Below are positions 1 through 64,000 of a stretch of DNA of 64,000 nucleotides, one piece after another. Each line of letters begins with the position of its first letter. The first letter of the stretch is position 1. The stretch spans positions 14,150 through 78,149 of the forward strand of contig CBDCGJ010000007.1 of the NCBI GenBank assembly GCA_965216645.1, given 5' to 3'. Source of the DNA: Alphaproteobacteria bacterium. GTDB taxonomy: Bacteria; Pseudomonadota; Alphaproteobacteria; GCA-2731375. The translations under genes and the position numbers were made by a program. The notes beneath the pieces were generated by a model. That model made no database searches. It saw nothing but the letters and a program-made list of their open reading frames with translations, and had not been told where the DNA came from.

Positions 1-129
1 GTTTCAATACCATGAAGCATGTTGAATTTGTCTGCCGCGTTTGCGGCGATCGGCAATGGCGGCGCTACCGAAACCGGTTCCGTGGGCTGGGGCCTGGAGG
101 GGTTGATTGGCCGGGTGACGGCGGGTGAA

Positions 130-206
130 TGGTGGGCGTACCTGGATTCGAACCAGGGACCTCTGCGATGTGAACACAGCGCTCTAACCAGCTGAGCTAT
201 ACGCCC
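130..206 (-). tRNA. tRNA-Val (anticodon CAC)
   Basis: The reverse complement folds as a 77-nt cloverleaf: GGGCGTA acceptor stem, GCTC/GAGC D-stem, anticodon stem CTGTG/CGCAG with loop TTCACAT (anticodon CAC), GGTTCGAATCC T-loop, and a 3' CCA encoded in the sequence. Confidence 0.9.
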
Positions 207-249
207 TCAAGGAAGCCGCCACGGCTATAATGCCAAGGTGACGGCGATG

Positions 250-834
250 TCAAGCAAGCTCTAATAGCGCGTCCGGAAGCTCGTCGAAATGGTCGATCAC
301 GCGGTCGGCACCGAGCTCTTTGGCGGGGGTGAGGGTATAACCGAAACTGACCGCGATACTGGGCAGGCCGGCGGCTTTTGCCGCGTTGATATCGTTGGCG
401 CTGTCGCCGATCATGACGGCGCGAGAGGATGCCACGCCGAGGGCGTCGAGTGTTGCATGAATATGTTCGGCCGCCGGTTTTTGCTTGGTAACACTGTCGC
501 CGCCCAGCACCACATCGAACCGGTCGTCGACATTTAGCGCTTCGAGTAATCGTCGAGCCAGCGAAACATATTTGTTTGTGCAAACGGCACAGCGAATGTC
601 AGCGGCTTTTGCCGCATCGACAACCGACAACGCGCCGGGAAAGAGATAGCTGTCGACAGCGATGTTGCACTCATAATATTCGACAAACACCTCAAACAGC
701 CGATCCAGATCATATTTATCCGCGGCGTCGCCCAATCCCTTGACCAACAAGGCTCTGGCACCGTCACCGATGAGCATGCGAATTTCAGCGAGCGGGACCG
801 GTGGCGTATCGATCGTCGACAATGTGTGGTTCAC
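250..834 (-). CDS. HAD-superfamily hydrolase, phosphoglycolate-phosphatase-like; N-terminal DxDGT motif lies in a separate frame at 843..944 (apparent frameshift)
   Basis: The 194-aa ORF carries HAD motifs (LGGDS, K, GDSxNDI). Upstream, minus-strand ATG 944 encodes MATKQYDMRQVRDRFDALIFDLDGTLVDS, then a stop at 843. The body resumes in another frame as SAPDLTHAVNHTL. Confidence 0.6.
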   Translation of the reverse strand: MNHTLSTIDTPPVPLAEIRMLIGDGARALLVKGLGDAADKYDLDRLFEVFVEYYECNIAVDSYLFPGALSVVDAAKAADIRCAVCTNKYVSLARRLLEALNVDDRFDVVLGGDSVTKQKPAAEHIHATLDALGVASSRAVMIGDSANDINAAKAAGLPSIAVSFGYTLTPAKELGADRVIDHFDELPDALLELA

Positions 835-986
835 GGCATGGGTTAGATCCGGTGCGGACTATCCACCAACGTTCCGTCGAGATCGAATATCAAGGCGTCG
901 AAGCGGTCGCGGACCTGCCGCATGTCATACTGTTTGGTCGCCATAGGGGCCGCACCATAAGCGCGACCTGTCGAACAGACAAGCAT

Positions 987-1913
987 TCAGAAGATTAGGA
1001 AATCGGACTCATCGATGGCGCCGATCGAGATATTGGAAATCGTGACGCTGTTTCCGGCCGCAAGGTCGATGACGACGTCCGCGCCGACTTGAGAGGCGGC
1101 ATTGACCGCATCGCCCGCGGTTAGGATTCCGCCACCATTGATATTCGATTGAACAGCAATCAGGTCGGCACCATCTTGGAAATCAACGATATGGTCCACG
1201 CCGCCGTTGCTGGAAAACTGGAATATGTCGTTGCCCGTATCCCCTTGCAGCGTATCGTTACCGCGATTGCCGTCCAATTGATCGTCGCCGGTACCGCCGA
1301 AAAGCAGATCCTGATCTTGCCCGCCGTACAACGTGTCGTTACCGGCCTCACCGTAAATCTGGTCGTCCGCCAAATTCCCGTAAACCACATCGCTTCCGTC
1401 GCCGCCCCAAGCCGCGTCGGCATGCTGGCCGGAATAGAGCGTGTCGTCGCCGTTATTGCCGAACAAGCTGTCCGAGTCTTGGTTGCCGTAAATCAGGTCG
1501 TTGCCGTCGTTACCGTAAATGAGATCGTTACCGGACATGCCGATGGCCTGGTCGTCGAACGGGCTACCGTTGATAATGTCGTCGCGGGCAAAGATCTGTT
1601 GGAAGGAGATGAGTAAAGGGTCGTTGTTGGTTTCAAGGGCTAAGCCGACGTTTGTGATCGCTGTAACCTGACCGAGCATGTTCATGTTCGAATCGTAAAG
1701 AATCCGATCTGTGTATAATCCGCTGTAGTCGTCCATTCGTTGAAACAGGTTGGAGATGATGTATTCGTTACCCTGTTGATCCTCGACTATATGGCGAAAC
1801 TCCATCATCGAAGAAAACAGTGTCGTTGAAGCGACAAACGGTTCTACGGCGAATATCTGCGCCGTGGATGCGTTCATATTCAATCCGACTTGCAAATTCG
1901 TGATGATGGCCAC
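987..1913 (-). CDS. RTX-type calcium-binding repeat protein (hemolysin-type nonapeptide GGxGxDxL repeats; probable T1SS substrate)
   Basis: At least 8 tandem repeats (GNDLIYGNDGNDLIYGNQDSDSLFGNNGDDTLY...) and a C-terminal acidic/hydrophobic tail typical of T1SS signals. Start assigned to GTG 1913, which has a perfect AAGGAG SD 6 nt upstream. The longer 987..2609 ORF would overlap glmU. Confidence 0.7.
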   Translation of the reverse strand: MAIITNLQVGLNMNASTAQIFAVEPFVASTTLFSSMMEFRHIVEDQQGNEYIISNLFQRMDDYSGLYTDRILYDSNMNMLGQVTAITNVGLALETNNDPLLISFQQIFARDDIINGSPFDDQAIGMSGNDLIYGNDGNDLIYGNQDSDSLFGNNGDDTLYSGQHADAAWGGDGSDVVYGNLADDQIYGEAGNDTLYGGQDQDLLFGGTGDDQLDGNRGNDTLQGDTGNDIFQFSSNGGVDHIVDFQDGADLIAVQSNINGGGILTAGDAVNAASQVGADVVIDLAAGNSVTISNISIGAIDESDFLIF

Positions 1914-2114
1914 TTCTAGCTCCTTGTTCGACTCGAAGATTAGTAATTTCTTATAAAAATAGGCGAGAGACAACTCACGTTCGCGACAATGACGGCGCCG
2001 AAATGAGATGAAACACCAATTGAATTGGCCCGGGCATGGCCCTGTGGCAAAGTGCCCTATCCTTGCCGTGATTCTCTTGTAGTTTTCGAGTTCCGTTTGG
2101 AGAGACGCGTTCTG

Positions 2115-3470
2115 ATGACTAATTCTTCCTTGGCCGTCGTCATATTGGCTGCTGGCCGTAGCACCCGCATGAAATCCGACTTGCCGAAAGTCCTGCATCA
2201 CATTGCTGGACAACCTTTGCTCGACTATGTCCTTGGCGCGGCCGTTGAGTTGGCTGCCACCGATGTCACCCTGGTCGCCACGCCGCCCTACCGAGACGAA
2301 TTCGCGTCGCGCTACCCAAAAACTGCCGTTGCCGTACAGACCGACGCGCGTGGCACGGCCCATGCCGTGTTGGCGGCACGCGACCGGCTTATCGCGAATA
2401 AGGGGCCGGTGCTCATTCTCTACGGCGACAATCCGTTGATCCGCCCCGAAACGCTGAAAAGAATGCTTGCCGAAGTCGAGGCGGGGGCGGCGCTGTCGGT
2501 GGCTGGGTTTCGCCCGATGGATACGGCTGGTTACGGTCGTCTGCTGCTGGACGATGATGGCAATCTGTCGCGTATCGTCGAAGAGCGGGAGGCGAATGCG
2601 GAAGAGCAATCGGTTCGGCTTTGCAATGCCGGGTTCATGGCTGTGCGAGGCGACTTGCTGGTTCCGTTGTTAGACCGTGTCGACGACAATAACAGCAAAG
2701 GCGAGTTCTATCTTACCGATTTGGTCGCGTTGGCCTGCGGCGACGGGCATGTTTGCCGGGCCGTCGAATGCGCGGCGGAAGAAGCGATCGGCGTGGACTC
2801 CCGAACCGGCTTGGCCGCGGCGGAACAGGCAATGCAACAACGTCTGCGGCAGCGCGCGATGGACGCCGGCGTTACCCTGATAGACCCTGCGACAACCTGG
2901 TTCAGTCATGATACGGCATTAGATCGAGACGTCTTGGTCGAACCGTCCGTATTCTTCGGCCCAGGTGTCCGTGTCGGCCGACAGGCGACGATCAAAGCGT
3001 TTAGTCATCTCGAAGGGTGTAATATCGCAACTGGGGCCGTCATTGGTCCGTTTGCGCGGATACGACCGGGCAGCGACATCGCCGCCGATGTACGGATCGG
3101 CAATTTCGTCGAAGTCAAGAACGCGTCCGTCGAGGCGGGTGCGAAAGCAAATCATCTCAGCTATCTCGGCGATGCCCGGATTGGGGCAGGCGCCAATATC
3201 GGCGCCGGGACGATCACGTGTAACTACGATGGATATCTAAAATCTCACACCGATATCGGCGTCAACGCCTTCATCGGGTCGAACAGCGCGTTGGTCGCGC
3301 CTGTCAAGATCGGTGACGGTGCTCTCGTCGGCGCCGGCAGTACCATTGCTCACGATGTGGCGGCCGATTCCATTGTCGTCGAACGTGCCGCCGTCGAGGA
3401 GCGGCCCGGCATGGCGAAGCGGTATCGGGAACGCAAATTGAAACTGAAGGCGGAACGAGGAAACGATTGA
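2115..3470 (+). CDS. glmU: Bifunctional UDP-N-acetylglucosamine pyrophosphorylase / glucosamine-1-phosphate N-acetyltransferase
   Basis: N-terminal LAAGxGTRMKS nucleotidyltransferase motif, C-terminal hexapeptide LbH repeats, 451 aa. Start at ATG 2115 (MTNSSLAVVILAAGRSTRM), downstream of GGAGAG. Confidence 0.9.
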   Translation: MTNSSLAVVILAAGRSTRMKSDLPKVLHHIAGQPLLDYVLGAAVELAATDVTLVATPPYRDEFASRYPKTAVAVQTDARGTAHAVLAARDRLIANKGPVLILYGDNPLIRPETLKRMLAEVEAGAALSVAGFRPMDTAGYGRLLLDDDGNLSRIVEEREANAEEQSVRLCNAGFMAVRGDLLVPLLDRVDDNNSKGEFYLTDLVALACGDGHVCRAVECAAEEAIGVDSRTGLAAAEQAMQQRLRQRAMDAGVTLIDPATTWFSHDTALDRDVLVEPSVFFGPGVRVGRQATIKAFSHLEGCNIATGAVIGPFARIRPGSDIAADVRIGNFVEVKNASVEAGAKANHLSYLGDARIGAGANIGAGTITCNYDGYLKSHTDIGVNAFIGSNSALVAPVKIGDGALVGAGSTIAHDVAADSIVVERAAVEERPGMAKRYRERKLKLKAERGND

Positions 3471-5296
3471 TGTGCGGCATCATTGGTATCGTCGGCGCCG
3501 AAAACGATGTGGCGGGCGACATCCTGCAAGGACTGAAGCGGCTGGAATATCGGGGTTACGATTCCGCCGGTATCGCAACGTTGGTCAATGGTCATATCGA
3601 TCGCCGGCGAGCGGAAGGGAAGCTGATCAATCTCGCTGAACGTCTGGAAGAAAATCCGCTTGCCGGTATGATCGGCATCGGTCACACCCGTTGGGCCACA
3701 CATGGCGTACCGAACGAAGTGAACGCGCATCCTCATGCGACGGATCAGGTCGCGCTCGTTCACAATGGCATCATCGAAAATTTCCGTTCGCTGAAAGCCG
3801 AGCTGACCGATCATGGCGTCAACTTCGCGAGCGAAACGGACACCGAGGTGGTCGCTCATTTGATCACTCAGTATCTTCGTCAAGGCTTGACGCCGGTGGA
3901 GGCGGCCGCGAAGGCGTTGGGTCGTCTGGAAGGCGCTTTCGCCCTAGCGATCGTCTTTTCAGGCGAACATGAGTTGATGATTGGCGCCAGACGCGGCAGC
4001 CCATTGGTCGTCGGTTATGGCGATGGCGCAATGTATCTTGGTTCGGACGCCATCGCGCTGGCGTCCTGGACGGACCGCATCAGCTATTTGGAGGAAGGTG
4101 ATTGGGTCGTTTTAGGCCGAGATGACGCTACCGTCTTTGATGCCGAAGGCAATGAAGTGTCCCGTGAGGTTAGAACGACGTCCGCGGCGTTGTCGGACAT
4201 CTCGAAAGGCAATTTCCCGCACTTTATGATGAAGGAAATCTACGAGCAGCCGACCGTCATCGGTGACACGATCCACAGCTACTACAATCCGGCCGAAGGC
4301 ACGATCGAGATGGGCAATCTAGACATCGACTTCGCCGATCTCGGGCGCTTGTCGATCATCGCCTGCGGAACCGCCTACTATGTCGCGATGGTGGCGAAGT
4401 ATTGGTTCGAAAGCGTGGCGCGGCTATCGGTCGACGTGGATATCGCTTCGGAATACCGATATCGGGAAACGCCGATCAATCCCGACGACGTGGCCTTGTT
4501 CATTTCTCAATCCGGCGAGACGTTGGACACATTGACGGCGCTACAATTATGCAAATCGGCGGGGCAAAAAATCGTGTCCATCGTCAATGTGCCGGAAAGC
4601 GCCATCGCCCGTGAAAGCGACCGGGTCATCATGACGCTTGCCGGGCCGGAGATCAGCGTGGCGTCGACCAAAGCGTCGACCTGCCAGCTGGCGACATTGG
4701 CCTGCCTCGTGATTACGGCGGCGAAGCAACGGGGAACGATATCCACCGAAGAAGAGGCTCAACTCAGTCGAGCGATCGCGGCATTACCGTCACGAACGGC
4801 GGACATCCTGCATCATGACGAGCAGATCCAGGCATTGGCGCGAGATATGTTTCAAGCTCGGGACGTGCTTTATTTAGGCCGGGGGTCGTCCTATCCGATC
4901 GCCATGGAAGGGGCGCTAAAACTGAAGGAGTTGTCTTACATTCACGCTGAGGGCTATCCGGCCGGCGAGTTGAAACACGGCCCCATCGCCCTTGTCGCCG
5001 ATGATGTGCCGGTGGTGGTGTTGGCGCCCGGCGACAAGATGCAGGAAAAAACCGCGTCGAACGTTCAAGAAGTGGCGGCACGCGGCGGAAAGGTCGTGTT
5101 GATCACCGATGCCCAGGGTATGACGCGTTGTGGCGACAAAGCCTGGCACGCAGTCGAGCTGCCGGATTGCCATCCCTTCGTTGCGCCGATCCTATACGCC
5201 GTGCCGGTGCAATTGCTGGCTTACCACATCGCCGTTCTGAAGGGCACGGATGTGGATCAGCCCCGCAATCTCGCGAAATCCGTAACGGTGGAATAG
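3470..5296 (+). CDS. glmS: Glutamine--fructose-6-phosphate aminotransferase (isomerising)
   Basis: Starts MCGIIG (catalytic Cys2), with two SIS domains, 608 aa. The start overlaps the glmU stop (TGATG). Confidence 0.95.
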   Translation: MCGIIGIVGAENDVAGDILQGLKRLEYRGYDSAGIATLVNGHIDRRRAEGKLINLAERLEENPLAGMIGIGHTRWATHGVPNEVNAHPHATDQVALVHNGIIENFRSLKAELTDHGVNFASETDTEVVAHLITQYLRQGLTPVEAAAKALGRLEGAFALAIVFSGEHELMIGARRGSPLVVGYGDGAMYLGSDAIALASWTDRISYLEEGDWVVLGRDDATVFDAEGNEVSREVRTTSAALSDISKGNFPHFMMKEIYEQPTVIGDTIHSYYNPAEGTIEMGNLDIDFADLGRLSIIACGTAYYVAMVAKYWFESVARLSVDVDIASEYRYRETPINPDDVALFISQSGETLDTLTALQLCKSAGQKIVSIVNVPESAIARESDRVIMTLAGPEISVASTKASTCQLATLACLVITAAKQRGTISTEEEAQLSRAIAALPSRTADILHHDEQIQALARDMFQARDVLYLGRGSSYPIAMEGALKLKELSYIHAEGYPAGELKHGPIALVADDVPVVVLAPGDKMQEKTASNVQEVAARGGKVVLITDAQGMTRCGDKAWHAVELPDCHPFVAPILYAVPVQLLAYHIAVLKGTDVDQPRNLAKSVTVE

Positions 5297-5373
5297 CCTT
5301 ACCCATTGATGGCGCCGCTTTCGTGACTTATCTGTAGCTCCAGAATTCGGCGCGTCATTTCCGGGAGCTTTCC

Positions 5374-6753
5374 ATGAGCACATATGACTTTGACCTTTTT
5401 GTCATTGGCGGCGGGTCCGGCGGCGTGCGGGCCGGACGCATCGCGGCGAGCTACGGCGCGTCGGTTGGAATGGCGGAAGAGTATCGCTACGGCGGCACCT
5501 GCGTCATACGCGGCTGCGTACCGAAGAAGCTGTTCGTTTATGCCTCACACTTTTCGGAAGATTTCGAGGATGCGGCAGCCTACGGATGGACGGTCGGCGA
5601 AAGTCGGTTCGATTGGTCGACATTGGTGTCGAACAAGGACGCGGAAATCGATCGATTGAACGGCATCTATATCCGCATGTTGGAAGGGGCCGGCGTAAAA
5701 CTCTTTGACGGGCACGCCAAGCTGTTGGACCCGCACACGATTGAGATCGCCGGTGAGACCCGGGTGACCGCCGAACGAATTCTCATCGCCACCGGCGGTT
5801 ACGCCACGAAATTGGATATTCCAGGCGTGGAGTTTGGCATCACCTCGAACGAGGCCTTCCATCTCGACACGCTGCCGGAGCATGTCACGGTGATCGGCGG
5901 CGGTTATATCGCCGTCGAATTTGCGGGCATCTTCAACGGTCTCGGTCGCCAAGTTACCCAACTTTATCGCAGCGAACAGATATTGCGTGGTTTCGATGAC
6001 GATGTACGACATCACCTGGCGCAGGAAATCCGGAAGAAGGGGATCGATCTGCGCACCCATACCAATATCACCGAGATCGCGCGTTCGGCAGACGGATATG
6101 TCGCGACGCTGACCGACAGCAGCCGTTTGGAGACGGGTTTGGTCATGTTCGCGACGGGGCGTCGGCCGAATACGTTGGATCTCGGATTGGACGCCGCCGG
6201 CGTCGAATTGGATGAAAGCGGCGCGGTGAAGGTGGACAGCTGGTCCCAGACCAGTCAACCGCACATATTCGCGGTGGGGGACGTAACCGATCGATTCAAT
6301 CTTACGCCGGTCGCATTGATGGAAGGGCATGCCTTTGCCGACACGGTCTTTGGCGACAATCCGCGGCAGCCGGATCATCGGGATGTCCCGTCGGCCGTAT
6401 TCAGTCAGCCAAGCGTCGGCACGGTCGGACTGAGCGAAGCGGAAGCGTTGTCGGAAGGCTATGCGGTCGATCTCTACAAATCATCGTTCAAGCCGATGAA
6501 ACATACCTTAAGCGGCCGTGACGAGCAGAGCTTCATGAAACTGATCGTCGACCAGAAAACCGATCGAGTGCTCGGTTGCCATGTTGTCGGGCCAGACGCC
6601 GCGGAGATGGTACAGGGCATCGGTATCGCGTTGAAATGCAATGCCACCAAGAAACAGTTCGACGCGACCGTCGGCATCCATCCGACATCGGCGGAAGAAC
6701 TGGTCACGATGCGGACCAAATGGACCCCACCGGTGGCGGAAGCGGCAGAGTAA
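5374..6753 (+). CDS. gor: Glutathione-disulfide reductase
   Basis: FAD motif GGGSGG, redox-active [10 protein letters not shown] disulfide, C-terminal dimerisation domain with HPT motif, 459 aa. Confidence 0.85.
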
Positions 6754-6836
6754 GTCCGCTCCCGCAACGCCGTTTCCCTTGGCATATCTCTTGCGCGCGC
6801 GTATACAAAGCACCTTTTCGCCACGGGATAATGGCC

Positions 6837-8228
6837 ATGACGCAAACTTGGAGCCCCGATAGCTGGCGGTCGAAGCCGGCGCTGCAGCAACCTGACTATT
6901 CGGATCAGGGTAAGCTCGATGAGACCATCGATCGGTTGAGGAGCTATCCGCCCTTAGTCTTTGCGGGCGAGGCCAATGACATGAAACGGCAATTGGCTGA
7001 GGTTGCCGAGGGTCGGGCATTCCTGCTTCAGGGCGGCGATTGCGCCGAAAGCTTCGCCGAGTTCCATCCGGACAACATACGGGATACCTTTCGCGTCCTG
7101 ATGCAAATGGCTGTGGTCTTGACCTATGGCGCGTCGTTGCCGGTGGTCAAAGTCGGCAGGATGGCCGGACAGTTTTGCAAACCGCGCTCCAACCCGACGG
7201 AGACTCAGGACGGCGTCGAACTGCCGATCTATCGGGGCGACATGGTCAATGGCATCGAGTTCGACGCCGACGCTCGCATCCCGAATCCGGACCGTTTGCT
7301 GCAGGGCTATGCTCAATCCGCCGCGACGTTGAACCTGCTTCGCGCCTTCGCGCAGGGCGGATTTGCCGATTTGCACAAGGTCCAGGGCTGGACACTGGAT
7401 TTCATTGCCGATACCGATCAGGCCCAACGCTACGGCGAAATGGCGGAGAGAATCTCCGATGCGCTCGAATTTATGGAAGCCTGCGGGATCACCGGCGACA
7501 AGGTGCCGCAGGTTGGCCAAACTTCCTTCTATACAAGTCATGAAGGCTTACTGCTGCCTTATGAGGAGGCCATGACCCGCGTCGATACCATTACGCGGGC
7601 GGGCGGGCATTTCGATACTTCGGCCCATATGATTTGGATCGGCGATCGAACCCGCCAACCCGAAGGCGCTCATGTGGAATTCTGTAAAGGGATCAACAAT
7701 CCGCTCGGCATGAAAGTTGGACCGAGTATGGATCCCGATGAATTGATCGGCTTGATCGAAACCTTGAACCCCGACAACGAGCCCGGACGGCTGACACTGA
7801 TTGTCCGCATGGGGGCCGACAAGGTCCGAGACCTATTCCCGCCATTGTTGGAGCGGGTGCGTGACGGGGGGCATAGCGTCATTTGGTCCTGCGATCCGAT
7901 GCACGGCAATACCATCACTTCGTCCACCGGTTACAAGACCCGCCCATTCGAGCGGATTTTGGATGAGGTCAAGGGTTTCTTCGATGTGCATCAGGAATGC
8001 GGCACCTATGCCGGCGGCATCCATGTGGAAATGACAGGGCAACAGGTAACGGAATGCTTGGGTGGGGCGCAATTGATCGACGAAGCGCAATTGTCCTCTC
8101 GATATCACACCCATTGCGATCCCCGTTTGAACGCGTCCCAAAGTTTGGAACTGTCGTTTCTAGTTTCGGAGATGCTGCGGCGGCAACGTCGCGGCGCAAA
8201 CGCAACGCAAGCGTCCGCGACGGCCTGA
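6837..8228 (+). CDS. Class II 3-deoxy-7-phosphoheptulonate (DAHP) synthase
   Basis: About 464 aa with the N-terminal [23 protein letters not shown] pattern and the KPRS/SHEGLLL/GDRTR motifs of plant-type AroA(II). Start chosen at the second ATG (6837), 9 nt after GGGA. The upstream ORF extension overlaps gor. Confidence 0.8.
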
Positions 8229-8245
8229 GGTAAGGGGACTTAGCG

Positions 8246-9373
8246 ATGGATATCGAAACCGAAATTGCCGATTGGACCGACCACTATTTCAAGAAGACTA
8301 AGGCGGTGGTCAAGAAATTCGGCGAGAAACGGGTCACCTACGCGATCTTCATGCGGCGGCCGATCTGCTTCACGCCGAAAATCATGGTCGATTGGTTGAA
8401 CGAGGTTTCGGCCGAACGGGGCGTGGATTTTGATATCCAACTTTGCCATGAGGAGGGCGATTGGGTTGGTGCGGGCGACCCGCTCGTTTATCTGACCGGT
8501 CCGATGTCGGAACTGGTCGATCTCGAGACCTTGTATCTACAGAAACTCGGTGCCGCCTGCGTTGCCGGATACAACGCTTATCTGATGTGCCGCGATATGC
8601 CGAACGCCGCGTTCCTCGCGATGGACGCGCGCCATTGCACGGGCGCTGGCATGGCTGAGTTGATGGCCTATGCCGCCAGTGTCGGCAGTGAAGCCGCGGT
8701 GCGGGAGCACAATGTGGTGGGTTTCATCGGCAATGCCACCGACGCGACTGCCGGTTTCTTCGGTAAGGATGGCGGCATGGGAACCATGCCGCACGCATTG
8801 ATCGGATACGCCGGATCGACTTTGAAAGCGGCGCAAATCTTCCACGAAACCTTCCCGGGCGAGCCGATGACGGTACTTGTGGACTATTACGGTCTGGAAA
8901 TCACCGACGCTCTCGCGGTCTGCGATGCTTTTCCAGAGTTAGCGCGGGAGGGGAAATTGTCGGTGCGCCTCGACACGCACGGCGGCCGCTTCCTAGAAGG
9001 GTTGGACCCTCAAGAATCCTATGCGGTTCTGGAGCGCAACGTGCCGCGTGCGGTACGCCAATACCGGACGGAGGACGAGCTTCGTTGGTTGGTGGGAACC
9101 GGCGTCTCGGCCGCGGCTGTTTATTATATGCGCGAGAAGCTCGATGAAGCCGGCTACAACGCCGTCAAAATTGTCGCCAGTTCAGGCTTCGGACCGGCAA
9201 AATGCCGTGTTATGGGCAGCGTGCGTGCACCGATCGATGTCGTCGGCACCGGGTCTTATCTACCGGAAACCTGGCGCGAGACATATGCGACCGCCGATAT
9301 CGTTGCCTATGATGGCGTACCTTCCGTGAAAGTCGGTCGAGAGTTTCTGCTGCAGAAACTAAAAAAGGCATAA
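8246..9373 (+). CDS. Nicotinate phosphoribosyltransferase-family protein
   Basis: 375 aa with an N-terminal TDHYFKKT motif, the GTMPHALIG (GTxAH) motif and a VLVDYYG motif characteristic of the NAPRTase family. Confidence 0.6.
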   Translation: MDIETEIADWTDHYFKKTKAVVKKFGEKRVTYAIFMRRPICFTPKIMVDWLNEVSAERGVDFDIQLCHEEGDWVGAGDPLVYLTGPMSELVDLETLYLQKLGAACVAGYNAYLMCRDMPNAAFLAMDARHCTGAGMAELMAYAASVGSEAAVREHNVVGFIGNATDATAGFFGKDGGMGTMPHALIGYAGSTLKAAQIFHETFPGEPMTVLVDYYGLEITDALAVCDAFPELAREGKLSVRLDTHGGRFLEGLDPQESYAVLERNVPRAVRQYRTEDELRWLVGTGVSAAAVYYMREKLDEAGYNAVKIVASSGFGPAKCRVMGSVRAPIDVVGTGSYLPETWRETYATADIVAYDGVPSVKVGREFLLQKLKKA

Positions 9374-9390
9374 AGCGTCCTCGGCAAGAC

Positions 9391-10311
9391 ATGGTGGTGG
9401 ACAGGCAACGCTGGATCAGCCGTAGCGACGGCATAACCGGTATGGTCTGCATGATCGCCGGCACGTTCCTACTGACGACCCAGGATGCGATATCCAAATG
9501 GCTTGTGGCCGACTATTCGGTCGGGGCCGTCATGTGTTACCGCGGCATATTCTGTCTGCCCATAACTTTTCTGTTTCTTTGGTACAGCGGCGGGCGGCAA
9601 GTTCTGCGTGGCGGTCGAGCGGGGCCAATGGCGCTTCGGGGCGTTTTTGCATTGATAGCCAGCTATCTTGTCGTCCTGTCGTTTCGATATATGCCTTTGG
9701 CGGACGCCTTGGCGGTGTTGTTCGTCTCACCGATGCTGCTGACAGCGGCATCGCCATGGCTGTTGCGGGAGCCGGTTGGCTGGCGCCGCTGGCTCTGCGT
9801 TCTGGTCGGTTTCTCGGGTGTTGTCATTATGCTCCGACCGACGGGTGAGGGGGCCGGTTACTGGGCGTTAATCCCGCTTGCCGCAGCCTGCTTTTCGACT
9901 GCCAGGGATGGGATCACGCGTCTATACGGACAGGGCGATCCGGCAGCTACCATATTACTCTATACCGTCGTGATCGCGATTGCCGGCGGGGCCGCGACAT
10001 TGCCGTTCGCACCGGCTTGGCCGGCGCCCCGCGATTGGGTTCTATTTGCTGCCGGTGGAACACTTTGGGCTGGTGCCAATCTACTGCTGATCAAAGCCTT
10101 CCAAATTGCCGAGGCCGCCTCTGTCGCGCCGCTTAAGTACCTGGCTTTGGTCTGGGGCGTCGTTATCGGGTATATGTTCTGGTCCGATCTACCCGACATT
10201 TGGACGATCATCGGTGCCACATTGATCGTTGCCGCGGGTCTATATTTAATGCGGCGGGAAGCTAGAGCAGATTCACTTTACTCCGGTTCATATCCGCATG
10301 CGGTGAAGTAG
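9391..10311 (+). CDS. EamA/DMT-family transporter; C-terminus replaced by IS630 insertion
   Basis: 10-TM hydrophobic profile with duplicated EamA halves. The last 16 codons and the stop lie inside the left end of the IS630 element. The displaced original tail (ARLSRARRSGSGGVAPLR*) is readable after the IS at 11318..11370. Confidence 0.75.
   Translation: MVVDRQRWISRSDGITGMVCMIAGTFLLTTQDAISKWLVADYSVGAVMCYRGIFCLPITFLFLWYSGGRQVLRGGRAGPMALRGVFALIASYLVVLSFRYMPLADALAVLFVSPMLLTAASPWLLREPVGWRRWLCVLVGFSGVVIMLRPTGEGAGYWALIPLAAACFSTARDGITRLYGQGDPAATILLYTVVIAIAGGAATLPFAPAWPAPRDWVLFAAGGTLWAGANLLLIKAFQIAEAASVAPLKYLALVWGVVIGYMFWSDLPDIWTIIGATLIVAAGLYLMRREARADSLYSGSYPHAVK
10262..10273. repeat. IS630 left terminal inverted repeat
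   Basis: CTAGAGCAGATT is the exact reverse complement of 11307..11318. Confidence 0.85.
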
Positions 10312-10844
10312 TTTTTACACTCACTGGCTTTGAATTCGTCGATAGCTTGTCCAATCACCTTCCATAATTCTGGGATTGTCCGGGCTGCTTCTTTTCTCAG
10401 CGCCGCCTTGAGTTTCGAGAATGCCTTTTCGATAGGGTTGAAGTCCGGTGAATATGGCGGGAGGTAGAGCAAACGCGCACCGGCCTTTTCGATTGCCGTC
10501 CTGACGCCGGTGACTTTGTGGGCGGGCAGGTTGTCCATGATGACCACATCCCCCGGCTTGAGTTCCGGGGCAAGCACTTGTTCGGTGTAGGCGATAAAGG
10601 CGTCGCCGTTCATCGGCCCATCCAGCACCATGGGTGCGACCAAGCTGTCGAGACGCAACCCGGCGGTAAAAGTGGTTGTTTTCCAATGCCCGTGGGGAAT
10701 GGCGTCGCGGCAGCGTTCGCCCCGTTTGGACCGTCCGCGCCGCCGCGCCATCTTGGTGGAGGCGCCGGTTTCATCGACAAAGACAAGCTTTTCGGGATCA
10801 AGGTCGGGCTGAGCCTCAAACCAGAGTTCGCGCCGGGCTTTCAC
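10278..10844 (-). CDS. IS630-family transposase OrfB (DDE catalytic part), expressed as an OrfAB fusion by -1 frameshift
   Basis: DDE_3 motifs (LVFVDETG, DNLPAHK, SPDFNPIE). Reading -1 from the A7G run gives KKKTAHAAEQERADVKARRELWFEAQPDL, which matches the IS630 transposase linker consensus. Confidence 0.8.
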   Translation of the reverse strand: MKARRELWFEAQPDLDPEKLVFVDETGASTKMARRRGRSKRGERCRDAIPHGHWKTTTFTAGLRLDSLVAPMVLDGPMNGDAFIAYTEQVLAPELKPGDVVIMDNLPAHKVTGVRTAIEKAGARLLYLPPYSPDFNPIEKAFSKLKAALRKEAARTIPELWKVIGQAIDEFKASECKNYFTACGYEPE

Positions 10845-11224
10845 GTCCGCGCGTTCTTGTTCCGCTGCATGCGCTGTCTTTTTTTGAACGTGATACCGCG
10901 CTTCTTGAAAAAATTACAGACCGTTGCCGGACAGACCGAGACGTTGTGCTCCGCCTCAAGGCGCTCGGCGATCTCGTAGAGTGCGATGTCCGGCCGGTCC
11001 GCGACCAGGCCCAGAATATAGTCCTCATGACGATCAAGTTTGGAGCCGCCAGGTTGCCCCTGCTTGCGCGCCTCCGTTTCTCCGTAATCTCGATAGCGGC
11101 GATACCAGCGACCTGCCGTCGACACGCCAATATCGAAACGAGCCGCTGCTTTATGAGTTGAGAGACCACCCGAAATCGCGGAAAGTACCCGTTGGCGCAG
11201 GTCTGTGCTGTAACTTTGAGACAT
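10841..11224 (-). CDS. IS630-family transposase OrfA (HTH DNA-binding part)
   Basis: 127 aa with winged-helix/HTH features (MSQSYSTDLRQRVL..., ATVCNFFKKRGITFKKRQRM). Ends in an A7G slippery run. Confidence 0.8.
   Translation of the reverse strand: MSQSYSTDLRQRVLSAISGGLSTHKAAARFDIGVSTAGRWYRRYRDYGETEARKQGQPGGSKLDRHEDYILGLVADRPDIALYEIAERLEAEHNVSVCPATVCNFFKKRGITFKKRQRMQRNKNART
10858..10866 (-). other. A7G slippery heptamer (probable programmed -1 ribosomal frameshift or transcriptional slippage site) joining IS630 orfA and orfB
   Basis: Minus-strand sequence TTC AAA AAA AGA CAG. A shift of -1 in the A run produces the continuous transposase. Confidence 0.6.
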
Positions 11225-11306
11225 TGTTCCTCCTTGCGAATCAACGCAAAGATAGAATCATGGAACGGCTCAAACGGGAATCCCGTAAATGAATCTGTGT
11301 TCGATA

Positions 11307-11318
11307 AATCTGCTCTAG
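11307..11318. repeat. IS630 right terminal inverted repeat
   Basis: AATCTGCTCTAG is the reverse complement of 10262..10273. Confidence 0.85.
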
Positions 11319-11451
11319 ATTGTCGCGAGCGCGAAGATCCGGGTCGGGCGGAGTTGCCCCCTTAAGGTGATCTCGACAAGCGGCAGACCGAGTTACATGC
11401 TCGATAGCATCCATCAATATGGACAGGACGCAATGGTCCAGACGGGGATCG

Positions 11452-12474
11452 CTACTTCGTCGGATCTTTACTGATTTGGACAACACGTTTGCCCATGTTC
11501 TCGCCTTTCAACATGCCAATAAAGGCGGAAGGTGCGTTATCGAGACCTTGGACGACATCTTCGACATACTTGATTTCACCGTTTTTCAGCCAAGCCGACA
11601 TCGATTTTTCGAATTCCGCGCGCTGATCGTCGAAATCGGAGACGATAAATCCCTGCATGCGGATGCGCTTTCCGACTACGTTGAAGAGATTCTTCACGCC
11701 ATATCGTTCCGTCAGATTGTATTGGCTGACCATGCCGCAAGCGACGATACGAGCATGAAAGTTGGCTTGCATCAGCACTTCGTCCAACATTTCGCCGCCG
11801 ACATTCTCGAAATACACGTCGATGCCGTCAGGACAAGCCTCCTGCAGCGCGGTACTGAAATTCCCTACGGTTTTGTAGTTGAAGGCGGCATCGAAATTCA
11901 ATTGCTCGCGCAAATAGGCGACCTTGCTGTCGCTGCCGGCACTGCCGGTTACGCGGCAGCCCTTCATTTTGGCGATTTGTCCAACGATTTGGCCCACGGC
12001 GCCGGATGCGGCGGAGATATATACCGTCTCCCCGCTTCTCGGTTCGCCAATTTTCAAGAAGCCAAAATAGGCTGTTCTGCCAGGCATGCCCATTACGCCT
12101 AAGAAATAGGATAGGGGTGCTCTTTTAGGGTCGATTTTGCTTAATCCACGGCCGCCGGGGCAGTAGCTAAATTCCTCCCAACCCAGATAGCCGATGACGA
12201 AGTCGCCGACCTTGAAGTCCGGGTTGTCGGACATCTCAACTTGACCAACCACTTCACCTGTTAGGACTTTGCCGAGCTGAAATCCATCCGCGTAGGTTTG
12301 TTGTGCGTTCATACGCCCGCGCATATATGGGTCGACCGAGAGATAAATGTTGCGTACAAGCACGTCATTACCTTCAGGTAGTTCCAATTCGCGTTGGACA
12401 AACCGGAAATTATCGTCTGTTACCCAACCAATGGGCCGACTTGCGAACAAAACTTGCTTGTTTTTTTCAATCAC
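11452..12474 (-). CDS. NADP-dependent oxidoreductase, medium-chain dehydrogenase/reductase family (YncB/CurA / alkenal reductase-like)
   Basis: 340 aa with a GroES-like N-terminal domain, the GAAGAVG-type Rossmann motif (ASGAVGQIVGQIAK), and C-terminal similarity to leukotriene-B4 dehydrogenase/2-alkenal reductases. Confidence 0.75.
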   Translation of the reverse strand: MIEKNKQVLFASRPIGWVTDDNFRFVQRELELPEGNDVLVRNIYLSVDPYMRGRMNAQQTYADGFQLGKVLTGEVVGQVEMSDNPDFKVGDFVIGYLGWEEFSYCPGGRGLSKIDPKRAPLSYFLGVMGMPGRTAYFGFLKIGEPRSGETVYISAASGAVGQIVGQIAKMKGCRVTGSAGSDSKVAYLREQLNFDAAFNYKTVGNFSTALQEACPDGIDVYFENVGGEMLDEVLMQANFHARIVACGMVSQYNLTERYGVKNLFNVVGKRIRMQGFIVSDFDDQRAEFEKSMSAWLKNGEIKYVEDVVQGLDNAPSAFIGMLKGENMGKRVVQISKDPTK

Positions 12475-12597
12475 GTTGCAAACCTCTCCTGAAGGACACT
12501 GAACTAATCAAATAACGATAGCCTGACAATAGCCAATATGTCGTGATATTTATCAAGTCTTACAGCAAAAATAAGATGAGATTCGTAGGAAATATTC

Positions 12598-13362
12598 ATG
12601 CCATCTAAAATATTAGTTGAAATCAACGGTCCCGTTACGACGATAGTGATAAATAGGCCAGAAGTTCGCAATGCGCTTGACCAGGAGGCGGCGGCGGATT
12701 TGGCACAGGCATTTCATGATTTTGACGCGGACAAAGATGCCTGCATCGCGGTTTTGACCGGCGCGGAGGGGGCGTTTTGCGCTGGCGCCGATTTGAAGGA
12801 GTTATCCGGCCGCAACGACTACAAGGCTTGGGCCGGCGATCCGGCCGGGCCGACCCATAAGCCCTTAACGAAGCCTTTGATCGCGGCGGTCGCCGGACAC
12901 GCATGCGCTGGGGGACTGGGGCTCGCCCTTTACTGCGACATCCGCATTGCCGAAGAGAGCGCGGTCTTCGGCGTGTTTTCGCGGCGCTGGGGTGTCCCGA
13001 TGAGCGATGGCACAACCGTCCGTTTGCCGCGTGTCGTCGGCATGGGACCGGCGCTAGATATGCTTTTGACAGGCCGTGCCGTCGGAGCCCAGGAGGCGAA
13101 GGAAATCGGTTTGGTGACACGGGTTGTCGCCAAAGGTGAATCGCGAAAGGCGGCGGAGGACTTGGCCTTGCAAATGGCCGGCTTCCCGCAAATCGCCCTT
13201 CGTTCTGATCGGCGCAGCATGCTCGCCCAGGATGGTATCGCTTTGGACGAGGCAATTCAGTTCGAAACCGTGTGCGCGCACGAAGCCAAAGAGAGGGAAG
13301 CCATGTCCGGAGCCGCCAGATTCGCGCAGGGTGCCGGTCGGCACGGTAGTTTTAAGGACTAG
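12598..13362 (+). CDS. Enoyl-CoA hydratase/isomerase (crotonase) family protein
   Basis: 254 aa with the crotonase oxyanion-hole motifs (VLTGAEGAFCAGADLKE, GHACAGGLGLALYCDIRIA). Confidence 0.8.
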   Translation: MPSKILVEINGPVTTIVINRPEVRNALDQEAAADLAQAFHDFDADKDACIAVLTGAEGAFCAGADLKELSGRNDYKAWAGDPAGPTHKPLTKPLIAAVAGHACAGGLGLALYCDIRIAEESAVFGVFSRRWGVPMSDGTTVRLPRVVGMGPALDMLLTGRAVGAQEAKEIGLVTRVVAKGESRKAAEDLALQMAGFPQIALRSDRRSMLAQDGIALDEAIQFETVCAHEAKEREAMSGAARFAQGAGRHGSFKD

Positions 13363-13419
13363 CAGACTAGCGTATGCTGTCGCGAGAATCGCGCGCTTCA
13401 CGAAAGGATCATCGGTCAA

Positions 13420-15042
13420 ATGTGGCTAAGCCGTATCAGTATAATGAGCCGGCTGATCATCTTGTCGACGGTGTTGCTTTCGGTGCCGGTGGGTATGCAT
13501 CTCTACCTTCGGGACGTTTTGACGAAGGATAAGAGGGTCTTGGTCGAAAGCACCGAAACCGTCAATGCACTCAAGGTGGTCCATGCCGCAAGTCGGGAGT
13601 TCAGCGGATTGAGATTCGCGCTGGCCAATATGGATAGAAAAAACCATCAGGCCATGTGGTTGCTCGCCGCAAAGGCAGACAAAGAACTGAAAGGCCACCT
13701 AAGTATCCTAAAAAACCGACATCCTGTGGCGGTGGAGAAAATCGCTCAGGAGCTTGCGACACTCTGGCAATCCGCGGAATCCATGAATGTAGCGTTTGAC
13801 AAGGGCCAGACAACAAAAGCGGGAGAACTTTGGCAAGCGGCTTTACCGCATATCGAAACCATTGATGTTCTGACCACGCGGATCGTGGCCAATTTGGAGG
13901 AGCAGGCCGTAACCAAATTGCGAAAAGCGGATTTAAATGCCGCTGTAGCAATCAATTTGTCATTGGCGTTTGTTGTTCTGGCTTCACTGTTTTGGTTGGG
14001 CAGCACGATAGTGGTGCTCCGCTCGATCACGAAACCGCTGGGCGAACTTACAGTCGCGATTAGCGAGATCACAACCGGTAATCTGGAGGCCGAACTCCCT
14101 ACGCCTGGGCAAGATGAGATCGGTGCCATGGCGCATACCTTATCTTTATTCCGCGACAGCTTGTTGGAACGGAACCGCTTGCAGGTGGAGCAAAAAAAAG
14201 CGCAAGAGGAAGCCCAGCGCGCGCGCGAGCAAGCGGAACGGGCAAATCAGGCGAAGTCGGATTTTCTTGCTCATATGTCCCATGAACTACGGACGCCGTT
14301 AAATGGCGTCATCGGTATGGCGGAAGTCATGGACAAGCAGTCCTTCGGTGCCCTTGGGTCCGAAGAGTATCGCGAATTTGTCGCCGATATTCTGGACAGC
14401 AGCCATCACCTGATGAGCATGATTAACGACATTCTCGATATGTCCAAGATTGAGGCGGGCAAGTTTGTGTTGCGGGAACAACCGGTCGATATGGCTGATG
14501 TACTCGATCGCGCCTGCCGAATTTTGAAACAGCCGGCTGAGAATGCGGCCGTGACACTTAAACTTGATTGCCAAAAGGATCTCCCCTTGATTTGGGCAGA
14601 CGAAAGGGCGATGCGGCAGATATCTCTCAATCTAATTTCCAATGCGGTGAAATTCTCCGAAAAAGGGGCAGAAGTGGGTGTCCGCGTTGCCATGGCCGAC
14701 TGGGGTGACCTAGTGTTTTGGGTGAAAGACACCGGTGTCGGTATGACGGAGGACGAGGTCGTCAAGGCGATGACACCGTTCACTCAGCTAGAGTCGTCAT
14801 TTTCTCGTGTGCATAAAGGGACGGGTCTTGGTTTGTCCTTGGTGAAGAGCCTTACGGAAATGCATAATGGTGAAGTGACGGTTGAATCTCAGCCGAAGAA
14901 AGGGACGACGGTTTATATCACGCTACCGGCGGAGCGAATTGAGCGCGCCAAGCGCTGGCGTGGAGAAGCACCGATCGACCGCCGGAGCTCCTCACGAATT
15001 GAACCCGACTATGCAGTAACAGTTTCAAAACAGCCGACATAG
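13420..15042 (+). CDS. Sensor histidine kinase (helical sensor-TM-HAMP-HisKA-HATPase), orphan
   Basis: H-box HMSHELRTPLNGVIGMAEVM plus N, G1 (DTGVGM) and G2 (GTGLGLSLV) boxes. Two TM segments bracket a roughly 150-aa helical periplasmic region. No response regulator is adjacent. GC is slightly below the local mean. Confidence 0.8.
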   Translation: MWLSRISIMSRLIILSTVLLSVPVGMHLYLRDVLTKDKRVLVESTETVNALKVVHAASREFSGLRFALANMDRKNHQAMWLLAAKADKELKGHLSILKNRHPVAVEKIAQELATLWQSAESMNVAFDKGQTTKAGELWQAALPHIETIDVLTTRIVANLEEQAVTKLRKADLNAAVAINLSLAFVVLASLFWLGSTIVVLRSITKPLGELTVAISEITTGNLEAELPTPGQDEIGAMAHTLSLFRDSLLERNRLQVEQKKAQEEAQRAREQAERANQAKSDFLAHMSHELRTPLNGVIGMAEVMDKQSFGALGSEEYREFVADILDSSHHLMSMINDILDMSKIEAGKFVLREQPVDMADVLDRACRILKQPAENAAVTLKLDCQKDLPLIWADERAMRQISLNLISNAVKFSEKGAEVGVRVAMADWGDLVFWVKDTGVGMTEDEVVKAMTPFTQLESSFSRVHKGTGLGLSLVKSLTEMHNGEVTVESQPKKGTTVYITLPAERIERAKRWRGEAPIDRRSSSRIEPDYAVTVSKQPT

Positions 15043-15084
15043 AAGCCCTTGTCGCGGGACGGGCAATTAAACTAAATAGCAATC

Positions 15085-16746
15085 ATGATAAACCAACTTG
15101 CCATAGCTCTGGCGCAGTTGAATCCGACGGTTGGCGACATCGCCGGAAATGCGGAAAAGGTTCGTCGGGCTCACGCGGAAGCGTCCCGCATGGGGGCCGA
15201 TCTTGTCGTCTTCACAGAGCTTTTTATCGTCGGCTATCCGCCTGAGGATCTAGTCCTAAAACCGGCGTTGCAGGACAGCGTGGAAGATGTTGTCCGCGAA
15301 CTGGCGGCGCTGACGCGCGACGATCAACCCGGCATATTGATCGGCACGCCTTGGCGGGAGAAGGGCGAGCTTTACAATGCCATCGCCTATCTCGACGACG
15401 GCGACGTGCAGTCGTTGCGTTTCAAATACGATCTGCCGAATTATGGCGTGTTTGACGAAAAGCGGGTTTTCGAGGCCGGCGAGCCGCCCGGTCCGATGAA
15501 CATTCGCGGCGTCCGCGTCGGTGTTCCTATTTGCGAGGATATCTGGACGCCGGAAGTCGTCGAGTGCGTCGTTGAAACCGGGGCGGAAATGCTGGTGGTG
15601 ATCAACGGCTCTCCGTTCGAGGCCAACAAGTTCGACGAGCGTTTAGGTCATATCGTGGCGCGCGTGGTCGAATCCGGCTTGCCCATGGCGTATGTCAATC
15701 AAGTCGGCGGGCAGGACGAATTGGTATTCGATGGCGGTTCGCTCGTCCTCAATGCGGACAAGTCTCTCGCCGTCCAGATGCCAATGTTCGAGGAAGTGAT
15801 TACGCTGACCCATTGGCGGCGCCAGAGCGACGGCAATTGGCGTTGCGAGGACGGCGAAAAAGTCGACCTGGATGACGGCCTATCGGAAGTCTACCGGGCG
15901 ATGGTTTTGGGGTTGCGCGATTATGTGAACAAAAACAAGTTTCCCGGCGTCGTTCTGGGTCTTTCGGGCGGCATCGATTCCGCATTAAGTGCCGCGGTAG
16001 CCGTGGACGCTTTGGGGCCGGACCGGGTCTGGTGCGTCAAATTGCCGTCGCAGTACACCAGCGACGACAGCAATGTGGATGCCAACGACTGCGCCCGCTT
16101 TCTCGGCATTCGCCTCGACAACATTTCCATTCATCCGGCCGTGCAAGCCTTTGAAGGCATGCTGGCGCCGATCTTCGACGGGCGGGAAGTCGATATCACG
16201 GAGGAGAATATTCAGTCCCGCGCGCGCGGATTGACCCTTATGGCGCTGTCCAACAAGTTCGGACATATGGTGCTAACTACCGGCAACAAGTCGGAAATGT
16301 CCGTCGGTTACGCGACCATCTATGGCGATATGTGCGGTGGCTATTCGGTCTTGAAGGATGTCTATAAGACCATGGTCTTCGACCTGTGTCGTTGGCGTAA
16401 TCAGCACCTACCGGACGATGTGCTGGGGCCGCCAGGCCGTGTCATTCCGGAGAACACGATCACTAAACCGCCGACCGCGGAGCTGCGCCCGGATCAGAAA
16501 GACGAGGATTCACTACCGCCCTACGATCAACTGGACGATATTCTCAACAGCCTGGTCGAGGAAGAGATGAGCGTCACAGATGTGGTGGCGCGCGGTCATG
16601 ATTTAAACCTAGTCAAGCGCATTCAGCATCTGTTATACGTCGCCGAATACAAGCGTCGGCAAGCGCCGCCGGGGGTGAAGATCACCCGACGGAATTTCGG
16701 CCGCGACCGCCGCTACCCGATTACGAACGGATTTCGCGATGCTTGA
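15085..16746 (+). CDS. nadE: Glutamine-dependent NAD+ synthetase
   Basis: 553 aa. N-terminal CN-hydrolase (nitrilase) domain with the E-K-C triad context, and a C-terminal NAD synthetase domain with the SGGIDS PP-loop. Confidence 0.9.
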   Translation: MINQLAIALAQLNPTVGDIAGNAEKVRRAHAEASRMGADLVVFTELFIVGYPPEDLVLKPALQDSVEDVVRELAALTRDDQPGILIGTPWREKGELYNAIAYLDDGDVQSLRFKYDLPNYGVFDEKRVFEAGEPPGPMNIRGVRVGVPICEDIWTPEVVECVVETGAEMLVVINGSPFEANKFDERLGHIVARVVESGLPMAYVNQVGGQDELVFDGGSLVLNADKSLAVQMPMFEEVITLTHWRRQSDGNWRCEDGEKVDLDDGLSEVYRAMVLGLRDYVNKNKFPGVVLGLSGGIDSALSAAVAVDALGPDRVWCVKLPSQYTSDDSNVDANDCARFLGIRLDNISIHPAVQAFEGMLAPIFDGREVDITEENIQSRARGLTLMALSNKFGHMVLTTGNKSEMSVGYATIYGDMCGGYSVLKDVYKTMVFDLCRWRNQHLPDDVLGPPGRVIPENTITKPPTAELRPDQKDEDSLPPYDQLDDILNSLVEEEMSVTDVVARGHDLNLVKRIQHLLYVAEYKRRQAPPGVKITRRNFGRDRRYPITNGFRDA

Positions 16747-16849
16747 GAGGCGATGTCGATAGGGCCGAACCAATTTCCGCCCTTAGTAGACAACAGATGA
16801 AAGCATTCCTTGCGGTACAAACCGCGGCGAACGATCGGGAAATTCAAAA

Positions 16850-18202
16850 ATGCCCTTGCATATTTATGACACGCTGACGCGTGAGAAAACGCTGTTCGAA
16901 CCGCTCGACCCGGCCCATGTGCGCCTCTATGTCTGCGGACCGACAGTCTATGACTATGCCCATATCGGTAACGCCCGGCCGATCGTGGTTTTCGATACCT
17001 TGGCCCGGTTGCTGCGACTGCAATATCCGAAGGTGACTTATGTCCGAAATATTACCGATATCGAGGACAAGATCATTGCTCGAGCGCGGGAAGAGGATGT
17101 GTCCATCTTCGAATTGACGGCACGGACCACGCAACAGTTTCACGACGATATCGCGGTCCTGAATGCCCTGCCGCCGGACGTCGAGCCTAAAGCGACAGAT
17201 CATGTCGCAGAGATGATCGAGATCATCGACGCGCTTATGCGGAAGGGCCATGCCTATGCGGCGGACGGTCATGTGTTGTTCGATACGACGTCGATGCCGG
17301 ACTACGGCAAGTTTTCCCGGAAAAGCCGTGACGAACTGATTGTCGGCGCCCGTGTCGAAGTGGCGCCTTACAAGAGAAACCCAACCGACTTCGTATTGTG
17401 GAAGCCTTCGGATCCGGATGTACAGGGCTGGGACAGCCCCTGGGGTCGCGGCCGGCCCGGCTGGCATATCGAATGCTCGGCCATGGGTAAGAAGCATTTG
17501 GGAACAACATTCGACATTCATGGCGGCGGTTTGGATCTGATCTTTCCGCACCATCAGAATGAGATTGCTCAGTCACAATGCGCACATGATGGGGCGCCGT
17601 TGGCAAAATACTGGATGCATAATGGTTTTGTTATCGTCGGGGGGCAGAAGATGTCCAAATCTTTGGGCAACTTCCTGATCATCCACGAGCTCCGGCAACA
17701 ATATCCGGGCGAGGCCCTGCGGCTTGGCTTGATGGCAACGCACTACCGGCAACCGCTGGATTTTACTCATGACGGCGTGACCTCGGCGCACAGTATCCTG
17801 GATCGCTGGTATCGGGCGGTCGGCGATGTCGAGCCGTCGGATCGGCTCCCGAACCCCGTCATCGATGCCTTGAACGACGACCTCAATACGCCACAGGCCA
17901 TCGCCCATATGCATGCTTTATCGGACCGAGCCATGGCTGGAGATGCCGCCGCCGCTGCCGAATTGAAAGCGGCCGGCAACATCCTCGGCGTCTTGCATAT
18001 GACTGCCGACGCATGGTTCAAAGGCGTGCCGGAAAGCGATGGTTTGGACCCTGATGCCATTGAACGTTTGATCGCGGACCGAAATGCGGCTAGGAAGGCG
18101 CATGATTTTACCGCCGCCGACCGAATTCGGGACGATCTGGCGGCGCAAGGCATTGTTTTGGAAGACGGACCGGACGGTACGGGCTGGCGCCGTACCGGCT
18201 AG
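16850..18202 (+). CDS. cysS: Cysteine--tRNA ligase
   Basis: HIGH-type motif (CGPTVYDYAHIGNARP) and the KMSKS motif, 450 aa. Confidence 0.9.
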   Translation: MPLHIYDTLTREKTLFEPLDPAHVRLYVCGPTVYDYAHIGNARPIVVFDTLARLLRLQYPKVTYVRNITDIEDKIIARAREEDVSIFELTARTTQQFHDDIAVLNALPPDVEPKATDHVAEMIEIIDALMRKGHAYAADGHVLFDTTSMPDYGKFSRKSRDELIVGARVEVAPYKRNPTDFVLWKPSDPDVQGWDSPWGRGRPGWHIECSAMGKKHLGTTFDIHGGGLDLIFPHHQNEIAQSQCAHDGAPLAKYWMHNGFVIVGGQKMSKSLGNFLIIHELRQQYPGEALRLGLMATHYRQPLDFTHDGVTSAHSILDRWYRAVGDVEPSDRLPNPVIDALNDDLNTPQAIAHMHALSDRAMAGDAAAAAELKAAGNILGVLHMTADAWFKGVPESDGLDPDAIERLIADRNAARKAHDFTAADRIRDDLAAQGIVLEDGPDGTGWRRTG

Positions 18203-18220
18203 TCCAGGGGTTTGGGGATC

Positions 18221-19834
18221 ATGAGCAAGGACCGCATCTATCTCTTCGACACGACGCTTCGCGACGGGGCACAAACCCCCGGCGTGGATTTCTCGGTCGA
18301 GGATAAGCGCAATATTGCTCTGGCCCTAGATGGACTTGGTGTCGATTACATCGAAGGCGGCTGGCCGGGGGCCAATCCGACAGATACCAGCTACTTCGAA
18401 AGCGTGCCGAAATTGCGTCGGGCCAAGAATACGGCCTTCGGTATGACCAAACGGCCGGGCCGCAGTGCCGAAAACGATCCCGGCTTGGCGCAAGTCCTGG
18501 GTGCCGGCACGCAGGCTGTCTGTTTGGTCGGCAAGACCTGGGACTTCCATGTCGATGTCGGCCTGGAAATTCCGCTCAATGAAGCGGTCGATCTGGTCGG
18601 CGACTCCATGGCGGCGATCGTCAACCGGCATAAGGAAGCATTATTCGATGCGGAGCATTTTTTCGACGGTTACAAGGCCAATCCGCAATTCGCGCTCGAT
18701 TGCCTGAAATCGGCGCTTGATGCCGGCGCCAGATGGGTCGTGCTTTGCGATACCAACGGCGGGACATTGCCTCATGAAATCGAACGCATCGTGGGGACAG
18801 TGGCGGGGAGCCTGCCCAACGACCGTATCGGTATTCACTGCCATAACGACACGGAGAACGCGGTGGCCAACAGCTTGGCGGCGGTGCGGGCCGGTGCCCG
18901 CATGGTGCAGGGCAGCCTGAACGGATTGGGCGAACGCTGCGGCAATGCCAATCTGATTTCTCTGATTCCGACATTGGCGCTGAAGGCGGATTTCGCGGAA
19001 GCATACGAGACGGGCGTGGACGAGGCCGGCCTTAAGCAATTGAAGAATGTTTCTCACCTGCTGGATGAACTGCTAAATCGCGCGCCCAACCGGCAGGCGC
19101 CCTATGTAGGCGCGTCGGCATTCGCGTCGAAAGCGGGTCTGCATGTTTCCGCCCTGCAGAAAAACCCGAAGACATACGAGCATGTCAAACCGGAAAGCGT
19201 GGGCAACGAACGCGTGATCTTAGTTTCGAACCAGTCCGGCCGCTCCAATGTTCTGGCCCGATTGAAGGAAATCGGCATCGAGATCGACCCGAAGGATCGG
19301 CGGGTTGACCAACTTCTGGCGGACGTCAAACAACGCGAATTCGAGGGATATTCCTACGACGGCGCGGAAGCGAGCTTCGAGCTTATGGTGCGGCGTTCGC
19401 TAGGACAGGTGCCGGACTATTTCGATGTCAACAGCTTCCGAGTGCTCGTCGAACATCGCCACAACGCGGTCGGTGAATTGGTTACTGTTTCGGAAGCGAC
19501 GGTGAAGTTGAAAATCGGCGGCCGCGAGATCATGTCCGTGGCTGAGGGCAACGGTCCGGTCAATGCGCTCGATAATGCGCTGCGCAAAGATATCGGTCCG
19601 TACGCGCCGATCATCGCCAATCTGCATTTGGTCGATTACAAGGTCCGTATTCTGGATGGCGGCACGGGTGCGGTGACCCGGGTGCTGATCGAAAGCGCCA
19701 ACAGCCGCGGCGATCGTTGGTTTACGGTGGGCGTTTCCGCCAATATCGTTGACGCTTCTTTTCAGGCCTTGATGGATAGTATTATCTACAAACTGTTCCG
19801 TGATGGCGCGGATGCCGCGGTGGCGGCCGAATAG
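18221..19834 (+). CDS. cimA: Citramalate synthase / 2-isopropylmalate synthase family (LeuA-type with C-terminal LeuA-dimer regulatory domain)
   Basis: N-terminal DTTLRDGAQ TIM-barrel signature, the HCHND metal site, and about 535 aa with a C-terminal regulatory domain. Start taken at ATG 18221 (MSKDRIY); the listed TTG at 18212 is the alternative. Confidence 0.7.
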   Translation: MSKDRIYLFDTTLRDGAQTPGVDFSVEDKRNIALALDGLGVDYIEGGWPGANPTDTSYFESVPKLRRAKNTAFGMTKRPGRSAENDPGLAQVLGAGTQAVCLVGKTWDFHVDVGLEIPLNEAVDLVGDSMAAIVNRHKEALFDAEHFFDGYKANPQFALDCLKSALDAGARWVVLCDTNGGTLPHEIERIVGTVAGSLPNDRIGIHCHNDTENAVANSLAAVRAGARMVQGSLNGLGERCGNANLISLIPTLALKADFAEAYETGVDEAGLKQLKNVSHLLDELLNRAPNRQAPYVGASAFASKAGLHVSALQKNPKTYEHVKPESVGNERVILVSNQSGRSNVLARLKEIGIEIDPKDRRVDQLLADVKQREFEGYSYDGAEASFELMVRRSLGQVPDYFDVNSFRVLVEHRHNAVGELVTVSEATVKLKIGGREIMSVAEGNGPVNALDNALRKDIGPYAPIIANLHLVDYKVRILDGGTGAVTRVLIESANSRGDRWFTVGVSANIVDASFQALMDSIIYKLFRDGADAAVAAE

Positions 19835-19842
19835 GCGGCGCC

Positions 19843-20607
19843 TTGGCCGGAACCGACAAAACCAAAACGATTGCTGACGCGGCAACTCCTGCCGTCATCC
19901 TAGTCAAGCCGCAAATGGGCGAGAACATTGGCGCCTGCGCGCGGGCCATGACGAACTTCGGTCTCACGACCCTGCGTCTCGTTGCGCCGCGCGATGGTTG
20001 GCCCAACGAGAAAGCCCGCGCCATGGCCAGCCGGGCCGATCAGGTCCTGGACGAGGCTGAGGTCTTCCCGGATACGAACGCTGCCATTGCCGATCGCCAG
20101 GTGGTCTATGCCACGACGGCGCGACGGCGCGATATGGTGAAGCCGCACATGACCCCGAAGGAGGCCGCGGCCGACCTGCGCCTTCGGATCTCTGCCGGAC
20201 ACCGTTGCGCGCTTTTGTTCGGGGGGGAGCGGGCCGGATTGGACAATGACGATGTCGTGGCGGCGGATTATCTGGTGCATATCCCCGCCAACCCGGCATT
20301 CTCATCTCTCAATATCGCGCAGGCCGTTTTGCTGTTGGGTTATGAATGGTACCAGACCGGTGTGACACAGCAGCCGGAAACTACGGCCGATCCGCGGCAT
20401 GCGCCAGCGGCCCGGGCGGATTTGACGTTTTTCTTCGAGCGGTTGGAGGGTGAGTTGGAGGTCGGTGGATTTCTTAACCCGCCGGAGAAAGCGCCAGCCA
20501 TGAAGCGGAATATACGCAATATGTTTCAACGTCTCGCACCGACGGACCAGGATTTAAGGACGCTGCAAGGTATCGTCAGCGCCTTGATTCGAAAACGCGG
20601 AGAATAG
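19843..20607 (+). CDS. SpoU/TrmH-family RNA 2'-O-methyltransferase (TrmJ-like)
   Basis: The VILVKPQMGENIGACARAMTNFG motif and SPOUT knot motifs (LLFGGERAGL, IPANPAFSSLNIAQA). Apparent TTG start at 19843; an ATG at 19915 is the alternative. Confidence 0.7.
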   Translation: MAGTDKTKTIADAATPAVILVKPQMGENIGACARAMTNFGLTTLRLVAPRDGWPNEKARAMASRADQVLDEAEVFPDTNAAIADRQVVYATTARRRDMVKPHMTPKEAAADLRLRISAGHRCALLFGGERAGLDNDDVVAADYLVHIPANPAFSSLNIAQAVLLLGYEWYQTGVTQQPETTADPRHAPAARADLTFFFERLEGELEVGGFLNPPEKAPAMKRNIRNMFQRLAPTDQDLRTLQGIVSALIRKRGE

Positions 20608-20629
20608 GTGATTTTCCCCGGACATTTTG

Positions 20630-20657
20630 TTGACATCGAAAAGCCAGTGCGTATAGT
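20630..20657 (+). promoter_or_regulatory. Near-consensus sigma-70 promoter for rpsD (-35 TTGACA, 16-nt spacer, -10 TATAGT)
   Basis: TTGACA at 20630..20635 and TATAGT at 20652..20657, about 85 nt upstream of the rpsD ATG. Confidence 0.6.
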
Positions 20658-20668
20658 GCACCCGCTAT

Positions 20669-20694
20669 CGCGCGCCCAGGCTCGGCGCGCGTTT
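20669..20694 (+). promoter_or_regulatory. GC-rich hairpin plus U-tract in the rpsD 5' leader (possible attenuator / S4 autoregulatory structure)
   Basis: CGCGCGCC-caggctc-GGCGCGCG, an 8-bp perfect stem, followed by TTTGATATT and located between the promoter and the start codon. Confidence 0.4.
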
Positions 20695-20739
20695 GATATT
20701 GGTTTCCGTTCAATCGGTTAAGCGTTAGAGAGATCGTTC

Positions 20740-21354
20740 ATGACGAAACGGCTAAGGTCGAAATACAAACTAAACCGCCGACTGGGCGAAAACCTTTGGG
20801 GGCGGCCGAAAAGCCCGGTCAATATCCGCGACTACGGGCCCGGTCAACATGGTCAACGCCGACGCAAGCCATCCGACTACGGTACGCAGCTGCTCGCCAA
20901 GCAGAAACTGCGTGGCTACTACGGCAACATCACGGAAAAGCAGTTCCGTCGGACTTATGATGACGCCGTGCGGCGTAAGGGCGACACGAGTGAGAACTTG
21001 ATTGGTCTCTTGGAAAGCCGACTGGACGCCGTGATTTATCGGGCGAAGTTCGTTCCGACCGTGTTCTCGGCGCGACAATTCGTCAACCATGGACATGTCA
21101 TGGTCAACGGTCGGCGGGTCAACATTCCAAGCTATCGGGTCAAGGAAGGCGATGTCATCGAGGTCCGGGAGCGCTCCCGCCAAATGAACCTGGTATTGGA
21201 AGCGGTCGATTCGCCGGAGCGGGATATTCCGGATTATCTCGACGTTGACCACAACAAGATGCGGGGTGTTTTTCTCCGCATGCCGAGTTTGGCCGACGTG
21301 CCTTACCCGGTCCAGATGGAACCGAACTTGGTGGTTGAGTATTATTCGCGTTGA
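20740..21354 (+). CDS. rpsD: 30S ribosomal protein S4
   Basis: 204 aa with full-length similarity to bacterial S4 ([24 protein letters not shown]..., S4 RNA-binding domain). Confidence 0.95.
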
Positions 21355-21388
21355 TACATCGAAAACTATCAAGTATTGCAATGGAATG

Positions 21389-21417
21389 AGGCCCGCATCG
21401 CGGGCCTTTTCTTTATT
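21389..21417 (+). terminator. Rho-independent terminator of rpsD
   Basis: GGCCCGC-atcg-GCGGGCC stem followed by TTTTCTTTATT, 35 nt after the rpsD stop. Confidence 0.8.
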
Positions 21418-21424
21418 CTCGTAT

Positions 21425-21437
21425 AGCGTTGGCGGTT
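21425..21437. repeat. Left arm of imperfect 13-bp inverted repeat in AT-rich region bordering low-GC islet
   Basis: AGCGTTGGCGGTT matches the reverse complement of 21517..21529 (AACCGCCAGCGTT) at 11 of 13 positions. The arms are about 80 bp apart. Confidence 0.4.
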
Positions 21438-21516
21438 TTAATATTCTAAGCAACTAATATTAGATAATTATTGCAACCTGTAATGTCTGTACCGAATCCC
21501 TCAGGTCCGGTAGTGT

Positions 21517-21529
21517 AACCGCCAGCGTT
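21517..21529. repeat. Right arm of imperfect 13-bp inverted repeat
   Basis: AACCGCCAGCGTT. See the left arm at 21425..21437. Confidence 0.4.
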
Positions 21530-21623
21530 TGAAAGAAATATATTCCGTATTGAAATAGTTTAATATCGAATCGTGTTTTGTAACTATATACGCGTACATC
21601 ATTAGCTGAGATAATTTTCACCC

Positions 21624-22415
21624 ATGTCAGTTCAGGATCAAACACAAGTTTTTGCACCCTGCCGTCGGGTCTTTCGGCGTGCCCGCAGGTTGCTGGACCG
21701 AGACGATCTAAACGATTCGCAACGGCTTCTCAGCGATTTCTCGACATGTTTGGAAAAAAGTTGTCCTCGCCGACAGCAATGTCAGCGATACGTCAGAGGC
21801 CAAGGACTTGCGGTTCCGGAGAACAAATCCGACCTCGTCGATTGGCAGACAATGTCTCGTCGTCCAAATGGTTATGTAGACATCGACGGCCACCGATTGA
21901 CGGAGGGTTTTGAACAACATTTTGCCGCCAGAGACCATTGGGAAAATAGGATTTTGCATCAACAAATAGCGAAAGATGTAGCGTGGAAGTACGAAACGTC
22001 GAGCTTTCGTGCGTTGCTCCGCGCTTGGTACGATTTGGAAAACCCCTCCCTTTCAGATTTCAACTTCGCTGCTCTGAACCGGGAGGATATTGAACCGTGG
22101 CTGCACATTTTTGAGTTTGGCGGCGAAGGGGGGACTAGATTCAAACGTTATGCGCCGCGTATGACGGAGCTGTCAGGCCGGGACGACACAAACACATCAA
22201 TCATGGATTTTCCTATCAGAAAGTTTGCTGAACTCATTGAGCAAGTTCAAGACGACCTTATCGAACAAAGAAAACCGAAATACGGTTATGTTGTTCGTCA
22301 ACTGAATTTCAAAGGCAGTCGACGTGAAGCAGCGATGCGGCGATTAGAATTGCCGTACTTTTCGGGCGATATGGTCGTCGGTTCAATCGTCATGTTGAAG
22401 CCAGAAGCGGCATAG
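21624..22415 (+). CDS. Hypothetical protein (low-GC islet ORF A)
   Basis: 263-aa ORF at about 48% GC inside a roughly 1.8-kb low-GC islet. No recognisable catalytic or DNA-binding motif. Preceded by a 200-bp AT-rich region. Confidence 0.45.
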   Translation: MSVQDQTQVFAPCRRVFRRARRLLDRDDLNDSQRLLSDFSTCLEKSCPRRQQCQRYVRGQGLAVPENKSDLVDWQTMSRRPNGYVDIDGHRLTEGFEQHFAARDHWENRILHQQIAKDVAWKYETSSFRALLRAWYDLENPSLSDFNFAALNREDIEPWLHIFEFGGEGGTRFKRYAPRMTELSGRDDTNTSIMDFPIRKFAELIEQVQDDLIEQRKPKYGYVVRQLNFKGSRREAAMRRLELPYFSGDMVVGSIVMLKPEAA

Positions 22416-23114
22416 CTCTTTTCGAAAATCCATCATTTGTTCATTTATTGAGCTACAGTTTAACCAGACATTTCGTTCGTCATTCGTGTAAGGGAAATAT
22501 CCGACGGAAATCGGAAAGCTATGTGAGTAGCCGTAATACTTAGTGCCAAATTCTCGTGAGATCAAAGCATCCGAGATTAATTGGCCTGTCAACCAGTCAG
22601 GTTGAAATCGTGTAATACCGTGTGCTCTGATCAACCGCGTGAAGTGGGCTGAAAGCCGTGCTCCTCCGTACTCCTGCTTGCGATGAGTTTTCTGTAAATA
22701 TGCTCCGCCAGAGTGAACAATAGATCCAGAAATATTCACCCGCTCGGGAGGAAACCGGAAATTAGGCAAAGGAACGGTTTCTCTATGATGTTTCGGGCTC
22801 CAAAGATACCCTTTCGCGATGTAATCCTTATAGTCGTCGATAATGTCGTGACGCATCGCGACCCAAGCTACGGGACTGCGATTTTGCTCAAGTAGTATCC
22901 AGCCGCTGTTACTTTCGGTGAGATCAAACAGCTCGGGGTCGAGATGACGTGCCAGCGGCGCTTCCGAATTGAATTCCAATGTCAGATCGCGCCAGCCCGA
23001 GAGGCCTGCAAAGCATTGAACGGATATCGCATTTCGATTTAACAACTGGCAGACTGTATCGATATACAGCTGAGTCAAAATATCGACATGATTGTCGTCA
23101 GACTGAAGTTGCAT
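22383..23114 (-). CDS. Hypothetical protein with GNAT-like acyl-CoA N-acyltransferase motif (low-GC islet ORF B)
   Basis: 243 aa. The segment IVHSGGAYLQKTHRKQEYGGARLSAHFTRLIRAHGI fits GNAT motif A (Q-x-x-G-x-A then a helix ending in G). It is in the size range of AHL/N-acyl-amino-acid synthase-like proteins. It is convergent with ORF A and overlaps it by 33 bp. Confidence 0.4.
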   Translation of the reverse strand: MQLQSDDNHVDILTQLYIDTVCQLLNRNAISVQCFAGLSGWRDLTLEFNSEAPLARHLDPELFDLTESNSGWILLEQNRSPVAWVAMRHDIIDDYKDYIAKGYLWSPKHHRETVPLPNFRFPPERVNISGSIVHSGGAYLQKTHRKQEYGGARLSAHFTRLIRAHGITRFQPDWLTGQLISDALISREFGTKYYGYSHSFPISVGYFPYTNDERNVWLNCSSINEQMMDFRKELCRFWLQHDD

Positions 23115-23191
23115 CTCGTACCAACGTGAATTAGCACGTGTGACTACACTTATATCAGTTAAGTTATCACGTAAATGCTATCTCTAGTCTA

Positions 23192-23539
23192 CTATTCTTC
23201 AAAAATCTCCAGCTTGAGGTCCAGCATTTCGCCCATCCAAATTGGATGGTCGCGATGGTCTTCAAGATCGTTACCCGTATTGGGATGCAGGAATATGGTG
23301 CAGCCGCGCCGGTTCAGCATCAACCACGGAACCAGCGTCGAAAACAGTTCCTGCGCAAATAGAATTTGGTAACTCCAACGCGGATGCGGGCCGACATTGC
23401 GTTCGTGCCAGCGGCCCATATCGACATCGAATTTCTCCACAACCTCCTCGCGCAAGGCCATCGCGGCCTCCCGCTTTTCGGCGTCGAAATAGACGTGGGC
23501 GTGGTAGTCCGGGATTCCGGCAACCATAGGTTTGGCCAT
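23192..23539 (-). CDS. DOPA 4,5-dioxygenase-family protein (DODA-like, PF08883-type)
   Basis: 115 aa with the [20 protein letters not shown]-terminus (conserved H-x-H-x-Y-F motif). Its start overlaps the grxD stop. Confidence 0.6.
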   Translation of the reverse strand: MAKPMVAGIPDYHAHVYFDAEKREAAMALREEVVEKFDVDMGRWHERNVGPHPRWSYQILFAQELFSTLVPWLMLNRRGCTIFLHPNTGNDLEDHRDHPIWMGEMLDLKLEIFEE

Positions 23540-23877
23540 TACGCCGCCTTCACCTGTACGCCCTTGTCTTTCAGCATGTCCTGCAATTCGCCGGTCTCGA
23601 ACATCTCGCGCAGGATATCGCAGCCGCCCACGAACTCGCCCTTCACGTAAAGCTGCGGGATGGTCGGCCAATTGCTGAATTCTTTGATGCCTTCGCGCAC
23701 GCTCATGTCTTCCAGCACATTGACGCTGGAAAACGGTACTTCAAGATGGCTCAAGATTTGAACCACGACGGAAGAGAATCCGCATTGCGGAAAGACGGGC
23801 GTGCCCTTCATAAACAGAACGACATCGTCGCCGTCGATTGTGGTTTTGATCTTTTCCTGAACAGGATTGTCACTCAT
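23539..23877 (-). CDS. grxD: Monothiol glutaredoxin (Grx4 family)
   Basis: 112 aa with the CGFS active site (FPQCGFSS) and the conserved [19 protein letters not shown] region. Confidence 0.9.
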
Positions 23878-23908
23878 AGCATTTCGTCCCTTGCCAATGT
23901 CCCGCTGG

Positions 23909-24145
23909 TCACTCCTCCGGCACCGCGGTTTGCAGTGCCAGAGCATGGAGTTGACCCCCCATCCGTCCTTGCAGGGCCTGATAGACCATTTGGTGTTGCT
24001 GAACCCGTGATTTCCCTTGAAAGGCGGCGGACGTGACGCGAGCGGCGTAATGGTCGCCGTCACCGCGCAGATCTTCGATTTCGACATCCGCATCGGGTAT
24101 GCCCGCCTTGATCAGCTTGGTGATTTCGCCAGCATCCATCGCCAT
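23909..24145 (-). CDS. BolA-family protein
   Basis: 78 aa with a BolA fold signature (class II KH-like with the conserved H...H pair). The bolA-grxD pairing is typical. Confidence 0.8.
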
Positions 24146-24182
24146 TCGGCGTACTCCAAAGTTCAGAAACCTTACTCAGATC

Positions 24183-26386
<2,204 letters not shown>

Positions 26387-26390
<4 letters not shown>

Positions 26391-27070
26391 GCCAATGCGT
26401 CCACCAAACCTTTAAACAACGCGCGGCCGTCTTCTCCGCCATGCAGGGCGTCGCTGGCACGCTCCGGATGGGGCATCATGCCGAGCACGGTTTTGGATGC
26501 GTTGAAGACGCCGGCGATATCCCGCGCCGACCCGTTCGGATTGGCCGGACCATGGGTATCGCCCGAGATATACCTGAATGCGACCTGATCGTTCGCCTCC
26601 AATTCGTCGAGTATGTCGTCGTCGGCGAAATACTGGCCATCATGATGCGCGACCGGTACACGGAGAATATCGCCGTCGCCGTATCCGGCGGTGAAGACCG
26701 TTTGGCTATTTTCGACTTTCAAATGGACGTCGCGGCAGACATATTTCAGTCCCGCATTGGATATTAGGGCACCCGGCAACAGGGCGCTCTCGACCAAAAT
26801 TTGAAATCCGTTGCAGATACCCAATACGGGGACGCCTTTGTTGGCTCTAGCGACAACGTCACTCATGATCGGCGAATTGGCGGCCATGGCGCCGCTACGC
26901 AGATAGTCGCCGTACGAAAAGCCGCCCGGCAATACGATAAGGTCCACGTCGGGCAAGGAGGTATCGCCGTGCCAGACCATATGGACCGGCTGATTGGTCG
27001 CTTGTTCCAGCGCCACTTTGACGTCCCGGTCGCAATTGGATCCGGGAAAAACAACAACCGCCGATTTCAC
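26387..27070 (-). CDS. purQ: Phosphoribosylformylglycinamidine synthase subunit PurQ (glutaminase)
   Basis: Class I GATase with the GICNGFQ nucleophile elbow and an H/E pair. Start assigned to GTG 27070 ([14 protein letters not shown]), with a GGGAG SD 9 nt upstream. The longer ORF extension has no support. Confidence 0.85.
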
Positions 27071-27107
27071 CCTAACGCTCCCGACCCGGTAGTTCTGACT
27101 GATCCGC

Positions 27108-27350
27108 TCATTCGACCATTTCGATGGTGTAGTTTTCGATGACGGTGTTGGCGAGCAACTGCCTGCACATGGCATCCACGGCCGCCTCGGCCTTGTCGCG
27201 ATCCTGCTCTGTCAGGTCGAGTTCGATCATTTTGCCTTGGCGCACGTCCTGTACGCCATCGAATCCAAGATGGTCGAGCGATTTGGAAATCGCCTTTCCC
27301 TGGGGGTCTAAGACACCGTTTTTCAGGTAGATATGTACTCGAGCTTTCAC
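27108..27350 (-). CDS. purS: Phosphoribosylformylglycinamidine synthase subunit PurS
   Basis: 80 aa with PurS family features ([18 protein letters not shown]). Confidence 0.9.
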
Positions 27351-27370
27351 GCGAAACTATCCTCTACGAA

Positions 27371-28135
27371 TTACTGGATCGCCACCGGGCCTTTCATGTC
27401 GTTGGGTCCGGCGTCAGGTAGGATGCCCAACCGGCGGGCGACTTCTTGATAGGCTTCGGCCACGCCGCCCAAATCGCGCCGAAAACGATCTTTGTCCAGT
27501 TTCTCATTGCTGGCCATATCCCAAAGGCGGCAACTGTCCGGGCTGATTTCGTCTGCCAGGACGATACGCATTTCGTCGCCATTGTAGAGACGGCCGAATT
27601 CCAATTTGAAGTCGATAAGGCGAATGCCGACACCCGAGAACAGACCGAAAAGCATATCGTTGATCCTGAGTGACATGGCCATGATCTCATCGATCTCCGG
27701 CGGACTGGCCCAGCCGAAACAGGTGATATGTTCTTCGGTGACCATCGGGTCGCCCAGTTCGTCCGACTTGTAACAGAATTCGACAATCGACCTGGGCAAC
27801 GGCGTGCCTTCCTTCAGGCCGAGCCGGTTGGCCAAAGTGCCGGCGGCGACGTTTCGAACGATAACTTCGACGGGAATAATCTCCACTTCCCGTATCAGTT
27901 GTTCGCGCATGTTGAGGCGCCGCACGAAATGCGTCGGAATGCCAAGCTCGCTCAGTCGCGTCATGATATGTTCGCTGATCCGGTTGTTCAGCACGCCTTT
28001 ACCGGTGATGACGCCCTTCTTCTCGTTGTTGAAGGCGGTGGCGTCGTCCTTGAAATACTGGACAAGCGTGCCGGGCTCGGGCCCCTCGAAAAGGACTTTG
28101 GCCTTACCCTCGTAGACCTTCCTACGACGTGACAT
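27371..28135 (-). CDS. purC: Phosphoribosylaminoimidazole-succinocarboxamide synthase
   Basis: 254 aa from [18 protein letters not shown] with SAICAR synthetase motifs. The ORF tool's upstream extension has no homology. Confidence 0.9.
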
Positions 28136-28347
28136 CGGATTTCGCTTTGCTTGAAACGCGTCCACCGTCGCGAGCGGGGGGATGCGGTATCGGATGAATT
28201 TCGGTCGCCATATCAGCGCCCGGAACATAACCGAATTGAGGTCGCGATACAATCGCCGCTTGGACTGGATTTCTGGCCCTATCCGGCTTAGATATGAAAG
28301 GGATAATATAGCCCGATACCGCCACATGAAGTCAGGAGTTGAAGCTG

Positions 28348-28668
28348 ATGAGCACCTTTGACAAACAGCAAAAAGCCCACGAGGCCAAATACGCCCACGA
28401 CAAGGAGACCGAGTTCAAGATCATGGCGCGGCGCAACAAACTCCTGGGTTTATGGGCGGCGGAGCACTTCGGGCTTAGCGGAGACGCGGCCGAAGCATAT
28501 GCGAAGGAAGTGATTGCCTCCGATTTCGATCGCCCCGGCGACGAGGATGTGTTCGAAAAAGTCGATGCCGATTTCAAGGAACGCGGCGTCGAGATGTCAG
28601 AGCATCGCATTCGGCGCGAGATGGAAGAGTTGCTTGAAACCGCTCGTGACCAAATCCTGGCGGAATAG
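28348..28668 (+). CDS. DUF1476-family protein (F1-ATPase inhibitor zeta-subunit homologue)
   Basis: 106 aa ([56 protein letters not shown]...), matching the alphaproteobacterial zeta/DUF1476 pattern. AGGAG SD 9 nt upstream of ATG 28348. Confidence 0.7.
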
Positions 28669-28683
28669 AAAGCGCCGAATCGC

Positions 28684-29346
28684 TTAGCGAAACTCATAGC
28701 GTCCATTGCGGACGCGGATGTTCGGCACTCTTCTGGTTTGCTCGAAAAGCGCATACCCTTCCCGCAGGTTATCCCAAAAACTTGCCCATCGATGTCCGTC
28801 GAATCTAGGGGCGTAGGGAGCATCGAAGCGGAACGGAAATATGTGTACCTGAAACGCCGATTGACCATTGGCGAGGGCCGCCTCGGCAAGTTGGTATATT
28901 TGGTCGATGCCCGGATCGGTCATGGCATAACAGCCGATCGATACGCAATTACCATGGACCATGAGAAATGAACCGGTGCGACCGTGGGATCGGTCGTAGG
29001 CGTTCGGGTATCCTAAATTGAAGGCGCGATGGAAGCGGCTGCCAGGGTGTAGTTGTTTCGGGCCGATACGGTAGAAGCCTTCCGGACTTTGCCGGTCGCC
29101 TTCCCTCAGTTTCGGGCCGAGATCGCCGGAATAGGCGCAGATCGGATACATCTTAAAGAGCGCGAAACGTCCGCTTTTTTTCAGCCAGACCTCCAGCACT
29201 CTCTCCGTTTTGAAAACTCTTATGAAAAGTGACGCACCCGACGCGAAGCCGCCTTGGTTCAATTCCTCTTGCAGTCCGTCGGCCACAAGAGATTGACTTC
29301 TGATGCCCGCAAAAACAAAGCAAATTATTAGAGCAAATAGACGCAT
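28684..29346 (-). CDS. L,D-transpeptidase (YkuD-domain) family protein, secreted
   Basis: Signal peptide MRLFALIICFVFAGIRSQS. The catalytic H/C pair sits in LMVHGNCVSIGCYAMTD. Confidence 0.7.
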   Translation of the reverse strand: MRLFALIICFVFAGIRSQSLVADGLQEELNQGGFASGASLFIRVFKTERVLEVWLKKSGRFALFKMYPICAYSGDLGPKLREGDRQSPEGFYRIGPKQLHPGSRFHRAFNLGYPNAYDRSHGRTGSFLMVHGNCVSIGCYAMTDPGIDQIYQLAEAALANGQSAFQVHIFPFRFDAPYAPRFDGHRWASFWDNLREGYALFEQTRRVPNIRVRNGRYEFR

Positions 29347-29478
29347 CCGTATCCCCATGTTAGTGTGAAAGACTATCTGCCGCCTATGTCGGGCGGTTGA
29401 CGGAATGGTGGCGATATTGGGGCACCAAGTTATTGTCTAAAATGGATATTCGTCCGACTATGTTTTTCGTAGGTTGAG

Positions 29479-30678
29479 ATGATCGACGACTTCGATTTGA
29501 TGAATGTACCGGCGGACTTTGTCGCCGATCCGTATCGTTATCTGGCGGAGCTTAGAGAGCGACGGCCAGTGCATCATCTACCCGACGGCAGCGTAATGTT
29601 GACCCGCTATGCCGACTTGGCGGCGGTCTATCGAAACCCCAAGGTCTGGAGTTCCGACAAGAAGATCGAATTCAAACCCAAATTTGGCGATAGCCCGCTT
29701 TACGAGCACCATACGACTAGCGTTGTGTTCACCGACCCGCCGGATCATACTCGTATCCGCGGCCTATTCCAGGCCGCCTTCACCCGCAAATCCCTCGCTG
29801 CCATGAAACCCCGTATCGAATTCATGGTTGACGGCTATCTCGACGCGTTCGAAGACAAAGGCGAGATGGATGTGGTGGAGGATTTCTCCTTCAAGCTGCC
29901 GATCGAAGTGATCTGCATCATGCTGGGCGTGCCGCAGCGGGATTGGGCTCTGATCCGGGACTGGGCCGTCGCCATCCTGACGGCCCTGGAACCGACGCTT
30001 ACACCGGCACAGCTCGACAAAGGCAATCAGTCGGTGGTCGATTTCAAAGCCTATTTACGCGATCTCGTGGAAGATCGGCGGCAGAGGCCCGGCGACGGTG
30101 CCGACGGCGAGGTGCTGACGGCCCTGATCGATGCGGAGGAGGACGGTGAGAAGCTGACGGAGCTCGAGCTGCTGCACCAATGTATTTTCATGCTCAATGC
30201 CGGGCATGAGACCTCGACGAACATGATTTCTCATGGCGTGCATGAGATACTTCGTCATCAAGAGGAATTGCAGCGCCTTCGCGACGATCGGGGTTTGATC
30301 GATAGTTGCGTCGAAGAAGTCTTGCGCTTTCATCCGCCGATCCAGATCAACAACCGTCGGGCGCTTGTCGATTGCGACGTGGGCGGGATGTCGTTGGCAG
30401 CTGGGACCACCGCGCATCTGATGATTGCCGGGGGTAATCGCGATCCGGCTCAATTTCCCGACCCGGACAGGTTCGACATCGGCCGCCGTCCAAATCGGCA
30501 CCTGTCCTTCGGCCTCGGCATCCATATCTGTGCCGGTAATTCGCTTGCCCGGATCGAAGCCGCGATCGCGTTTCAAAAACTGTTCGACCGGTTTCCTGGT
30601 CTCCACCTGACCGGCCCGGCTGAAATCGCGGACCGCATCCGCTTCCGAGAAGTCACGAAATTGCCGGTAGCGATTTGA
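29479..30678 (+). CDS. Cytochrome P450
   Basis: 399 aa with the heme-thiolate loop FGLGIHICAGNSLARIE, the ETLR K-helix motif (EEVLRFHPP) and an AGHETS I-helix. Confidence 0.9.
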   Translation: MIDDFDLMNVPADFVADPYRYLAELRERRPVHHLPDGSVMLTRYADLAAVYRNPKVWSSDKKIEFKPKFGDSPLYEHHTTSVVFTDPPDHTRIRGLFQAAFTRKSLAAMKPRIEFMVDGYLDAFEDKGEMDVVEDFSFKLPIEVICIMLGVPQRDWALIRDWAVAILTALEPTLTPAQLDKGNQSVVDFKAYLRDLVEDRRQRPGDGADGEVLTALIDAEEDGEKLTELELLHQCIFMLNAGHETSTNMISHGVHEILRHQEELQRLRDDRGLIDSCVEEVLRFHPPIQINNRRALVDCDVGGMSLAAGTTAHLMIAGGNRDPAQFPDPDRFDIGRRPNRHLSFGLGIHICAGNSLARIEAAIAFQKLFDRFPGLHLTGPAEIADRIRFREVTKLPVAI

Positions 30679-32038
30679 TGTCGAGAACGCCGTCGGGCCG
30701 CATTTGCCAATCGGGCCGATTGCCGGCAATGCCCAACAGCTGGCGGTGATTGTAAAGAAAGAGCCAAGGCGGATCGTCTTGCAGCAAGCGGTAGCAATGG
30801 CGGAATAGCGCGGCACGGGATTCCTCGGTCACGGTGCTAGCGGCGCGATCGATGAGAGCTTCGACGTCGGCATTGGTGTAGCCTTGCCACCAGGAACCAG
30901 CCCAACGGGAATCGATCTTTTCGCGCAAGACGCGGTAGGTGCTGAGGGGACTCGAATCGAAGACGCAGAGATCGCCGATCTGCTTCTTACGTACGCGATG
31001 GGCGTAATCCAATCGATCTTCATGGTAAGTGACGTTGATCGACACGCCGGCGTCAGAGAGTTGACGGACCAGTTCTTGGCTCAACATTTCGGCTTCGTCC
31101 GGCAGGCTGGTCGGGCTGTCCATCTCCAACGTCAAGCCGGCGAGAACGTCCGTTGCCGCGGACGGTATCTCGGCGGATGGGTCGAAGCCGAAATGCGCGG
31201 GGCTCAAAAACCCGACCAGTGGCTGGCCCGCTCCGTCAAGCACATGATCGACCAGGCGCTCGCGGTCGATCGCCTGGTTGAGGGCGCGTCGAACCGCGGG
31301 TTCTTGCAGGGCCGGCCGGGCGCAATTCAGCAGATAGATGTATGTCGTTGGCGACATATAGGGGAATGCCGTCCAGCCCTTTGTTGCAACGGCGCTCGCC
31401 GGCAGATCGTTGGCGATTTGCACTGCACCGCTCTCGAGTGCGGCGAGACGCTCCTCCGGTGTATCGTAGCAGCGCCAGTGCACGAATTCATGAATGAGCG
31501 GGTCGTCGAAATAACTTTCATTCGCCCGTGCGCGAATGTCTATGCCGTCTTCGACATGCTCCAGGAGATAGGCCCCGCTACCGATGGGTCGCCCGCCGTC
31601 CTCGCTGCCTGGCGCAATAATGTAGCCATAGACGAGGATATCGAGGAGATCAGCCATCGGTGCGGCCAGTTCGATGTCGATTTGGGTCGAGCTCACCGAA
31701 GTAAACACAGCGCCGTTCAAATATTGTGCATAGACACCGGGCGCGCCCAGGGTGACACCCATATCCGGGCGGGACATCCGTTCCAGATTGTAGCAGACCG
31801 CGGCCGCGTCCAGAGGCTCGCCATTGTGAAAGCGCAGGTCCGCATGTAAGTCGAACCGCCAATGACGGGCGTCGTCGCTTACGGACCAGCGGGCCGCCAA
31901 ACCGGGGAGAAATCGGTTGTCGGGACCGCGGCGAACCAAGGTGTCGAAGACGGCTTCAAGAATGCAATGCACGTCGTTCAAATCGGTACAATTATGTGGG
32001 TCGTCGAGACCGACCCGGCGTTGGGCGATGGTGAGCAT
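30653..32038 (-). CDS. Family-5 solute-binding-protein-like protein (SBP_bac_5) lacking a signal peptide
   Basis: 461 aa with SBP_bac_5 architecture (LVRRGPDNRFLPGLAARW...FHNGEP). The N-terminus MLTIAQRRVGL has no hydrophobic signal or TAT motif. Not adjacent to ABC permease/ATPase genes. Confidence 0.65.
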   Translation of the reverse strand: MLTIAQRRVGLDDPHNCTDLNDVHCILEAVFDTLVRRGPDNRFLPGLAARWSVSDDARHWRFDLHADLRFHNGEPLDAAAVCYNLERMSRPDMGVTLGAPGVYAQYLNGAVFTSVSSTQIDIELAAPMADLLDILVYGYIIAPGSEDGGRPIGSGAYLLEHVEDGIDIRARANESYFDDPLIHEFVHWRCYDTPEERLAALESGAVQIANDLPASAVATKGWTAFPYMSPTTYIYLLNCARPALQEPAVRRALNQAIDRERLVDHVLDGAGQPLVGFLSPAHFGFDPSAEIPSAATDVLAGLTLEMDSPTSLPDEAEMLSQELVRQLSDAGVSINVTYHEDRLDYAHRVRKKQIGDLCVFDSSPLSTYRVLREKIDSRWAGSWWQGYTNADVEALIDRAASTVTEESRAALFRHCYRLLQDDPPWLFLYNHRQLLGIAGNRPDWQMRPDGVLDIKSLPAIS

Positions 32039-32114
32039 GGGAATCCTTTGAATGAACTGCGACCCTTTCTATAATGATGACGTCGAATTAAGCAAAACAA
32101 AGGGGATATGGGAG

Positions 32115-32528
32115 ATGACAATAAACTGGAATTACGTCCACAATCGCGCCGCCGAGGCGGAGTGGAAGCCGGGCCTGCGCAAGATTTTCGACTATCGCGA
32201 TCTAGGTATCAAGGACGGCACGCATGGCGATTTCATCGCGCATGTCATCCGCGCCAACGGCAAAAAAGCGGAAGACGATGTCCAGTCCTGGCATTTACAT
32301 GAGTGTACTTTCCAATTCGTCTTTGTGCTCAAGGGTTGGGCCGAGTTCGAGTATGACGGCCAGGGCGTGCGGCGTATTGAAGCCGGCGATTGCATTCTTC
32401 AGACACCGATGTTGAAACATCGGGAGATTGCCTGTTCGGAGGATTTCGAGGTGCTTGAAATCGTGTCGCCGGCGGACTTCGGGACCAAGGTTGTCGATCC
32501 GCCGGAGCAAGCGGACGCGGCGGACTAA
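32115..32528 (+). CDS. Cupin-domain protein
   Basis: Two-histidine cupin motifs (HxH...E...H context: WHLHECTFQFVFVLKGWAEFEYDG, CILQTPMLKHRE). Start at ATG 32115, with AAGGGG/GGGAG upstream. Confidence 0.65.
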   Translation: MTINWNYVHNRAAEAEWKPGLRKIFDYRDLGIKDGTHGDFIAHVIRANGKKAEDDVQSWHLHECTFQFVFVLKGWAEFEYDGQGVRRIEAGDCILQTPMLKHREIACSEDFEVLEIVSPADFGTKVVDPPEQADAAD

Positions 32529-33406
32529 TGACAGAACTGCCGCTCGAACTCGATCATGTCGGCGTCGCCGTTCACGATCTCGACGAGGTCCAGCGGGTCT
32601 ACAGTCGGCTCGGATTCACGCTGACGCCCCGTTCGATCCATGCCGGCAGTTATGAGCCTGGCGGGCCGGTAAAGCCACTGGGTTCCGGTAACAACTGCGC
32701 TATGTTTCAGAGTGGGTATCTCGAGTTGCTCGGTGTCACGGATGCCGGCTTGCCCAATCATGCCACGCCGTTTCTAGAGAAGTATCAGGGCGTGCATATC
32801 GTTGCCTTCGGCCTCAAGGACGCGCCGGCGGCGCGTGAAGTCCTGGCCGACCGTAATCCAGGCGTGCAGCAGATTTCGATGTTGGAACGGGACGCCAGTT
32901 TCGGGCCGGAAGGGGCCGAAACCCGGCGCGCCCGCTTTGCCAACATCTATCTCGACGACGGCGTTATACCGGAAGCCTATTTGATCTTCATCGAGCATTT
33001 GACTAGGGACGTGCTCTGGCAGCCGCACCTATTGGATCATCCGAACGGCGCCGTTGCCATGCAGGAAGTCGTGTTTTGCGCCGACGACCCTGTAGCTGCT
33101 GCCGGACGGCTCTCCCGTCTTCTCGGCACCTCGGCGAGAGGGAAGGCGCCGGAAACCTTGGCAATCGACCTGCCGCGCGGACGGGTCTATGTGATGTCAC
33201 CAGCAGCGCTGGGCGAATGGGCGCCGGGCGCATCGCCTCCCTACTTACCTTGCGTTGCGGGATTCGGTGTCACCGTCAGCGACTTGTCGCAAACGCGTTC
33301 TTATTTGGATAAGCAAGATATTGCTTTTCGGACACTTCCATACCCGGCCATACAATTGGATCCGGAAGTGACAATGGGACCGATCATTTCATTCATTCAA
33401 GCTTAG
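32528..33406 (+). CDS. VOC-family (glyoxalase/bleomycin-resistance/extradiol-dioxygenase fold) protein, two-module
   Basis: 292 aa. N-terminal LDHVGVAVHDLDE and a second VOC module. The start overlaps the cupin stop. Confidence 0.65.
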   Translation: MTELPLELDHVGVAVHDLDEVQRVYSRLGFTLTPRSIHAGSYEPGGPVKPLGSGNNCAMFQSGYLELLGVTDAGLPNHATPFLEKYQGVHIVAFGLKDAPAAREVLADRNPGVQQISMLERDASFGPEGAETRRARFANIYLDDGVIPEAYLIFIEHLTRDVLWQPHLLDHPNGAVAMQEVVFCADDPVAAAGRLSRLLGTSARGKAPETLAIDLPRGRVYVMSPAALGEWAPGASPPYLPCVAGFGVTVSDLSQTRSYLDKQDIAFRTLPYPAIQLDPEVTMGPIISFIQA

Positions 33407-33455
33407 TTTTTATGTGGCAAGCTTAAGATTTTTATGTGGATTGCGGCTGATTTCG

Positions 33456-33869
33456 ATGACAAATGATTACCGAGTTTCGACCGATCGGGAGGAAATGGAT
33501 TTGGATTTCATTTCCGACTATCTAAAAAACGCCTACTGGTCTCCTAACCGGTCGCGCGAGGTCATCGCGAAATCGATCCAGAATTCAGATTGCTTTGGCA
33601 TTTTCTTTCGAGATCGTCAGGTGGCGTTTGCCCGGGTCGTCAGCGACCGCGCAACGTTCGGATATATCTGCGACGTCTTTGTCATCGATGCGCATCAAGG
33701 GAAGGGCCTATCGAAATGGCTGATGCGTGAAATTATGGGCGACCCGGCATATGACACGTTAAAACGCTGGACATTGCGTACGCGAGACGCGCACGGACTT
33801 TATAGCCAATTCGGTTTTCGCCCAACAAGCAGCCCAGAAAGGGAAATGGAATATCGCCCAGGTTGGTGA
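33456..33869 (+). CDS. GNAT-family N-acetyltransferase
   Basis: 137 aa with GNAT motif A (HQGKGLSKWLMREIM) and a C-terminal GFRP motif. Confidence 0.75.
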   Translation: MTNDYRVSTDREEMDLDFISDYLKNAYWSPNRSREVIAKSIQNSDCFGIFFRDRQVAFARVVSDRATFGYICDVFVIDAHQGKGLSKWLMREIMGDPAYDTLKRWTLRTRDAHGLYSQFGFRPTSSPEREMEYRPGW

Positions 33870-34005
33870 CGAGTTTCCGCATTGGACACGATGCGAAGCG
33901 ATTTTCGCATGTATGAGACGGTCGGTTAATTTTTTGCGGTGAAAACAAGAACGTTGTTACATTACTGGGGTCGGGTTGTTGACGTTAGTTCCGGGGATTG
34001 AAGAT

Positions 34006-34638
34006 ATGCGGTGTTTTAGACTCTTGATCTTCTTGATTGCGGCATTTGTGTCGACTATCGCAACATCCCCGATGTCAGCTGCCGGTGCGAAGGGCGAAGC
34101 GGAAATAAAGCCGACGAAGTCTGGCGATCCTAACGAACTGACGATGACCGTGGCAAAATTCAGGAGCGACGGTAAATCGCTGGGCATGACGCTGACCGCA
34201 AGCGGCGACGTGGTCGGTTATTTGAAATCCAATATGGCGGATCGGGTCGTCACGTTGGCGATCGACACCGACAACGACGCCGCCACCGGCGGCAAACCGT
34301 TCGGCGCCAAGCAAGGCGGTTTCGAGGTAAAAGCGGACGTTTTTATCTGCAAGGAATTTGACGGCGGTTCGGTTTGCGCCGGCGATGTGCCGGGTAAGAA
34401 TATTTCCGGCCATCGTAGCGAAATCGAACCGCAACTCTGGTTCGCGGCGAGAAAACGATACAAGTCGGTCCATCCCTTGTCCTGGAAAGGTGGCCGTGGT
34501 CGCATCGACGGCGCGAAAATCGACGTCGCGCTCAGTTACGCGGATATCGGCGTTAAGCCAGGCGATACCGTGCGGATCAAATTATTGACCGGGTTTAAGG
34601 GCGGACGTTTCGACGACCTGACCCTGATCTTGAACTAA
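34006..34638 (+). CDS. Exported hypothetical protein
   Basis: Signal peptide MRCFRLLIFLIAAFVSTIATSPMSAAGA. A Gly/Thr/Asp-rich likely beta-rich body of 210 aa with no assignable family. Confidence 0.5.
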   Translation: MRCFRLLIFLIAAFVSTIATSPMSAAGAKGEAEIKPTKSGDPNELTMTVAKFRSDGKSLGMTLTASGDVVGYLKSNMADRVVTLAIDTDNDAATGGKPFGAKQGGFEVKADVFICKEFDGGSVCAGDVPGKNISGHRSEIEPQLWFAARKRYKSVHPLSWKGGRGRIDGAKIDVALSYADIGVKPGDTVRIKLLTGFKGGRFDDLTLILN

Positions 34639-35225
34639 GAGGCCTTGAGGGCATCTTCAACGAAATCCAGCCGGTCCTTGCCCCAGAACATCTCATCCCC
34701 GACGAAGAACATCGGCGCGCCAAACGCGCCGCGCGCGATGCCGTTGTCGGTAACTTGCGCCAATTGACCGCGGATATCGTCGCGGTCCGCCGCCGCCAGA
34801 AAACCGCCGCCATGTTCGTCGAGGCCTGTGACAATTTCCGCCAGCACATCGGGCGACGCAATGTCGGCGTCATCGATCCAATAAGCCTGCATGACCGCTT
34901 GGATGTAGGCGGTTTCCTTGTTCGCCCGACGCATGACCAAGCTGCCGCGAAGGGCCAGGGACGTCTTGATCGGGAAGCGGCTGGGCTTATTGAACGGTAG
35001 CCCGGTCTTTTCCGACCAACGCAAATGATCCTGCCAGAGATAGGATAGTTTTTCGTCGCCGTGATCCCGCATGACGTCGTGACCGCGGCGGCGAAACACG
35101 GTGCCGAGGTGATAAGGATGCCAGCGTAACTCGGCGCCGATCCGCCGACACATCTCCGGCGCCAGAAAGGCCGCGAAATACGCATTGGTCGACGAAAAGT
35201 CGTAAAAGAGTTCGAGTGGCTTCAT
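34635..35225 (-). CDS. 2-hydroxychromene-2-carboxylate isomerase-family protein (DsbA-like thioredoxin fold)
   Basis: 196 aa from MKPLELFYDFSSTNAYFA, with a C-terminal FFVGDEMFWGKDRLDF motif typical of HCCA isomerase/DsbA-like proteins. Confidence 0.7.
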   Translation of the reverse strand: MKPLELFYDFSSTNAYFAAFLAPEMCRRIGAELRWHPYHLGTVFRRRGHDVMRDHGDEKLSYLWQDHLRWSEKTGLPFNKPSRFPIKTSLALRGSLVMRRANKETAYIQAVMQAYWIDDADIASPDVLAEIVTGLDEHGGGFLAAADRDDIRGQLAQVTDNGIARGAFGAPMFFVGDEMFWGKDRLDFVEDALKAS

Positions 35226-35302
35226 GAATTCACTGTTTTTCGGACCGCCGCCATTCCGGCACACATATTGTTGGCTCGGAATGACGGCAACAATTGTCGA
35301 AC

Positions 35303-36073
35303 CTAGTAACCGATATGCGCCCCACCGTCGATGGAGAGGTGTTGGCCGGTAATGTAGCTGGCGGCGTCGGAGAGCAGAAAGCACACGCCCTTCACGACCT
35401 CTTCCGGGGTCGAGAAACGTTGCAGCACGATCGGCGCCATGGCGCCGTCGCGGAACTTCGGTCCGCGAATGGTCTCAGTCATTTCGGTTTCGACCACGCC
35501 GAAGCAAACGCTGTTCGTGCGGATGCCATAGCGGCCCCATTCCTTCGCGGCACTCATGGTGATACCGAGCACACCGGCCTTGGCGGCGCCATAGTTGATC
35601 TGACCGATCGTGCCGCGGCGTCCGGCGATGGACGAGACGTTGACGATCGCGCCGGGGCTGTCGTCACCGTCCTTGGCGCGTTCGATCATGTGGCGACCGA
35701 CCGCTTGCAGACAAAGATACACGCCGGTCAAATTGACATCGATGACCTGCTGCCAAACCTCGAACGACATTTTATGGATCATCGCCGCGCGGACAATACC
35801 GGCATTGTTCATGAGGCCGTGGATGGCGCCGTGCTTGGCTACCGCGCCATTGATGAAGTCTTGGACAAATCCGGGGTCGGCGACATTACCGGCCGTTGCG
35901 TCGGCCGCGTCGCCCAGAGAATCGGCGACAGCCTGCAGTTTATCTTCTTGAATGTCGGTCAGGATCGCTTTGCCGCCTAGATCGACGACCAAGCGGGCCG
36001 TCGCTTCGCCAATGCCTTGGCCTGCGCCCGTAATGACGATATTGCGCCCTTCCAGGCTCATGGGATTGATCAT
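35303..36073 (-). CDS. SDR-family oxidoreductase
   Basis: TGAGQGIG cofactor motif, NNAG, and the S...YxxxK catalytic triad (YGAAK), 256 aa. Confidence 0.85.
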   Translation of the reverse strand: MINPMSLEGRNIVITGAGQGIGEATARLVVDLGGKAILTDIQEDKLQAVADSLGDAADATAGNVADPGFVQDFINGAVAKHGAIHGLMNNAGIVRAAMIHKMSFEVWQQVIDVNLTGVYLCLQAVGRHMIERAKDGDDSPGAIVNVSSIAGRRGTIGQINYGAAKAGVLGITMSAAKEWGRYGIRTNSVCFGVVETEMTETIRGPKFRDGAMAPIVLQRFSTPEEVVKGVCFLLSDAASYITGQHLSIDGGAHIGY

Positions 36074-36267
36074 TTTTTACTCGCTTTCCTTTCGCTGTCG
36101 AACAGCATTAATGGCTGAAATCTGAGATCGGTCGGCTTTATTAGCGAGTTGGACGGCCTGTCACAACCGCAACGTTCGAGAATTCTGAAATTTTAGGCTT
36201 GGATAATATTAGGTCCGCGATAGGATGACCGCGGTTAGACCGTCTGTATTTAGTTTCACCTGCGACA

Positions 36268-36279
36268 AATTGTACAATT
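36268..36279. promoter_or_regulatory. Perfect 12-bp palindrome AATTGTACAATT about 100 bp upstream of ccoN (candidate operator)
   Basis: Self-complementary dodecamer located in the 300-bp ccoN upstream region. No canonical FNR/FixK TTGAT-N4-ATCAA box is present there. Confidence 0.3.
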
Positions 36280-36380
36280 GCCCACAGGTGGGGGTTGTAG
36301 AGTAAACGTCGTTAGCATACGAGCGAATTTGATTTTGGAGCGACTAAGGTCGCTTGGGGCCGTATTGGAGGATCAGCAAG

Positions 36381-37997
36381 ATGACGGATGTCGGGGCACC
36401 AAAAGGCGGTGGGACGATCGATTGGGTGGTTGGTGGTCTATTTGGTATCGGTGCTCTACTTTGCGCCTTCGTGGCGTCGAAAGCCGTCGATGGTGTCATG
36501 GCGTTTCACGCCGGCTTGCTGGCGCTGTTTTTCCTTGTCGGTATTTTCCTGTTGATACGCGGCTGGGATGACGATGACGGGAAGTACAACGACAAGATCG
36601 TCAAATTCGCGCTCGTCGCATCGGTATTCTGGGGTGTGGTCGGTCTTTTAGTCGGCGTTGTTATCGCCGGACAGCTGGCGTATCCGGCGCTGAATTTCGA
36701 TCTGCCCTTTACAAGTTTCGGCCGGCTACGGCCCTTGCATACCTCGGCGGTGATTTTTGCCTTCGGCGGCAATGTCCTGTTGACCACGAGTTTCTACGTC
36801 GTGCAACGCACTTGCGGTGCCCGGATTGCGGGTCGGATCGCGCCCTGGTTCGTATTCTGGGGCTACAACATGTTCATTGTCCTTGCCGCCACCGGCTACT
36901 TGCTAGGCGTCACGCAGGGTAAGGAATATGCGGAGCCGGAATGGTATGTCGACCTTTGGCTGACCATCGTTTGGGTGGTTTATCTGCTGGTTTACCTGGC
37001 GACCCTGTGGAAGCGGGAAGAGCCGCATATCTACGTCGCCAATTGGTTCTATCTGGCCTTCATCGTGACGGTCGCCGTTCTGCATCTGGGCAACAACGCG
37101 ACCATACCGGTTTCAATCTTCGGCACCAAGAGCTATATCCTCTGGGCCGGCGTCCAGGACGCAATGATCCAATGGTGGTATGGCCACAACGCGGTCGGCT
37201 TCTTCCTGACCGCCGGCTTTCTTGGAATCATGTATTACTTCGTGCCGAAGCGGGTGGAGCGGCCGGTTTACAGCTACCGGCTATCGATCATCCACTTCTG
37301 GGCCCTGGTCTTTATGTATATCTGGGCCGGCCCGCACCATCTTCACTACACCGCACTGCCGGATTGGGCGCAGACCCTGGGCATGACTTTTTCAATCATG
37401 CTGTGGATGCCCAGTTGGGGTGGCATGATCAACGGCCTGATGACTTTGTCCGGCGCCTGGGACAAGCTGCGCACCGATCCGGTGTTGCGCATCATGGTCG
37501 CCTCCATCGCCTTCTATGGCATGAGTACCTTCGAAGGTCCGATGATGTCGATCAAGGCAGTGAATTCGCTGAGCCACTATACCGACTGGACCATCGGCCA
37601 CGTCCATTCGGGCGCGCTTGGTTGGGTCGGCATGGTCAGCTTCGGTGCGATCTATTTCCTGGCACCGAAACTGTGGGGCCGTAAGGAGCTTTACAGCCTA
37701 CGCTTGGTCAATTGGCACTTCTGGCTCGCCACCATCGGTATTGTCATCTACGCCTCGGCCATGTGGGTCAGCGGCATCATGGAAGGATTGATGTGGCGCG
37801 CCTATGACGAGCTCGGCTTTCTGCAATACAGCTTTGCCGAATCCGTTGAAGCGAAGCATCCGTTGAACGTGCTTCGGGTCCTGGGCGGTGCCGTCTATCT
37901 GCTGGGTGCACTGTTGATGGCCTACAACGTCTGGTGCACGGCCCGCGGTAAGGAAGCGGCGACGCCGGCTCCCGCCGTGCAGACGCAGCAAGCTTAA
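36381..37997 (+). CDS. ccoN: cbb3-type cytochrome c oxidase subunit I
   Basis: 12-TM heme-copper oxidase subunit I with conserved His ligands. Start at ATG 36381 after GGAGG. Followed by ccoO, ccoQ and ccoP. Confidence 0.95.
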
Positions 37998-38013
37998 GGG
38001 GAGGGTGTCCGAT

Positions 38014-38757
38014 ATGAGCAGCATGTTCGATCGCCATAAGGTCTTTGAGAAGAACTCGATTCTGTTGGTCATCGGTATTGTGATTGTCGTGGCCATTGGC
38101 GGCATCGTCGAGATCATCCCGCTCTTCTACCTCGAGACGACGATCGAGAAGGTCAGCGGCGTACGGCCTTACACGCCCTTGGAACTGGCGGGCCGGAACA
38201 TCTATGTCCGTGAAGGGTGCTACAACTGTCACAGTCAAATGGTACGACCGTTCCGCGACGAGGTGGAGCGCTACGGCCCTTATTCGCTGGCGGCGGAGAG
38301 TATGTACGACCGGCCGTTCCAGTGGGGCTCAAAGAGGACGGGGCCGGACCTGGCCCGGGTCGGTGGCCGTTACTCGGACGAATGGCATGTCACCCATATG
38401 ATCGATCCGCGTTCCTTGGTGCCGGAATCGATCATGCCCGGCTATCCATGGCTCGCCGCCAACGACCTGCGGGCGCCGGAGATCGCCAGTCAACTGTCGG
38501 TGCAGTCGATTTACGGCGTGCCCTATAGCGAGGAAATGATCGCCAAGGCCAAGCAGGATCTGCTGGCGCAAGCCAGCGACCCGGACAGCGATGAAGCGGA
38601 GCAGTTGCAAGCCCGCTATCCCGGCGCGTTGGTGCGCGATTTCGACGGCAACCCCAACCGCCTGACTGAGATGGACGCCATGGTGGCTTATTTGCAAGTG
38701 CTCGGCACCATGGTCGACTTCTCGAGCTTCAAGGCCGAAGGCGACATTTTGAGGTAG
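38014..38757 (+). CDS. ccoO: cbb3-type cytochrome c oxidase subunit II (mono-haem c)
   Basis: N-terminal TM segment plus the CYNCHS haem-binding motif. Start at ATG 38014 with GGAGG 9 nt upstream. Confidence 0.95.
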
Positions 38758-38766
38758 GAGGCAGCC

Positions 38767-38916
38767 ATGGATTACGAAACAATTCGCGCCAGCGTCGGCA
38801 CTTGGGGGTTGGTCTATTTCGTTCTGCTGTTCCTCGGCGTGGTGTTCTTCACCTTCCGACCGGGTTCGAAGAAAAAATATGACGAGGCGGCGGAATTGCC
38901 GCTGAAACGCGATTGA
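38767..38916 (+). CDS. ccoQ: cbb3-type cytochrome c oxidase subunit CcoQ (small membrane subunit)
   Basis: 49-aa ORF absent from the ORF track (under 60 aa): MDYETIRASVGTWGLVYFVLLFLGVVFFTFRPGSKKKYDEAAELPLKRD. Single TM, canonical position between ccoO and ccoP. Confidence 0.75.
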   Translation: MDYETIRASVGTWGLVYFVLLFLGVVFFTFRPGSKKKYDEAAELPLKRD

Positions 38917-38925
38917 GGCCCTGTT

Positions 38926-39798
38926 ATGGCGACAAATATCGAAACTGACGAAATCAGCGGTACCGAAACCACCGGACATGTCTGGGACGGCATCAAGGAA
39001 TTGAACACGCCGCTGCCGCGTTGGTGGTTGTGGATTTTTTACGCCACCATCGTCTGGTCGATCGGATACTGGATTGCCTATCCGACATTTCCGCTGATCT
39101 CGAGCTACACGAAGGGCGTGCTCGGTTATTCCTCGCGCGGCGAGTTGGCCGAGGAAATGACGGCGGCGCGGGCGGCACAGGCAGAAAGACTTGAGAAAAT
39201 CGCGGCCATGTCGCTGGAGGACATCCGCGAAGATGCCAACTTGATGGCATTCGCCGTGGCTGGCGGCCGATCGGCGTTCGCGGTGAATTGCTCGCAATGT
39301 CACGGCTCCGGTGCCGCGGGCGCGCCGGGCTACCCAAATCTCAATGACGATCATTGGCTTTGGGGTGGCAGCATGGCCGACATCTACGCGACGATCGCCT
39401 ATGGCATCCGCGACGAGGGCAATGAGGAAACGCGGTTATCCGAGATGCCGAAATTCCTCACCGACGAGGTGTTGGACCGGGAGCAGATCGCGCAAGTCAC
39501 CGAGTTCGTGCTATCGCTCTCGAATTCCGATCATGATGCCGCTTTGGCCGGCAAGGGCGCACCGCTGTATGAAGAGAATTGCGCGGCTTGTCACGGCGCC
39601 AATGGCGAGGGCGATCGGGAGCAGGGTGCGCCGCGATTAAGCGATCAAATCTGGCTTTACGGCGGCGACCGGGAGACAGTTACGCAGACGATTTCCAATT
39701 CTCGATACGGCGTTATGCCGGCCTGGGCCGGCCGTTTGGACGATGCGACGCTCAAACAACTGACGCTCTATGTACATTCGCTTGGCGGCGGGGAGTAG
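38926..39798 (+). CDS. ccoP: cbb3-type cytochrome c oxidase subunit III (di-haem c)
   Basis: N-terminal TM segment and two CxxCH motifs (CSQCHG, CAACHG). Confidence 0.95.
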   Translation: MATNIETDEISGTETTGHVWDGIKELNTPLPRWWLWIFYATIVWSIGYWIAYPTFPLISSYTKGVLGYSSRGELAEEMTAARAAQAERLEKIAAMSLEDIREDANLMAFAVAGGRSAFAVNCSQCHGSGAAGAPGYPNLNDDHWLWGGSMADIYATIAYGIRDEGNEETRLSEMPKFLTDEVLDREQIAQVTEFVLSLSNSDHDAALAGKGAPLYEENCAACHGANGEGDREQGAPRLSDQIWLYGGDRETVTQTISNSRYGVMPAWAGRLDDATLKQLTLYVHSLGGGE

Positions 39799-39835
39799 GG
39801 CGACCGCCAAGCGCTGAAACCGCAGGGGAAAACAG

Positions 39836-41326
39836 ATGTCGGAGGCCAAGTCCGACGAGTTCTTCGTTGATGTGAAGCCGGTCAACAGCCGGGAATCCCG
39901 CTCGGCCGATGACCAGCCGATGTACAAGAAGCGGGTCAAGATCCATCCCAAGCGGGTCCACGGCACCTTCCGGCAGTTCAAATGGTACATCATGATCGCC
40001 ACTCTGGCGGTCTACTATATCGCCCCTTGGCTGCGCTGGGACCGCGGGCCTGACGCGCCAAGTCAGGCCATCCTGATTGATTTCCCGGGCCGGCGGTTTT
40101 TCTTCTTCTTCATCGAGATTTGGCCACACGAGCTTTACTATGTGGCCGGTCTTCTAATTATGGCCGGCATCGGGCTGTTCCTGACCGCATCCGTTGTCGG
40201 TCGCGCTTGGTGCGGTTATGCCTGCCCGCAGACCGTATGGGTCGACCTTTTCTTGGCGGTCGAGCGCTGGGTCGAAGGCGACCGCAACAAACGCATTCGC
40301 CTCGATCGCGCGCCGTGGAGTTTCGACAAGATCCGTAAGCGGGTGACGAAGCATCTGATTTGGCTGGTCATCGCGGTATTGACGGGGGGCGCCTGGGTCT
40401 TCTATTTCGCTGACGCGCCGACCCTGCTGGTTAATCTGGTCACCTTGCAAGCCCCGCCGGTGGCCTATTTAACCATCGCCATTCTAGCCTTCACCACATA
40501 CACCTTGGGCGGCTTCATGCGGGAGCAGGTATGCACCTATATGTGCCCCTGGCCGCGCATCCAGGGCGCCATGGTGGATGAGGATACGCTCATCATCAAC
40601 TACCGGGACTGGCGAGGGGAACCGCGCGGTTCGTTGCGAACGAAACGGAATCCGGCGGAGGAGCCTTTAGGCGACTGCGTCGCTTGCAATCAATGTGTCG
40701 TCGTCTGTCCCATGGGGATCGATATCCGCGACGGTCAACAACTCGAGTGCATCACCTGCGGCCTTTGCATCGATGCTTGTAACACGGTGATGGAGCGCAT
40801 TGGCCGGCCCGGCAATCTGATCGCCTACGATACCCACCGACGTAACCAATTGCGGGCGGAAGGCGAGACCGTTCAGGAAACCCATTGGATCCGGCCCCGG
40901 ACGGTGATCTATTTCGCCCTATGGTGTCTGATCGGTGTTGGCATGTTGTTTGCCCTGGCGACGCGCTCGACCTTCGAAGCCAATGTTCTGCACGACCGCA
41001 ATCCGCTGTTCGTCCAATTGACGGATGGCGGTATCCGCAATGGCTACACGCTCAAGGTGCGCAATATGCTGCCGCGGGAACGCAATATGATCTTGAGCGC
41101 CAGCGCTTTGAAGAATGCGAAGCTGTTCCTGCCCGGTCAGCAACATCCCGATATCTTCGTTCCCGTCTCGATCGCGCCGGATTCGGTGTTGAGCCTGCGT
41201 CTGTTCGTGGTTTCCGACGACCAGGACATGCGACGCGCGTCCACACCCTTCAGTTTCCGGCTGCTGGATGAAAACGATGGTAAGATCTACGAGCTTGAGG
41301 CGGTTTTCCGGGGGCCTGGAAAATGA
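39836..41326 (+). CDS. ccoG: Cytochrome c oxidase accessory protein CcoG (4Fe-4S ferredoxin-type)
   Basis: TM segments plus two CxxCxxCxxxCP ferredoxin motifs (CVACNQCVVVCP, CITCGLCIDAC), 496 aa. Confidence 0.9.
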   Translation: MSEAKSDEFFVDVKPVNSRESRSADDQPMYKKRVKIHPKRVHGTFRQFKWYIMIATLAVYYIAPWLRWDRGPDAPSQAILIDFPGRRFFFFFIEIWPHELYYVAGLLIMAGIGLFLTASVVGRAWCGYACPQTVWVDLFLAVERWVEGDRNKRIRLDRAPWSFDKIRKRVTKHLIWLVIAVLTGGAWVFYFADAPTLLVNLVTLQAPPVAYLTIAILAFTTYTLGGFMREQVCTYMCPWPRIQGAMVDEDTLIINYRDWRGEPRGSLRTKRNPAEEPLGDCVACNQCVVVCPMGIDIRDGQQLECITCGLCIDACNTVMERIGRPGNLIAYDTHRRNQLRAEGETVQETHWIRPRTVIYFALWCLIGVGMLFALATRSTFEANVLHDRNPLFVQLTDGGIRNGYTLKVRNMLPRERNMILSASALKNAKLFLPGQQHPDIFVPVSIAPDSVLSLRLFVVSDDQDMRRASTPFSFRLLDENDGKIYELEAVFRGPGK

Positions 41327-41829
41327 GCGATTTTCCGCAACAACATGACGCTGGGCGAAAAATCACCGGCCGCCACGTGCTGTACATACTGCTCGGTTTC
41401 TTCGGCGTTATCTTTGCCGCGAATGGCGCCTTGGCCTGGCTTGCCTTCGATAGTTGGACCGGGCTGGTTGTCGACAAACCGTATGAACGCGGACTTAAGT
41501 ATGACCAAGTTCTGCAGGACGCTGCTGCGCAGAAAGCGCTCGGGTGGTCGGTCGATGGAAAGTTCGAGGCTTTGGGACAAAACCGCGGCCGCATCTATGT
41601 CGTCGTTCGGGACAAATCGGGCCGGCCAATCTCCGGGCTCAACGTAACGGGCATCTTACATCGTCCGACCCTGGCGGGGTTTGACAAAGAAATCGCGCTA
41701 TCGGCGAAGGATGAGGGCTACGGCGTTGAATTTGTGGCCGCCAAAGCTGGCCAATGGGATTTAAAGTTGGAGGCGGTGAATGCCGCCGGCGAGCGTCACC
41801 GCTATGAGCAGCGGCTATGGTTGAAGTAG
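41323..41829 (+). CDS. ccoH: FixH/CcoH-family protein
   Basis: 168 aa with a single N-terminal TM segment (HVLYILLGFFGVIFAANGALAWLAF). Position between ccoG and ccoI. Confidence 0.8.
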   Translation: MSDFPQQHDAGRKITGRHVLYILLGFFGVIFAANGALAWLAFDSWTGLVVDKPYERGLKYDQVLQDAAAQKALGWSVDGKFEALGQNRGRIYVVVRDKSGRPISGLNVTGILHRPTLAGFDKEIALSAKDEGYGVEFVAAKAGQWDLKLEAVNAAGERHRYEQRLWLK

Positions 41830-44021
41830 CCCATATCCAGGATTTCGATCCCGGCGACTATGTGCGCAAGGCGTCGGCCAATTCGGCCACATTGCATTTG
41901 ATCGTCGAGAATATGCAATGCCCGGCCTGCATGAAGACGATTGAGGACAGCTTGCATGCGTTGCCGGGTGTGGAAGCCGCGCGGGTCAACCTGTCGACCA
42001 AGCGGCTGACTGTCACCTGGGATGACCGGCGGATCACGGGCCCGGAAATCGTCGCCACCCTGGCAGCCAAGGACTATCGGGTAACGCCATTCGATCCGGA
42101 ACTGCTCCGCATCGGCGGCGCGGCGGCGGACAAGCGATTGCTTTGGGCGTTGGCGGTTGCCGGTTTCGCGGCCGTCAATGTGATGATTTTGTCCGTCGCC
42201 GTCTGGTCGGGGCTTGGCGGCGATATGGGACCGGCGACCCGTGGCCTGCTCCATTGGATCTCCGCTCTTATCGCGCTACCGGTGGTCGCCTTTTCGGGGC
42301 AGCCGTTTTTCCAATCCGCGGCGGGGGCTTTAAGAAACGCGCGACTGAATATGGATGTGCCGATCTCGCTGGCCGTATTGTTGGCGGCGGGGATGAGCTT
42401 GGCGGAGACGATCCGGGGGGCGGAGCAGGTCTATTTCGACGCCTGCGTGATGTTGCTGTTCTTCTTATTGATCGGCCGCTACTTGGATCGACGCGCCCGC
42501 GGCCGGGCCAGCGACGCGGCGCAGAATCTTTTGAGCTTGGGCGCCACGGCCGCGACGGTCATAACCGAAGACGGGCGGCGCAAGGCGGTACCTGTGCGCG
42601 AGCTTAGGGAAGGTGTTCGGGTCGCGGTAGCGGCCGGCGATACTTTGCCGGCCGACGGTGTGGCGGAAAGCGGCAAGGCGGAAATCGACAACAGTCTGAT
42701 CACGGGCGAAAGCATGCCGCAAGCGACCGGCCAAGGACAACAACTCTATGCCGGCGCGACCGTCATGGGTGGCGAGGTTATTTTGCGTGTGACCGCGACC
42801 GGGGACGACACCTTGTTGGCGGAGATCGTTCGTCTTCTGGAGGTGGCGGAACAGGGTCGCGCCCGCTATGTCCGATTGGCCGATCAGGCGGCGCGGATCT
42901 ACGCCCCCGTTGTGCATCTGTTGGGCTTGGCGACGTTCCTGGGATGGCTGCTGTTCAGCACGGTGGGTTGGCAGACTGCCTTGTTCCACGCGATCGCGGT
43001 CCTCATCATTACCTGCCCATGCGCGCTCGGGCTGGCCGTCCCTGCGGTTCAGGTCGTGGCGAGCGGATTGTTATTGCGGCTCGGTGTGCTGGTGAAAACC
43101 GCCGATGGTATAGAAAAGCTCGCGCTGGCGGACACGGTCGTTTTCGACAAGACAGGCACTCTTACAGAAGGCCGGCCGGTGCTGGTCAATCTCGACGAGA
43201 TTTCAGAGCCCGATCGCCAGTTGGCCGCCATGCTGGCGGCGTCCAGCCGCCATCCTTTGTCCCGCGCATTGATCGAGGCGGTCGGGAGTCCAGCGCGGCA
43301 TGTAGATGTCCGCGAGCTGCCCGGTGACGGGTTGATTGCACAAGTCTCGGGTATCGGCGAAGTTCGGCTCGGCAACCGCCTGCATTGCGGTGTGGCGGTG
43401 GCGGAGATACAGGTCGATAGCGAGATTTGGCTCGCCGCGCCCGACCGACCGCCGGTCTGTTTCAGATTCCGCGATCAAGCGAAGCCCGACGCAAAAGAGA
43501 CGATTTCCCGATTGCGGCAGAATGGATACCGGGTCGCCCTGCTGTCGGGCGACAACACAGCTGTCGTATCACGGGTGGCGGCCGAATTGGCGATCGACGA
43601 TTGGCACGGCGATTGCCAGCCGGCGGATAAAGTCGAGCGGCTGGAAGCCCTGAAGGCGGGCGGTCATCGTGTCCTGATGATTGGCGACGGACTCAACGAT
43701 GCGCCGGCACTCGGCGCGGCGTTCGTGTCCGGCGCGTTCGCACGCGGCGCAGATGTCAGTCAGGCCGCCTCGGATTTCGTGTTTCAAAATCCAAGTCTCG
43801 CGCAATTGCCGAAAACGATGGCCATCGCGCGTGGCGCGCGTCGCTTGATCCTGCAGAACTTCGCCGTGGCGTTGCTCTACAACGTCATCGCCGTTCCGAT
43901 GGCGGTTGTCGGGCTGGTCACACCGTTGATCGCCGCCGTCGCTATGTCGACCTCTTCGCTGTTGGTGACCGGTAATGCATTGCGGTTGCGTTGGCGTTTC
44001 GGAGGCCGCCGATGGACGTGA
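41817..44021 (+). CDS. ccoI: Copper-translocating P1B-type ATPase CcoI/FixI
   Basis: N-terminal CxxC metal-binding domain (MQCPACM), CPC transmembrane motif (ITCPCALGLA), DKTGTLT phosphorylation site and GDGLNDAP hinge. Confidence 0.9.
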   Translation: MVEVAHIQDFDPGDYVRKASANSATLHLIVENMQCPACMKTIEDSLHALPGVEAARVNLSTKRLTVTWDDRRITGPEIVATLAAKDYRVTPFDPELLRIGGAAADKRLLWALAVAGFAAVNVMILSVAVWSGLGGDMGPATRGLLHWISALIALPVVAFSGQPFFQSAAGALRNARLNMDVPISLAVLLAAGMSLAETIRGAEQVYFDACVMLLFFLLIGRYLDRRARGRASDAAQNLLSLGATAATVITEDGRRKAVPVRELREGVRVAVAAGDTLPADGVAESGKAEIDNSLITGESMPQATGQGQQLYAGATVMGGEVILRVTATGDDTLLAEIVRLLEVAEQGRARYVRLADQAARIYAPVVHLLGLATFLGWLLFSTVGWQTALFHAIAVLIITCPCALGLAVPAVQVVASGLLLRLGVLVKTADGIEKLALADTVVFDKTGTLTEGRPVLVNLDEISEPDRQLAAMLAASSRHPLSRALIEAVGSPARHVDVRELPGDGLIAQVSGIGEVRLGNRLHCGVAVAEIQVDSEIWLAAPDRPPVCFRFRDQAKPDAKETISRLRQNGYRVALLSGDNTAVVSRVAAELAIDDWHGDCQPADKVERLEALKAGGHRVLMIGDGLNDAPALGAAFVSGAFARGADVSQAASDFVFQNPSLAQLPKTMAIARGARRLILQNFAVALLYNVIAVPMAVVGLVTPLIAAVAMSTSSLLVTGNALRLRWRFGGRRWT

Positions 44022-44188
44022 TCGCTTATCTGATTCCAGCCGCGCTTCTGGTTGGGCTTGTTGGCCTCGGTGCCTTCTACTGGGCCCTACGCAACGGTCA
44101 GTTCGAGGACCTGGACGGCGCCGCCCACCGCATCCTTTTCGAGGAGGATGCGGCGGGCGACAGCGTCAAGCGAGAAGATCGAGGCTGA
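44012..44188 (+). CDS. ccoS: cbb3 oxidase maturation protein CcoS/FixS
   Basis: 58 aa from ATG 44012 (MDVIAYLIPAALLVGLVGLGAFYWALRNGQFEDLD...). Overlaps the ccoI stop. Confidence 0.75.
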   Translation: MDVIAYLIPAALLVGLVGLGAFYWALRNGQFEDLDGAAHRILFEEDAAGDSVKREDRG

Positions 44189-44189
44189 C

Positions 44190-47170
44190 TTAAGCTGCTT
44201 TAACGTTGGCCAAAAACTTCTCGACCACGGATTTCAGCGCTTCCGCCTGCTGCGAGACGTCACTGGCCGCGACCTGAACTTCCTGCGCCGCCGTGCCAGT
44301 ATCGTTTGCCGCGTCGTTGACGCTAATGATATTCGTCGACATCTGCTCGGTGCCAGCCGCCGCCTCCTGGACGTTGCGGCTGATCTCGGCCGTTGCCGAC
44401 CCTTGCTGCTCGACAGCCGCGGAAATCGACGTGACGATCCCATTGACTTGTTCGATCACACCGCTGATTTCCTGGATGGATTTGACTGTTCCGTCCGTTT
44501 CCTCTTGCATCGAGGCGATTTGATTGGTGATCTCCTCGGTCGCGTTCGCGGTTTGGGTGGCCAGGTTTTTCACCTCGGCCGCGACCACGGCGAAACCCTT
44601 GCCCGCTTCGCCGGCACGGGCCGCCTCGATCGTTGCGTTCAGCGCCAGCAGATTGGTTTGGCTGGCAATGTCGTTGATCAACTGCACGACGTCGCCAATG
44701 CGATGCGCGGCATCGCTGAGACTGGTGACGGAGAAATTGGTCACCTCGACTTTTTTCAACCGCATTGTTGGTGATGTTGATCGACTCGTTGGCCTGCTGA
44801 TTGATCTCGGAGATCGAACTGGACAATTGCTCTGTCGCCGCCGCCACCATCTGTACGTTGGAACTGGCTTCCTTGGACGCGGACGCGGCGGCAGTGGCTT
44901 GGCCGGTCGCACTGTCGGCTGTGGAAGCCATCGATTTGGCGGTCGAATCAAGTTCCGTGGCCGCGCTGGGACACCGTGTGGAGAATGTCGCCGACCTGCG
45001 CATCGAACTCGTCGGTGATCCGTTCTATATGCTGGGCACGCTTCTCGCGTTCGGGCCCGTTGCGCTTCCTCGACCGCCATCATTTCCTCGTTGCGGATCA
45101 TGTTTTGTTTGAAGACGTCGACCGCGTCCGCCATGTCGCCAATCTCATCTTGACGATCCTGGCCGGGGATCTCGACCTCTTTGTTTCCGCCCGCCAACTC
45201 GGACATCGCGGCGGTCATCTCGGTCACCGGGCGACTGATCGAGCGGGCCATGAGATATCCGGCCATGGCAATCGCGGCAATGCCGGACGAGGGCCATGAT
45301 CGCCATGATCCATTTCATCCGAACGACCGATTCGAAGGCTTCGGCCTCGTCGATTTCAGCCATCAGCGCCCAGGTGATCTTGTCGGAAACCTTCAATGGG
45401 GCATAGGCGGAGAGGACCGGATTGCCATTATAGTCAATCACGATTTCCGAACCGGTTTCGCCAGCCAATGCCTTATTCGCGGCATCGGTATCGGACGCGT
45501 CCGGTATCCGGATTGGCGAACGAGTTTTTGACGCTGTGCCCTTCGGGATCAAGGAAGGAGTCTGACCGCATAAGTTTGTCCTGACCGACCAGATAGGTTT
45601 CTCCGGTTCGGCCCATGCCTTCGCGCTGTTGCATGACGCTGTTAATGGCGTCCAGCGACAGTTGCAGTGCGACGACGACGGCTACTTTTTCCGTCAATCA
45701 TCACCGGCTGGGCAATAAACGCCGCCGGTTCGTCTGCGCTTGGCGCGTAGGGTTCGAAGTCTGAGACCCCATAGGCACCGGAACTCAACACTTCGCGAAC
45801 CAATTTTCCAAGACCCGAGTCTTTGAATTTGCCGTCGACGATATTGGTCTGGTAATCGGCCTCCTTAGCCACCGTATAGAAGATATGGCCGTCCGGGTTC
45901 ATCAGAAACAGGTCGTAATAGCCGTAAAGATCGACATAGTTCGAGAAATAGGACTTGCCGTCTTCACTGGCGGGAACGAAAGCCTCCGCCACGTCGATCT
46001 CTGCAATCAGCGCCCATGTATGTCCGCCGACATCCACCGGCGTATAGGACGACAGGACGGGGTTGCCGTTATAGTCCGTAATGATCTTGGTATCGGCCTT
46101 GCCGGCAAGGGCGTTGCGGGTTGCCTCGGTGTTGATCGTACCCTTCGCCGGATTACGGAAAGAGGCCACGACCGAATAGTTTTTCGGATCCAGATAAGAG
46201 TCCGACCGCATTAGATTGTCGGGGCCGACCAAATAGGTTTCGCCGGTCTTGCCAAGGCCCGCGCGCTCCGACATCACCTCTGTGATCTTGTCCAAGGGCA
46301 TCTGGAAAATCAGCACCCCGACGATCTCGCCGCCATCGAAGATCGGCGATGAAATGAAACTCGCCGGCGCATCGTAGGATGGCGTGTAGAGCGCATAGTC
46401 GATCAGAGCGTAGTCGGTTGTCTTCTCCAATTTCAGGCCCGCGCGGAACGCCTCGCCGATGCCGCTCTCTGCCCAAGCGCCCGTTTAGCAGCGACGTTCC
46501 ATAGTCGAGCTCCTTGAAGACCGAATAGATGATGTGACCGGTCTTCGCGTCGGCGATGAAAATGTCGTAATAGGAAAAACGCTCCAAATAGTCACGGACC
46601 GGGGGGTGGATTTGCGCGTGCACGGTGCTGTACAGGGTGCCCGTCGCTCGCCTCGTCCAATTGATGTTTGTTGCCCAGCGGATGCTTGTTGGCGCGTATA
46701 TACTCGTATTGCAGCGCGATCGCCGTGCTGTCCATCTTGGCGAAAATCTCGTCCACGGACGGACCTTCGCTGCCGTTTTGGTTCTGATATTCCGGCAGAT
46801 ATTCGTTGTCATAGTAGGTCCGCAGCCGCCGTTTCATGCTTTCGAGTTGCTCGGGGCTGAGCGCGCGTTCGTCGACATAATTGTGGAAGTGCGACCGGAA
46901 ACGCCGTGTCGCGTCGACGATCATACGATTTTGCGAAAGCGTGATGACCTGAGAACGGATGGTTTCGAAATAGCTTTCGACGGCGGATTTCTTGATCTGC
47001 CGGACTGCGGACAGCTTGGCGCGGCCTTCCCGTTCCAACACGCTGACCGTCTCGGCGAGGACTTTCATGTCGTTATGGCGGTCGTCGAGGAATTTCTCGA
47101 TTTGCGCTTTTTTGACGGCTCGAATGCCCTCCAATTGATTAAAGGCACGCGTTTCGAGGGTGCCTGACAT
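44190..47170 (-). pseudogene. Methyl-accepting chemotaxis protein with three tandem Cache-like sensor units, TM, HAMP and MCP signalling domain; broken by at least 7 frameshifts
   Basis: Seven consecutive overlapping minus-strand ORF fragments (46592..47170, 46153..46812, 45642..46430, 45473..45697, 45145..45552, 44190..45266, 44323..45003) together encode the Cache units (TGETYLVG(P/Q)D(N/K)LMRSDS(Y/F)LDP; (I/V)(T/I)DYNGNPVLS(S/A)Y(T/A)P...WAL(I/M)AEID(V/E)AEAF), a TM segment, a HAMP domain and a canonical signalling domain ([41 protein letters not shown]). The reading frame changes at each junction. Confidence 0.75.
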
Positions 47171-47374
47171 ATTGACGAGATTTGCAATACCCCGACACGG
47201 CGAAGGGTAGAATTCCTATGACGAGGAACGCCGAGATCAGTTTCGGGCCAATTTTGATATTTGCAAAATTTTTGATCGACATAATTTCACTCCACAGTAC
47301 CGGCGGCCTATCCGAATACTGTCATCGACAGAAGATGTGCCGCGCTCTGTCGAGATATCTATATTATGAAAACC

Positions 47375-48029
47375 TTAAATAGACGCTAACGCCGCTTCTC
47401 GCCCGGCCGCATTGACCCAATCCGGTTGGCCGAGATGCGCGACCCGCAAGCTTTTTCCGCGTAAGGCAACTTCGCGAAATTGATACATAATCGCCGCCGT
47501 TGGGGCATGGATGCGGGTATCACCGAAAAGCATTCGGATAATCGGCGGGCGATCCGGGCCTTTGGCCACGAATTGGGGAGAATCGGGTCGGGACAGTTCC
47601 GTAAAGTCGATTTGATGGATTGAGGCGACTTCGTCTGGGTTGGCTTTCATTGCCGAAATATCGTCGAGCCAAAGCACGAGGGGAGTGATCAAATATCCGG
47701 TACTGGTCACGAAGTCGTCCAACCTGCCAAGGATTGCTTGTTCCGGTGCGGACAGGTTTATCTCTTCCTCAAGTTCTCGACGTGCGGCGTCGATATCGAT
47801 CTCACCCGAATCCAGACGTCCACCCGGGAAAGCCCACTGTCCGGCATGGTTCCGGAGCCGGGAAGTGCGGCGGGTCAATATTAGAGTGCATTGTCCTGCT
47901 TTATTGGCGGCAATGCCGACGGCGACCGCCGAATGCTTCAATTCTTCGGCCGTCGTAACGGCGACGCTGAAATCGGGAGAGATTTTCGCTGATCATCGCG
48001 CGCAGGTCGTAAGCGTGGCGAAACGTCAT
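47375..48029 (-). CDS. NUDIX hydrolase, CoA pyrophosphatase (NudL-like); apparent frameshift near N-terminus
   Basis: NUDIX box AFPGGRLDSGEIDIDAARRELEEEINL. The N-terminal piece from ATG 48029 (MTFRHAYDLRAMISENLSRFQ, matching the E. coli NudL LSRFQ region) is out of frame with the body, which starts at ...VAVTTAEELKHSAVAVGIAA. Confidence 0.65.
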
Positions 48030-48419
48030 GTCAGATTCGATCCTGATACTTTATCCGGCGAAATGACCCAGTTTGTCGGATCTTGGACGATGGACGATTA
48101 CTGCATGGTACCGAGCTCGCTGGAAAAATCCATGGCCGGACGTCGGACGCGCGTTCCACAGTCTCTTGTTGGCCATCGGTTTCTGCAATCTTTCGGCGCC
48201 GGCGCCTTCCATTTCCGTGTTTCATATCTAGAACAGCGTTTTACTCTATCAGGGCTACAACACCCTTTATTTGGCGGATTGGCGAGCCATACCTTTGCGC
48301 CGCCCGGTACAGCGAGCGCGCTTACGGTTGCCCAGCGTATCCTCATGTCAGCGCCTTGTCCTCGACCGCCCACAGCTGCCGTCTTTTAGGCGGGCCGGTG
48401 GGCGGTACGAAGCCAAGGA

Positions 48420-49274
48420 TTAGGCCGCGTCGGCTTGTTCGGCTTGATGGATCACCGTTTGCGGGAATGGGATGGTCAGATCGGCGGCGTCAAACGCTTC
48501 CTTCAGCGTTTTTGTCATGTCGAATTTCAGGGCCCAATAATCGGTTCTGTCGCACCATACTCGAATGACAAGGTTGACGGAGCTATCGGCGAGCTCAGAT
48601 ACCGCGATCAAATGGGCTGGCTCATCATGGCAACGCTCGTCAGCCTTGATGACCTTTTCAGTTACCCTCGATCGCCTTATTGATATCGTCGTCGTAGGAA
48701 ATGCTCATGGCCATATCTAGACGGCGCGTGTCGTGGTAGCTGAAATTTTTCACCCGCCGCACCCCCAGATATGGCTGTTCGGCGCGATGATATGCACATT
48801 GTCGGCTGTGGTTAGTTCCGTTGTGAATAGGTTGAGCGTCTTCACCGTACCTGAAACGCCGGCGGTTTCAACGAAATCGCCGATATTAAACGGTCGGAAC
48901 AACAGGAGCATGACACCGGCGGCAACATTGCTTAACGTGCCTTGCATGGCAAGGCCGATTGCAAGACCCATGGTGCCGAGAACAGCGATAAGGCTGGCTG
49001 TCTGGACGCCAAATTGACCGAGAACGGTGATGACCGTAACTGCCAGAACCAAGTAACGGGCGGCGCTTGCCGCCAAAGTCCGGACCATATCGTCGACGCG
49101 GTCGCCGCGGCTCAGAATCCTCAAGACCGTCGACTTCACCCAGCGCGCGGCAATCCATCCGACAATCAGGATAGCCAGGGCGCCAACAACCTTAATGCCG
49201 TACTCAACGAATATCGAAAGAGCCAGTTGGGTCATTTCAACAACGGAAGCTTTGTCCATGTTATCTCTCCACAT
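48420..49274 (-). CDS. Small-conductance mechanosensitive channel (MscS family); two compensating single-base indels
   Basis: The TM/pore region and the C-terminal vestibule (ELADSSVNLVIRVW) are in one frame. A roughly 32-codon segment (VKNFSYHDTRRLDMAMSISYDDDINKAIE) lies in another frame, between a G5 run (should be G6) at about 48760 and a GGG run (should be GG) at about 48665. Confidence 0.7.
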
Positions 49275-49363
49275 CGATAATTGTTCGGCTTAAATCAAGA
49301 CAAGAAAAAGGGGTGCCGGTAGAGCACCCGGCACCCCAATTTTTCGCGTGTTATGCGTACCGA

Positions 49364-50225
49364 CTATTTCACAGGCGATACGACAATCTCAACACGCCGG
49401 TTCTTCGGATGGCGAACGCCGTCCTCGGTCGGTACTGCCGGCTCGGTTTCGCCGAGTGCGACCGCACGGACCGTATTGGCTTTCGCGCCGATGTCCAGCA
49501 TCTTGAGGATCACGCTTTCGTTGCGTCGTTCCGACAGACCCAGGTTGTAATCGGCTGAACCGGACAAGTCGGTGTGACCGCGCAGGCGGATCTGCGAGTC
49601 AACGGAGTTGGCGAACTGAACCGCTTTCGAGATGATGGTCTCGGCTTGCTGCGTCAAATCGGCCTTGTCGAAGTCGAAGTAGACAATGAACTGCTGATCG
49701 TCCGGCTTCGGCGGAACCGGCTTCATCACCTTTTCTTCAGGCTTCAGCGCGGCTTCGACACGCTCCATCGCAGCGAGGAAGTTGGCGCGGCAGCGGGCGA
49801 TGTCTTCCGGTTGATGATTTTCTTCCTGCTCTTCATCCAGCAATCCATCATCGCCTGGGCGTGCGCCATGTCTTTGGGCGCGGCCTCCGCGCCGCCACGG
49901 CTCAAGGCGTCGAGCAGGCGGGCATGGGCGGCCTTGATCTCGTCGACGCTATCCCGCGGCAAGTCGAAATCGGCCGGGTTGTACGGTTGCGGCGCGCTGC
50001 ACTTCGGCGGCTTGAGCGGCCCCGGCGGGCATAATCATCCGCCGCGCCGTAATGCGCTTCCGCATATTCGCTTTGAGCCAGGTCAATATACTCCGCATAG
50101 AGTGCTTGGTAAAATCGCTACCCGTCGGTGTTAGACCCTGTGACCCTATCGAGTTCAGAACCTGCGCATGCAGTTAATACAAGCGCAACGAGGCCGGTAA
50201 AGGCGGCCTTTACTGTTGTGTTCAT
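49364..50225 (-). CDS. OmpA-family lipoprotein (OmpA/MotB peptidoglycan-binding C-domain); in-frame TAG plus 3 frameshifts
   Basis: Lipoprotein signal MNTTVKAAFTGLVALVLTAC. Then an in-frame amber stop (SNTDG*RFYQALYAEYIDLAQSEYAEAHYGAADDYAR). Frame changes follow at a GGGG run, a CCC run and ATGAAGAG before the intact OmpA_C domain (DSQIRLRGHTDLSGSADYNLGLSERRNESV). Confidence 0.65.
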
Positions 50226-50401
50226 TGCTAACGTCCCTGATCCAGTCAGTAAAATATTTCGTCCATGCCGCCAATCGGGGGCACTTCATATGGATATGCG
50301 GATTCGCCAAAAATATCAACGAATAGTTTGTTAATTTAGGTACCATATTGGCAAACGTGTCCGTCATGTAACGGTCCGCGAACTGCCCGAAAAAACTCGT
50401 C

Positions 50402-52292
50402 TTAGGCGGATTTTTCCGCTTCGAGTGATTCCATTAAAGCGAGCCATTCTTTTTCCAATCGATCAAGTTTTGTGACGCCAATCCTTGCTGCCGGCTTAGT
50501 TCGGCGGCATCGACTTCGCCGCTGCGGTAGGACTTGGGATCGGCCATCAGCGCTTCCAACTGCCCGTAAATGAGTTTCAGTCAGGGATATTTCGCATTCT
50601 ATAGCTGGATAGTTGGCGACGCAAGGGGGCCAAATTGGCCCTTTTCGCTGCCGCATTCTTCTTCTTTACCTGAACGGGTATCGTCGGTTTTTGGTGCGGC
50701 GTTGCTGCCCGGCGGGGGCGAAACAGGCGATTTTGGTAGTCGGACACGTCACCGTCGAATACGTTCACGGTTCCACCAGCCACTAGCCAAAGCCGATCGG
50801 CGACCAATTCCACAAAATGCCGATCGTGGCTGATTAGGATTACACTGCCGCTGAACTGGTTCAGAGCCTGAATCAATGCTTCGCGCGCGTCCACGTCGAG
50901 ATGATTCGTCGGTTCGTCCAAAATCAAGAGTTGCGGCTTGGCTTCGGTAATCAGAGCCAAAACCAGGCGGGATTTCTCTCCACCCGAGAGGTTTTCGGCC
51001 GCCGTCGTGGCACGATCTTGGATCAAGCCATAGCCGCCCAGGTGACTACGCAATTCGGTTTCCGACGCGTCGGGGCGAAGGCGGCGAAGGTGATCGATCG
51101 CGGTATCCTGTGGACGCAGGTCCTCGATTTGATGCTGGGCGAAAAACGCCGCGCTCAGGCGATGATTGCGGTGCAAATGACCGGCCATCGGTTCCAGTCG
51201 GCCGGCCAGCAGTTTGGCGAATGTCGATTTACCATTACCGTTTTGACCCAACAAGGCGATCCGATCATCGTTGCCGATGGTGAAGTTCAGGTCTTTCAGC
51301 ACCGGCTCGCCGGGCCGATATCCGACCTGGACCCCTTCCGCCGAGACTAGGGGCGGTGCCAATTGCTTGCCGTCCGGAATGGCGAAGCTGACCGATGGGT
51401 CGACAAGCGCGGCGGCGATGGGTTCCATTCGGGCCAGCGCCTTCAGACGGCTTTGCGCCTGTCGGGCTTTTGACGCTTTGTAGCGGAACCGGTCGACAAA
51501 TTGCTGGATATGCTTGCGCTGCGCTTCTTGCCGCGCCCGCGCCTTTTCCTGAAGGACAGCGCGCTCACGCCGTTGCCGGTCGAACTGATCGTAGCCACCG
51601 CGATAGAGCGTGAAAGCGGTCGGCTCGATGTGCAGAATATGGTCGACCGCGCGATTCAACAGTTCCCGATCATGGCTGACCAGCAGGACGGTATGCCGAT
51701 AGCTGCGGAGGAAACCTTCGAGCCACATGGCGCCTTCGATATCGAGATAGTTGGTCGGTTCGTCCAGTAGAAGAAGGTCCGGCGCCAGGAAAAGCGCGGC
51801 GGCCAAAGCGACGCGCATCCGCCAGCCGCCGGAATATTCTTCGCAAGGTCTTCGTTGCGCGGCTTCGTCGAAACCGAGCCCGGCCAGGATTGTCGCCGCG
51901 CGGGAAGGCGCGCCATATGCGTCGATGTCGACCAGCCGTTCGTGGATTTCCGCCATCCTTCCGGCCTCGGGATCGGTATCGAGCTCTGCCAATAGATTAT
52001 GGCGTTCGGTGTCGGCGGCTAGGACAGTATCGACGATGCTTTCCGGCCCGCCTGGCGCTTCCTGAGCGACAGCACCGACGCGGAGGTTTCTCGGCATGCT
52101 GATCTCGCCGTCATCGGCCTGGAGTTCGTCCAGGATCAATCGAAGGAGCGTCGACTTGCCGACACCGTTGCGGCCGACCATGCCGACATGATGACCGGCC
52201 GGAATTTGAACCGAGCAGTTCGTGATCAGATCGCGCCCGCCAATGCGGTATGTCAGGTTTCTGATGTCGAGCATGGCCGGCTTGTTTAGCAC
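50402..52292 (-). CDS. ABC-F family ATPase (tandem ABC domains, no TMD; Uup/EttA-like translation/resistance factor family); last ~80 codons carry three frameshifts
   Basis: Two complete Walker A ([18 protein letters not shown]), signature ([16 protein letters not shown]) and Walker B sets in the 50577..52292 frame. The C-terminal coiled-coil tail is spread over three frames (…NLAPLRRQ / …[35 protein letters not shown] / …[22 protein letters not shown]). Confidence 0.8.
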
Positions 52293-52387
52293 GGTTGCTC
52301 CGCCGGCGCGAAGTCGATATAAGGCCGCTCAAGCGCCGGCACCGCGGTCCGTCGCAAAGATATTTCAACACAAGGAAGATGACAGAA

Positions 52388-52810
52388 ATGGCCATCGAGC
52401 GCACTTTTTCCATCATTAAGCCGGACGCCACGAAACGTAATTTGACCGGCAAAATCACCGCACGGTTGGAGGGCGCTGGCTTGCGGGTGATCGCGTCGAA
52501 GCGGATTTGGATGACCCGGCAACAGGCCGAAGGATTCTATGCCGTGCATAAAGAGCGGCCGTTTTTCGGTTCCCTCTGCGATTTCATGACCTCCGGTCCG
52601 GTGGTCGTGCAGGTACTCGAAGGCGAGGACGCGATCGCCAAAAATCGGGAAGTCATGGGGGCGACCAATCCGGCCGAGGCCGCCGACGGCACCATTCGAA
52701 AAGACTTTGCCGAGAGTATCGAAGCAAACTCCGTGCACGGCTCCGATGCGCCGGAGACCGCGGCGGTAGAGATCGCCTACTGGTTTGCCGAAACCGAAAT
52801 CGTCGGCTGA
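52388..52810 (+). CDS. ndk: Nucleoside-diphosphate kinase
   Basis: [14 protein letters not shown] start, NGSDS active-site histidine region, 140 aa. Start at ATG 52388, 9 nt after AGGAAG. Confidence 0.9.
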
Positions 52811-52840
52811 TATGTCGTTCTGCGCCGTTCGGCTTAACGA

Positions 52841-53500
52841 TTAGAAGTTTACCGAAACCGGATTGAACATCTCGCTTTCGGCGCCGTTCGTATTGGTAAG
52901 GGACACCCGCTCGCTGGCGACACGGGCGTTGCCGCTGGCAACAAGGCTAAGGGCGAGCGGGTAGAGGCGATGCTCCGCCATCAAAACCCTTTCAGCCAAA
53001 CTATCGGCGTCATCGCCCGGCAGGACCGGCACGGCGGCCTGGGCGATGACGGGCCCTTCATCCATTTCCGCGCGTATGTAATGCACGGTGCATCCTGATA
53101 TTTTCACGCCGGCGTCCAGCACCCGATGGTGCACGTTGGTGCCCTTGAAGGCAGGTAGCAGGGAGGGGTGGATGTTGATCACTCGATCCTTCCAACGTTG
53201 AACGAACTCCTTCGTCAGGATCCGCATGAAGCCGGCTAGGCAGACAACCTCCACGCCGGCGTCGCGGAGAGCCGCGCTGATCGCGTCATCAAAGGTTTCC
53301 CGGTCCTGATAGCTTTGATGCTTGATCACTCGGGTGGCGATGCCAGCCGCTTCGGCCTTTGCCAGACCGGGCGCGTCGGCCACATTGGAAATGACCAGCG
53401 CGATATGCGCCGGATAGTCCTCGGCTTGCGCGGCGTCGATCAAGGCGGACATGTTACTGCCGCGACCGGATATCAAGATACCAACTTTTGCCTTACGCAT
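52841..53500 (-). CDS. purN: Phosphoribosylglycinamide formyltransferase
   Basis: 219 aa with the GSGSNL-type N-terminus (ILISGRGSNMSALI) and the formyltransferase HPSLLP motif. Confidence 0.9.
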   Translation of the reverse strand: MRKAKVGILISGRGSNMSALIDAAQAEDYPAHIALVISNVADAPGLAKAEAAGIATRVIKHQSYQDRETFDDAISAALRDAGVEVVCLAGFMRILTKEFVQRWKDRVINIHPSLLPAFKGTNVHHRVLDAGVKISGCTVHYIRAEMDEGPVIAQAAVPVLPGDDADSLAERVLMAEHRLYPLALSLVASGNARVASERVSLTNTNGAESEMFNPVSVNF

Positions 53501-54522
53501 TAGAACGAGAGCCCTTCGATCTTCACGTTAACCTCGTGCTCGGATATGGCGACAATCTTACCGATTTCCAAGGCGGTTTCGCCCGACGCTTCGAAATTCT
53601 CCCTTACCTCATCCAAATCCGCAGCATCGACCACCGCGACCATGCCGATGCCGCAATTGAAGGTTCGAGCCATTTCTCCCGCCGCAATCCCGCCTAGATC
53701 CGACAACCATTTAAAGACAGGATCGGGGCGCCAACGCGTGGCGTCGACCAAGGCCGCGCAGTTGTCCGGCAACACGCGCGGGATGTTTTCCACAAACCCG
53801 CCGCCGGTAATATGGGCCAGGGCCTTGACTTTGCCGGCGCGGACCGCGGACAGGCAGCTACTGACGTAAATCCTGGTCGGGGTCAATAACGCGTCGGCCA
53901 ACGGCAAGTCGGCTTGAAAGGGAGCCGGGGCCGCGAGATCCAGTCCGAAGTCGTCCACAAGACGACGAACCAGGGAAAAGCCGTTGGAATGCAGCCCGCT
54001 GCTGCGCAGCCCGATCAATTTGTCGCCGGCGGACACTTGCTGGCCGTCGAGAAGTGCGCCGCGTTCGACCGCGCCTAGGGCAAACCCGGCGAGATCATAG
54101 TCGCCCTCCGCATAAAGGCCCGGCATTTCCGCCGTTTCGCCACCGAGCAGGGCGCAGCCGGCTTGCCGGCAACCCTCGGCGATCCCCGCGACAACTTGCC
54201 GGCCGGCTTCGACGTCGAGTTTACCGGTGGCGTAATAGTCGAGAAACAGCAGCGGTTCCGCGCCCTGTACGACCAGATCGTTGACGCACATGGCGACAAG
54301 ATCGATCCCGACCGTGTCGTGCTTGGCTGCGGCGATGGCCAGTTTCAATTTGGTTCCGACACCGTCGTTGGCGGCCAATAGAAGCGGATCCTTATAACCG
54401 GCCGCCGCCAAATCGAAAACGCCGGCAAAGCCGCCCAGTCCGGCATCGCTGCCAGGACGGGCGGTCGACGCCGCAAGCGGCTTAATCGCCTCTACTAAAG
54501 CGGCGCCGGCATCGATATCCAC
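53500..54522 (-). CDS. purM: Phosphoribosylformylglycinamidine cyclo-ligase (AIR synthetase); 5' end unresolved
   Basis: AIRS N- and C-domains ([42 protein letters not shown]). The conserved [15 protein letters not shown]-terminus continues in-frame upstream of GTG 54522, but no canonical start exists in that frame. An ATG at 54613 lies in another frame. Confidence 0.8.
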
Positions 54523-54652
54523 GCCCGCGGATTTATACGTGTAGCTGTTGATGGTATCCCGAGCCCCGTGAATGATAGGTTGACCGAATTTGGTCTTCGG
54601 TTTTAATGCGCATTTCGTAGCAAATTTGATCGGCGTTCAAAAGTGGAAAGCC

Positions 54653-55759
54653 ATGATACGAACAATTCTGACTGCCATTTATGCGACCTGTTTCGCGATC
54701 AGTCTGTCGACAGGTCTCGCTGCCCAGCCGGTGGAGCCGGGGGCTTTGTTCGAGGTCCGCGACGTCGCCATCGACGCGACGGCGGATAATCCGGTCAAGG
54801 CACGGCAAACCGGGTTGGCGGAAGGCCGGCGGGCGGCCCTGGATCGGTTGCTCGACCGTCTCGTGCCAAAAGCGGCCAAAAGCGGGTTGCGGCGATTGTC
54901 CGACGCGGAAATCGGCGGTTTGGTGGAAACTTATGCCTTGGATGGCGAAAAGAGTTCGTCGACGCAGTATCTCGCCACCTTCAACGTGTTGTTTTCGGAA
55001 TTGGCCGTGCGTCGTCTGTTGAAGTCCGAGAGGGTGCCGTTTTCCGAAAGCCGGGCGAAACCGGTATTGATCCTGCCGGTTCTTGTCTCCGAAGATACTG
55101 CTATTTTGTTCGACGGTCAGAACGATTGGCTGACAGCCTGGGGCGCGCGCAATGACGACGCGTATGGTTTGGTGCCGATGTTTCTACCGCTCGGCGATTT
55201 GAGGGATATCACGACAATGTCCGCCTCCGCCGCGCTGGCCGCCGACAAACAGGCGATGGGAGCGTTGGCCGAACGATACGGCGTCGACAGGCTGTTTATC
55301 GCCCGCGCCATACCCGGCGAGACGGGTAGCGGCAAGACATTGCGGGCCGTCGGAACCCTGTATGAGGATGACGAGCAGGACAGCGTCGAGGTGACCGTCA
55401 ACGGCAATGCCGACGCATCCAATGCGGCCCTCTACGACCAAGCGGCAGCACTTTTGGCTGAGAGCCTCATCGACAAGTGGAAGGACGCGACGGCTCTGAG
55501 GTTCAACGAGGGCGAGGCGATTAGCGTTGCGGTCACGATTACGAATCCCGGCCAATGGGCGAAAATCCGTCGTGCCTTGGCCGCGGAACCGAGTTTGAGC
55601 CGACTTACCATCTTAAGTTTGACCCAAGACCGAGCGGAGTTGGAGCTGGAGTTTACCGGCGGTGTAGACGGACTGCGGGCGGCCTTGGCGCAGCGGGATC
55701 TCAATTTATTCGTTGATGACAAGGGCGGCTGGCAATTAGCGTTGTCTCCCCCGAATTGA
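54653..55759 (+). CDS. DUF2066-domain protein, exported
   Basis: Signal peptide MIRTILTAIYATCFAISLSTGLAAQP. This is the conserved alphaproteobacterial purM-adjacent family. 368 aa from ATG 54653 (GGAAAG upstream). Confidence 0.6.
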   Translation: MIRTILTAIYATCFAISLSTGLAAQPVEPGALFEVRDVAIDATADNPVKARQTGLAEGRRAALDRLLDRLVPKAAKSGLRRLSDAEIGGLVETYALDGEKSSSTQYLATFNVLFSELAVRRLLKSERVPFSESRAKPVLILPVLVSEDTAILFDGQNDWLTAWGARNDDAYGLVPMFLPLGDLRDITTMSASAALAADKQAMGALAERYGVDRLFIARAIPGETGSGKTLRAVGTLYEDDEQDSVEVTVNGNADASNAALYDQAAALLAESLIDKWKDATALRFNEGEAISVAVTITNPGQWAKIRRALAAEPSLSRLTILSLTQDRAELELEFTGGVDGLRAALAQRDLNLFVDDKGGWQLALSPPN

Positions 55760-55775
55760 CATCGGACACAGGCCG

Positions 55776-56327
55776 GTGACACAGAATATCCCGAATATCA
55801 TTTCGCTCATGCGGTTGTTGGCCACGCCGATCGTGGTCTGGCTTATTCTGTCCGACGAACTGGCCACCGCCTTCGTCTTGTTTATCGTCGCGGGCATTTC
55901 CGATGCGGTCGACGGTTTTATCGCCAAGCGCTTCAACGCCCAAACGATGATCGGCGCCTATCTGGATCCGATTTCGGACAAGGTCCTACTGGTCGCCATT
56001 TATGTGGCGTTGGGGGCAAGCGATCTGCTGCCGACGTGGCTGGTTATTCTTGTGGTTTCAAGAGACTTGTTGATTATCGGCGGCGCTTTGTTACTCTTCA
56101 CCCTGGATTACCAATTGAAAATCGCGCCGATCTGGAGTTCGAAAATCAATACGGCGGCGCAGATTGCATTAGCGGGTTTGGTCCTCGCCATTGAAGGATA
56201 TAACTGGTCCGAACTCGCAATATTACTTTGGCCATTGATGATCGTCGTGGCGATAACGACGGTCGTTTCCGGCGGCAGCTATTTGATCAACTGGACACAG
56301 CAAGTCGCCGATATCGAAGGGAACTAG
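55776..56327 (+). CDS. CDP-alcohol phosphatidyltransferase-family protein
   Basis: DG(x)2AR...G(x)3D(x)3D signature (GISDAVDGFIAKRF...GAYLDPISDK), multi-TM, 183 aa. Confidence 0.8.
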   Translation: MTQNIPNIISLMRLLATPIVVWLILSDELATAFVLFIVAGISDAVDGFIAKRFNAQTMIGAYLDPISDKVLLVAIYVALGASDLLPTWLVILVVSRDLLIIGGALLLFTLDYQLKIAPIWSSKINTAAQIALAGLVLAIEGYNWSELAILLWPLMIVVAITTVVSGGSYLINWTQQVADIEGN

Positions 56328-56328
56328 C

Positions 56329-57426
56329 ATGTCACCGGCCCGCCAGTGGCTTTATTGGTCGATTGCGCTCGGGGTAGTTCTGCTGGGCATCGCGCTGTTG
56401 AGCGATATTCTGTTCCCCTTTATCGTCGGCTTGGCCATCGCTTACATTCTCGATCCCGTGGTCGATAAACTGGAAGAACGGCGCATCGGCCGCGGTTTCG
56501 CGACCTTGATCGTGCTGACGCTGTTCTTCGCGATATTGACCGTTTGCGTCGTCATGCTGTTGCCGGTTCTGTTCGAGCAGATCATCGGCTTCGCCCAATC
56601 CCTGCCGAATTTATTGGCCAAGGGCTGGGACATGATCATCTCCCAAATCAGTGAAACGGCGGATGATTTCGACCTGGTCGTCGATGTCGAATCCGATGCA
56701 CAGGCGATCATCGACGCGATTACGGAAAAGGCGGGCGGCGTCATTGCCGGTCTGTTGGAAAGCGTATGGTCGAGCGGTTTGGCGTTTTTCAATATTCTCT
56801 CGCTGGTGCTGATTTCTCCGCTCATTGCTTTCTATCTCCTGCGCGATTGGGACCACATGGTTGCCAAGGTGGAAAGTTGGTTGCCTCGCCATCTGGAGCT
56901 GGAGATCAAAAAAGTCCTGGCGGAGATACACAGTGTATTGTCCGGCTTCGTGCGCGGGCAGGGCATGGTTTGTCTGTTATTGGGCACGTTCTACGCCATA
57001 GGGCTCACCCTGGTCGGGTTGGATTTTGGTCTTGTAATCGGATTGATCGCCGGCTTGGTGTCGTTCATTCCGTTCGTTGGCGTGATCGTCGGGTTGACAT
57101 TGTCCATGCTGACCGCGTTCACCCAGTTTTGGCCGGACTTTGTTCAGATCGCCATCGTCGGTTCCATCTTTGTCGCCGGCCAAGTTCTCGAGGGTAATTT
57201 CCTGACGCCGAAATTGCTGGGCAATCGGGTCGGTTTGCATCCGGTATGGGTGATCTTCGGATTGTTCGCCGGCGGTACGCTTTTTGGTTTTGTTGGCGTT
57301 CTGATGTCAATTCCGATCACAGCTGTGATCGGCGTGCTGGTGCGCTATTCGATCCAGAGATATGTCTCGAGCGGTCTGTTTTTGGGGGAAGCGAGCGAAG
57401 TCAGCGATGAAGAGTCGGCCCAATGA
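56329..57426 (+). CDS. AI-2E family transporter (PerM/UPF0118)
   Basis: 365 aa, 7-8 TM, with the conserved C-terminal GLVGVLMSIPITAV region. Confidence 0.75.
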   Translation: MSPARQWLYWSIALGVVLLGIALLSDILFPFIVGLAIAYILDPVVDKLEERRIGRGFATLIVLTLFFAILTVCVVMLLPVLFEQIIGFAQSLPNLLAKGWDMIISQISETADDFDLVVDVESDAQAIIDAITEKAGGVIAGLLESVWSSGLAFFNILSLVLISPLIAFYLLRDWDHMVAKVESWLPRHLELEIKKVLAEIHSVLSGFVRGQGMVCLLLGTFYAIGLTLVGLDFGLVIGLIAGLVSFIPFVGVIVGLTLSMLTAFTQFWPDFVQIAIVGSIFVAGQVLEGNFLTPKLLGNRVGLHPVWVIFGLFAGGTLFGFVGVLMSIPITAVIGVLVRYSIQRYVSSGLFLGEASEVSDEESAQ

Positions 57427-58094
57427 CCGTGCAGATGGCTCTCGACCTGCCGCACCGGGTCGCGCGGGGGCGGTCGGATTTCATGATCGCGGATTGCAAC
57501 CGCGAGGCCGTCGCCTGGCTTGATCGATGGCCGAATTGGCCGGGGAAAACGCTTATCCTTTATGGCCCTGCCGGTTGCGGCAAAAGCCACCTTTGCCACG
57601 TCTTTATGGCCGCCCAGGGCGCGGTGCCGGTGTCGGCGGACGATCTGTCGAGCAGCGATCCGCTCGAACTCGCCGGTCTAGGACCGCTCATTCTAGACGA
57701 CGCGGATAGTATTTCGGACGAGGCCGGACTGTTCCACCTCTTCAACGCGGTGCGGGAACATGGCCGCGGCATGTTGCTGACGGGCAAGGCGCCGCCTAAT
57801 CAATGGCCGATCGAATTGGCCGATCTGGCCTCGCGGCTGAACGGCGCGTCGGCAGTCGCGATCGGGCAAGCCAGCGACGAACTGCTCGGCGGTGTGTTGA
57901 TCAAGTTGTTTCGAGATCGCCAGCTCGCCGTGGCGCCGGATGTGATAGGTTATTTACTGAAGCGTATGGATCGTTCGTTCCAGGCCGCCGGTCACTTAGC
58001 CGACCGTCTGGATCAAGCGGCGCTCCGCCAACATCGCCGTGTCACGATTGCGCTGGCGCGGGACGTGTTGGAATTGCCTTTGGAGGAATGTTGA
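57423..58094 (+). CDS. hdaA: DnaA regulatory inactivator HdaA
   Basis: 223 aa. AAA+ Walker A GPAGCGKSHL, Walker B ILDDAD, and a DnaA-domain III-like fold without domain IV. Confidence 0.7.
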   Translation: MTVQMALDLPHRVARGRSDFMIADCNREAVAWLDRWPNWPGKTLILYGPAGCGKSHLCHVFMAAQGAVPVSADDLSSSDPLELAGLGPLILDDADSISDEAGLFHLFNAVREHGRGMLLTGKAPPNQWPIELADLASRLNGASAVAIGQASDELLGGVLIKLFRDRQLAVAPDVIGYLLKRMDRSFQAAGHLADRLDQAALRQHRRVTIALARDVLELPLEEC

Positions 58095-58874
58095 ATGGAT
58101 CTGGGGATCGCAGGCCGGAAAGCTATAGTTTGCGCAGCCAGCAAAGGCTTGGGTAAAGCCAGCGCCTTGGCGCTGGCACAAGAAGGTGTCGACCTTGTGA
58201 TCAACGCGCGTACGGCCGAGACCCTGGCGGCGGCGGCCGAAGAGATCGCGGATGCCACCGGCGTTTCGGTCACGCCGGTTGCTTGCGACATCACCAGCGC
58301 GGAGGGACGGGCCCAAGTGTTGGCCGCCTGTTCGGATCCGGATATCCTGGTTACCAATGCCGGCGGGCCGCCGCGCGGCGATTTCCGAGATTTCACGCCT
58401 GAAGATTGGCAAAAGGCGGTGAACGGTAACATGATCACGCCAATCGAGCTGATCAAGGGCACCGTGGACGGGATGATCGCGCGCGGCTTCGGCCGGATCG
58501 TCAACATTACGTCGGCGGCGGTCAAAAATCCGATTGATGAGCTTTGTCTGTCGAACGGCGCGCGCGCCGGCCTGACCGGTTTTGTTGCCGGCCTGTCGCG
58601 CAAGACGGTGCGCCACAATGTCGTGATCAATAATCTGCTGCCTGGACCTTTCGCCACGGATCGATTGAAAGCGGGCTGGGAATTCGCCGCGAGGGATGAG
58701 GGGATCACGATCGACGAGGCGCGGGCGCGGTCGGAAGCGCGTAATCCGGCCGGTCGGGTCGGCGAGGCAGACGAGTTCGGCGCCATGTGCGCCTTCCTCT
58801 GTAGCGCGCATGTCGGTTATATGACGGGGCAGCAAATCATGATGGATGGCGGCGGTTATCCAGGCACGATGTGA
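58095..58874 (+). CDS. SDR-family oxidoreductase
   Basis: Cofactor-binding motif and NAG/S-Y-K motifs (VCAASKGLGKASA, NAGGPP), 259 aa. Confidence 0.75.
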   Translation: MDLGIAGRKAIVCAASKGLGKASALALAQEGVDLVINARTAETLAAAAEEIADATGVSVTPVACDITSAEGRAQVLAACSDPDILVTNAGGPPRGDFRDFTPEDWQKAVNGNMITPIELIKGTVDGMIARGFGRIVNITSAAVKNPIDELCLSNGARAGLTGFVAGLSRKTVRHNVVINNLLPGPFATDRLKAGWEFAARDEGITIDEARARSEARNPAGRVGEADEFGAMCAFLCSAHVGYMTGQQIMMDGGGYPGTM

Positions 58875-58889
58875 TATTGGAGAAATGTC

Positions 58890-59327
58890 ATGCAGCGTAT
58901 CCTTTTGGTTCTTTCCCTGTTCGTCTCTCTGTCGATCTTTTCGGGCGCGGCGCTGGCCAATGTGGTCGGCATTTGGGCCACGAAAGAGGAAAAGTCCCGA
59001 GTGGAAATAAGTGAATGCGGTAAGAAACTCTGCGGCGAAATCATTTGGTTGAAGGAGCCTTTGAACGATAAGAAAGAGCCGAAGACGGACACCAACAATC
59101 CGGACGAGAAACTGCGTAGCCGCAAGATCATCGGCTTGAAATTGTTGTCCGGATTTGTCCCATCGAGCGAAAAGAACAAGTGGGAAGACGGCGAGATTTA
59201 CAATCCGGAAGACGGCAAGACCTACAGCTGCACCATGACGTTGCTGCCCGACGGCCGTCTGGAGGTGCGCGGCTATGTCGGCATCTCGCTGTTCGGGAAG
59301 TCGCAGATCTGGACTAAAGTGGAATAA
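58890..59327 (+). CDS. DUF2147-domain protein, exported
   Basis: Signal peptide. GIWATKEEKSRVEISECGKKLCGEIIW, with the ...NPE... and ...RGY... patterns typical of DUF2147. Confidence 0.65.
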   Translation: MQRILLVLSLFVSLSIFSGAALANVVGIWATKEEKSRVEISECGKKLCGEIIWLKEPLNDKKEPKTDTNNPDEKLRSRKIIGLKLLSGFVPSSEKNKWEDGEIYNPEDGKTYSCTMTLLPDGRLEVRGYVGISLFGKSQIWTKVE

Positions 59328-59351
59328 CTGTCGGAGAGCGGGAAGAGGATC

Positions 59352-61523
59352 ATGAGCGAAGCCGCCGTCGATATCGAGGTTCCCTTCGAAACCGGACCTG
59401 TTCTGTGCGGCGACGACGATCGTCTGATCAACCGCGAACTCTCCTGGCTGGCGTTCAATCATCGGGTTTTGGAGGAAGCGTTCAACACCGAACATCCGCT
59501 CCTTGCGCGGCTCAATTTCCTCTCGATCTCCGGCTCTAACCTGGACGAGTTCTATATGGTCCGCGTTGCCGGTTTGCATGGTCAGGTGCGAGAGGACGTC
59601 GATCAGGTCAGTGATGACGGTCTGACACCGGAACAGCAATTGGCGGCCATTCACGATATGGCGGGCAACCTGATCGCCGGCCAGGCGCGGTGCTGGAATG
59701 AGTTGAAGCAGGAATTGAAGGAGAACGGTATCGCCGTCGTTGCGCCGGACGAGCTGAACGAAGCGGATAGGGCGTGGTTGGAAGAATATTTCCTGCAGCA
59801 GGTGTTTCCAGTGCTGACACCGCTGGCGATCGACCCGGCGCACCCGTTTCCCTTCATGCAGAATCTCGGCTTGGCAATGATCCTGGAAATGCGCCGCCGC
59901 AGCGACGGCAATGCAATGAAAGCGTTGGTGCCATTGCCGCAATTACTCGACCGTTTCATTTTGCTGCCGGGCGATGATGCGCGTTACATCAGCTTGGAGA
60001 ACCTGGTTTCCCTGTTCCTCGACAGCTTCTATCCCGGATATGACACGTTGGAACGGGGCTTATTCCGCGTCATCCGCGACAGCGATATCGAAATCGAGGA
60101 GGAAGCCGAGGATCTCGTTCGATATTTCCAGTCGGCCTTGAAGCGCCGGCGCCGTGGCAGCGTGATCAGCATATGGTTCGATTCCAGTTCCAGCCCCGCG
60201 CTGCAACGCTATGTCGCCCGCGAACTGCAGGTCCATCAACGCGACGTCGTCCTGGCTGAGGGTTTGCTGGGGCTCTCGGATATCGGCATCATTTTCTCGA
60301 TGGGACGGCCAGAACTGAAGTTCCCCGCCTACCTACCGCGGTTCCCGGAACGTATCAGGGATACCGGCGGCGATTGCTTCGCGGCGATCCGGCTGAAAGA
60401 CATTGTCGTCCACCATCCTTACGAAAGCTTCGACGTGGTGGTCCAGTTTATCGCGCAAGCGGCGCGCGATCCGAACGTGGTGTCGATCAAACAGACGCTC
60501 TATCGAACCTCCGAGGATTCGCCGATCGTCACGGCGTTGATCAATGCGGCGGAGGCGGGGAAATCGGTCACCGCGCTTGTCGAGCTGAAGGCGCGCTTCG
60601 ACGAAGAAGCGAACATCCGCTGGGCCCGGGATATGGAGCGCGTCGGCGTTCACGTGGTCTACGGTTTCATCGACCTGAAAACCCATGCAAAAGTTTCGTT
60701 GGTGGTTCGGCGTGAGGGCGACGGGCTGACCACCTACTCTCATTTCGGCACCGGCAACTACCATCCGCAGAACGCTAAAATCTATACGGACCTGTCTTTC
60801 TTCACCGCGGATCCCGATTTGGCGATGGACGCCGCGAAGCTGTTCAATTTTATGACCGGTTATGCCGAGCCGCGCGGTTACCGCAAGCTGATCACCTCGC
60901 CGCATGGCATCCGTAGCGAGATTCTGCGCATGATCGAAGAGGAAATCGGCCATGCCAAGGCCGGTCGCCCAGCCGCGATCTGGCTGAAAGTAAACTCATT
61001 GGTGGATGCGGAAACGATCGAAGCGCTCTATCGTGCCTCCAACGCGGGTGTGCAGATCGATTTGGTGGTCCGCGGCATTTGCTGCCTGCGCGCCGGCGTA
61101 CCCGGGCTATCGGAAAATATTCGCGTGAAAAGTATTATCGGCCGGTTTCTGGAACATAGCCGTATTGTCTGTTTTGGCGCTGGTCATGGACTGCCGTCGA
61201 CAGAGGCCAAGGTCTTTATCTCCTCCGCCGATTGGATGCCACGCAATTTCGACCGGCGGGTCGAGGCCATGGTGCCGGTCGAGAACCCAACCGTGCATGC
61301 GCAAATTCTCGATCAGATCATGCTGGCCAACCTGAAGGATCGTCGGCAGAGCTGGCAGATGGGACCGAACGGACGCTATGACAGGATGTCGCTGAGCGAG
61401 CCAATCCACGAAGCAAACGCTCTGTTCAGTGCGCATGAATACTTCATGACCAATCCGAGCCTATCGGGCCGGGGCAGCGCGTTGCAAGACGATGATGCAT
61501 TGCGGCCGATCGAACTCGATTGA
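59352..61523 (+). CDS. ppk: Polyphosphate kinase 1
   Basis: 723 aa with the N-terminal [16 protein letters not shown] motif, two PLD-like HKD-type catalytic domains and the autophosphorylated His region. Confidence 0.95.
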
Positions 61524-63043
61524 TGCGTGAGGTTGTCAAGCAATTGAAACCGGCGCCGAGGACAGCGGTGGAGGCGGCGGAGCGACCGGTCGCCGTAATC
61601 GATATCGGTTCGAATTCGATCCGTCTGGTGGTCTATGAGAGCTTCTCGCGCGCGCCGGCGCCGATATTCAACGAAAAGAATGTCTGCTGCCTTGGCGAGG
61701 GATTGGCGGAAACCGGGCGCATGCGAGAAAAAAATATGGAGCGTGCGCGGCAGACGATCGAGCGTTATATCCGCCTGACCCGCCGCATGAATGTGGGTGC
61801 GCTGCATGTCTTTGCGACCGCGGCGGCGCGCGAGGCGGAGAACGGGCCGGCCTTCGTGGAGGCCTTGGAACGCGACTGCGGCATCGACATCCGTGTCCTA
61901 TCCGGCGGCCGGGAAGGTAAACTAGCAGCCCTCGGCGTATTGAGCGGTATGCCGTCGGCCACGGGCATCGTTGGGGATTTGGGCGGCGGCAGCTTGGAGT
62001 TGGTGCCGGTACGCGCCGGCAAACGGAGTAAGGGCGTGACGCTACCCCTGGGGGCGCTTCGCCTCTCGGCGCACGATCCGCAGAACCTAAGCGGCTATAT
62101 CGACGCACAATTGCGATCGGTCAATTTCCTCTTCGGCGAACCCGAGAGAACCTGCGACTTTCACGTGGTCGGCGGCTCCTGGCGTGCGATCGGACGGGTA
62201 CATATGCTACAGAACGATTATCCGCTGCATATTGTTCATGGCTATACCGTCGATGCCGATGAGATACGCGACCTTTGCAGATTGCTGTCCCGGTTAAGCC
62301 CCGGCAGCGTCGCAAATGTGGATGGCGTACCGCGGGAAAGGGCCCGGACGTTGCCCTTGTCCGCACTGGTTTTGTCGCGGTTCATTAAGTTGGTCGGACC
62401 GGCGCGAATATGTTTCTCCGCTTATGGCGTGCGCGAAGGCGTTTTGTTTTCCGCCCTCGATAAGACCATGCGGCGGCGGGATCCGTTGATCGAAGCCTGC
62501 CGCGTGATGGGTCGACGCAATGCCCGTTTCGAACCCCAAGGCGAGTATTTGTTCGATTGGCTGAGCCCATTGTTCCAGGATGAGGACGAGCGGCACGCGC
62601 GTCTTCGTCTGGCGGCCAGCATCATGTGCGATTTCGGTTGGCGCGTTCATCCGGAGTTCCGCGCCGATTACGCGATTATGGAAACCCTTCGTTCGCCTCT
62701 GGTCGGTATCGATCACTGGGAACGCTGTTACCTCGCCTTGGCCTTGCGTTCGCGATACAGCCATGTCGGCGGCCGCGGACTGACGAAAGAGGCGCAGAAG
62801 TTGATCGGCAAGGAGGCATCGAAGCAGGCACGCCGAGTCGGTTTGGCCTTGCGTTTGGCGCTGACATTGTCGGGCGGCCAACTCGAATTGCTCCGCCATT
62901 TCGCTGTGCGGTCGACCGACGAGGAACTACGACTTGAGATCCAAAACAGCGAAGCGTCGTTGTTCGGCGAGATTGTCGAAAATCGGTTTCGGCATCTCGC
63001 GGACGCTTTAGACAAACGGCCGGACGTCGCCGTCATCGGTTAA
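61520..63043 (+). CDS. ppx: Exopolyphosphatase / Ppx-GppA phosphatase family
   Basis: ASKHA-fold N-terminus ([16 protein letters not shown]), 507 aa. The 4-nt overlap with the ppk stop suggests operon coupling. Confidence 0.85.
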
Positions 63044-64000
63044 TCGGGCGAATGCTCGATGATGCGAACTCGTTTCCCGTCGAGGGCCATGGCGATACGC
63101 CCCTCCATCAACGCGACGGCGTCGTTGCCGAATATCTCCCGGCGCCAGCCACGCAGCACCATCTGATCGCCGTTGCCGTTGCCGGCCAGCCGTTCCAAAT
63201 CCGCCACGGAAGCGATCAAGCGTTGCGACACGCCATGCTGTTCGCAACGATATTTCAACAATACCTTCAATAGATCGACCGCGGGCCCCAACCCTTTGGG
63301 CAACGACTCGGGCGGGCGGAGTTTTGGCAATTGATCCTTGGATAGGGCGCGGCCGCGTGAAACGGCATCCAGTAGGCTCTTGCCAACGCTGTTCTTTGCA
63401 AGGCCTTTTGGCACCGCGCGCAAGCGTTGCAGTTCGCCGAGATCACGCGGTTTTTCCGCCGCCAGTTCCTGGATCGCTTCGTCGCGCAGGATGTGATTGC
63501 GCGGTTGATCCCGTGTCTGCGCCCGTTCCTCGCGCCAGGCGGAGACTTCTTTGATAATGCCGAGATATTCCTTATTTCGGCTGCGGATCTTGATCCGGCG
63601 CCAGGCTTCCTCAGGATGCAGTTTGTATGTTTCCGCCGTGGTTAAAACCGCCATCTCCTCGTCCAGCCAGGAACTACGGCCGTTCTCGCCCAGCTGCTTC
63701 TTCAGCGAATCGTAGATCGGCTGCAGAAAATGGACATCGGAGATCGCATAGCCGATTTGCGTCGCCTTGAGCGGGCGGCGGGCCCAGTCTGTGAATTGCG
63801 AGGTCTTGTCGATCCGGGCACCGGCCAGCCGGGCGGCGAGTTTGTCGTAACCGACCGAATCGCCGAAACCGCAGACCATGGCCGCGACTTGGGTATCGAA
63901 GATCGGATGGGGAACCCGTCCGGACAGATGGTAGAAGATTTCCAGATCCTGGCGCGCCGCGTGGAAGACCTTGACGACATTCTCATCGTTGAGAAGGTCG
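63040..64000 (-). CDS. rnd: Ribonuclease D (partial; 5' end beyond window)
   Basis: DEDDy 3'-5' exonuclease core (VVKVFHAARQDLEIFYH, HILRDEAIQELAAEKP), HRDC-like tail. The frame runs in-frame to the window edge. Confidence 0.8.
   Translation of the reverse strand, partial: DLLNDENVVKVFHAARQDLEIFYHLSGRVPHPIFDTQVAAMVCGFGDSVGYDKLAARLAGARIDKTSQFTDWARRPLKATQIGYAISDVHFLQPIYDSLKKQLGENGRSSWLDEEMAVLTTAETYKLHPEEAWRRIKIRSRNKEYLGIIKEVSAWREERAQTRDQPRNHILRDEAIQELAAEKPRDLGELQRLRAVPKGLAKNSVGKSLLDAVSRGRALSKDQLPKLRPPESLPKGLGPAVDLLKVLLKYRCEQHGVSQRLIASVADLERLAGNGNGDQMVLRGWRREIFGNDAVALMEGRIAMALDGKRVRIIEHSPD

Follow-up and report, generated by a model that had tools for sequence, protein, structure and literature searches.

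The window analysed here, a 64-kb stretch of alphaproteobacterial DNA, raises the question of why its lowest-GC 1.8 kb, an islet with two convergent open reading frames (ORFs), lies between rpsD on one side and the purine/glutaredoxin operon purC-purS-purQ-purL-bolA-grxD-DODA on the other. A preliminary description of the DNA put the islet forward as a candidate for a horizontally acquired two-gene module. We conclude instead that it is a resident, fast-diverging two-gene cassette whose site in a marine alphaproteobacterial clade is fixed, with DODA and rpsD converging on it from either side. ORF B has a GNAT fold, resembles acyltransferases and belongs to a small family without a name; ORF A is its conserved partner, in which a basic four-cysteine domain is fused to a PAS_5-like small-ligand-sensor fold. 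We assign a probability of about 0.9 to each of these statements, on the resident cassette, the identities of both proteins, their conserved pairing, the fixed site and the replacement of cassette classes by recombination.

The GC content of the islet is 46.2%, compared with a mean of 57.2% (sd 2.7) over the 64 kb, and only a fraction of 0.0008 of the 1.8-kb windows in these 64 kb have a GC content equal to or lower than that of the islet. Local GC drops to 38–50% across the islet, and GC3 is 48–51% in ORF A and ORF B but 63–70% in bolA, grxD and DODA. The AT-rich character ascribed to the islet is thus borne out, whereas the surrounding core genome, put at about 60% GC in the preliminary description, measures about 57% in the flanks. 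ORF A (263 aa; 21624-22415, plus strand) consists of the four-Cys basic N-terminal domain, a linker and the C-terminal PAS_5-like domain, and ORF B (243 aa; 22383-23114, minus strand) is a single-domain protein. The 3' ends of the two genes overlap by 33 bp on opposite strands (22383-22415 in the ORF list). These lengths, the convergent orientation, the overlap and the neighbours on both sides agree with the preliminary description. No ORF of the segment other than ORF A and ORF B aligns to homologues from other loci. The right flank is formed by DODA, a DOPA-dioxygenase-family gene on the minus strand (23192-23539; 115 aa counted from ATG; Pfam PF08883, E 1.6e-34). The islet ORFs include no integrase, as had been noted, and no transposase; no tRNA-gene-like target was found at the islet and no direct or inverted repeats were found to bracket it.

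On the left, the variable segment is delimited by the intrinsic terminator hairpin of rpsD, which had been presumed earlier and which a terminator scan places at 21388-21408 on the plus strand, with nine pairs (seven G-C) followed by a T-run. An equivalent hairpin lies between rpsD and DODA in the relative L001, where the site is empty. The only Rfam match is a sub-threshold, STnc70-like one that covers the 3' end of rpsD together with its terminator. The AT-rich spacer (about 38% GC) on the 5' side of ORF A (21409-21623, plus strand) contains the imperfect inverted repeat that had been thought to bracket the islet. The repeat does exist: its arms, at roughly 21425-21437 and 21519-21531, form a 13-bp stem including G-U pairs, and its RNA fold has an energy of -33.4 kcal/mol (z = -3.2). 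Because both arms are located inside the single rpsD–ORF A spacer, the repeat is a local stem-loop, and a bracketing role is ruled out. By-eye comparison gave no evident counterpart of the stem-loop in the corresponding spacer of L011, and a search of the islet region for sigma-70 consensus promoters gave none. A second AT-rich spacer of 77 bp extends from the DODA stop to the ORF B start (23115-23191, minus strand); the equivalent spacers of relatives are 29–92 bp long. Because the terminator scan finds no terminator-like site between DODA and ORF B, read-through into ORF B from the pur-bolA-grxD-DODA operon is possible.

Relatives were found by synteny and by an exhaustive phmmer search with ORF B. 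Five lineages, namely the window, L011, L060, L061 and L062, have the pair at this DODA/rpsD site. The preliminary description had asked whether rpsD directly adjoins DODA in related genomes; this is so in L001, in which an 85-bp spacer separates the two genes; L019 carries an esterase gene (Abhydrolase_3) at the site instead, and the other four relatives carry divergent cassettes. The cassettes at this site fall into at least three allele classes, which are about 40% identical to one another. The identities of ORF B and ORF A, respectively, are 40 and 41% between the window and L011, 64 and 61% between L011 and L061, 41 and 38% between L061 and L062, and 95 and 97% between L060 and L062; the ORF A homologues that L011, L061 and L062 carry here show 38–44% identity. 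In contrast to their cassettes, the flanks of L061 and L062 are highly similar (DODA 90%, grxD 93%, bolA 96%), and sliding-window identity falls from 85–90% to about 45% with a sharp break at the DODA stop. Both genes switch class together, and class membership is discordant with the similarity of the flanks. This argues for cassette replacement by homologous recombination within the conserved flanks rather than for insertion of a mobile element. Low sequence constraint could explain part of the divergence but not the discordance with the flanks.

These comparisons bear directly on the view that the islet arrived recently from a foreign source, that its low GC reflects horizontal transfer, that its two ORFs are functionally unrelated or decaying, and that they pair and overlap by chance. 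In favour of this view, GC is nowhere lower in the window, L001 lacks a gene at the site and L019 has the Abhydrolase_3 gene there, and neither ORF retrieved a close homologue, or any protein but itself, in a word-indexed search of 5.8 billion proteins. Deviant composition and presence/absence polymorphism are both seen, as expected of an island, but integrase, transposase, tRNA-gene-like target and terminal repeat are all absent. Moreover, four other lineages carry this pair at the corresponding position, and the homologous cassettes of the relatives also have a lower GC content than their own flanks. Because the relatives' cassettes are low in GC too, this composition characterises the lineage of the cassette and does not mark a recent arrival. 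The claim of a horizontally acquired module therefore survives with respect to deviant composition and variability among relatives but not as a one-off acquisition, since pairs are present in at least four other lineages. Ordinary conserved homologues at the locus had been named in the preliminary description as a finding that would speak against it; homologues are indeed present, but their identity is only about 40% and their GC content is low as well, which points to a hypervariable cassette that resides at the site and is exchanged by recombination.

The pair is also found away from this site. The PAS_5-like gene adjoins the GNAT gene in 12 of 12 distinct readable contexts, so that the co-occurrence of ORF A and ORF B as a pair in other genomes, which the preliminary description proposed to test, is confirmed. 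The two genes are convergent in 11 of the 12 distinct contexts, the exception being L070, where they are co-directional, and their 3' ends overlap in 8 of the 11; the overlap in convergent homologous pairs ranges from 12 to 132 bp. Other genomic sites are occupied in L063, L064, L066, L067, L068, L072 and L074. Full-length alignments contain few gaps, and dN/dS is 0.15–0.22 at a dS of about 0.6 for both genes (0.18–0.22 for ORF A within allele classes). Thus, purifying selection acts on both, and ORF A and ORF B are genuine genes. Together with the occupation of the site in the other lineages, this evidence runs counter to a recent foreign islet of decaying ORFs, a view that the conserved pairing already largely refutes and that we regard as very improbable. 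Single-protein scans of metagenome and viral contig collections gave no match, and an alignment-based contig scan found one locus, L060. The 51-sequence alignment is too diverse for pattern scanning.

ORF B had been suspected of being a GNAT protein. Fold comparison finds the GNAT alpha/beta core, with the elements beta1-alpha1-alpha2-beta2-beta3-beta4-alpha3-beta5-alpha4-beta6-beta7. The protein exceeds a minimal GNAT by about 80 residues, with an N-terminal helix, a 35-residue insert between beta3 and beta4 and a C-terminal helix, and its identity to any solved GNAT is at most 14%. ORF B has no match in Pfam at E <= 1, nor in NCBIfam or PDB sequence models, and a PDB profile search gave no significant match; for the islet ORFs, NCBIfam, PDB sequence, PHROGs and PADLOC searches were empty (the last two at E <= 1). 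PF00583 matches at E <= 0.1 in 21 of the 51 relatives of ORF B (best 3.3e-6). According to the family alignment, residues 130–170 (SGSIVHSGGAYLQKTHRKQEYGGARLSAHFTRLIRAHG; 22605-22727, minus strand) comprise beta4, the motif-A loop and alpha3. The family consensus, GxVxHxGGLWVxPxxRGxGLxxxLxRLxRA, has RGxGL in the canonical place. Relative to this consensus, ORF B retains R145 and G151 of motif A but has a 5-residue insertion within the pyrophosphate-binding loop (RKQ-EYGGA-RL). The Q-x-x-G-x-A stretch read earlier as motif A is hence located in the GNAT motif-A loop, but the match carries the insertion. The insertion, which is common to ORF B and eight relatives (L011, P0003-6, P0009, P0024 and P0033), could mean that ORF B binds acyl-CoA in a non-canonical manner or is non-catalytic.

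The C-terminal part of ORF A (residues ~96–260; 21909-22403, plus strand) is a PAS-fold domain with a conserved C-terminal motif, RRLELPYF. Its assignment comes from a structure match and from hhalign, which gives 96.4% against partners that score with PAS_5; ORF A itself has no PAS_5 (PF07310) match at E <= 1. Among the homologous partners, PAS_5 scores are 25.6 bits in L072, 24.7 in P0061 and 18.3 in L066, at a cutoff of 22. A DUF6078 match of ORF A (22 bits, cutoff 27) was set aside as chance because it is absent from all 7 homologues. ORF A is not a single-domain PAS protein, an architecture seen in the short PAS-only partners of L066, L072 and L074. Its extra N-terminal region of about 95 residues is made up of a four-Cys domain of about 60 residues and a linker. 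Residues 1–59 (21624-21800, plus strand) form a helical basic domain with a pI of 10.1, as judged from alignment A8 and the AF2 model. The conserved cysteines are C13, C42, C47 and C53 in the pattern C-x28-C-x4-7-C-P-x4-C. They are invariant in all four complete long forms of alignment A8 (the window, L011, L062 and P0058), and P0059, which is N-truncated in A8, has the last three. An 85-aa piece in L064, separated by a scaffold N-gap, also shows the four-Cys pattern by eye. AF2 predicts four helices in this domain with low confidence (pLDDT 50–63); the overall model of ORF A has medium confidence (pLDDT 64.7), with the N-terminal domain poorly modelled. The domain is a putative metal- or Fe-S-binding and nucleic-acid-binding one. 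The ligand-sensor type of the PAS fold fits the earlier proposal that ORF A is a partner of ORF B, for example a receptor.

How could the two proteins work together? The motif-A insertion is present in every GNAT with a four-Cys partner (the window, L011, P0003, P0004, P0006 and P0009) and is missing where the partner is PAS-only (P0007, P0008 and P0010) or has a different long N-terminus (P0017). This co-occurrence in the sequences is a hint of physical coupling, but it may also go back to one event in an ancestor and so be no more than a phylogenetic correlation. We tentatively prefer a mechanism, at somewhat less than even odds, in which ORF B would act as an acyltransferase gated by its cognate PAS partner. 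ORF A would bind the cognate ORF B directly and would gate its acyl transfer upon binding of a small ligand and/or depending on the redox or metal state of the four-Cys domain. Pair-specific contacts would drive the co-diversification of the two proteins, and the terminator-less convergent 3' overlap would couple the expression of both genes antagonistically. MopJ, a PAS_5 protein of Caulobacter, is described in PMC4432633 as working through protein-protein interactions and as having no output domain of its own, and by analogy it may serve as a precedent for ORF A acting through protein contacts. However, a convergent orientation is not expected for proteins needed in a fixed stoichiometry, and this counts against the gating mechanism. 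The non-canonical acyl-CoA binding or lack of catalysis that the motif-A insertion could entail, and the modest confidence of the ORF A model, weigh against it too.

A pair of signal synthase and receptor similar to LuxI/LuxR has also to be considered. In this reading, which is in essence that of the preliminary description, ORF B would make a small acylated molecule to which the PAS domain of ORF A would bind, the basic four-Cys domain would be the output and the allele classes would be pherotypes. The AHL synthases RpaI, EsaI and LasI are among the significant Foldseek matches of the GNAT fold of ORF B, but they rank among generic GNATs, and the structure of ORF B is not closer to them than to other GNATs. 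In addition, PF00765 (Autoind_synth) matches neither ORF B nor any of its 51 relatives at E <= 0.1, so that the earlier likening of ORF B to AHL synthases is not upheld. The structural neighbours of the ligand-binding PAS fold of ORF A include the RpfR-BDSF and VqmA-DPO receptors; however, Pfam reveals no autoinducer-binding domain and no HTH in ORF A, and in the short partners, which consist of the PAS domain alone, an output domain is missing. The convergent, 3'-overlapping anatomy is typical of gamma-proteobacterial luxI/luxR genes (PMC3044098), and here the synthase-like and receptor-like genes co-diversify at one fixed locus. Neighbours of the pair elsewhere are a REC-GerE regulator (L067 and L068) and a PaaK-like acyl-adenylate ligase (L072), and metK lies two genes downstream in L070. 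Taking both sides together, we consider a signal pair unlikely.

Less likely still is a toxin-antitoxin-like or conflict module, in which a growth-arresting GNAT, acting for example on aminoacyl-tRNA, would be neutralised by the PAS partner and hypervariability would stem from addiction or defence dynamics. The two-gene makeup, the sporadic distribution over many genomic contexts, the co-diversifying allele classes and the swapping of the cassette among relatives are all in line with such a module, as is the context of L074, which resembles a prophage or mobile element (HTH_3, N6_N4 methylase, FtsK/HerA-like). The GNAT toxins TacT, AtaT and KacT are about 160–180 aa long and are encoded co-directionally, downstream of an RHH/DUF1778 antitoxin. 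In contrast, the islet GNAT is accompanied by a PAS protein, convergent gene order prevails in nearly all contexts, the 7byy match of ORF B is no better than those of about 25 other GNATs, and neither PADLOC nor PHROGs matches the pair. Furthermore, tblastn searches with ORF B, P0010 and P0017 against plasmids and with P0008 against phages gave only distant plasmid GNATs (20–26% identity). These sit on rhizobial symbiosis plasmids; in pNGR234a the neighbour is an ATP-grasp gene, and the two regions inspected contain no annotated PAS neighbour.

Flanks of about 90% identity around cassettes of about 45% identity, genes that switch together and a break at the stop codon form a pattern characteristic of systems that determine specificity, among them pherotypes, toxin/immunity pairs and defence modules, here in uncultured marine bacteria. 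It is conceivable, though improbable in our estimation, that the pair represents a kind of two-gene specificity system that has so far escaped notice in alphaproteobacteria. It would then be either an acyl-signal synthase and a cognate PAS receptor, serving pherotype-like signalling between cells outside the LuxI/LuxR families, or a cognate enzyme/inhibitor pair employed in conflict between strains; its deeply divergent classes would be kept by diversifying selection and swapped at a fixed site, and its conserved 3' overlap would be a regulatory switch. PAS_5 proteins are common in alphaproteobacteria. A search of the literature under PF07310, DUF1457 and DUF6078 found nothing under these names, and MopJ was the only studied PAS_5 member found in the literature searched. 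With the conserved linkage of a PAS_5-like gene to a dedicated GNAT gene, this family of sensors gains a specific partner that can be tested and a biochemical output that it may have. If the function turns out to be regulated housekeeping acetylation, the result would be a useful annotation, with a new GNAT subfamily and a new 4-Cys/PAS_5 architecture, rather than a discovery.

Comparison with known systems places the pair near several of them. Unlike members of the GNAT superfamily (PF00583 Acetyltransf_1 and PF13508 Acetyltransf_7; clan Acetyltrans), ORF B has no sequence-model match, and it differs in its additional ~80 residues and in the 5-residue insertion of the pyrophosphate-binding loop. 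GNAT type II toxin-antitoxin systems (TacAT, AtaRT and KacAT) likewise combine a GNAT with a small cognate partner and are patchy and diverse, but their partner is an RHH/DUF1778 protein encoded in an operon, whereas the GNAT described here is larger, has a convergent PAS-fold partner and lacks PADLOC and PHROGs matches.

LuxI/LuxR pairs are alike in anatomy, with convergent genes for an acyltransferase fold and a ligand-binding fold. In Serratia, the convergent splI/splR and spsI/spsR genes have 3' overlaps of 29 and 54 bp (PMC3044098), compared with 33 bp here. This likeness is architectural only: neither islet protein belongs to the PF00765 or the PF03472 plus GerE families, the conserved N-terminal motifs of LuxI are absent from ORF B and the HTH of LuxR is absent from ORF A. 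MopJ-type single-domain proteins have no basic four-Cys N-terminal domain and, as far as the available text of PMC4432633 describes MopJ, no GNAT gene neighbour, whereas ORF A has the former and is tied to the latter. Like ORF A, MopJ is devoid of a recognisable enzymatic or HTH output domain. The C-terminal ~165 residues of ORF A likewise adopt a PAS fold, with profile homology to the PAS_5-scoring partners (96.4%), and the C-terminal motif RL(E/I)LP(L/Y) is common to ORF A and PAS_5.

The low-GC cassette of the window comprises two genes between rpsD and DODA, a DOPA-dioxygenase-family gene: ORF A (21624-22415, plus strand, 263 aa) and ORF B (22383-23114, minus strand, 243 aa), which converge and have 33 bp common to their 3' ends. 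SpoU methylase and rpsD genes lie on the left, and DODA, grxD, bolA, purL, purQ, purS and purC on the right, in agreement with the preliminary description. The GC content falls to 38% in the spacer beyond the rpsD terminator hairpin (21388-21408) and is 43-53% across the two ORFs. The segment 21355-23191 (46.2% GC) is the minimum among the 1.8-kb windows of the 64 kb, the mean of which is 57.2% (sd 2.7). GC3 is 48-51% in ORF A and ORF B, compared with 63-70% in bolA, grxD and DODA. Neither flanking direct or inverted repeats of this segment nor an integrase or transposase within it was found. Over the 3' end of rpsD and the terminator (21247-21416), Rfam shows a match to STnc70, an sRNA of enterobacteria, that stays below the gathering score (30.9 bits, cutoff 40, E 8e-4); a 3'-UTR-derived sRNA or just terminator similarity may lie behind it. 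The mechanically called DODA ORF (23192-23671) has 159 aa from a TTG, whereas all relatives have 115 aa from an internal ATG; the extra 44 upstream codons, which lie over the 3' end of grxD, are unlikely to be translated.

ORF B gave no match in Pfam, NCBIfam, PHROGs, PADLOC or PDB sequence searches, and a word-indexed protein search returned the query alone. Exhaustive phmmer against 1.84 billion cluster representatives retrieved 56 proteins (E <= 1e-3), nearly all of them 220-270 aa long. Judged by sequence, the family consensus, GxVxHxGGLWVxPxxRGxGLxxxLxRLxRA, is a textbook GNAT beta4/motif A/alpha3. Pfam Acetyltransf_1 matches 21 of 51 family members weakly (best E 3.3e-6), Acetyltransf_7 matches 12 of 51, and JGI labels one cluster 'GNAT superfamily N-acetyltransferase'. 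The AlphaFold2 model built with the family alignment is confident (pLDDT 94.8, pTM 0.91), and a Foldseek search with it supports a GNAT fold. Thus, consensus, Pfam matches of relatives, model and Foldseek together bear out the earlier view of ORF B as GNAT-like and place it in a family of this fold that has no name. In contrast, the accompanying idea of an AHL synthase gains no specific support, because PF00765 matches neither ORF B nor any family member and the TM-scores of RpaI, EsaI and LasI (Foldseek ranks 7, 38 and 42; 0.41-0.45) fall in the same range as those of unrelated GNATs. In ORF B and eight relatives, the pyrophosphate-binding loop has an insertion of five residues (R-K-Q-EYGGA-R-L), so canonical CoA binding is not assured.

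Homologues recovered at neighbouring loci make a two-part architecture of ORF A visible: a four-cysteine domain and a PAS_5-like domain. The first 59 residues are basic, with a pI of 8.8-11.5 among the homologues, and carry the pattern C-x28-C-x4-7-C-P-x4-C, whose four cysteines are all invariant in the alignment of the four complete long forms; AlphaFold gives four helices with low confidence for this 4-Cys domain. More distant partners score above the Pfam gathering cutoff for PAS_5 (PF07310), and profile-profile comparison of ORF A-type with PAS_5-type partners gives 96.4% probability (E 1.4e-9). The sole Pfam signal of ORF A itself, a sub-threshold match to DUF6078, is regarded as chance because it occurs in none of the homologues. 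At the locus L064, the ORF A homologue is split into 85-aa and 190-aa ORFs at a run of N (1469-1569), which is an assembly gap in the scaffold rather than a real gene split; its N-terminal piece shows the same cysteine pattern.

The closest relative (L011; identities of 91% for rpsD and 78% for purL) carries homologues of ORF A and ORF B in its DODA-rpsD interval, where the two genes converge and overlap by 27 bp; metagenomic contigs L060, L061 and L062 have the same arrangement. More distant GNAT family members in unrelated contexts (L063, L064, L066, L067, L068, L072, L074) each adjoin, in convergent orientation, a gene whose product is homologous to the PAS portion of ORF A; at L070 the PAS-like neighbour is co-directional. 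Pairing is present in 12 of 12 distinct readable contexts, counting the window and leaving out the near-identical duplicate contigs L065 and L073. Eleven of the 12 are convergent, and eight of these 11 overlap at the 3' ends by 12-132 bp. The GNAT and PAS_5-like genes are a conserved module, and this conserved pairing contradicts the view that they are incidental neighbours within a foreign islet, which is very improbable indeed. All six GNATs paired with a 4-Cys-domain partner have the loop insertion, and none of the four with a partner lacking that domain has it, a co-occurrence consistent with physical coupling, although a single historical event could also explain it. Between L067 and L068, dN/dS is 0.15 and 0.22 for the two genes (dS about 0.6); both are under purifying selection where divergence permits measurement.

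The surroundings of the distant pairs vary. At L072 (4182-10200) and L073, the pair overlaps by 123 bp and neighbours a CBS-domain protein, a PaaK-like AMP-binding ligase, an RraA-like protein and a GGDEF protein, possibly an acyl-activation and signalling neighbourhood. A second small ORF there (149/170 aa) looks PAS-like by eye; its ORF A profile match is not significant (E 1.3), and it has no Pfam PAS match. At L074 (1-10795), numerous small ORFs surround the pair (132-bp overlap), together with HTH_3 regulators, an N6_N4 DNA methylase and an FtsK/HerA-like ATPase, a context that looks like a prophage or integrative element. The L068 pair adjoins a 63-aa ORF and a REC-GerE response regulator, as does that on the unrelated contig L067. 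Very distant GNAT relatives (about 24% identity) occur on rhizobial symbiosis plasmids (L075, pNGR234a 227072-229202; L076), where the annotated genes include no PAS_5-like partner; in NGR234 the neighbour is an ATP-grasp gene ('biotin carboxylase subunit family'), and IS elements flank the locus.

A DODA-query scan of one genome per species yielded 59 loci. At least three allele classes occupy the DODA/rpsD site (the window; L011 and L061; L060 and L062), between which both proteins are about 36-44% identical, and the ORF A and ORF B identity matrices track each other. L061 and L062, from the same metagenome, are 90-96% identical in DODA, grxD and bolA (DNA 85-90%), whereas their cassettes share about 40% protein and 45% DNA identity. 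In contrast, the L061 and L011 cassettes are 61-64% identical though their flanks are more distant (80-83%). Cassette similarity is therefore discordant with flank similarity, and the DNA identity drops abruptly where DODA ends, at its stop codon. The site is empty in L001, an 85-bp spacer with a terminator hairpin alone, and a 7.3-Mb relative has an Abhydrolase_3 esterase there instead (L019:10413-11435), carrying the pair about 2.8 Mb along the same contig (L068:6001-7422). Related cassettes are also below their flanks in GC. The most economical reading is that homologous recombination in the conserved flanks replaces one cassette with another, and selection may keep the divergent classes in existence. 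Rather than a mobile island, the islet is a hypervariable cassette resident at this site. Its proposed horizontal acquisition holds in spirit; however, the inverted repeat thought to bracket an insertion, though real, is a local stem-loop (RNA fold z = -3.2) confined to the spacer between rpsD and ORF A, with arms at about 21425-21437 and 21519-21531. Nearby, the L011 rpsD-SpoU interval is a second variable spot, holding two further lower-GC genes absent from the window (13332-15561; a 291-aa periplasmic-binding-like protein and a 475-aa histidine kinase). In one MAG, the DODA homologue is split by a 1.45-kb insertion (L056:10186-11640) encoding a 432-aa IS256-family transposase (Transposase_mut, E 4.5e-30).

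Hypervariability and the mobile-element-like L074 context would suit a toxin-antitoxin-like pair, but gene orientation and partner type disagree and defence-database matches are absent, making this improbable. A cognate enzyme-sensor pair is tentatively favoured (probability about 0.4), in which, we infer, the PAS_5-like protein would bind its GNAT and gate it, the cue being a ligand or else the 4-Cys domain's redox or metal state. Because no terminator-like site was found between DODA and ORF B, ORF B could be transcribed by read-through from the pur-bolA-grxD-DODA operon; none was found between the convergent ORFs, and opposing transcription across their overlap could make them mutually antagonistic. 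The enzyme-sensor reading accounts for the obligate pairing, the co-diversification and the co-occurrence of insertion and 4-Cys domain.

The cassette is real and better defined now than from sequence alone. Both folds, GNAT and PAS, are already known; the GNAT subfamily and the 4-Cys/PAS_5-like architecture are new, and the two genes, a conserved pair in convergent orientation, behave as a hypervariable cassette whose place in the chromosome is fixed. The enzyme-sensor reading also accounts for the precedent of Caulobacter MopJ, the sole characterised PAS_5 member found in the literature, which PMC4432633 describes as a single-domain PAS protein modulating cell-cycle signalling via protein interactions. 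A LuxI/LuxR-like synthase-receptor pair is doubtful, since no family-specific feature of either protein was found; yet the gene anatomy strikingly resembles that of luxI/luxR pairs which converge and overlap (PMC3044098).

Follow-up and report, generated by a model that had tools for sequence, protein, structure and literature searches.

Most residual errors in long-read assemblies concern homopolymer length; they break genes apart and survive where polishing has failed (PMC8812927, Polypolish; PMC12007338, Kastor; PMC8574707, ARAMIS). In polished PacBio assemblies of GC-rich bacteria, they are mostly deletions of G or C (PMC8574707). Natural bacterial pseudogenes, for their part, have been found to carry 300 insertions and 396 deletions, a ratio of ~0.76; about one-third of the deletions are 1 nt long, mean sizes are several nucleotides, multi-base indels are many, and substitutions and stop codons accompany them (PMC6054270). 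A deletional bias has also been described for such genes (PMC2817411). The window analysed here (the whole stretch of DNA under study, 64,000 nt) contains five consecutive genes that share features with both systems. As in decaying pseudogenes, consecutive genes are frameshifted and their fragments are annotated as short separate proteins. As with homopolymer consensus errors, the indels are single-base and lie at homopolymers, they come without accompanying substitutions, and the genes are split into adjacent open reading frames (ORFs) from which a full-length homologue can be pieced together. Typical homopolymer errors are spread along a contig, whereas these form one ~6-kb patch in an otherwise clean 64-kb window; they are also biased toward insertions, with even one base read as two, in contrast to the mainly G/C deletions that ARAMIS reports for GC-rich bacteria. 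Unlike pseudogenes, the tract favors insertions by 6 to 1, contains 1-nt events only and no stops, and leaves conserved residues intact.

Frameshift-aware alignment to intact homologues located 21 single-base frame changes, every one on the minus strand, between positions 44,754 and 50,606 and with a mean spacing of ~293 nt. Eighteen are one-base insertions and three are one-base deletions, distributed over genes for a methyl-accepting chemotaxis protein (MCP; nine events), a NUDIX hydrolase (one), an MscS-type mechanosensitive channel (three), an OmpA-family lipoprotein (five) and an ABC-F ATPase (three). The calls agree across three-frame reading, single-homologue alignment and profile-based frameshift-aware alignment, and these approaches confirm five consecutive broken genes with intact flanks, as the preliminary description had reported; its count of 17 frameshifts rises to 21. 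A +1/−1 model was best for all 21 events. Two cases that had appeared to be +2 or −1 resolved into two +1 events, after which the length matches that of homologues. At every site, a run of two to six identical bases inside the ambiguity interval explains the change, in agreement with the earlier impression of mostly single-base changes in homopolymers; at sites 50,002 and 50,141, a non-homopolymer insertion fits as well as a run miscount. That all 21 events fall within 5,852 nt of the window (approximate P ~3.5e-20) is clustering far beyond chance.

The MCP gene (44,190–47,282, minus strand) encodes a tandem-Cache chemoreceptor, with dCache_1 matches in the sensor region followed by HAMP and MCPsignal, a complete Pfam architecture. 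Homologue and profile alignment found nine +1 events rather than the seven frame changes first described, with the same result for each of five separate homologues and for the profile. Read along the minus strand, the deposited sequence has GGGG where GGG is expected at ~47,192 (47,186–47,198; TCG[g]GGT), GGG for GG at ~46,642 (46,636–46,648), AAA for AA at ~46,485 (46,479–46,491), AAAAA for AAAA at ~45,689 (45,683–45,695), CC for C at ~45,493 (45,487–45,499) and ~45,285 (45,279–45,291), CCC for CC at ~45,053 (45,047–45,059) and ~44,968 (44,962–44,974), and AAAAAA for AAAAA at ~44,754 (44,748–44,760), where the corrected reading is NNAVEKVEV. Once the nine surplus bases are removed, the protein is 1027 aa long and spans ~100% of many intact ~1027-aa homologues at 57–60% identity. 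Collapse of near-identical Cache repeats had been suggested as a cause of misassembly. We rejected it on finding neither near-identical nor tandem repeats; the strongest repeat within the sequence reaches 81% identity over 43 nt.

The NUDIX hydrolase gene (47,375–48,029, minus strand), assigned by its Pfam NUDIX match and homologue alignments, encodes 217 aa after correction. Alignment upheld the one frame change proposed for it, a +1 at ~47,950 (~47,945–47,960, minus strand) that splits the first ~24 codons from the body; in homologues, ~35 residues precede the part that corresponds to the 188-aa ORF. Six-frame reading of the adjoining spacer (48,030–48,420) revealed nothing recognizable. Beyond it lies the MscS-type channel gene (48,420–49,259, minus strand; 278 aa corrected, with four of four MS_channel Pfam domains), in which a profile of 40 homologues placed +1 events at 48,764 (G5 from G4), 48,754 (GGG from GG) and 48,666 (GGG from GG), all on the minus strand. 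The last of these is the GGG-for-GG change already noticed near 48,665. Its supposed partner, a deletion in which G5 should be G6, was replaced by the other two insertions, which yield IWGAAVKNFS, equal in length to IWGSAVKNFS in homologues.

Five events, all on the minus strand, interrupt the OmpA-family lipoprotein gene (49,364–50,225, minus strand): +1 at 50,141, −1 at 50,109, +1 at 50,021 (GGGG from GGG), +1 at 50,002 and −1 at 49,835 (ATGAAGAG from ATGGAAGAG). The corrected protein has 286 aa and no stop, matches Pfam OmpA over positions 1–98 of 98, and is 67.5% identical to P0121 across 286 aa. An in-frame TAG (~50,120) had been counted as a nonsense codon in this gene. It falls in the out-of-frame stretch between the +1/−1 pair at 50,141 and 50,109, which bypasses it, and the alternative frame over it reads QGLTPTGSDFT against QGLQPQGSAFT in homologues.

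The ABC-F ATPase gene (50,402–52,292, minus strand) is clean over its first ~1,670 nt. Its final ~200 nt contain the three shifts that had been noted near its end, here aligned as +1 at 50,606, +1 at 50,563 and −1 (or +2; the alignments fit either reading) at ~50,486, all on the minus strand, and its ABC_tran_CTD Pfam domain was recovered only after correction. One end of the tract lies within ABC-F, at no gene or operon limit: three events in the final 200 nt and none in the first 1,668 nt have P = 0.003 at the tract rate. On the other side of the tract, 2.9 kb are free of events (P = 4e-5).

We then looked for signs of decay in the corrected proteins, all five of which reach full length and have complete Pfam architectures. 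The ~1,880 reconstructed codons of the tract contain no in-frame stop; if substitutions outnumbered indels 10:1, ~6.8 nonsense codons would be expected (P(0) = 0.001). In columns built from 97–119 homologues, mismatches at positions at least 97% conserved numbered 1 of 104 in MCP, 0 of 27 in OmpA, 2 of 72 in MscS and 0 of 14 in NUDIX, or 3 of 217 in total. This retention falls inside the range of functional homologues, and the conserved-column comparison showed no excess change at conserved residues. The identity of the tract genes to their orthologues in the closest relative is in line with that of the flanking genes. Counting against an artefact, MscS departs from the consensus at 7 of 98 columns that are 90% conserved, a little more than is usual among homologues, of which 7% reach this level.

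In that closest relative (L081, a 4.9-Mb contig labelled 28x), the ABC-F, OmpA, MscS and NUDIX genes are syntenic and intact, so the comparison with orthologous loci suggested in the preliminary description finds an unbroken block for these four genes. Each family likewise supplies more than 100 homologues that are single ORFs. Errors with the tract's signature also occur in a second public sequence, a related metagenome contig (L082; ENA ERZ25070786, ctg116418l), where they hit an unrelated set of genes. It carries eight one-base insertions, one one-base deletion and no stops, in purM (four), purN, ndk, a CDP-alcohol phosphatidyltransferase gene and ABC-F, mostly adjoining short G/C runs, and its OmpA and MscS genes are intact. 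The spectrum is the same as in the tract. Homopolymer consensus errors stay behind locally where coverage or polishing has failed. Searching genome contigs with ABC-F returned no close relative (best identity, 62%), and the collections searched contained no conspecific sequence.

An artefact of consensus or assembly is the most likely origin of the tract, a reading that we consider highly probable. The pattern points to something ordinary, a poorly supported assembly patch and not real gene decay, and the organism itself almost certainly carries all five genes unbroken. Such a patch would consist of low-accuracy consensus inside an otherwise accurate draft contig, in which the lengths of short runs were miscounted 21 times over ~6 kb, mostly by one base too many. 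Perhaps only one or a handful of error-prone reads backed the stretch, or polishing missed it; ~6 kb would be about the length of one long read or of a gap-bridging segment. The preliminary description had also preferred a localized artefact over pseudogenisation, and the indel spectrum, the lack of decay signs, the boundary internal to ABC-F and the second contig all support it in this. Its suggestion that the return to frame reflects selection does not stand, because three +1 events restore the frame arithmetically. The strong insertion bias does not fit every platform and counts against an artefact; set against the G/C-deletion tendency of polished PacBio assemblies (PMC8574707), it leads us to name no technology. 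At 90% identity, none of the window proteins tested clusters with any other protein, and all come from one 90,549-nt contig; we therefore infer, rather than observe, the technical cause and the platform or assembly step behind it.

True pseudogenes, inactivated and decaying through real single-base indels, are an unlikely alternative source of this pattern, although the frame changes do stand in the deposited sequence, public gene calls on the same contig give fragments as the separate proteins P0125, P0352 and P0361, and the five genes share one strand, none of them obviously essential except ABC-F. The pseudogene spectrum is deletion-rich and multi-nucleotide (PMC6054270), whereas insertions make up 18 of the 21 events here (P = 7e-5 at an insertion fraction of 0.43) and every event is a single base. 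Nonsense codons and an excess of changes at conserved residues are both lacking in the tract genes, the tract limit lies inside ABC-F and not at a gene or operon edge, and no further gene is affected in the remaining 58 kb. The second contig shows the same signature in purM, purN and ndk, in which real inactivation is implausible. Very unlikely, in turn, is that the 21 changes are real and reflect homopolymer insertions that arose in a very recent burst on one stretch, for example in one extraordinarily error-prone repair pass; the chemoreceptor, NUDIX, MscS, OmpA lipoprotein and ABC-F tail would then have been knocked out before substitutions accumulated. Were the indels real, a localized +1 burst would be a remarkable mutational event, and the evidence is strongly against it.

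Very unlikely too is the proposal that a natural process acting on one stretch of DNA, such as a single extremely error-prone episode of repair or break-induced synthesis, or the recombinational import of a copy already damaged, produced real indels. Boundaries that are physical and not gene-based, and a single mutational type across events, would be in keeping with it. One-pass error-prone synthesis, however, is known to yield indels only at densities orders of magnitude below the ~3.6 per kb found here (21 in 5.9 kb). Moreover, the window shows no duplicate or donor copy, the locus is syntenic and orthologous, and cells with a truncated ABC-F and four further broken genes would need to have predominated in the sample. 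Extremely improbable is that the genes are functional as written through programmed ribosomal frameshifting, transcriptional slippage or phase-variable switches. Frameshifted endosymbiont genes are reportedly rescued by transcriptional slippage at long poly(A), in work attributed to Tamas and colleagues (Science, 2008), and our genes resemble them in having frameshifts at homopolymers, every event lying at a run of identical bases, with protein sequence otherwise conserved. Slippage rescue needs A-tracts of approximately nine or more bases and AT-rich reduced genomes, whereas the runs here are 2–6 nt long, mostly G/C, in a genome of ~58% GC, and long poly(A) or simple-repeat tracts are absent. 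Nine successive recoding events within one gene would have no known precedent, and stop codons occur within the out-of-frame stretches. Judged by sequence comparison, recoding appears effectively refuted because no site is conserved in orthologues, the genes being single ORFs in the closest relative and across each family.

The biological importance is small and the value practical. The public record of an otherwise unique lineage holds five broken genes whose fragments are already in protein databases, and these would be wrongly tallied as pseudogenes or lost genes, for instance in chemotaxis and envelope functions beside the cbb3 oxidase cluster. Full-length corrected sequences can stand in for the fragments. 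Several checks distinguish artefact from decay without reads: how insertions compare in number with deletions, how long the indels are, whether stops are absent and conserved residues retained, whether a boundary falls inside a gene, and whether housekeeping genes of a sister contig bear the signature too.

In the remaining 58 kb of the window, we found no frameshifted genes. End-to-end NCBIfam model matches were obtained for ccoN, ccoO, ccoP, ccoG, ccoI, ccoS, ndk, purN and purM, and the orthologues in the closest relative align to the window flanks in one alignment and one frame each. A codon-usage Viterbi scan, noisy across a low-GC island at 21–23 kb, flagged same-strand frame switches outside the tract that we rejected as small genes (including bolA, grx, purS and DUF1476) and an IS630-type two-ORF transposase. 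Rfam matches over the window comprised a tRNA-Val only. The five broken genes adjoin the cbb3 oxidase cluster.

We examined the region between 44,190 and ~52,290, which comprises five consecutive genes, all on the minus strand, in a window of ~58% GC from an alphaproteobacterium. The cbb3 oxidase cluster ccoNOQP-GHIS lies upstream of these genes, with ndk, purN and purM on the opposite side. In three-frame translation, recognisable protein sequence jumps from frame to frame. We collected homologues of each gene (120 for the chemoreceptor, 120 for the OmpA-like protein, 120 for MscS, 150 for the NUDIX hydrolase, and sequences from related loci for ABC-F) and located the frame changes with a dynamic-programming aligner that permits frame shifts between a homologue protein and the DNA, using single homologues first and later profiles built from several.

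Across the five genes, this frameshift-aware alignment identified 21 events, comprising 18 insertions and three deletions. The chemoreceptor gene (MCP, 47282-44190, minus strand) carries nine extra single bases, at 47192, 46642, 46485, 45689, 45493, 45285, 45053, 44968 and 44754, all of which were recovered with five different homologues. The NUDIX gene (48029-47375, minus strand) has one extra base at about 47950, and mscS (49259-48420, minus strand) has three, at 48764, 48754 and 48666. The gene for the OmpA-family lipoprotein (50225-49364, minus strand) has extra bases at 50141, 50021 and 50002 and missing bases at 50109 and 49835, and the ABC-F gene (52292-50402, minus strand) has extra bases at 50606 and 50563 and one base missing (or two extra) at about 50486. 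Each event falls at a short homopolymer that could account for it, including G4 from G3, G3 from G2, A5 from A4, A6 from A5, C3 from C2 and CC from C. We found no in-frame stop codon in the five reconstructed genes.

These alignments and our checks of the flanks confirm the preliminary description of five consecutive frame-broken genes between intact neighbors, although its details needed correction. It had counted 17 frameshifts rather than 21, and its in-frame TAG in the OmpA-like gene disappeared once the closest homologues were used; the true frame between 50141 and 50109 reads QGLTPTGSDFT, where homologues have QGLQPQGSAFT. Two extra Gs in mscS, which yield IWGAAVKNFS and a length equal to that of the family, fit better than the missing G it had proposed.

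The 21 events are confined to 5,852 nt, with a mean spacing of 293 nt, and the chance of such clustering in the 64-kb window is ~3.5e-20. One boundary of this tract lies within the ABC-F gene, whose last 200 nt contain three events and whose first 1,668 nt contain none (P = 0.003 given the event rate of the tract). Beyond the opposite end, no events occur in 2.9 kb comprising ccoI, ccoS and the 3′ part of the MCP gene (P = 4e-5). Long ORFs cover the window outside the tract, and flanking genes align over their whole length with NCBIfam equivalog models and, in one frame each, with the orthologues on L081, a 4.9-Mb contig of the closest relative. A codon-usage scan flagged suspect frame switches beyond the tract, and genuine small genes or an IS630-type transposase explained every one of them. 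The limits of the tract are physical, not functional.

Correcting the frame changes restores full-length proteins for all five genes, of 1027 (MCP), 217 (NUDIX), 278 (MscS), 286 (OmpA-like) and about 623-629 (ABC-F) residues. The corrected MCP has 1027 residues, aligns over ~100% of many intact ~1027-aa homologues at 57-60% identity and contains complete Pfam dCache_1, HAMP and MCPsignal domains. The OmpA-like lipoprotein covers the OmpA domain in full (1-98 of 98), MscS contains all four MS_channel domains, the NUDIX hydrolase contains its NUDIX domain, and ABC-F contains two ABC_tran domains, the Xtn linker and the C-terminal domain. In columns with 97% conservation or more across ~100 homologues per family, we counted mismatches at 1 of 104 positions in MCP, 0 of 27 in OmpA, 2 of 72 in MscS and 0 of 14 in NUDIX, a level not above that of typical functional homologues. 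Identity of the tract proteins to their syntenic L081 orthologues is likewise comparable with that of the intact flanking genes. Judging from these reconstructions, the genes beneath the frame changes are healthy.

The chemoreceptor (44190-47282, minus strand) belongs to a conserved MCP family of ~1025 residues with a long periplasmic sensor of two Cache-like modules; the family occurs chiefly in metagenome genomes of marine alphaproteobacteria or Rhodospirillaceae.

The signature of the tract argues strongly that it arose as a sequencing or assembly artefact, and we do not regard it as a biological feature. That the five genes are real pseudogenes is improbable. In a curated study of bacterial pseudogenes, 300 insertions were found against 396 deletions, with about one-third of deletions being 1 nt and mean sizes being several nucleotides (PMC6054270). 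Under that spectrum, at least 18 insertions among 21 events has P = 7e-5, and 21 single-base events of 21 would be rarer still. Moreover, ~3.2% of random substitutions in the tract codons would create a stop, so that at ten substitutions per indel 6.8 nonsense codons would be expected, and finding none has P = 0.001. Decay would also need to end abruptly in the middle of the ABC-F gene. A natural mutation burst confined to the tract seems very unlikely to us, and recoding of the frame changes is scarcely conceivable.

Residual errors in long-read assemblies, by comparison, are mostly changes in homopolymer length, which split genes and persist where polishing does not succeed (PMC8812927, PMC12007338, PMC8574707), although the insertion bias of the tract is unlike what one study reports for GC-rich bacteria in PacBio assemblies after polishing (PMC8574707). 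The artefact reading was already preferred in the preliminary description and gains support from the indel spectrum, the lack of stops, the retained conserved residues, the boundary within ABC-F and a matching signature in a second relative, L082; the collapse of near-identical repeats that it had offered as a cause finds none in the window that could collapse. Our best guess is that the tract, at ~6 kb, would correspond to one long read or gap-bridging segment.

The OmpA and MscS searches retrieved both related loci. The L081 record name (ctg17171_28x_l) suggests 28x coverage, and its gene order is the same (DUF2066 gene, purM, purN, ndk, ABC-F, OmpA, MscS, NUDIX). All of these genes are intact. 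L082, a 13-kb metagenome contig (ENA ERZ25070786, ctg116418l), has at least nine single-base frameshifts in positions 1-11312 (eight insertions and one deletion) and no stops. They mostly adjoin short G/C runs and affect purM (four times), purN, ndk, a CDP-alcohol phosphatidyltransferase gene and ABC-F, leaving OmpA and MscS intact; gene calls are truncated as a result (NDK 99 aa, ABC-F 529 aa). Genuine inactivation of ndk and of genes for purine synthesis is not credible, and a technical signature of this kind therefore exists in comparable public data. Its type and its bias are those of the window tract.

The window comes from one contig of 90,549 nt, present in NCBI and ENA. In a collection of 15 billion proteins, every window protein that we checked (ribosomal protein S4, Ndk and PurL among them) clusters with no other sequence at 90% identity, and the best relatives are ~55-70% identical for most proteins (91% for Ndk). 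This is a lineage without a sequenced close relative; synteny with L081 is nonetheless kept from the DUF2066 gene through NUDIX. Fragments of the OmpA-like (P0125, 159 aa), MscS (P0352, 169 aa) and NUDIX (P0361, 167 aa) proteins are already catalogued as independent proteins, and the assembly error has therefore spread into protein databases.

A spacer of ~390 nt (48030-48420) separates the stop of mscS from the start of the NUDIX gene; the same gap is 4 nt in L081 and 55 nt in L082. Six-frame reading of this spacer revealed no recognisable gene, and a small one is possibly masked because the spacer falls within the error tract. The sole further split gene seen in the window is an IS630-family transposase (10278-11224, minus strand) of two overlapping ORFs, one of 127 aa with an HTH domain (10841-11224, minus strand) and one of 188 aa with a DDE domain (10278-10844, minus strand), which may represent a natural arrangement (two-ORF or with programmed frameshifting) or a copy that has been inactivated. 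A low-GC island at ~21000-23200 (GC 0.48 versus ~0.58) contains two convergent ORFs without obvious identity, of 263 aa (21624-22415, plus strand) and 243 aa (22383-23114, minus strand), both scored as non-coding by the codon-usage model; the island may have been horizontally acquired.
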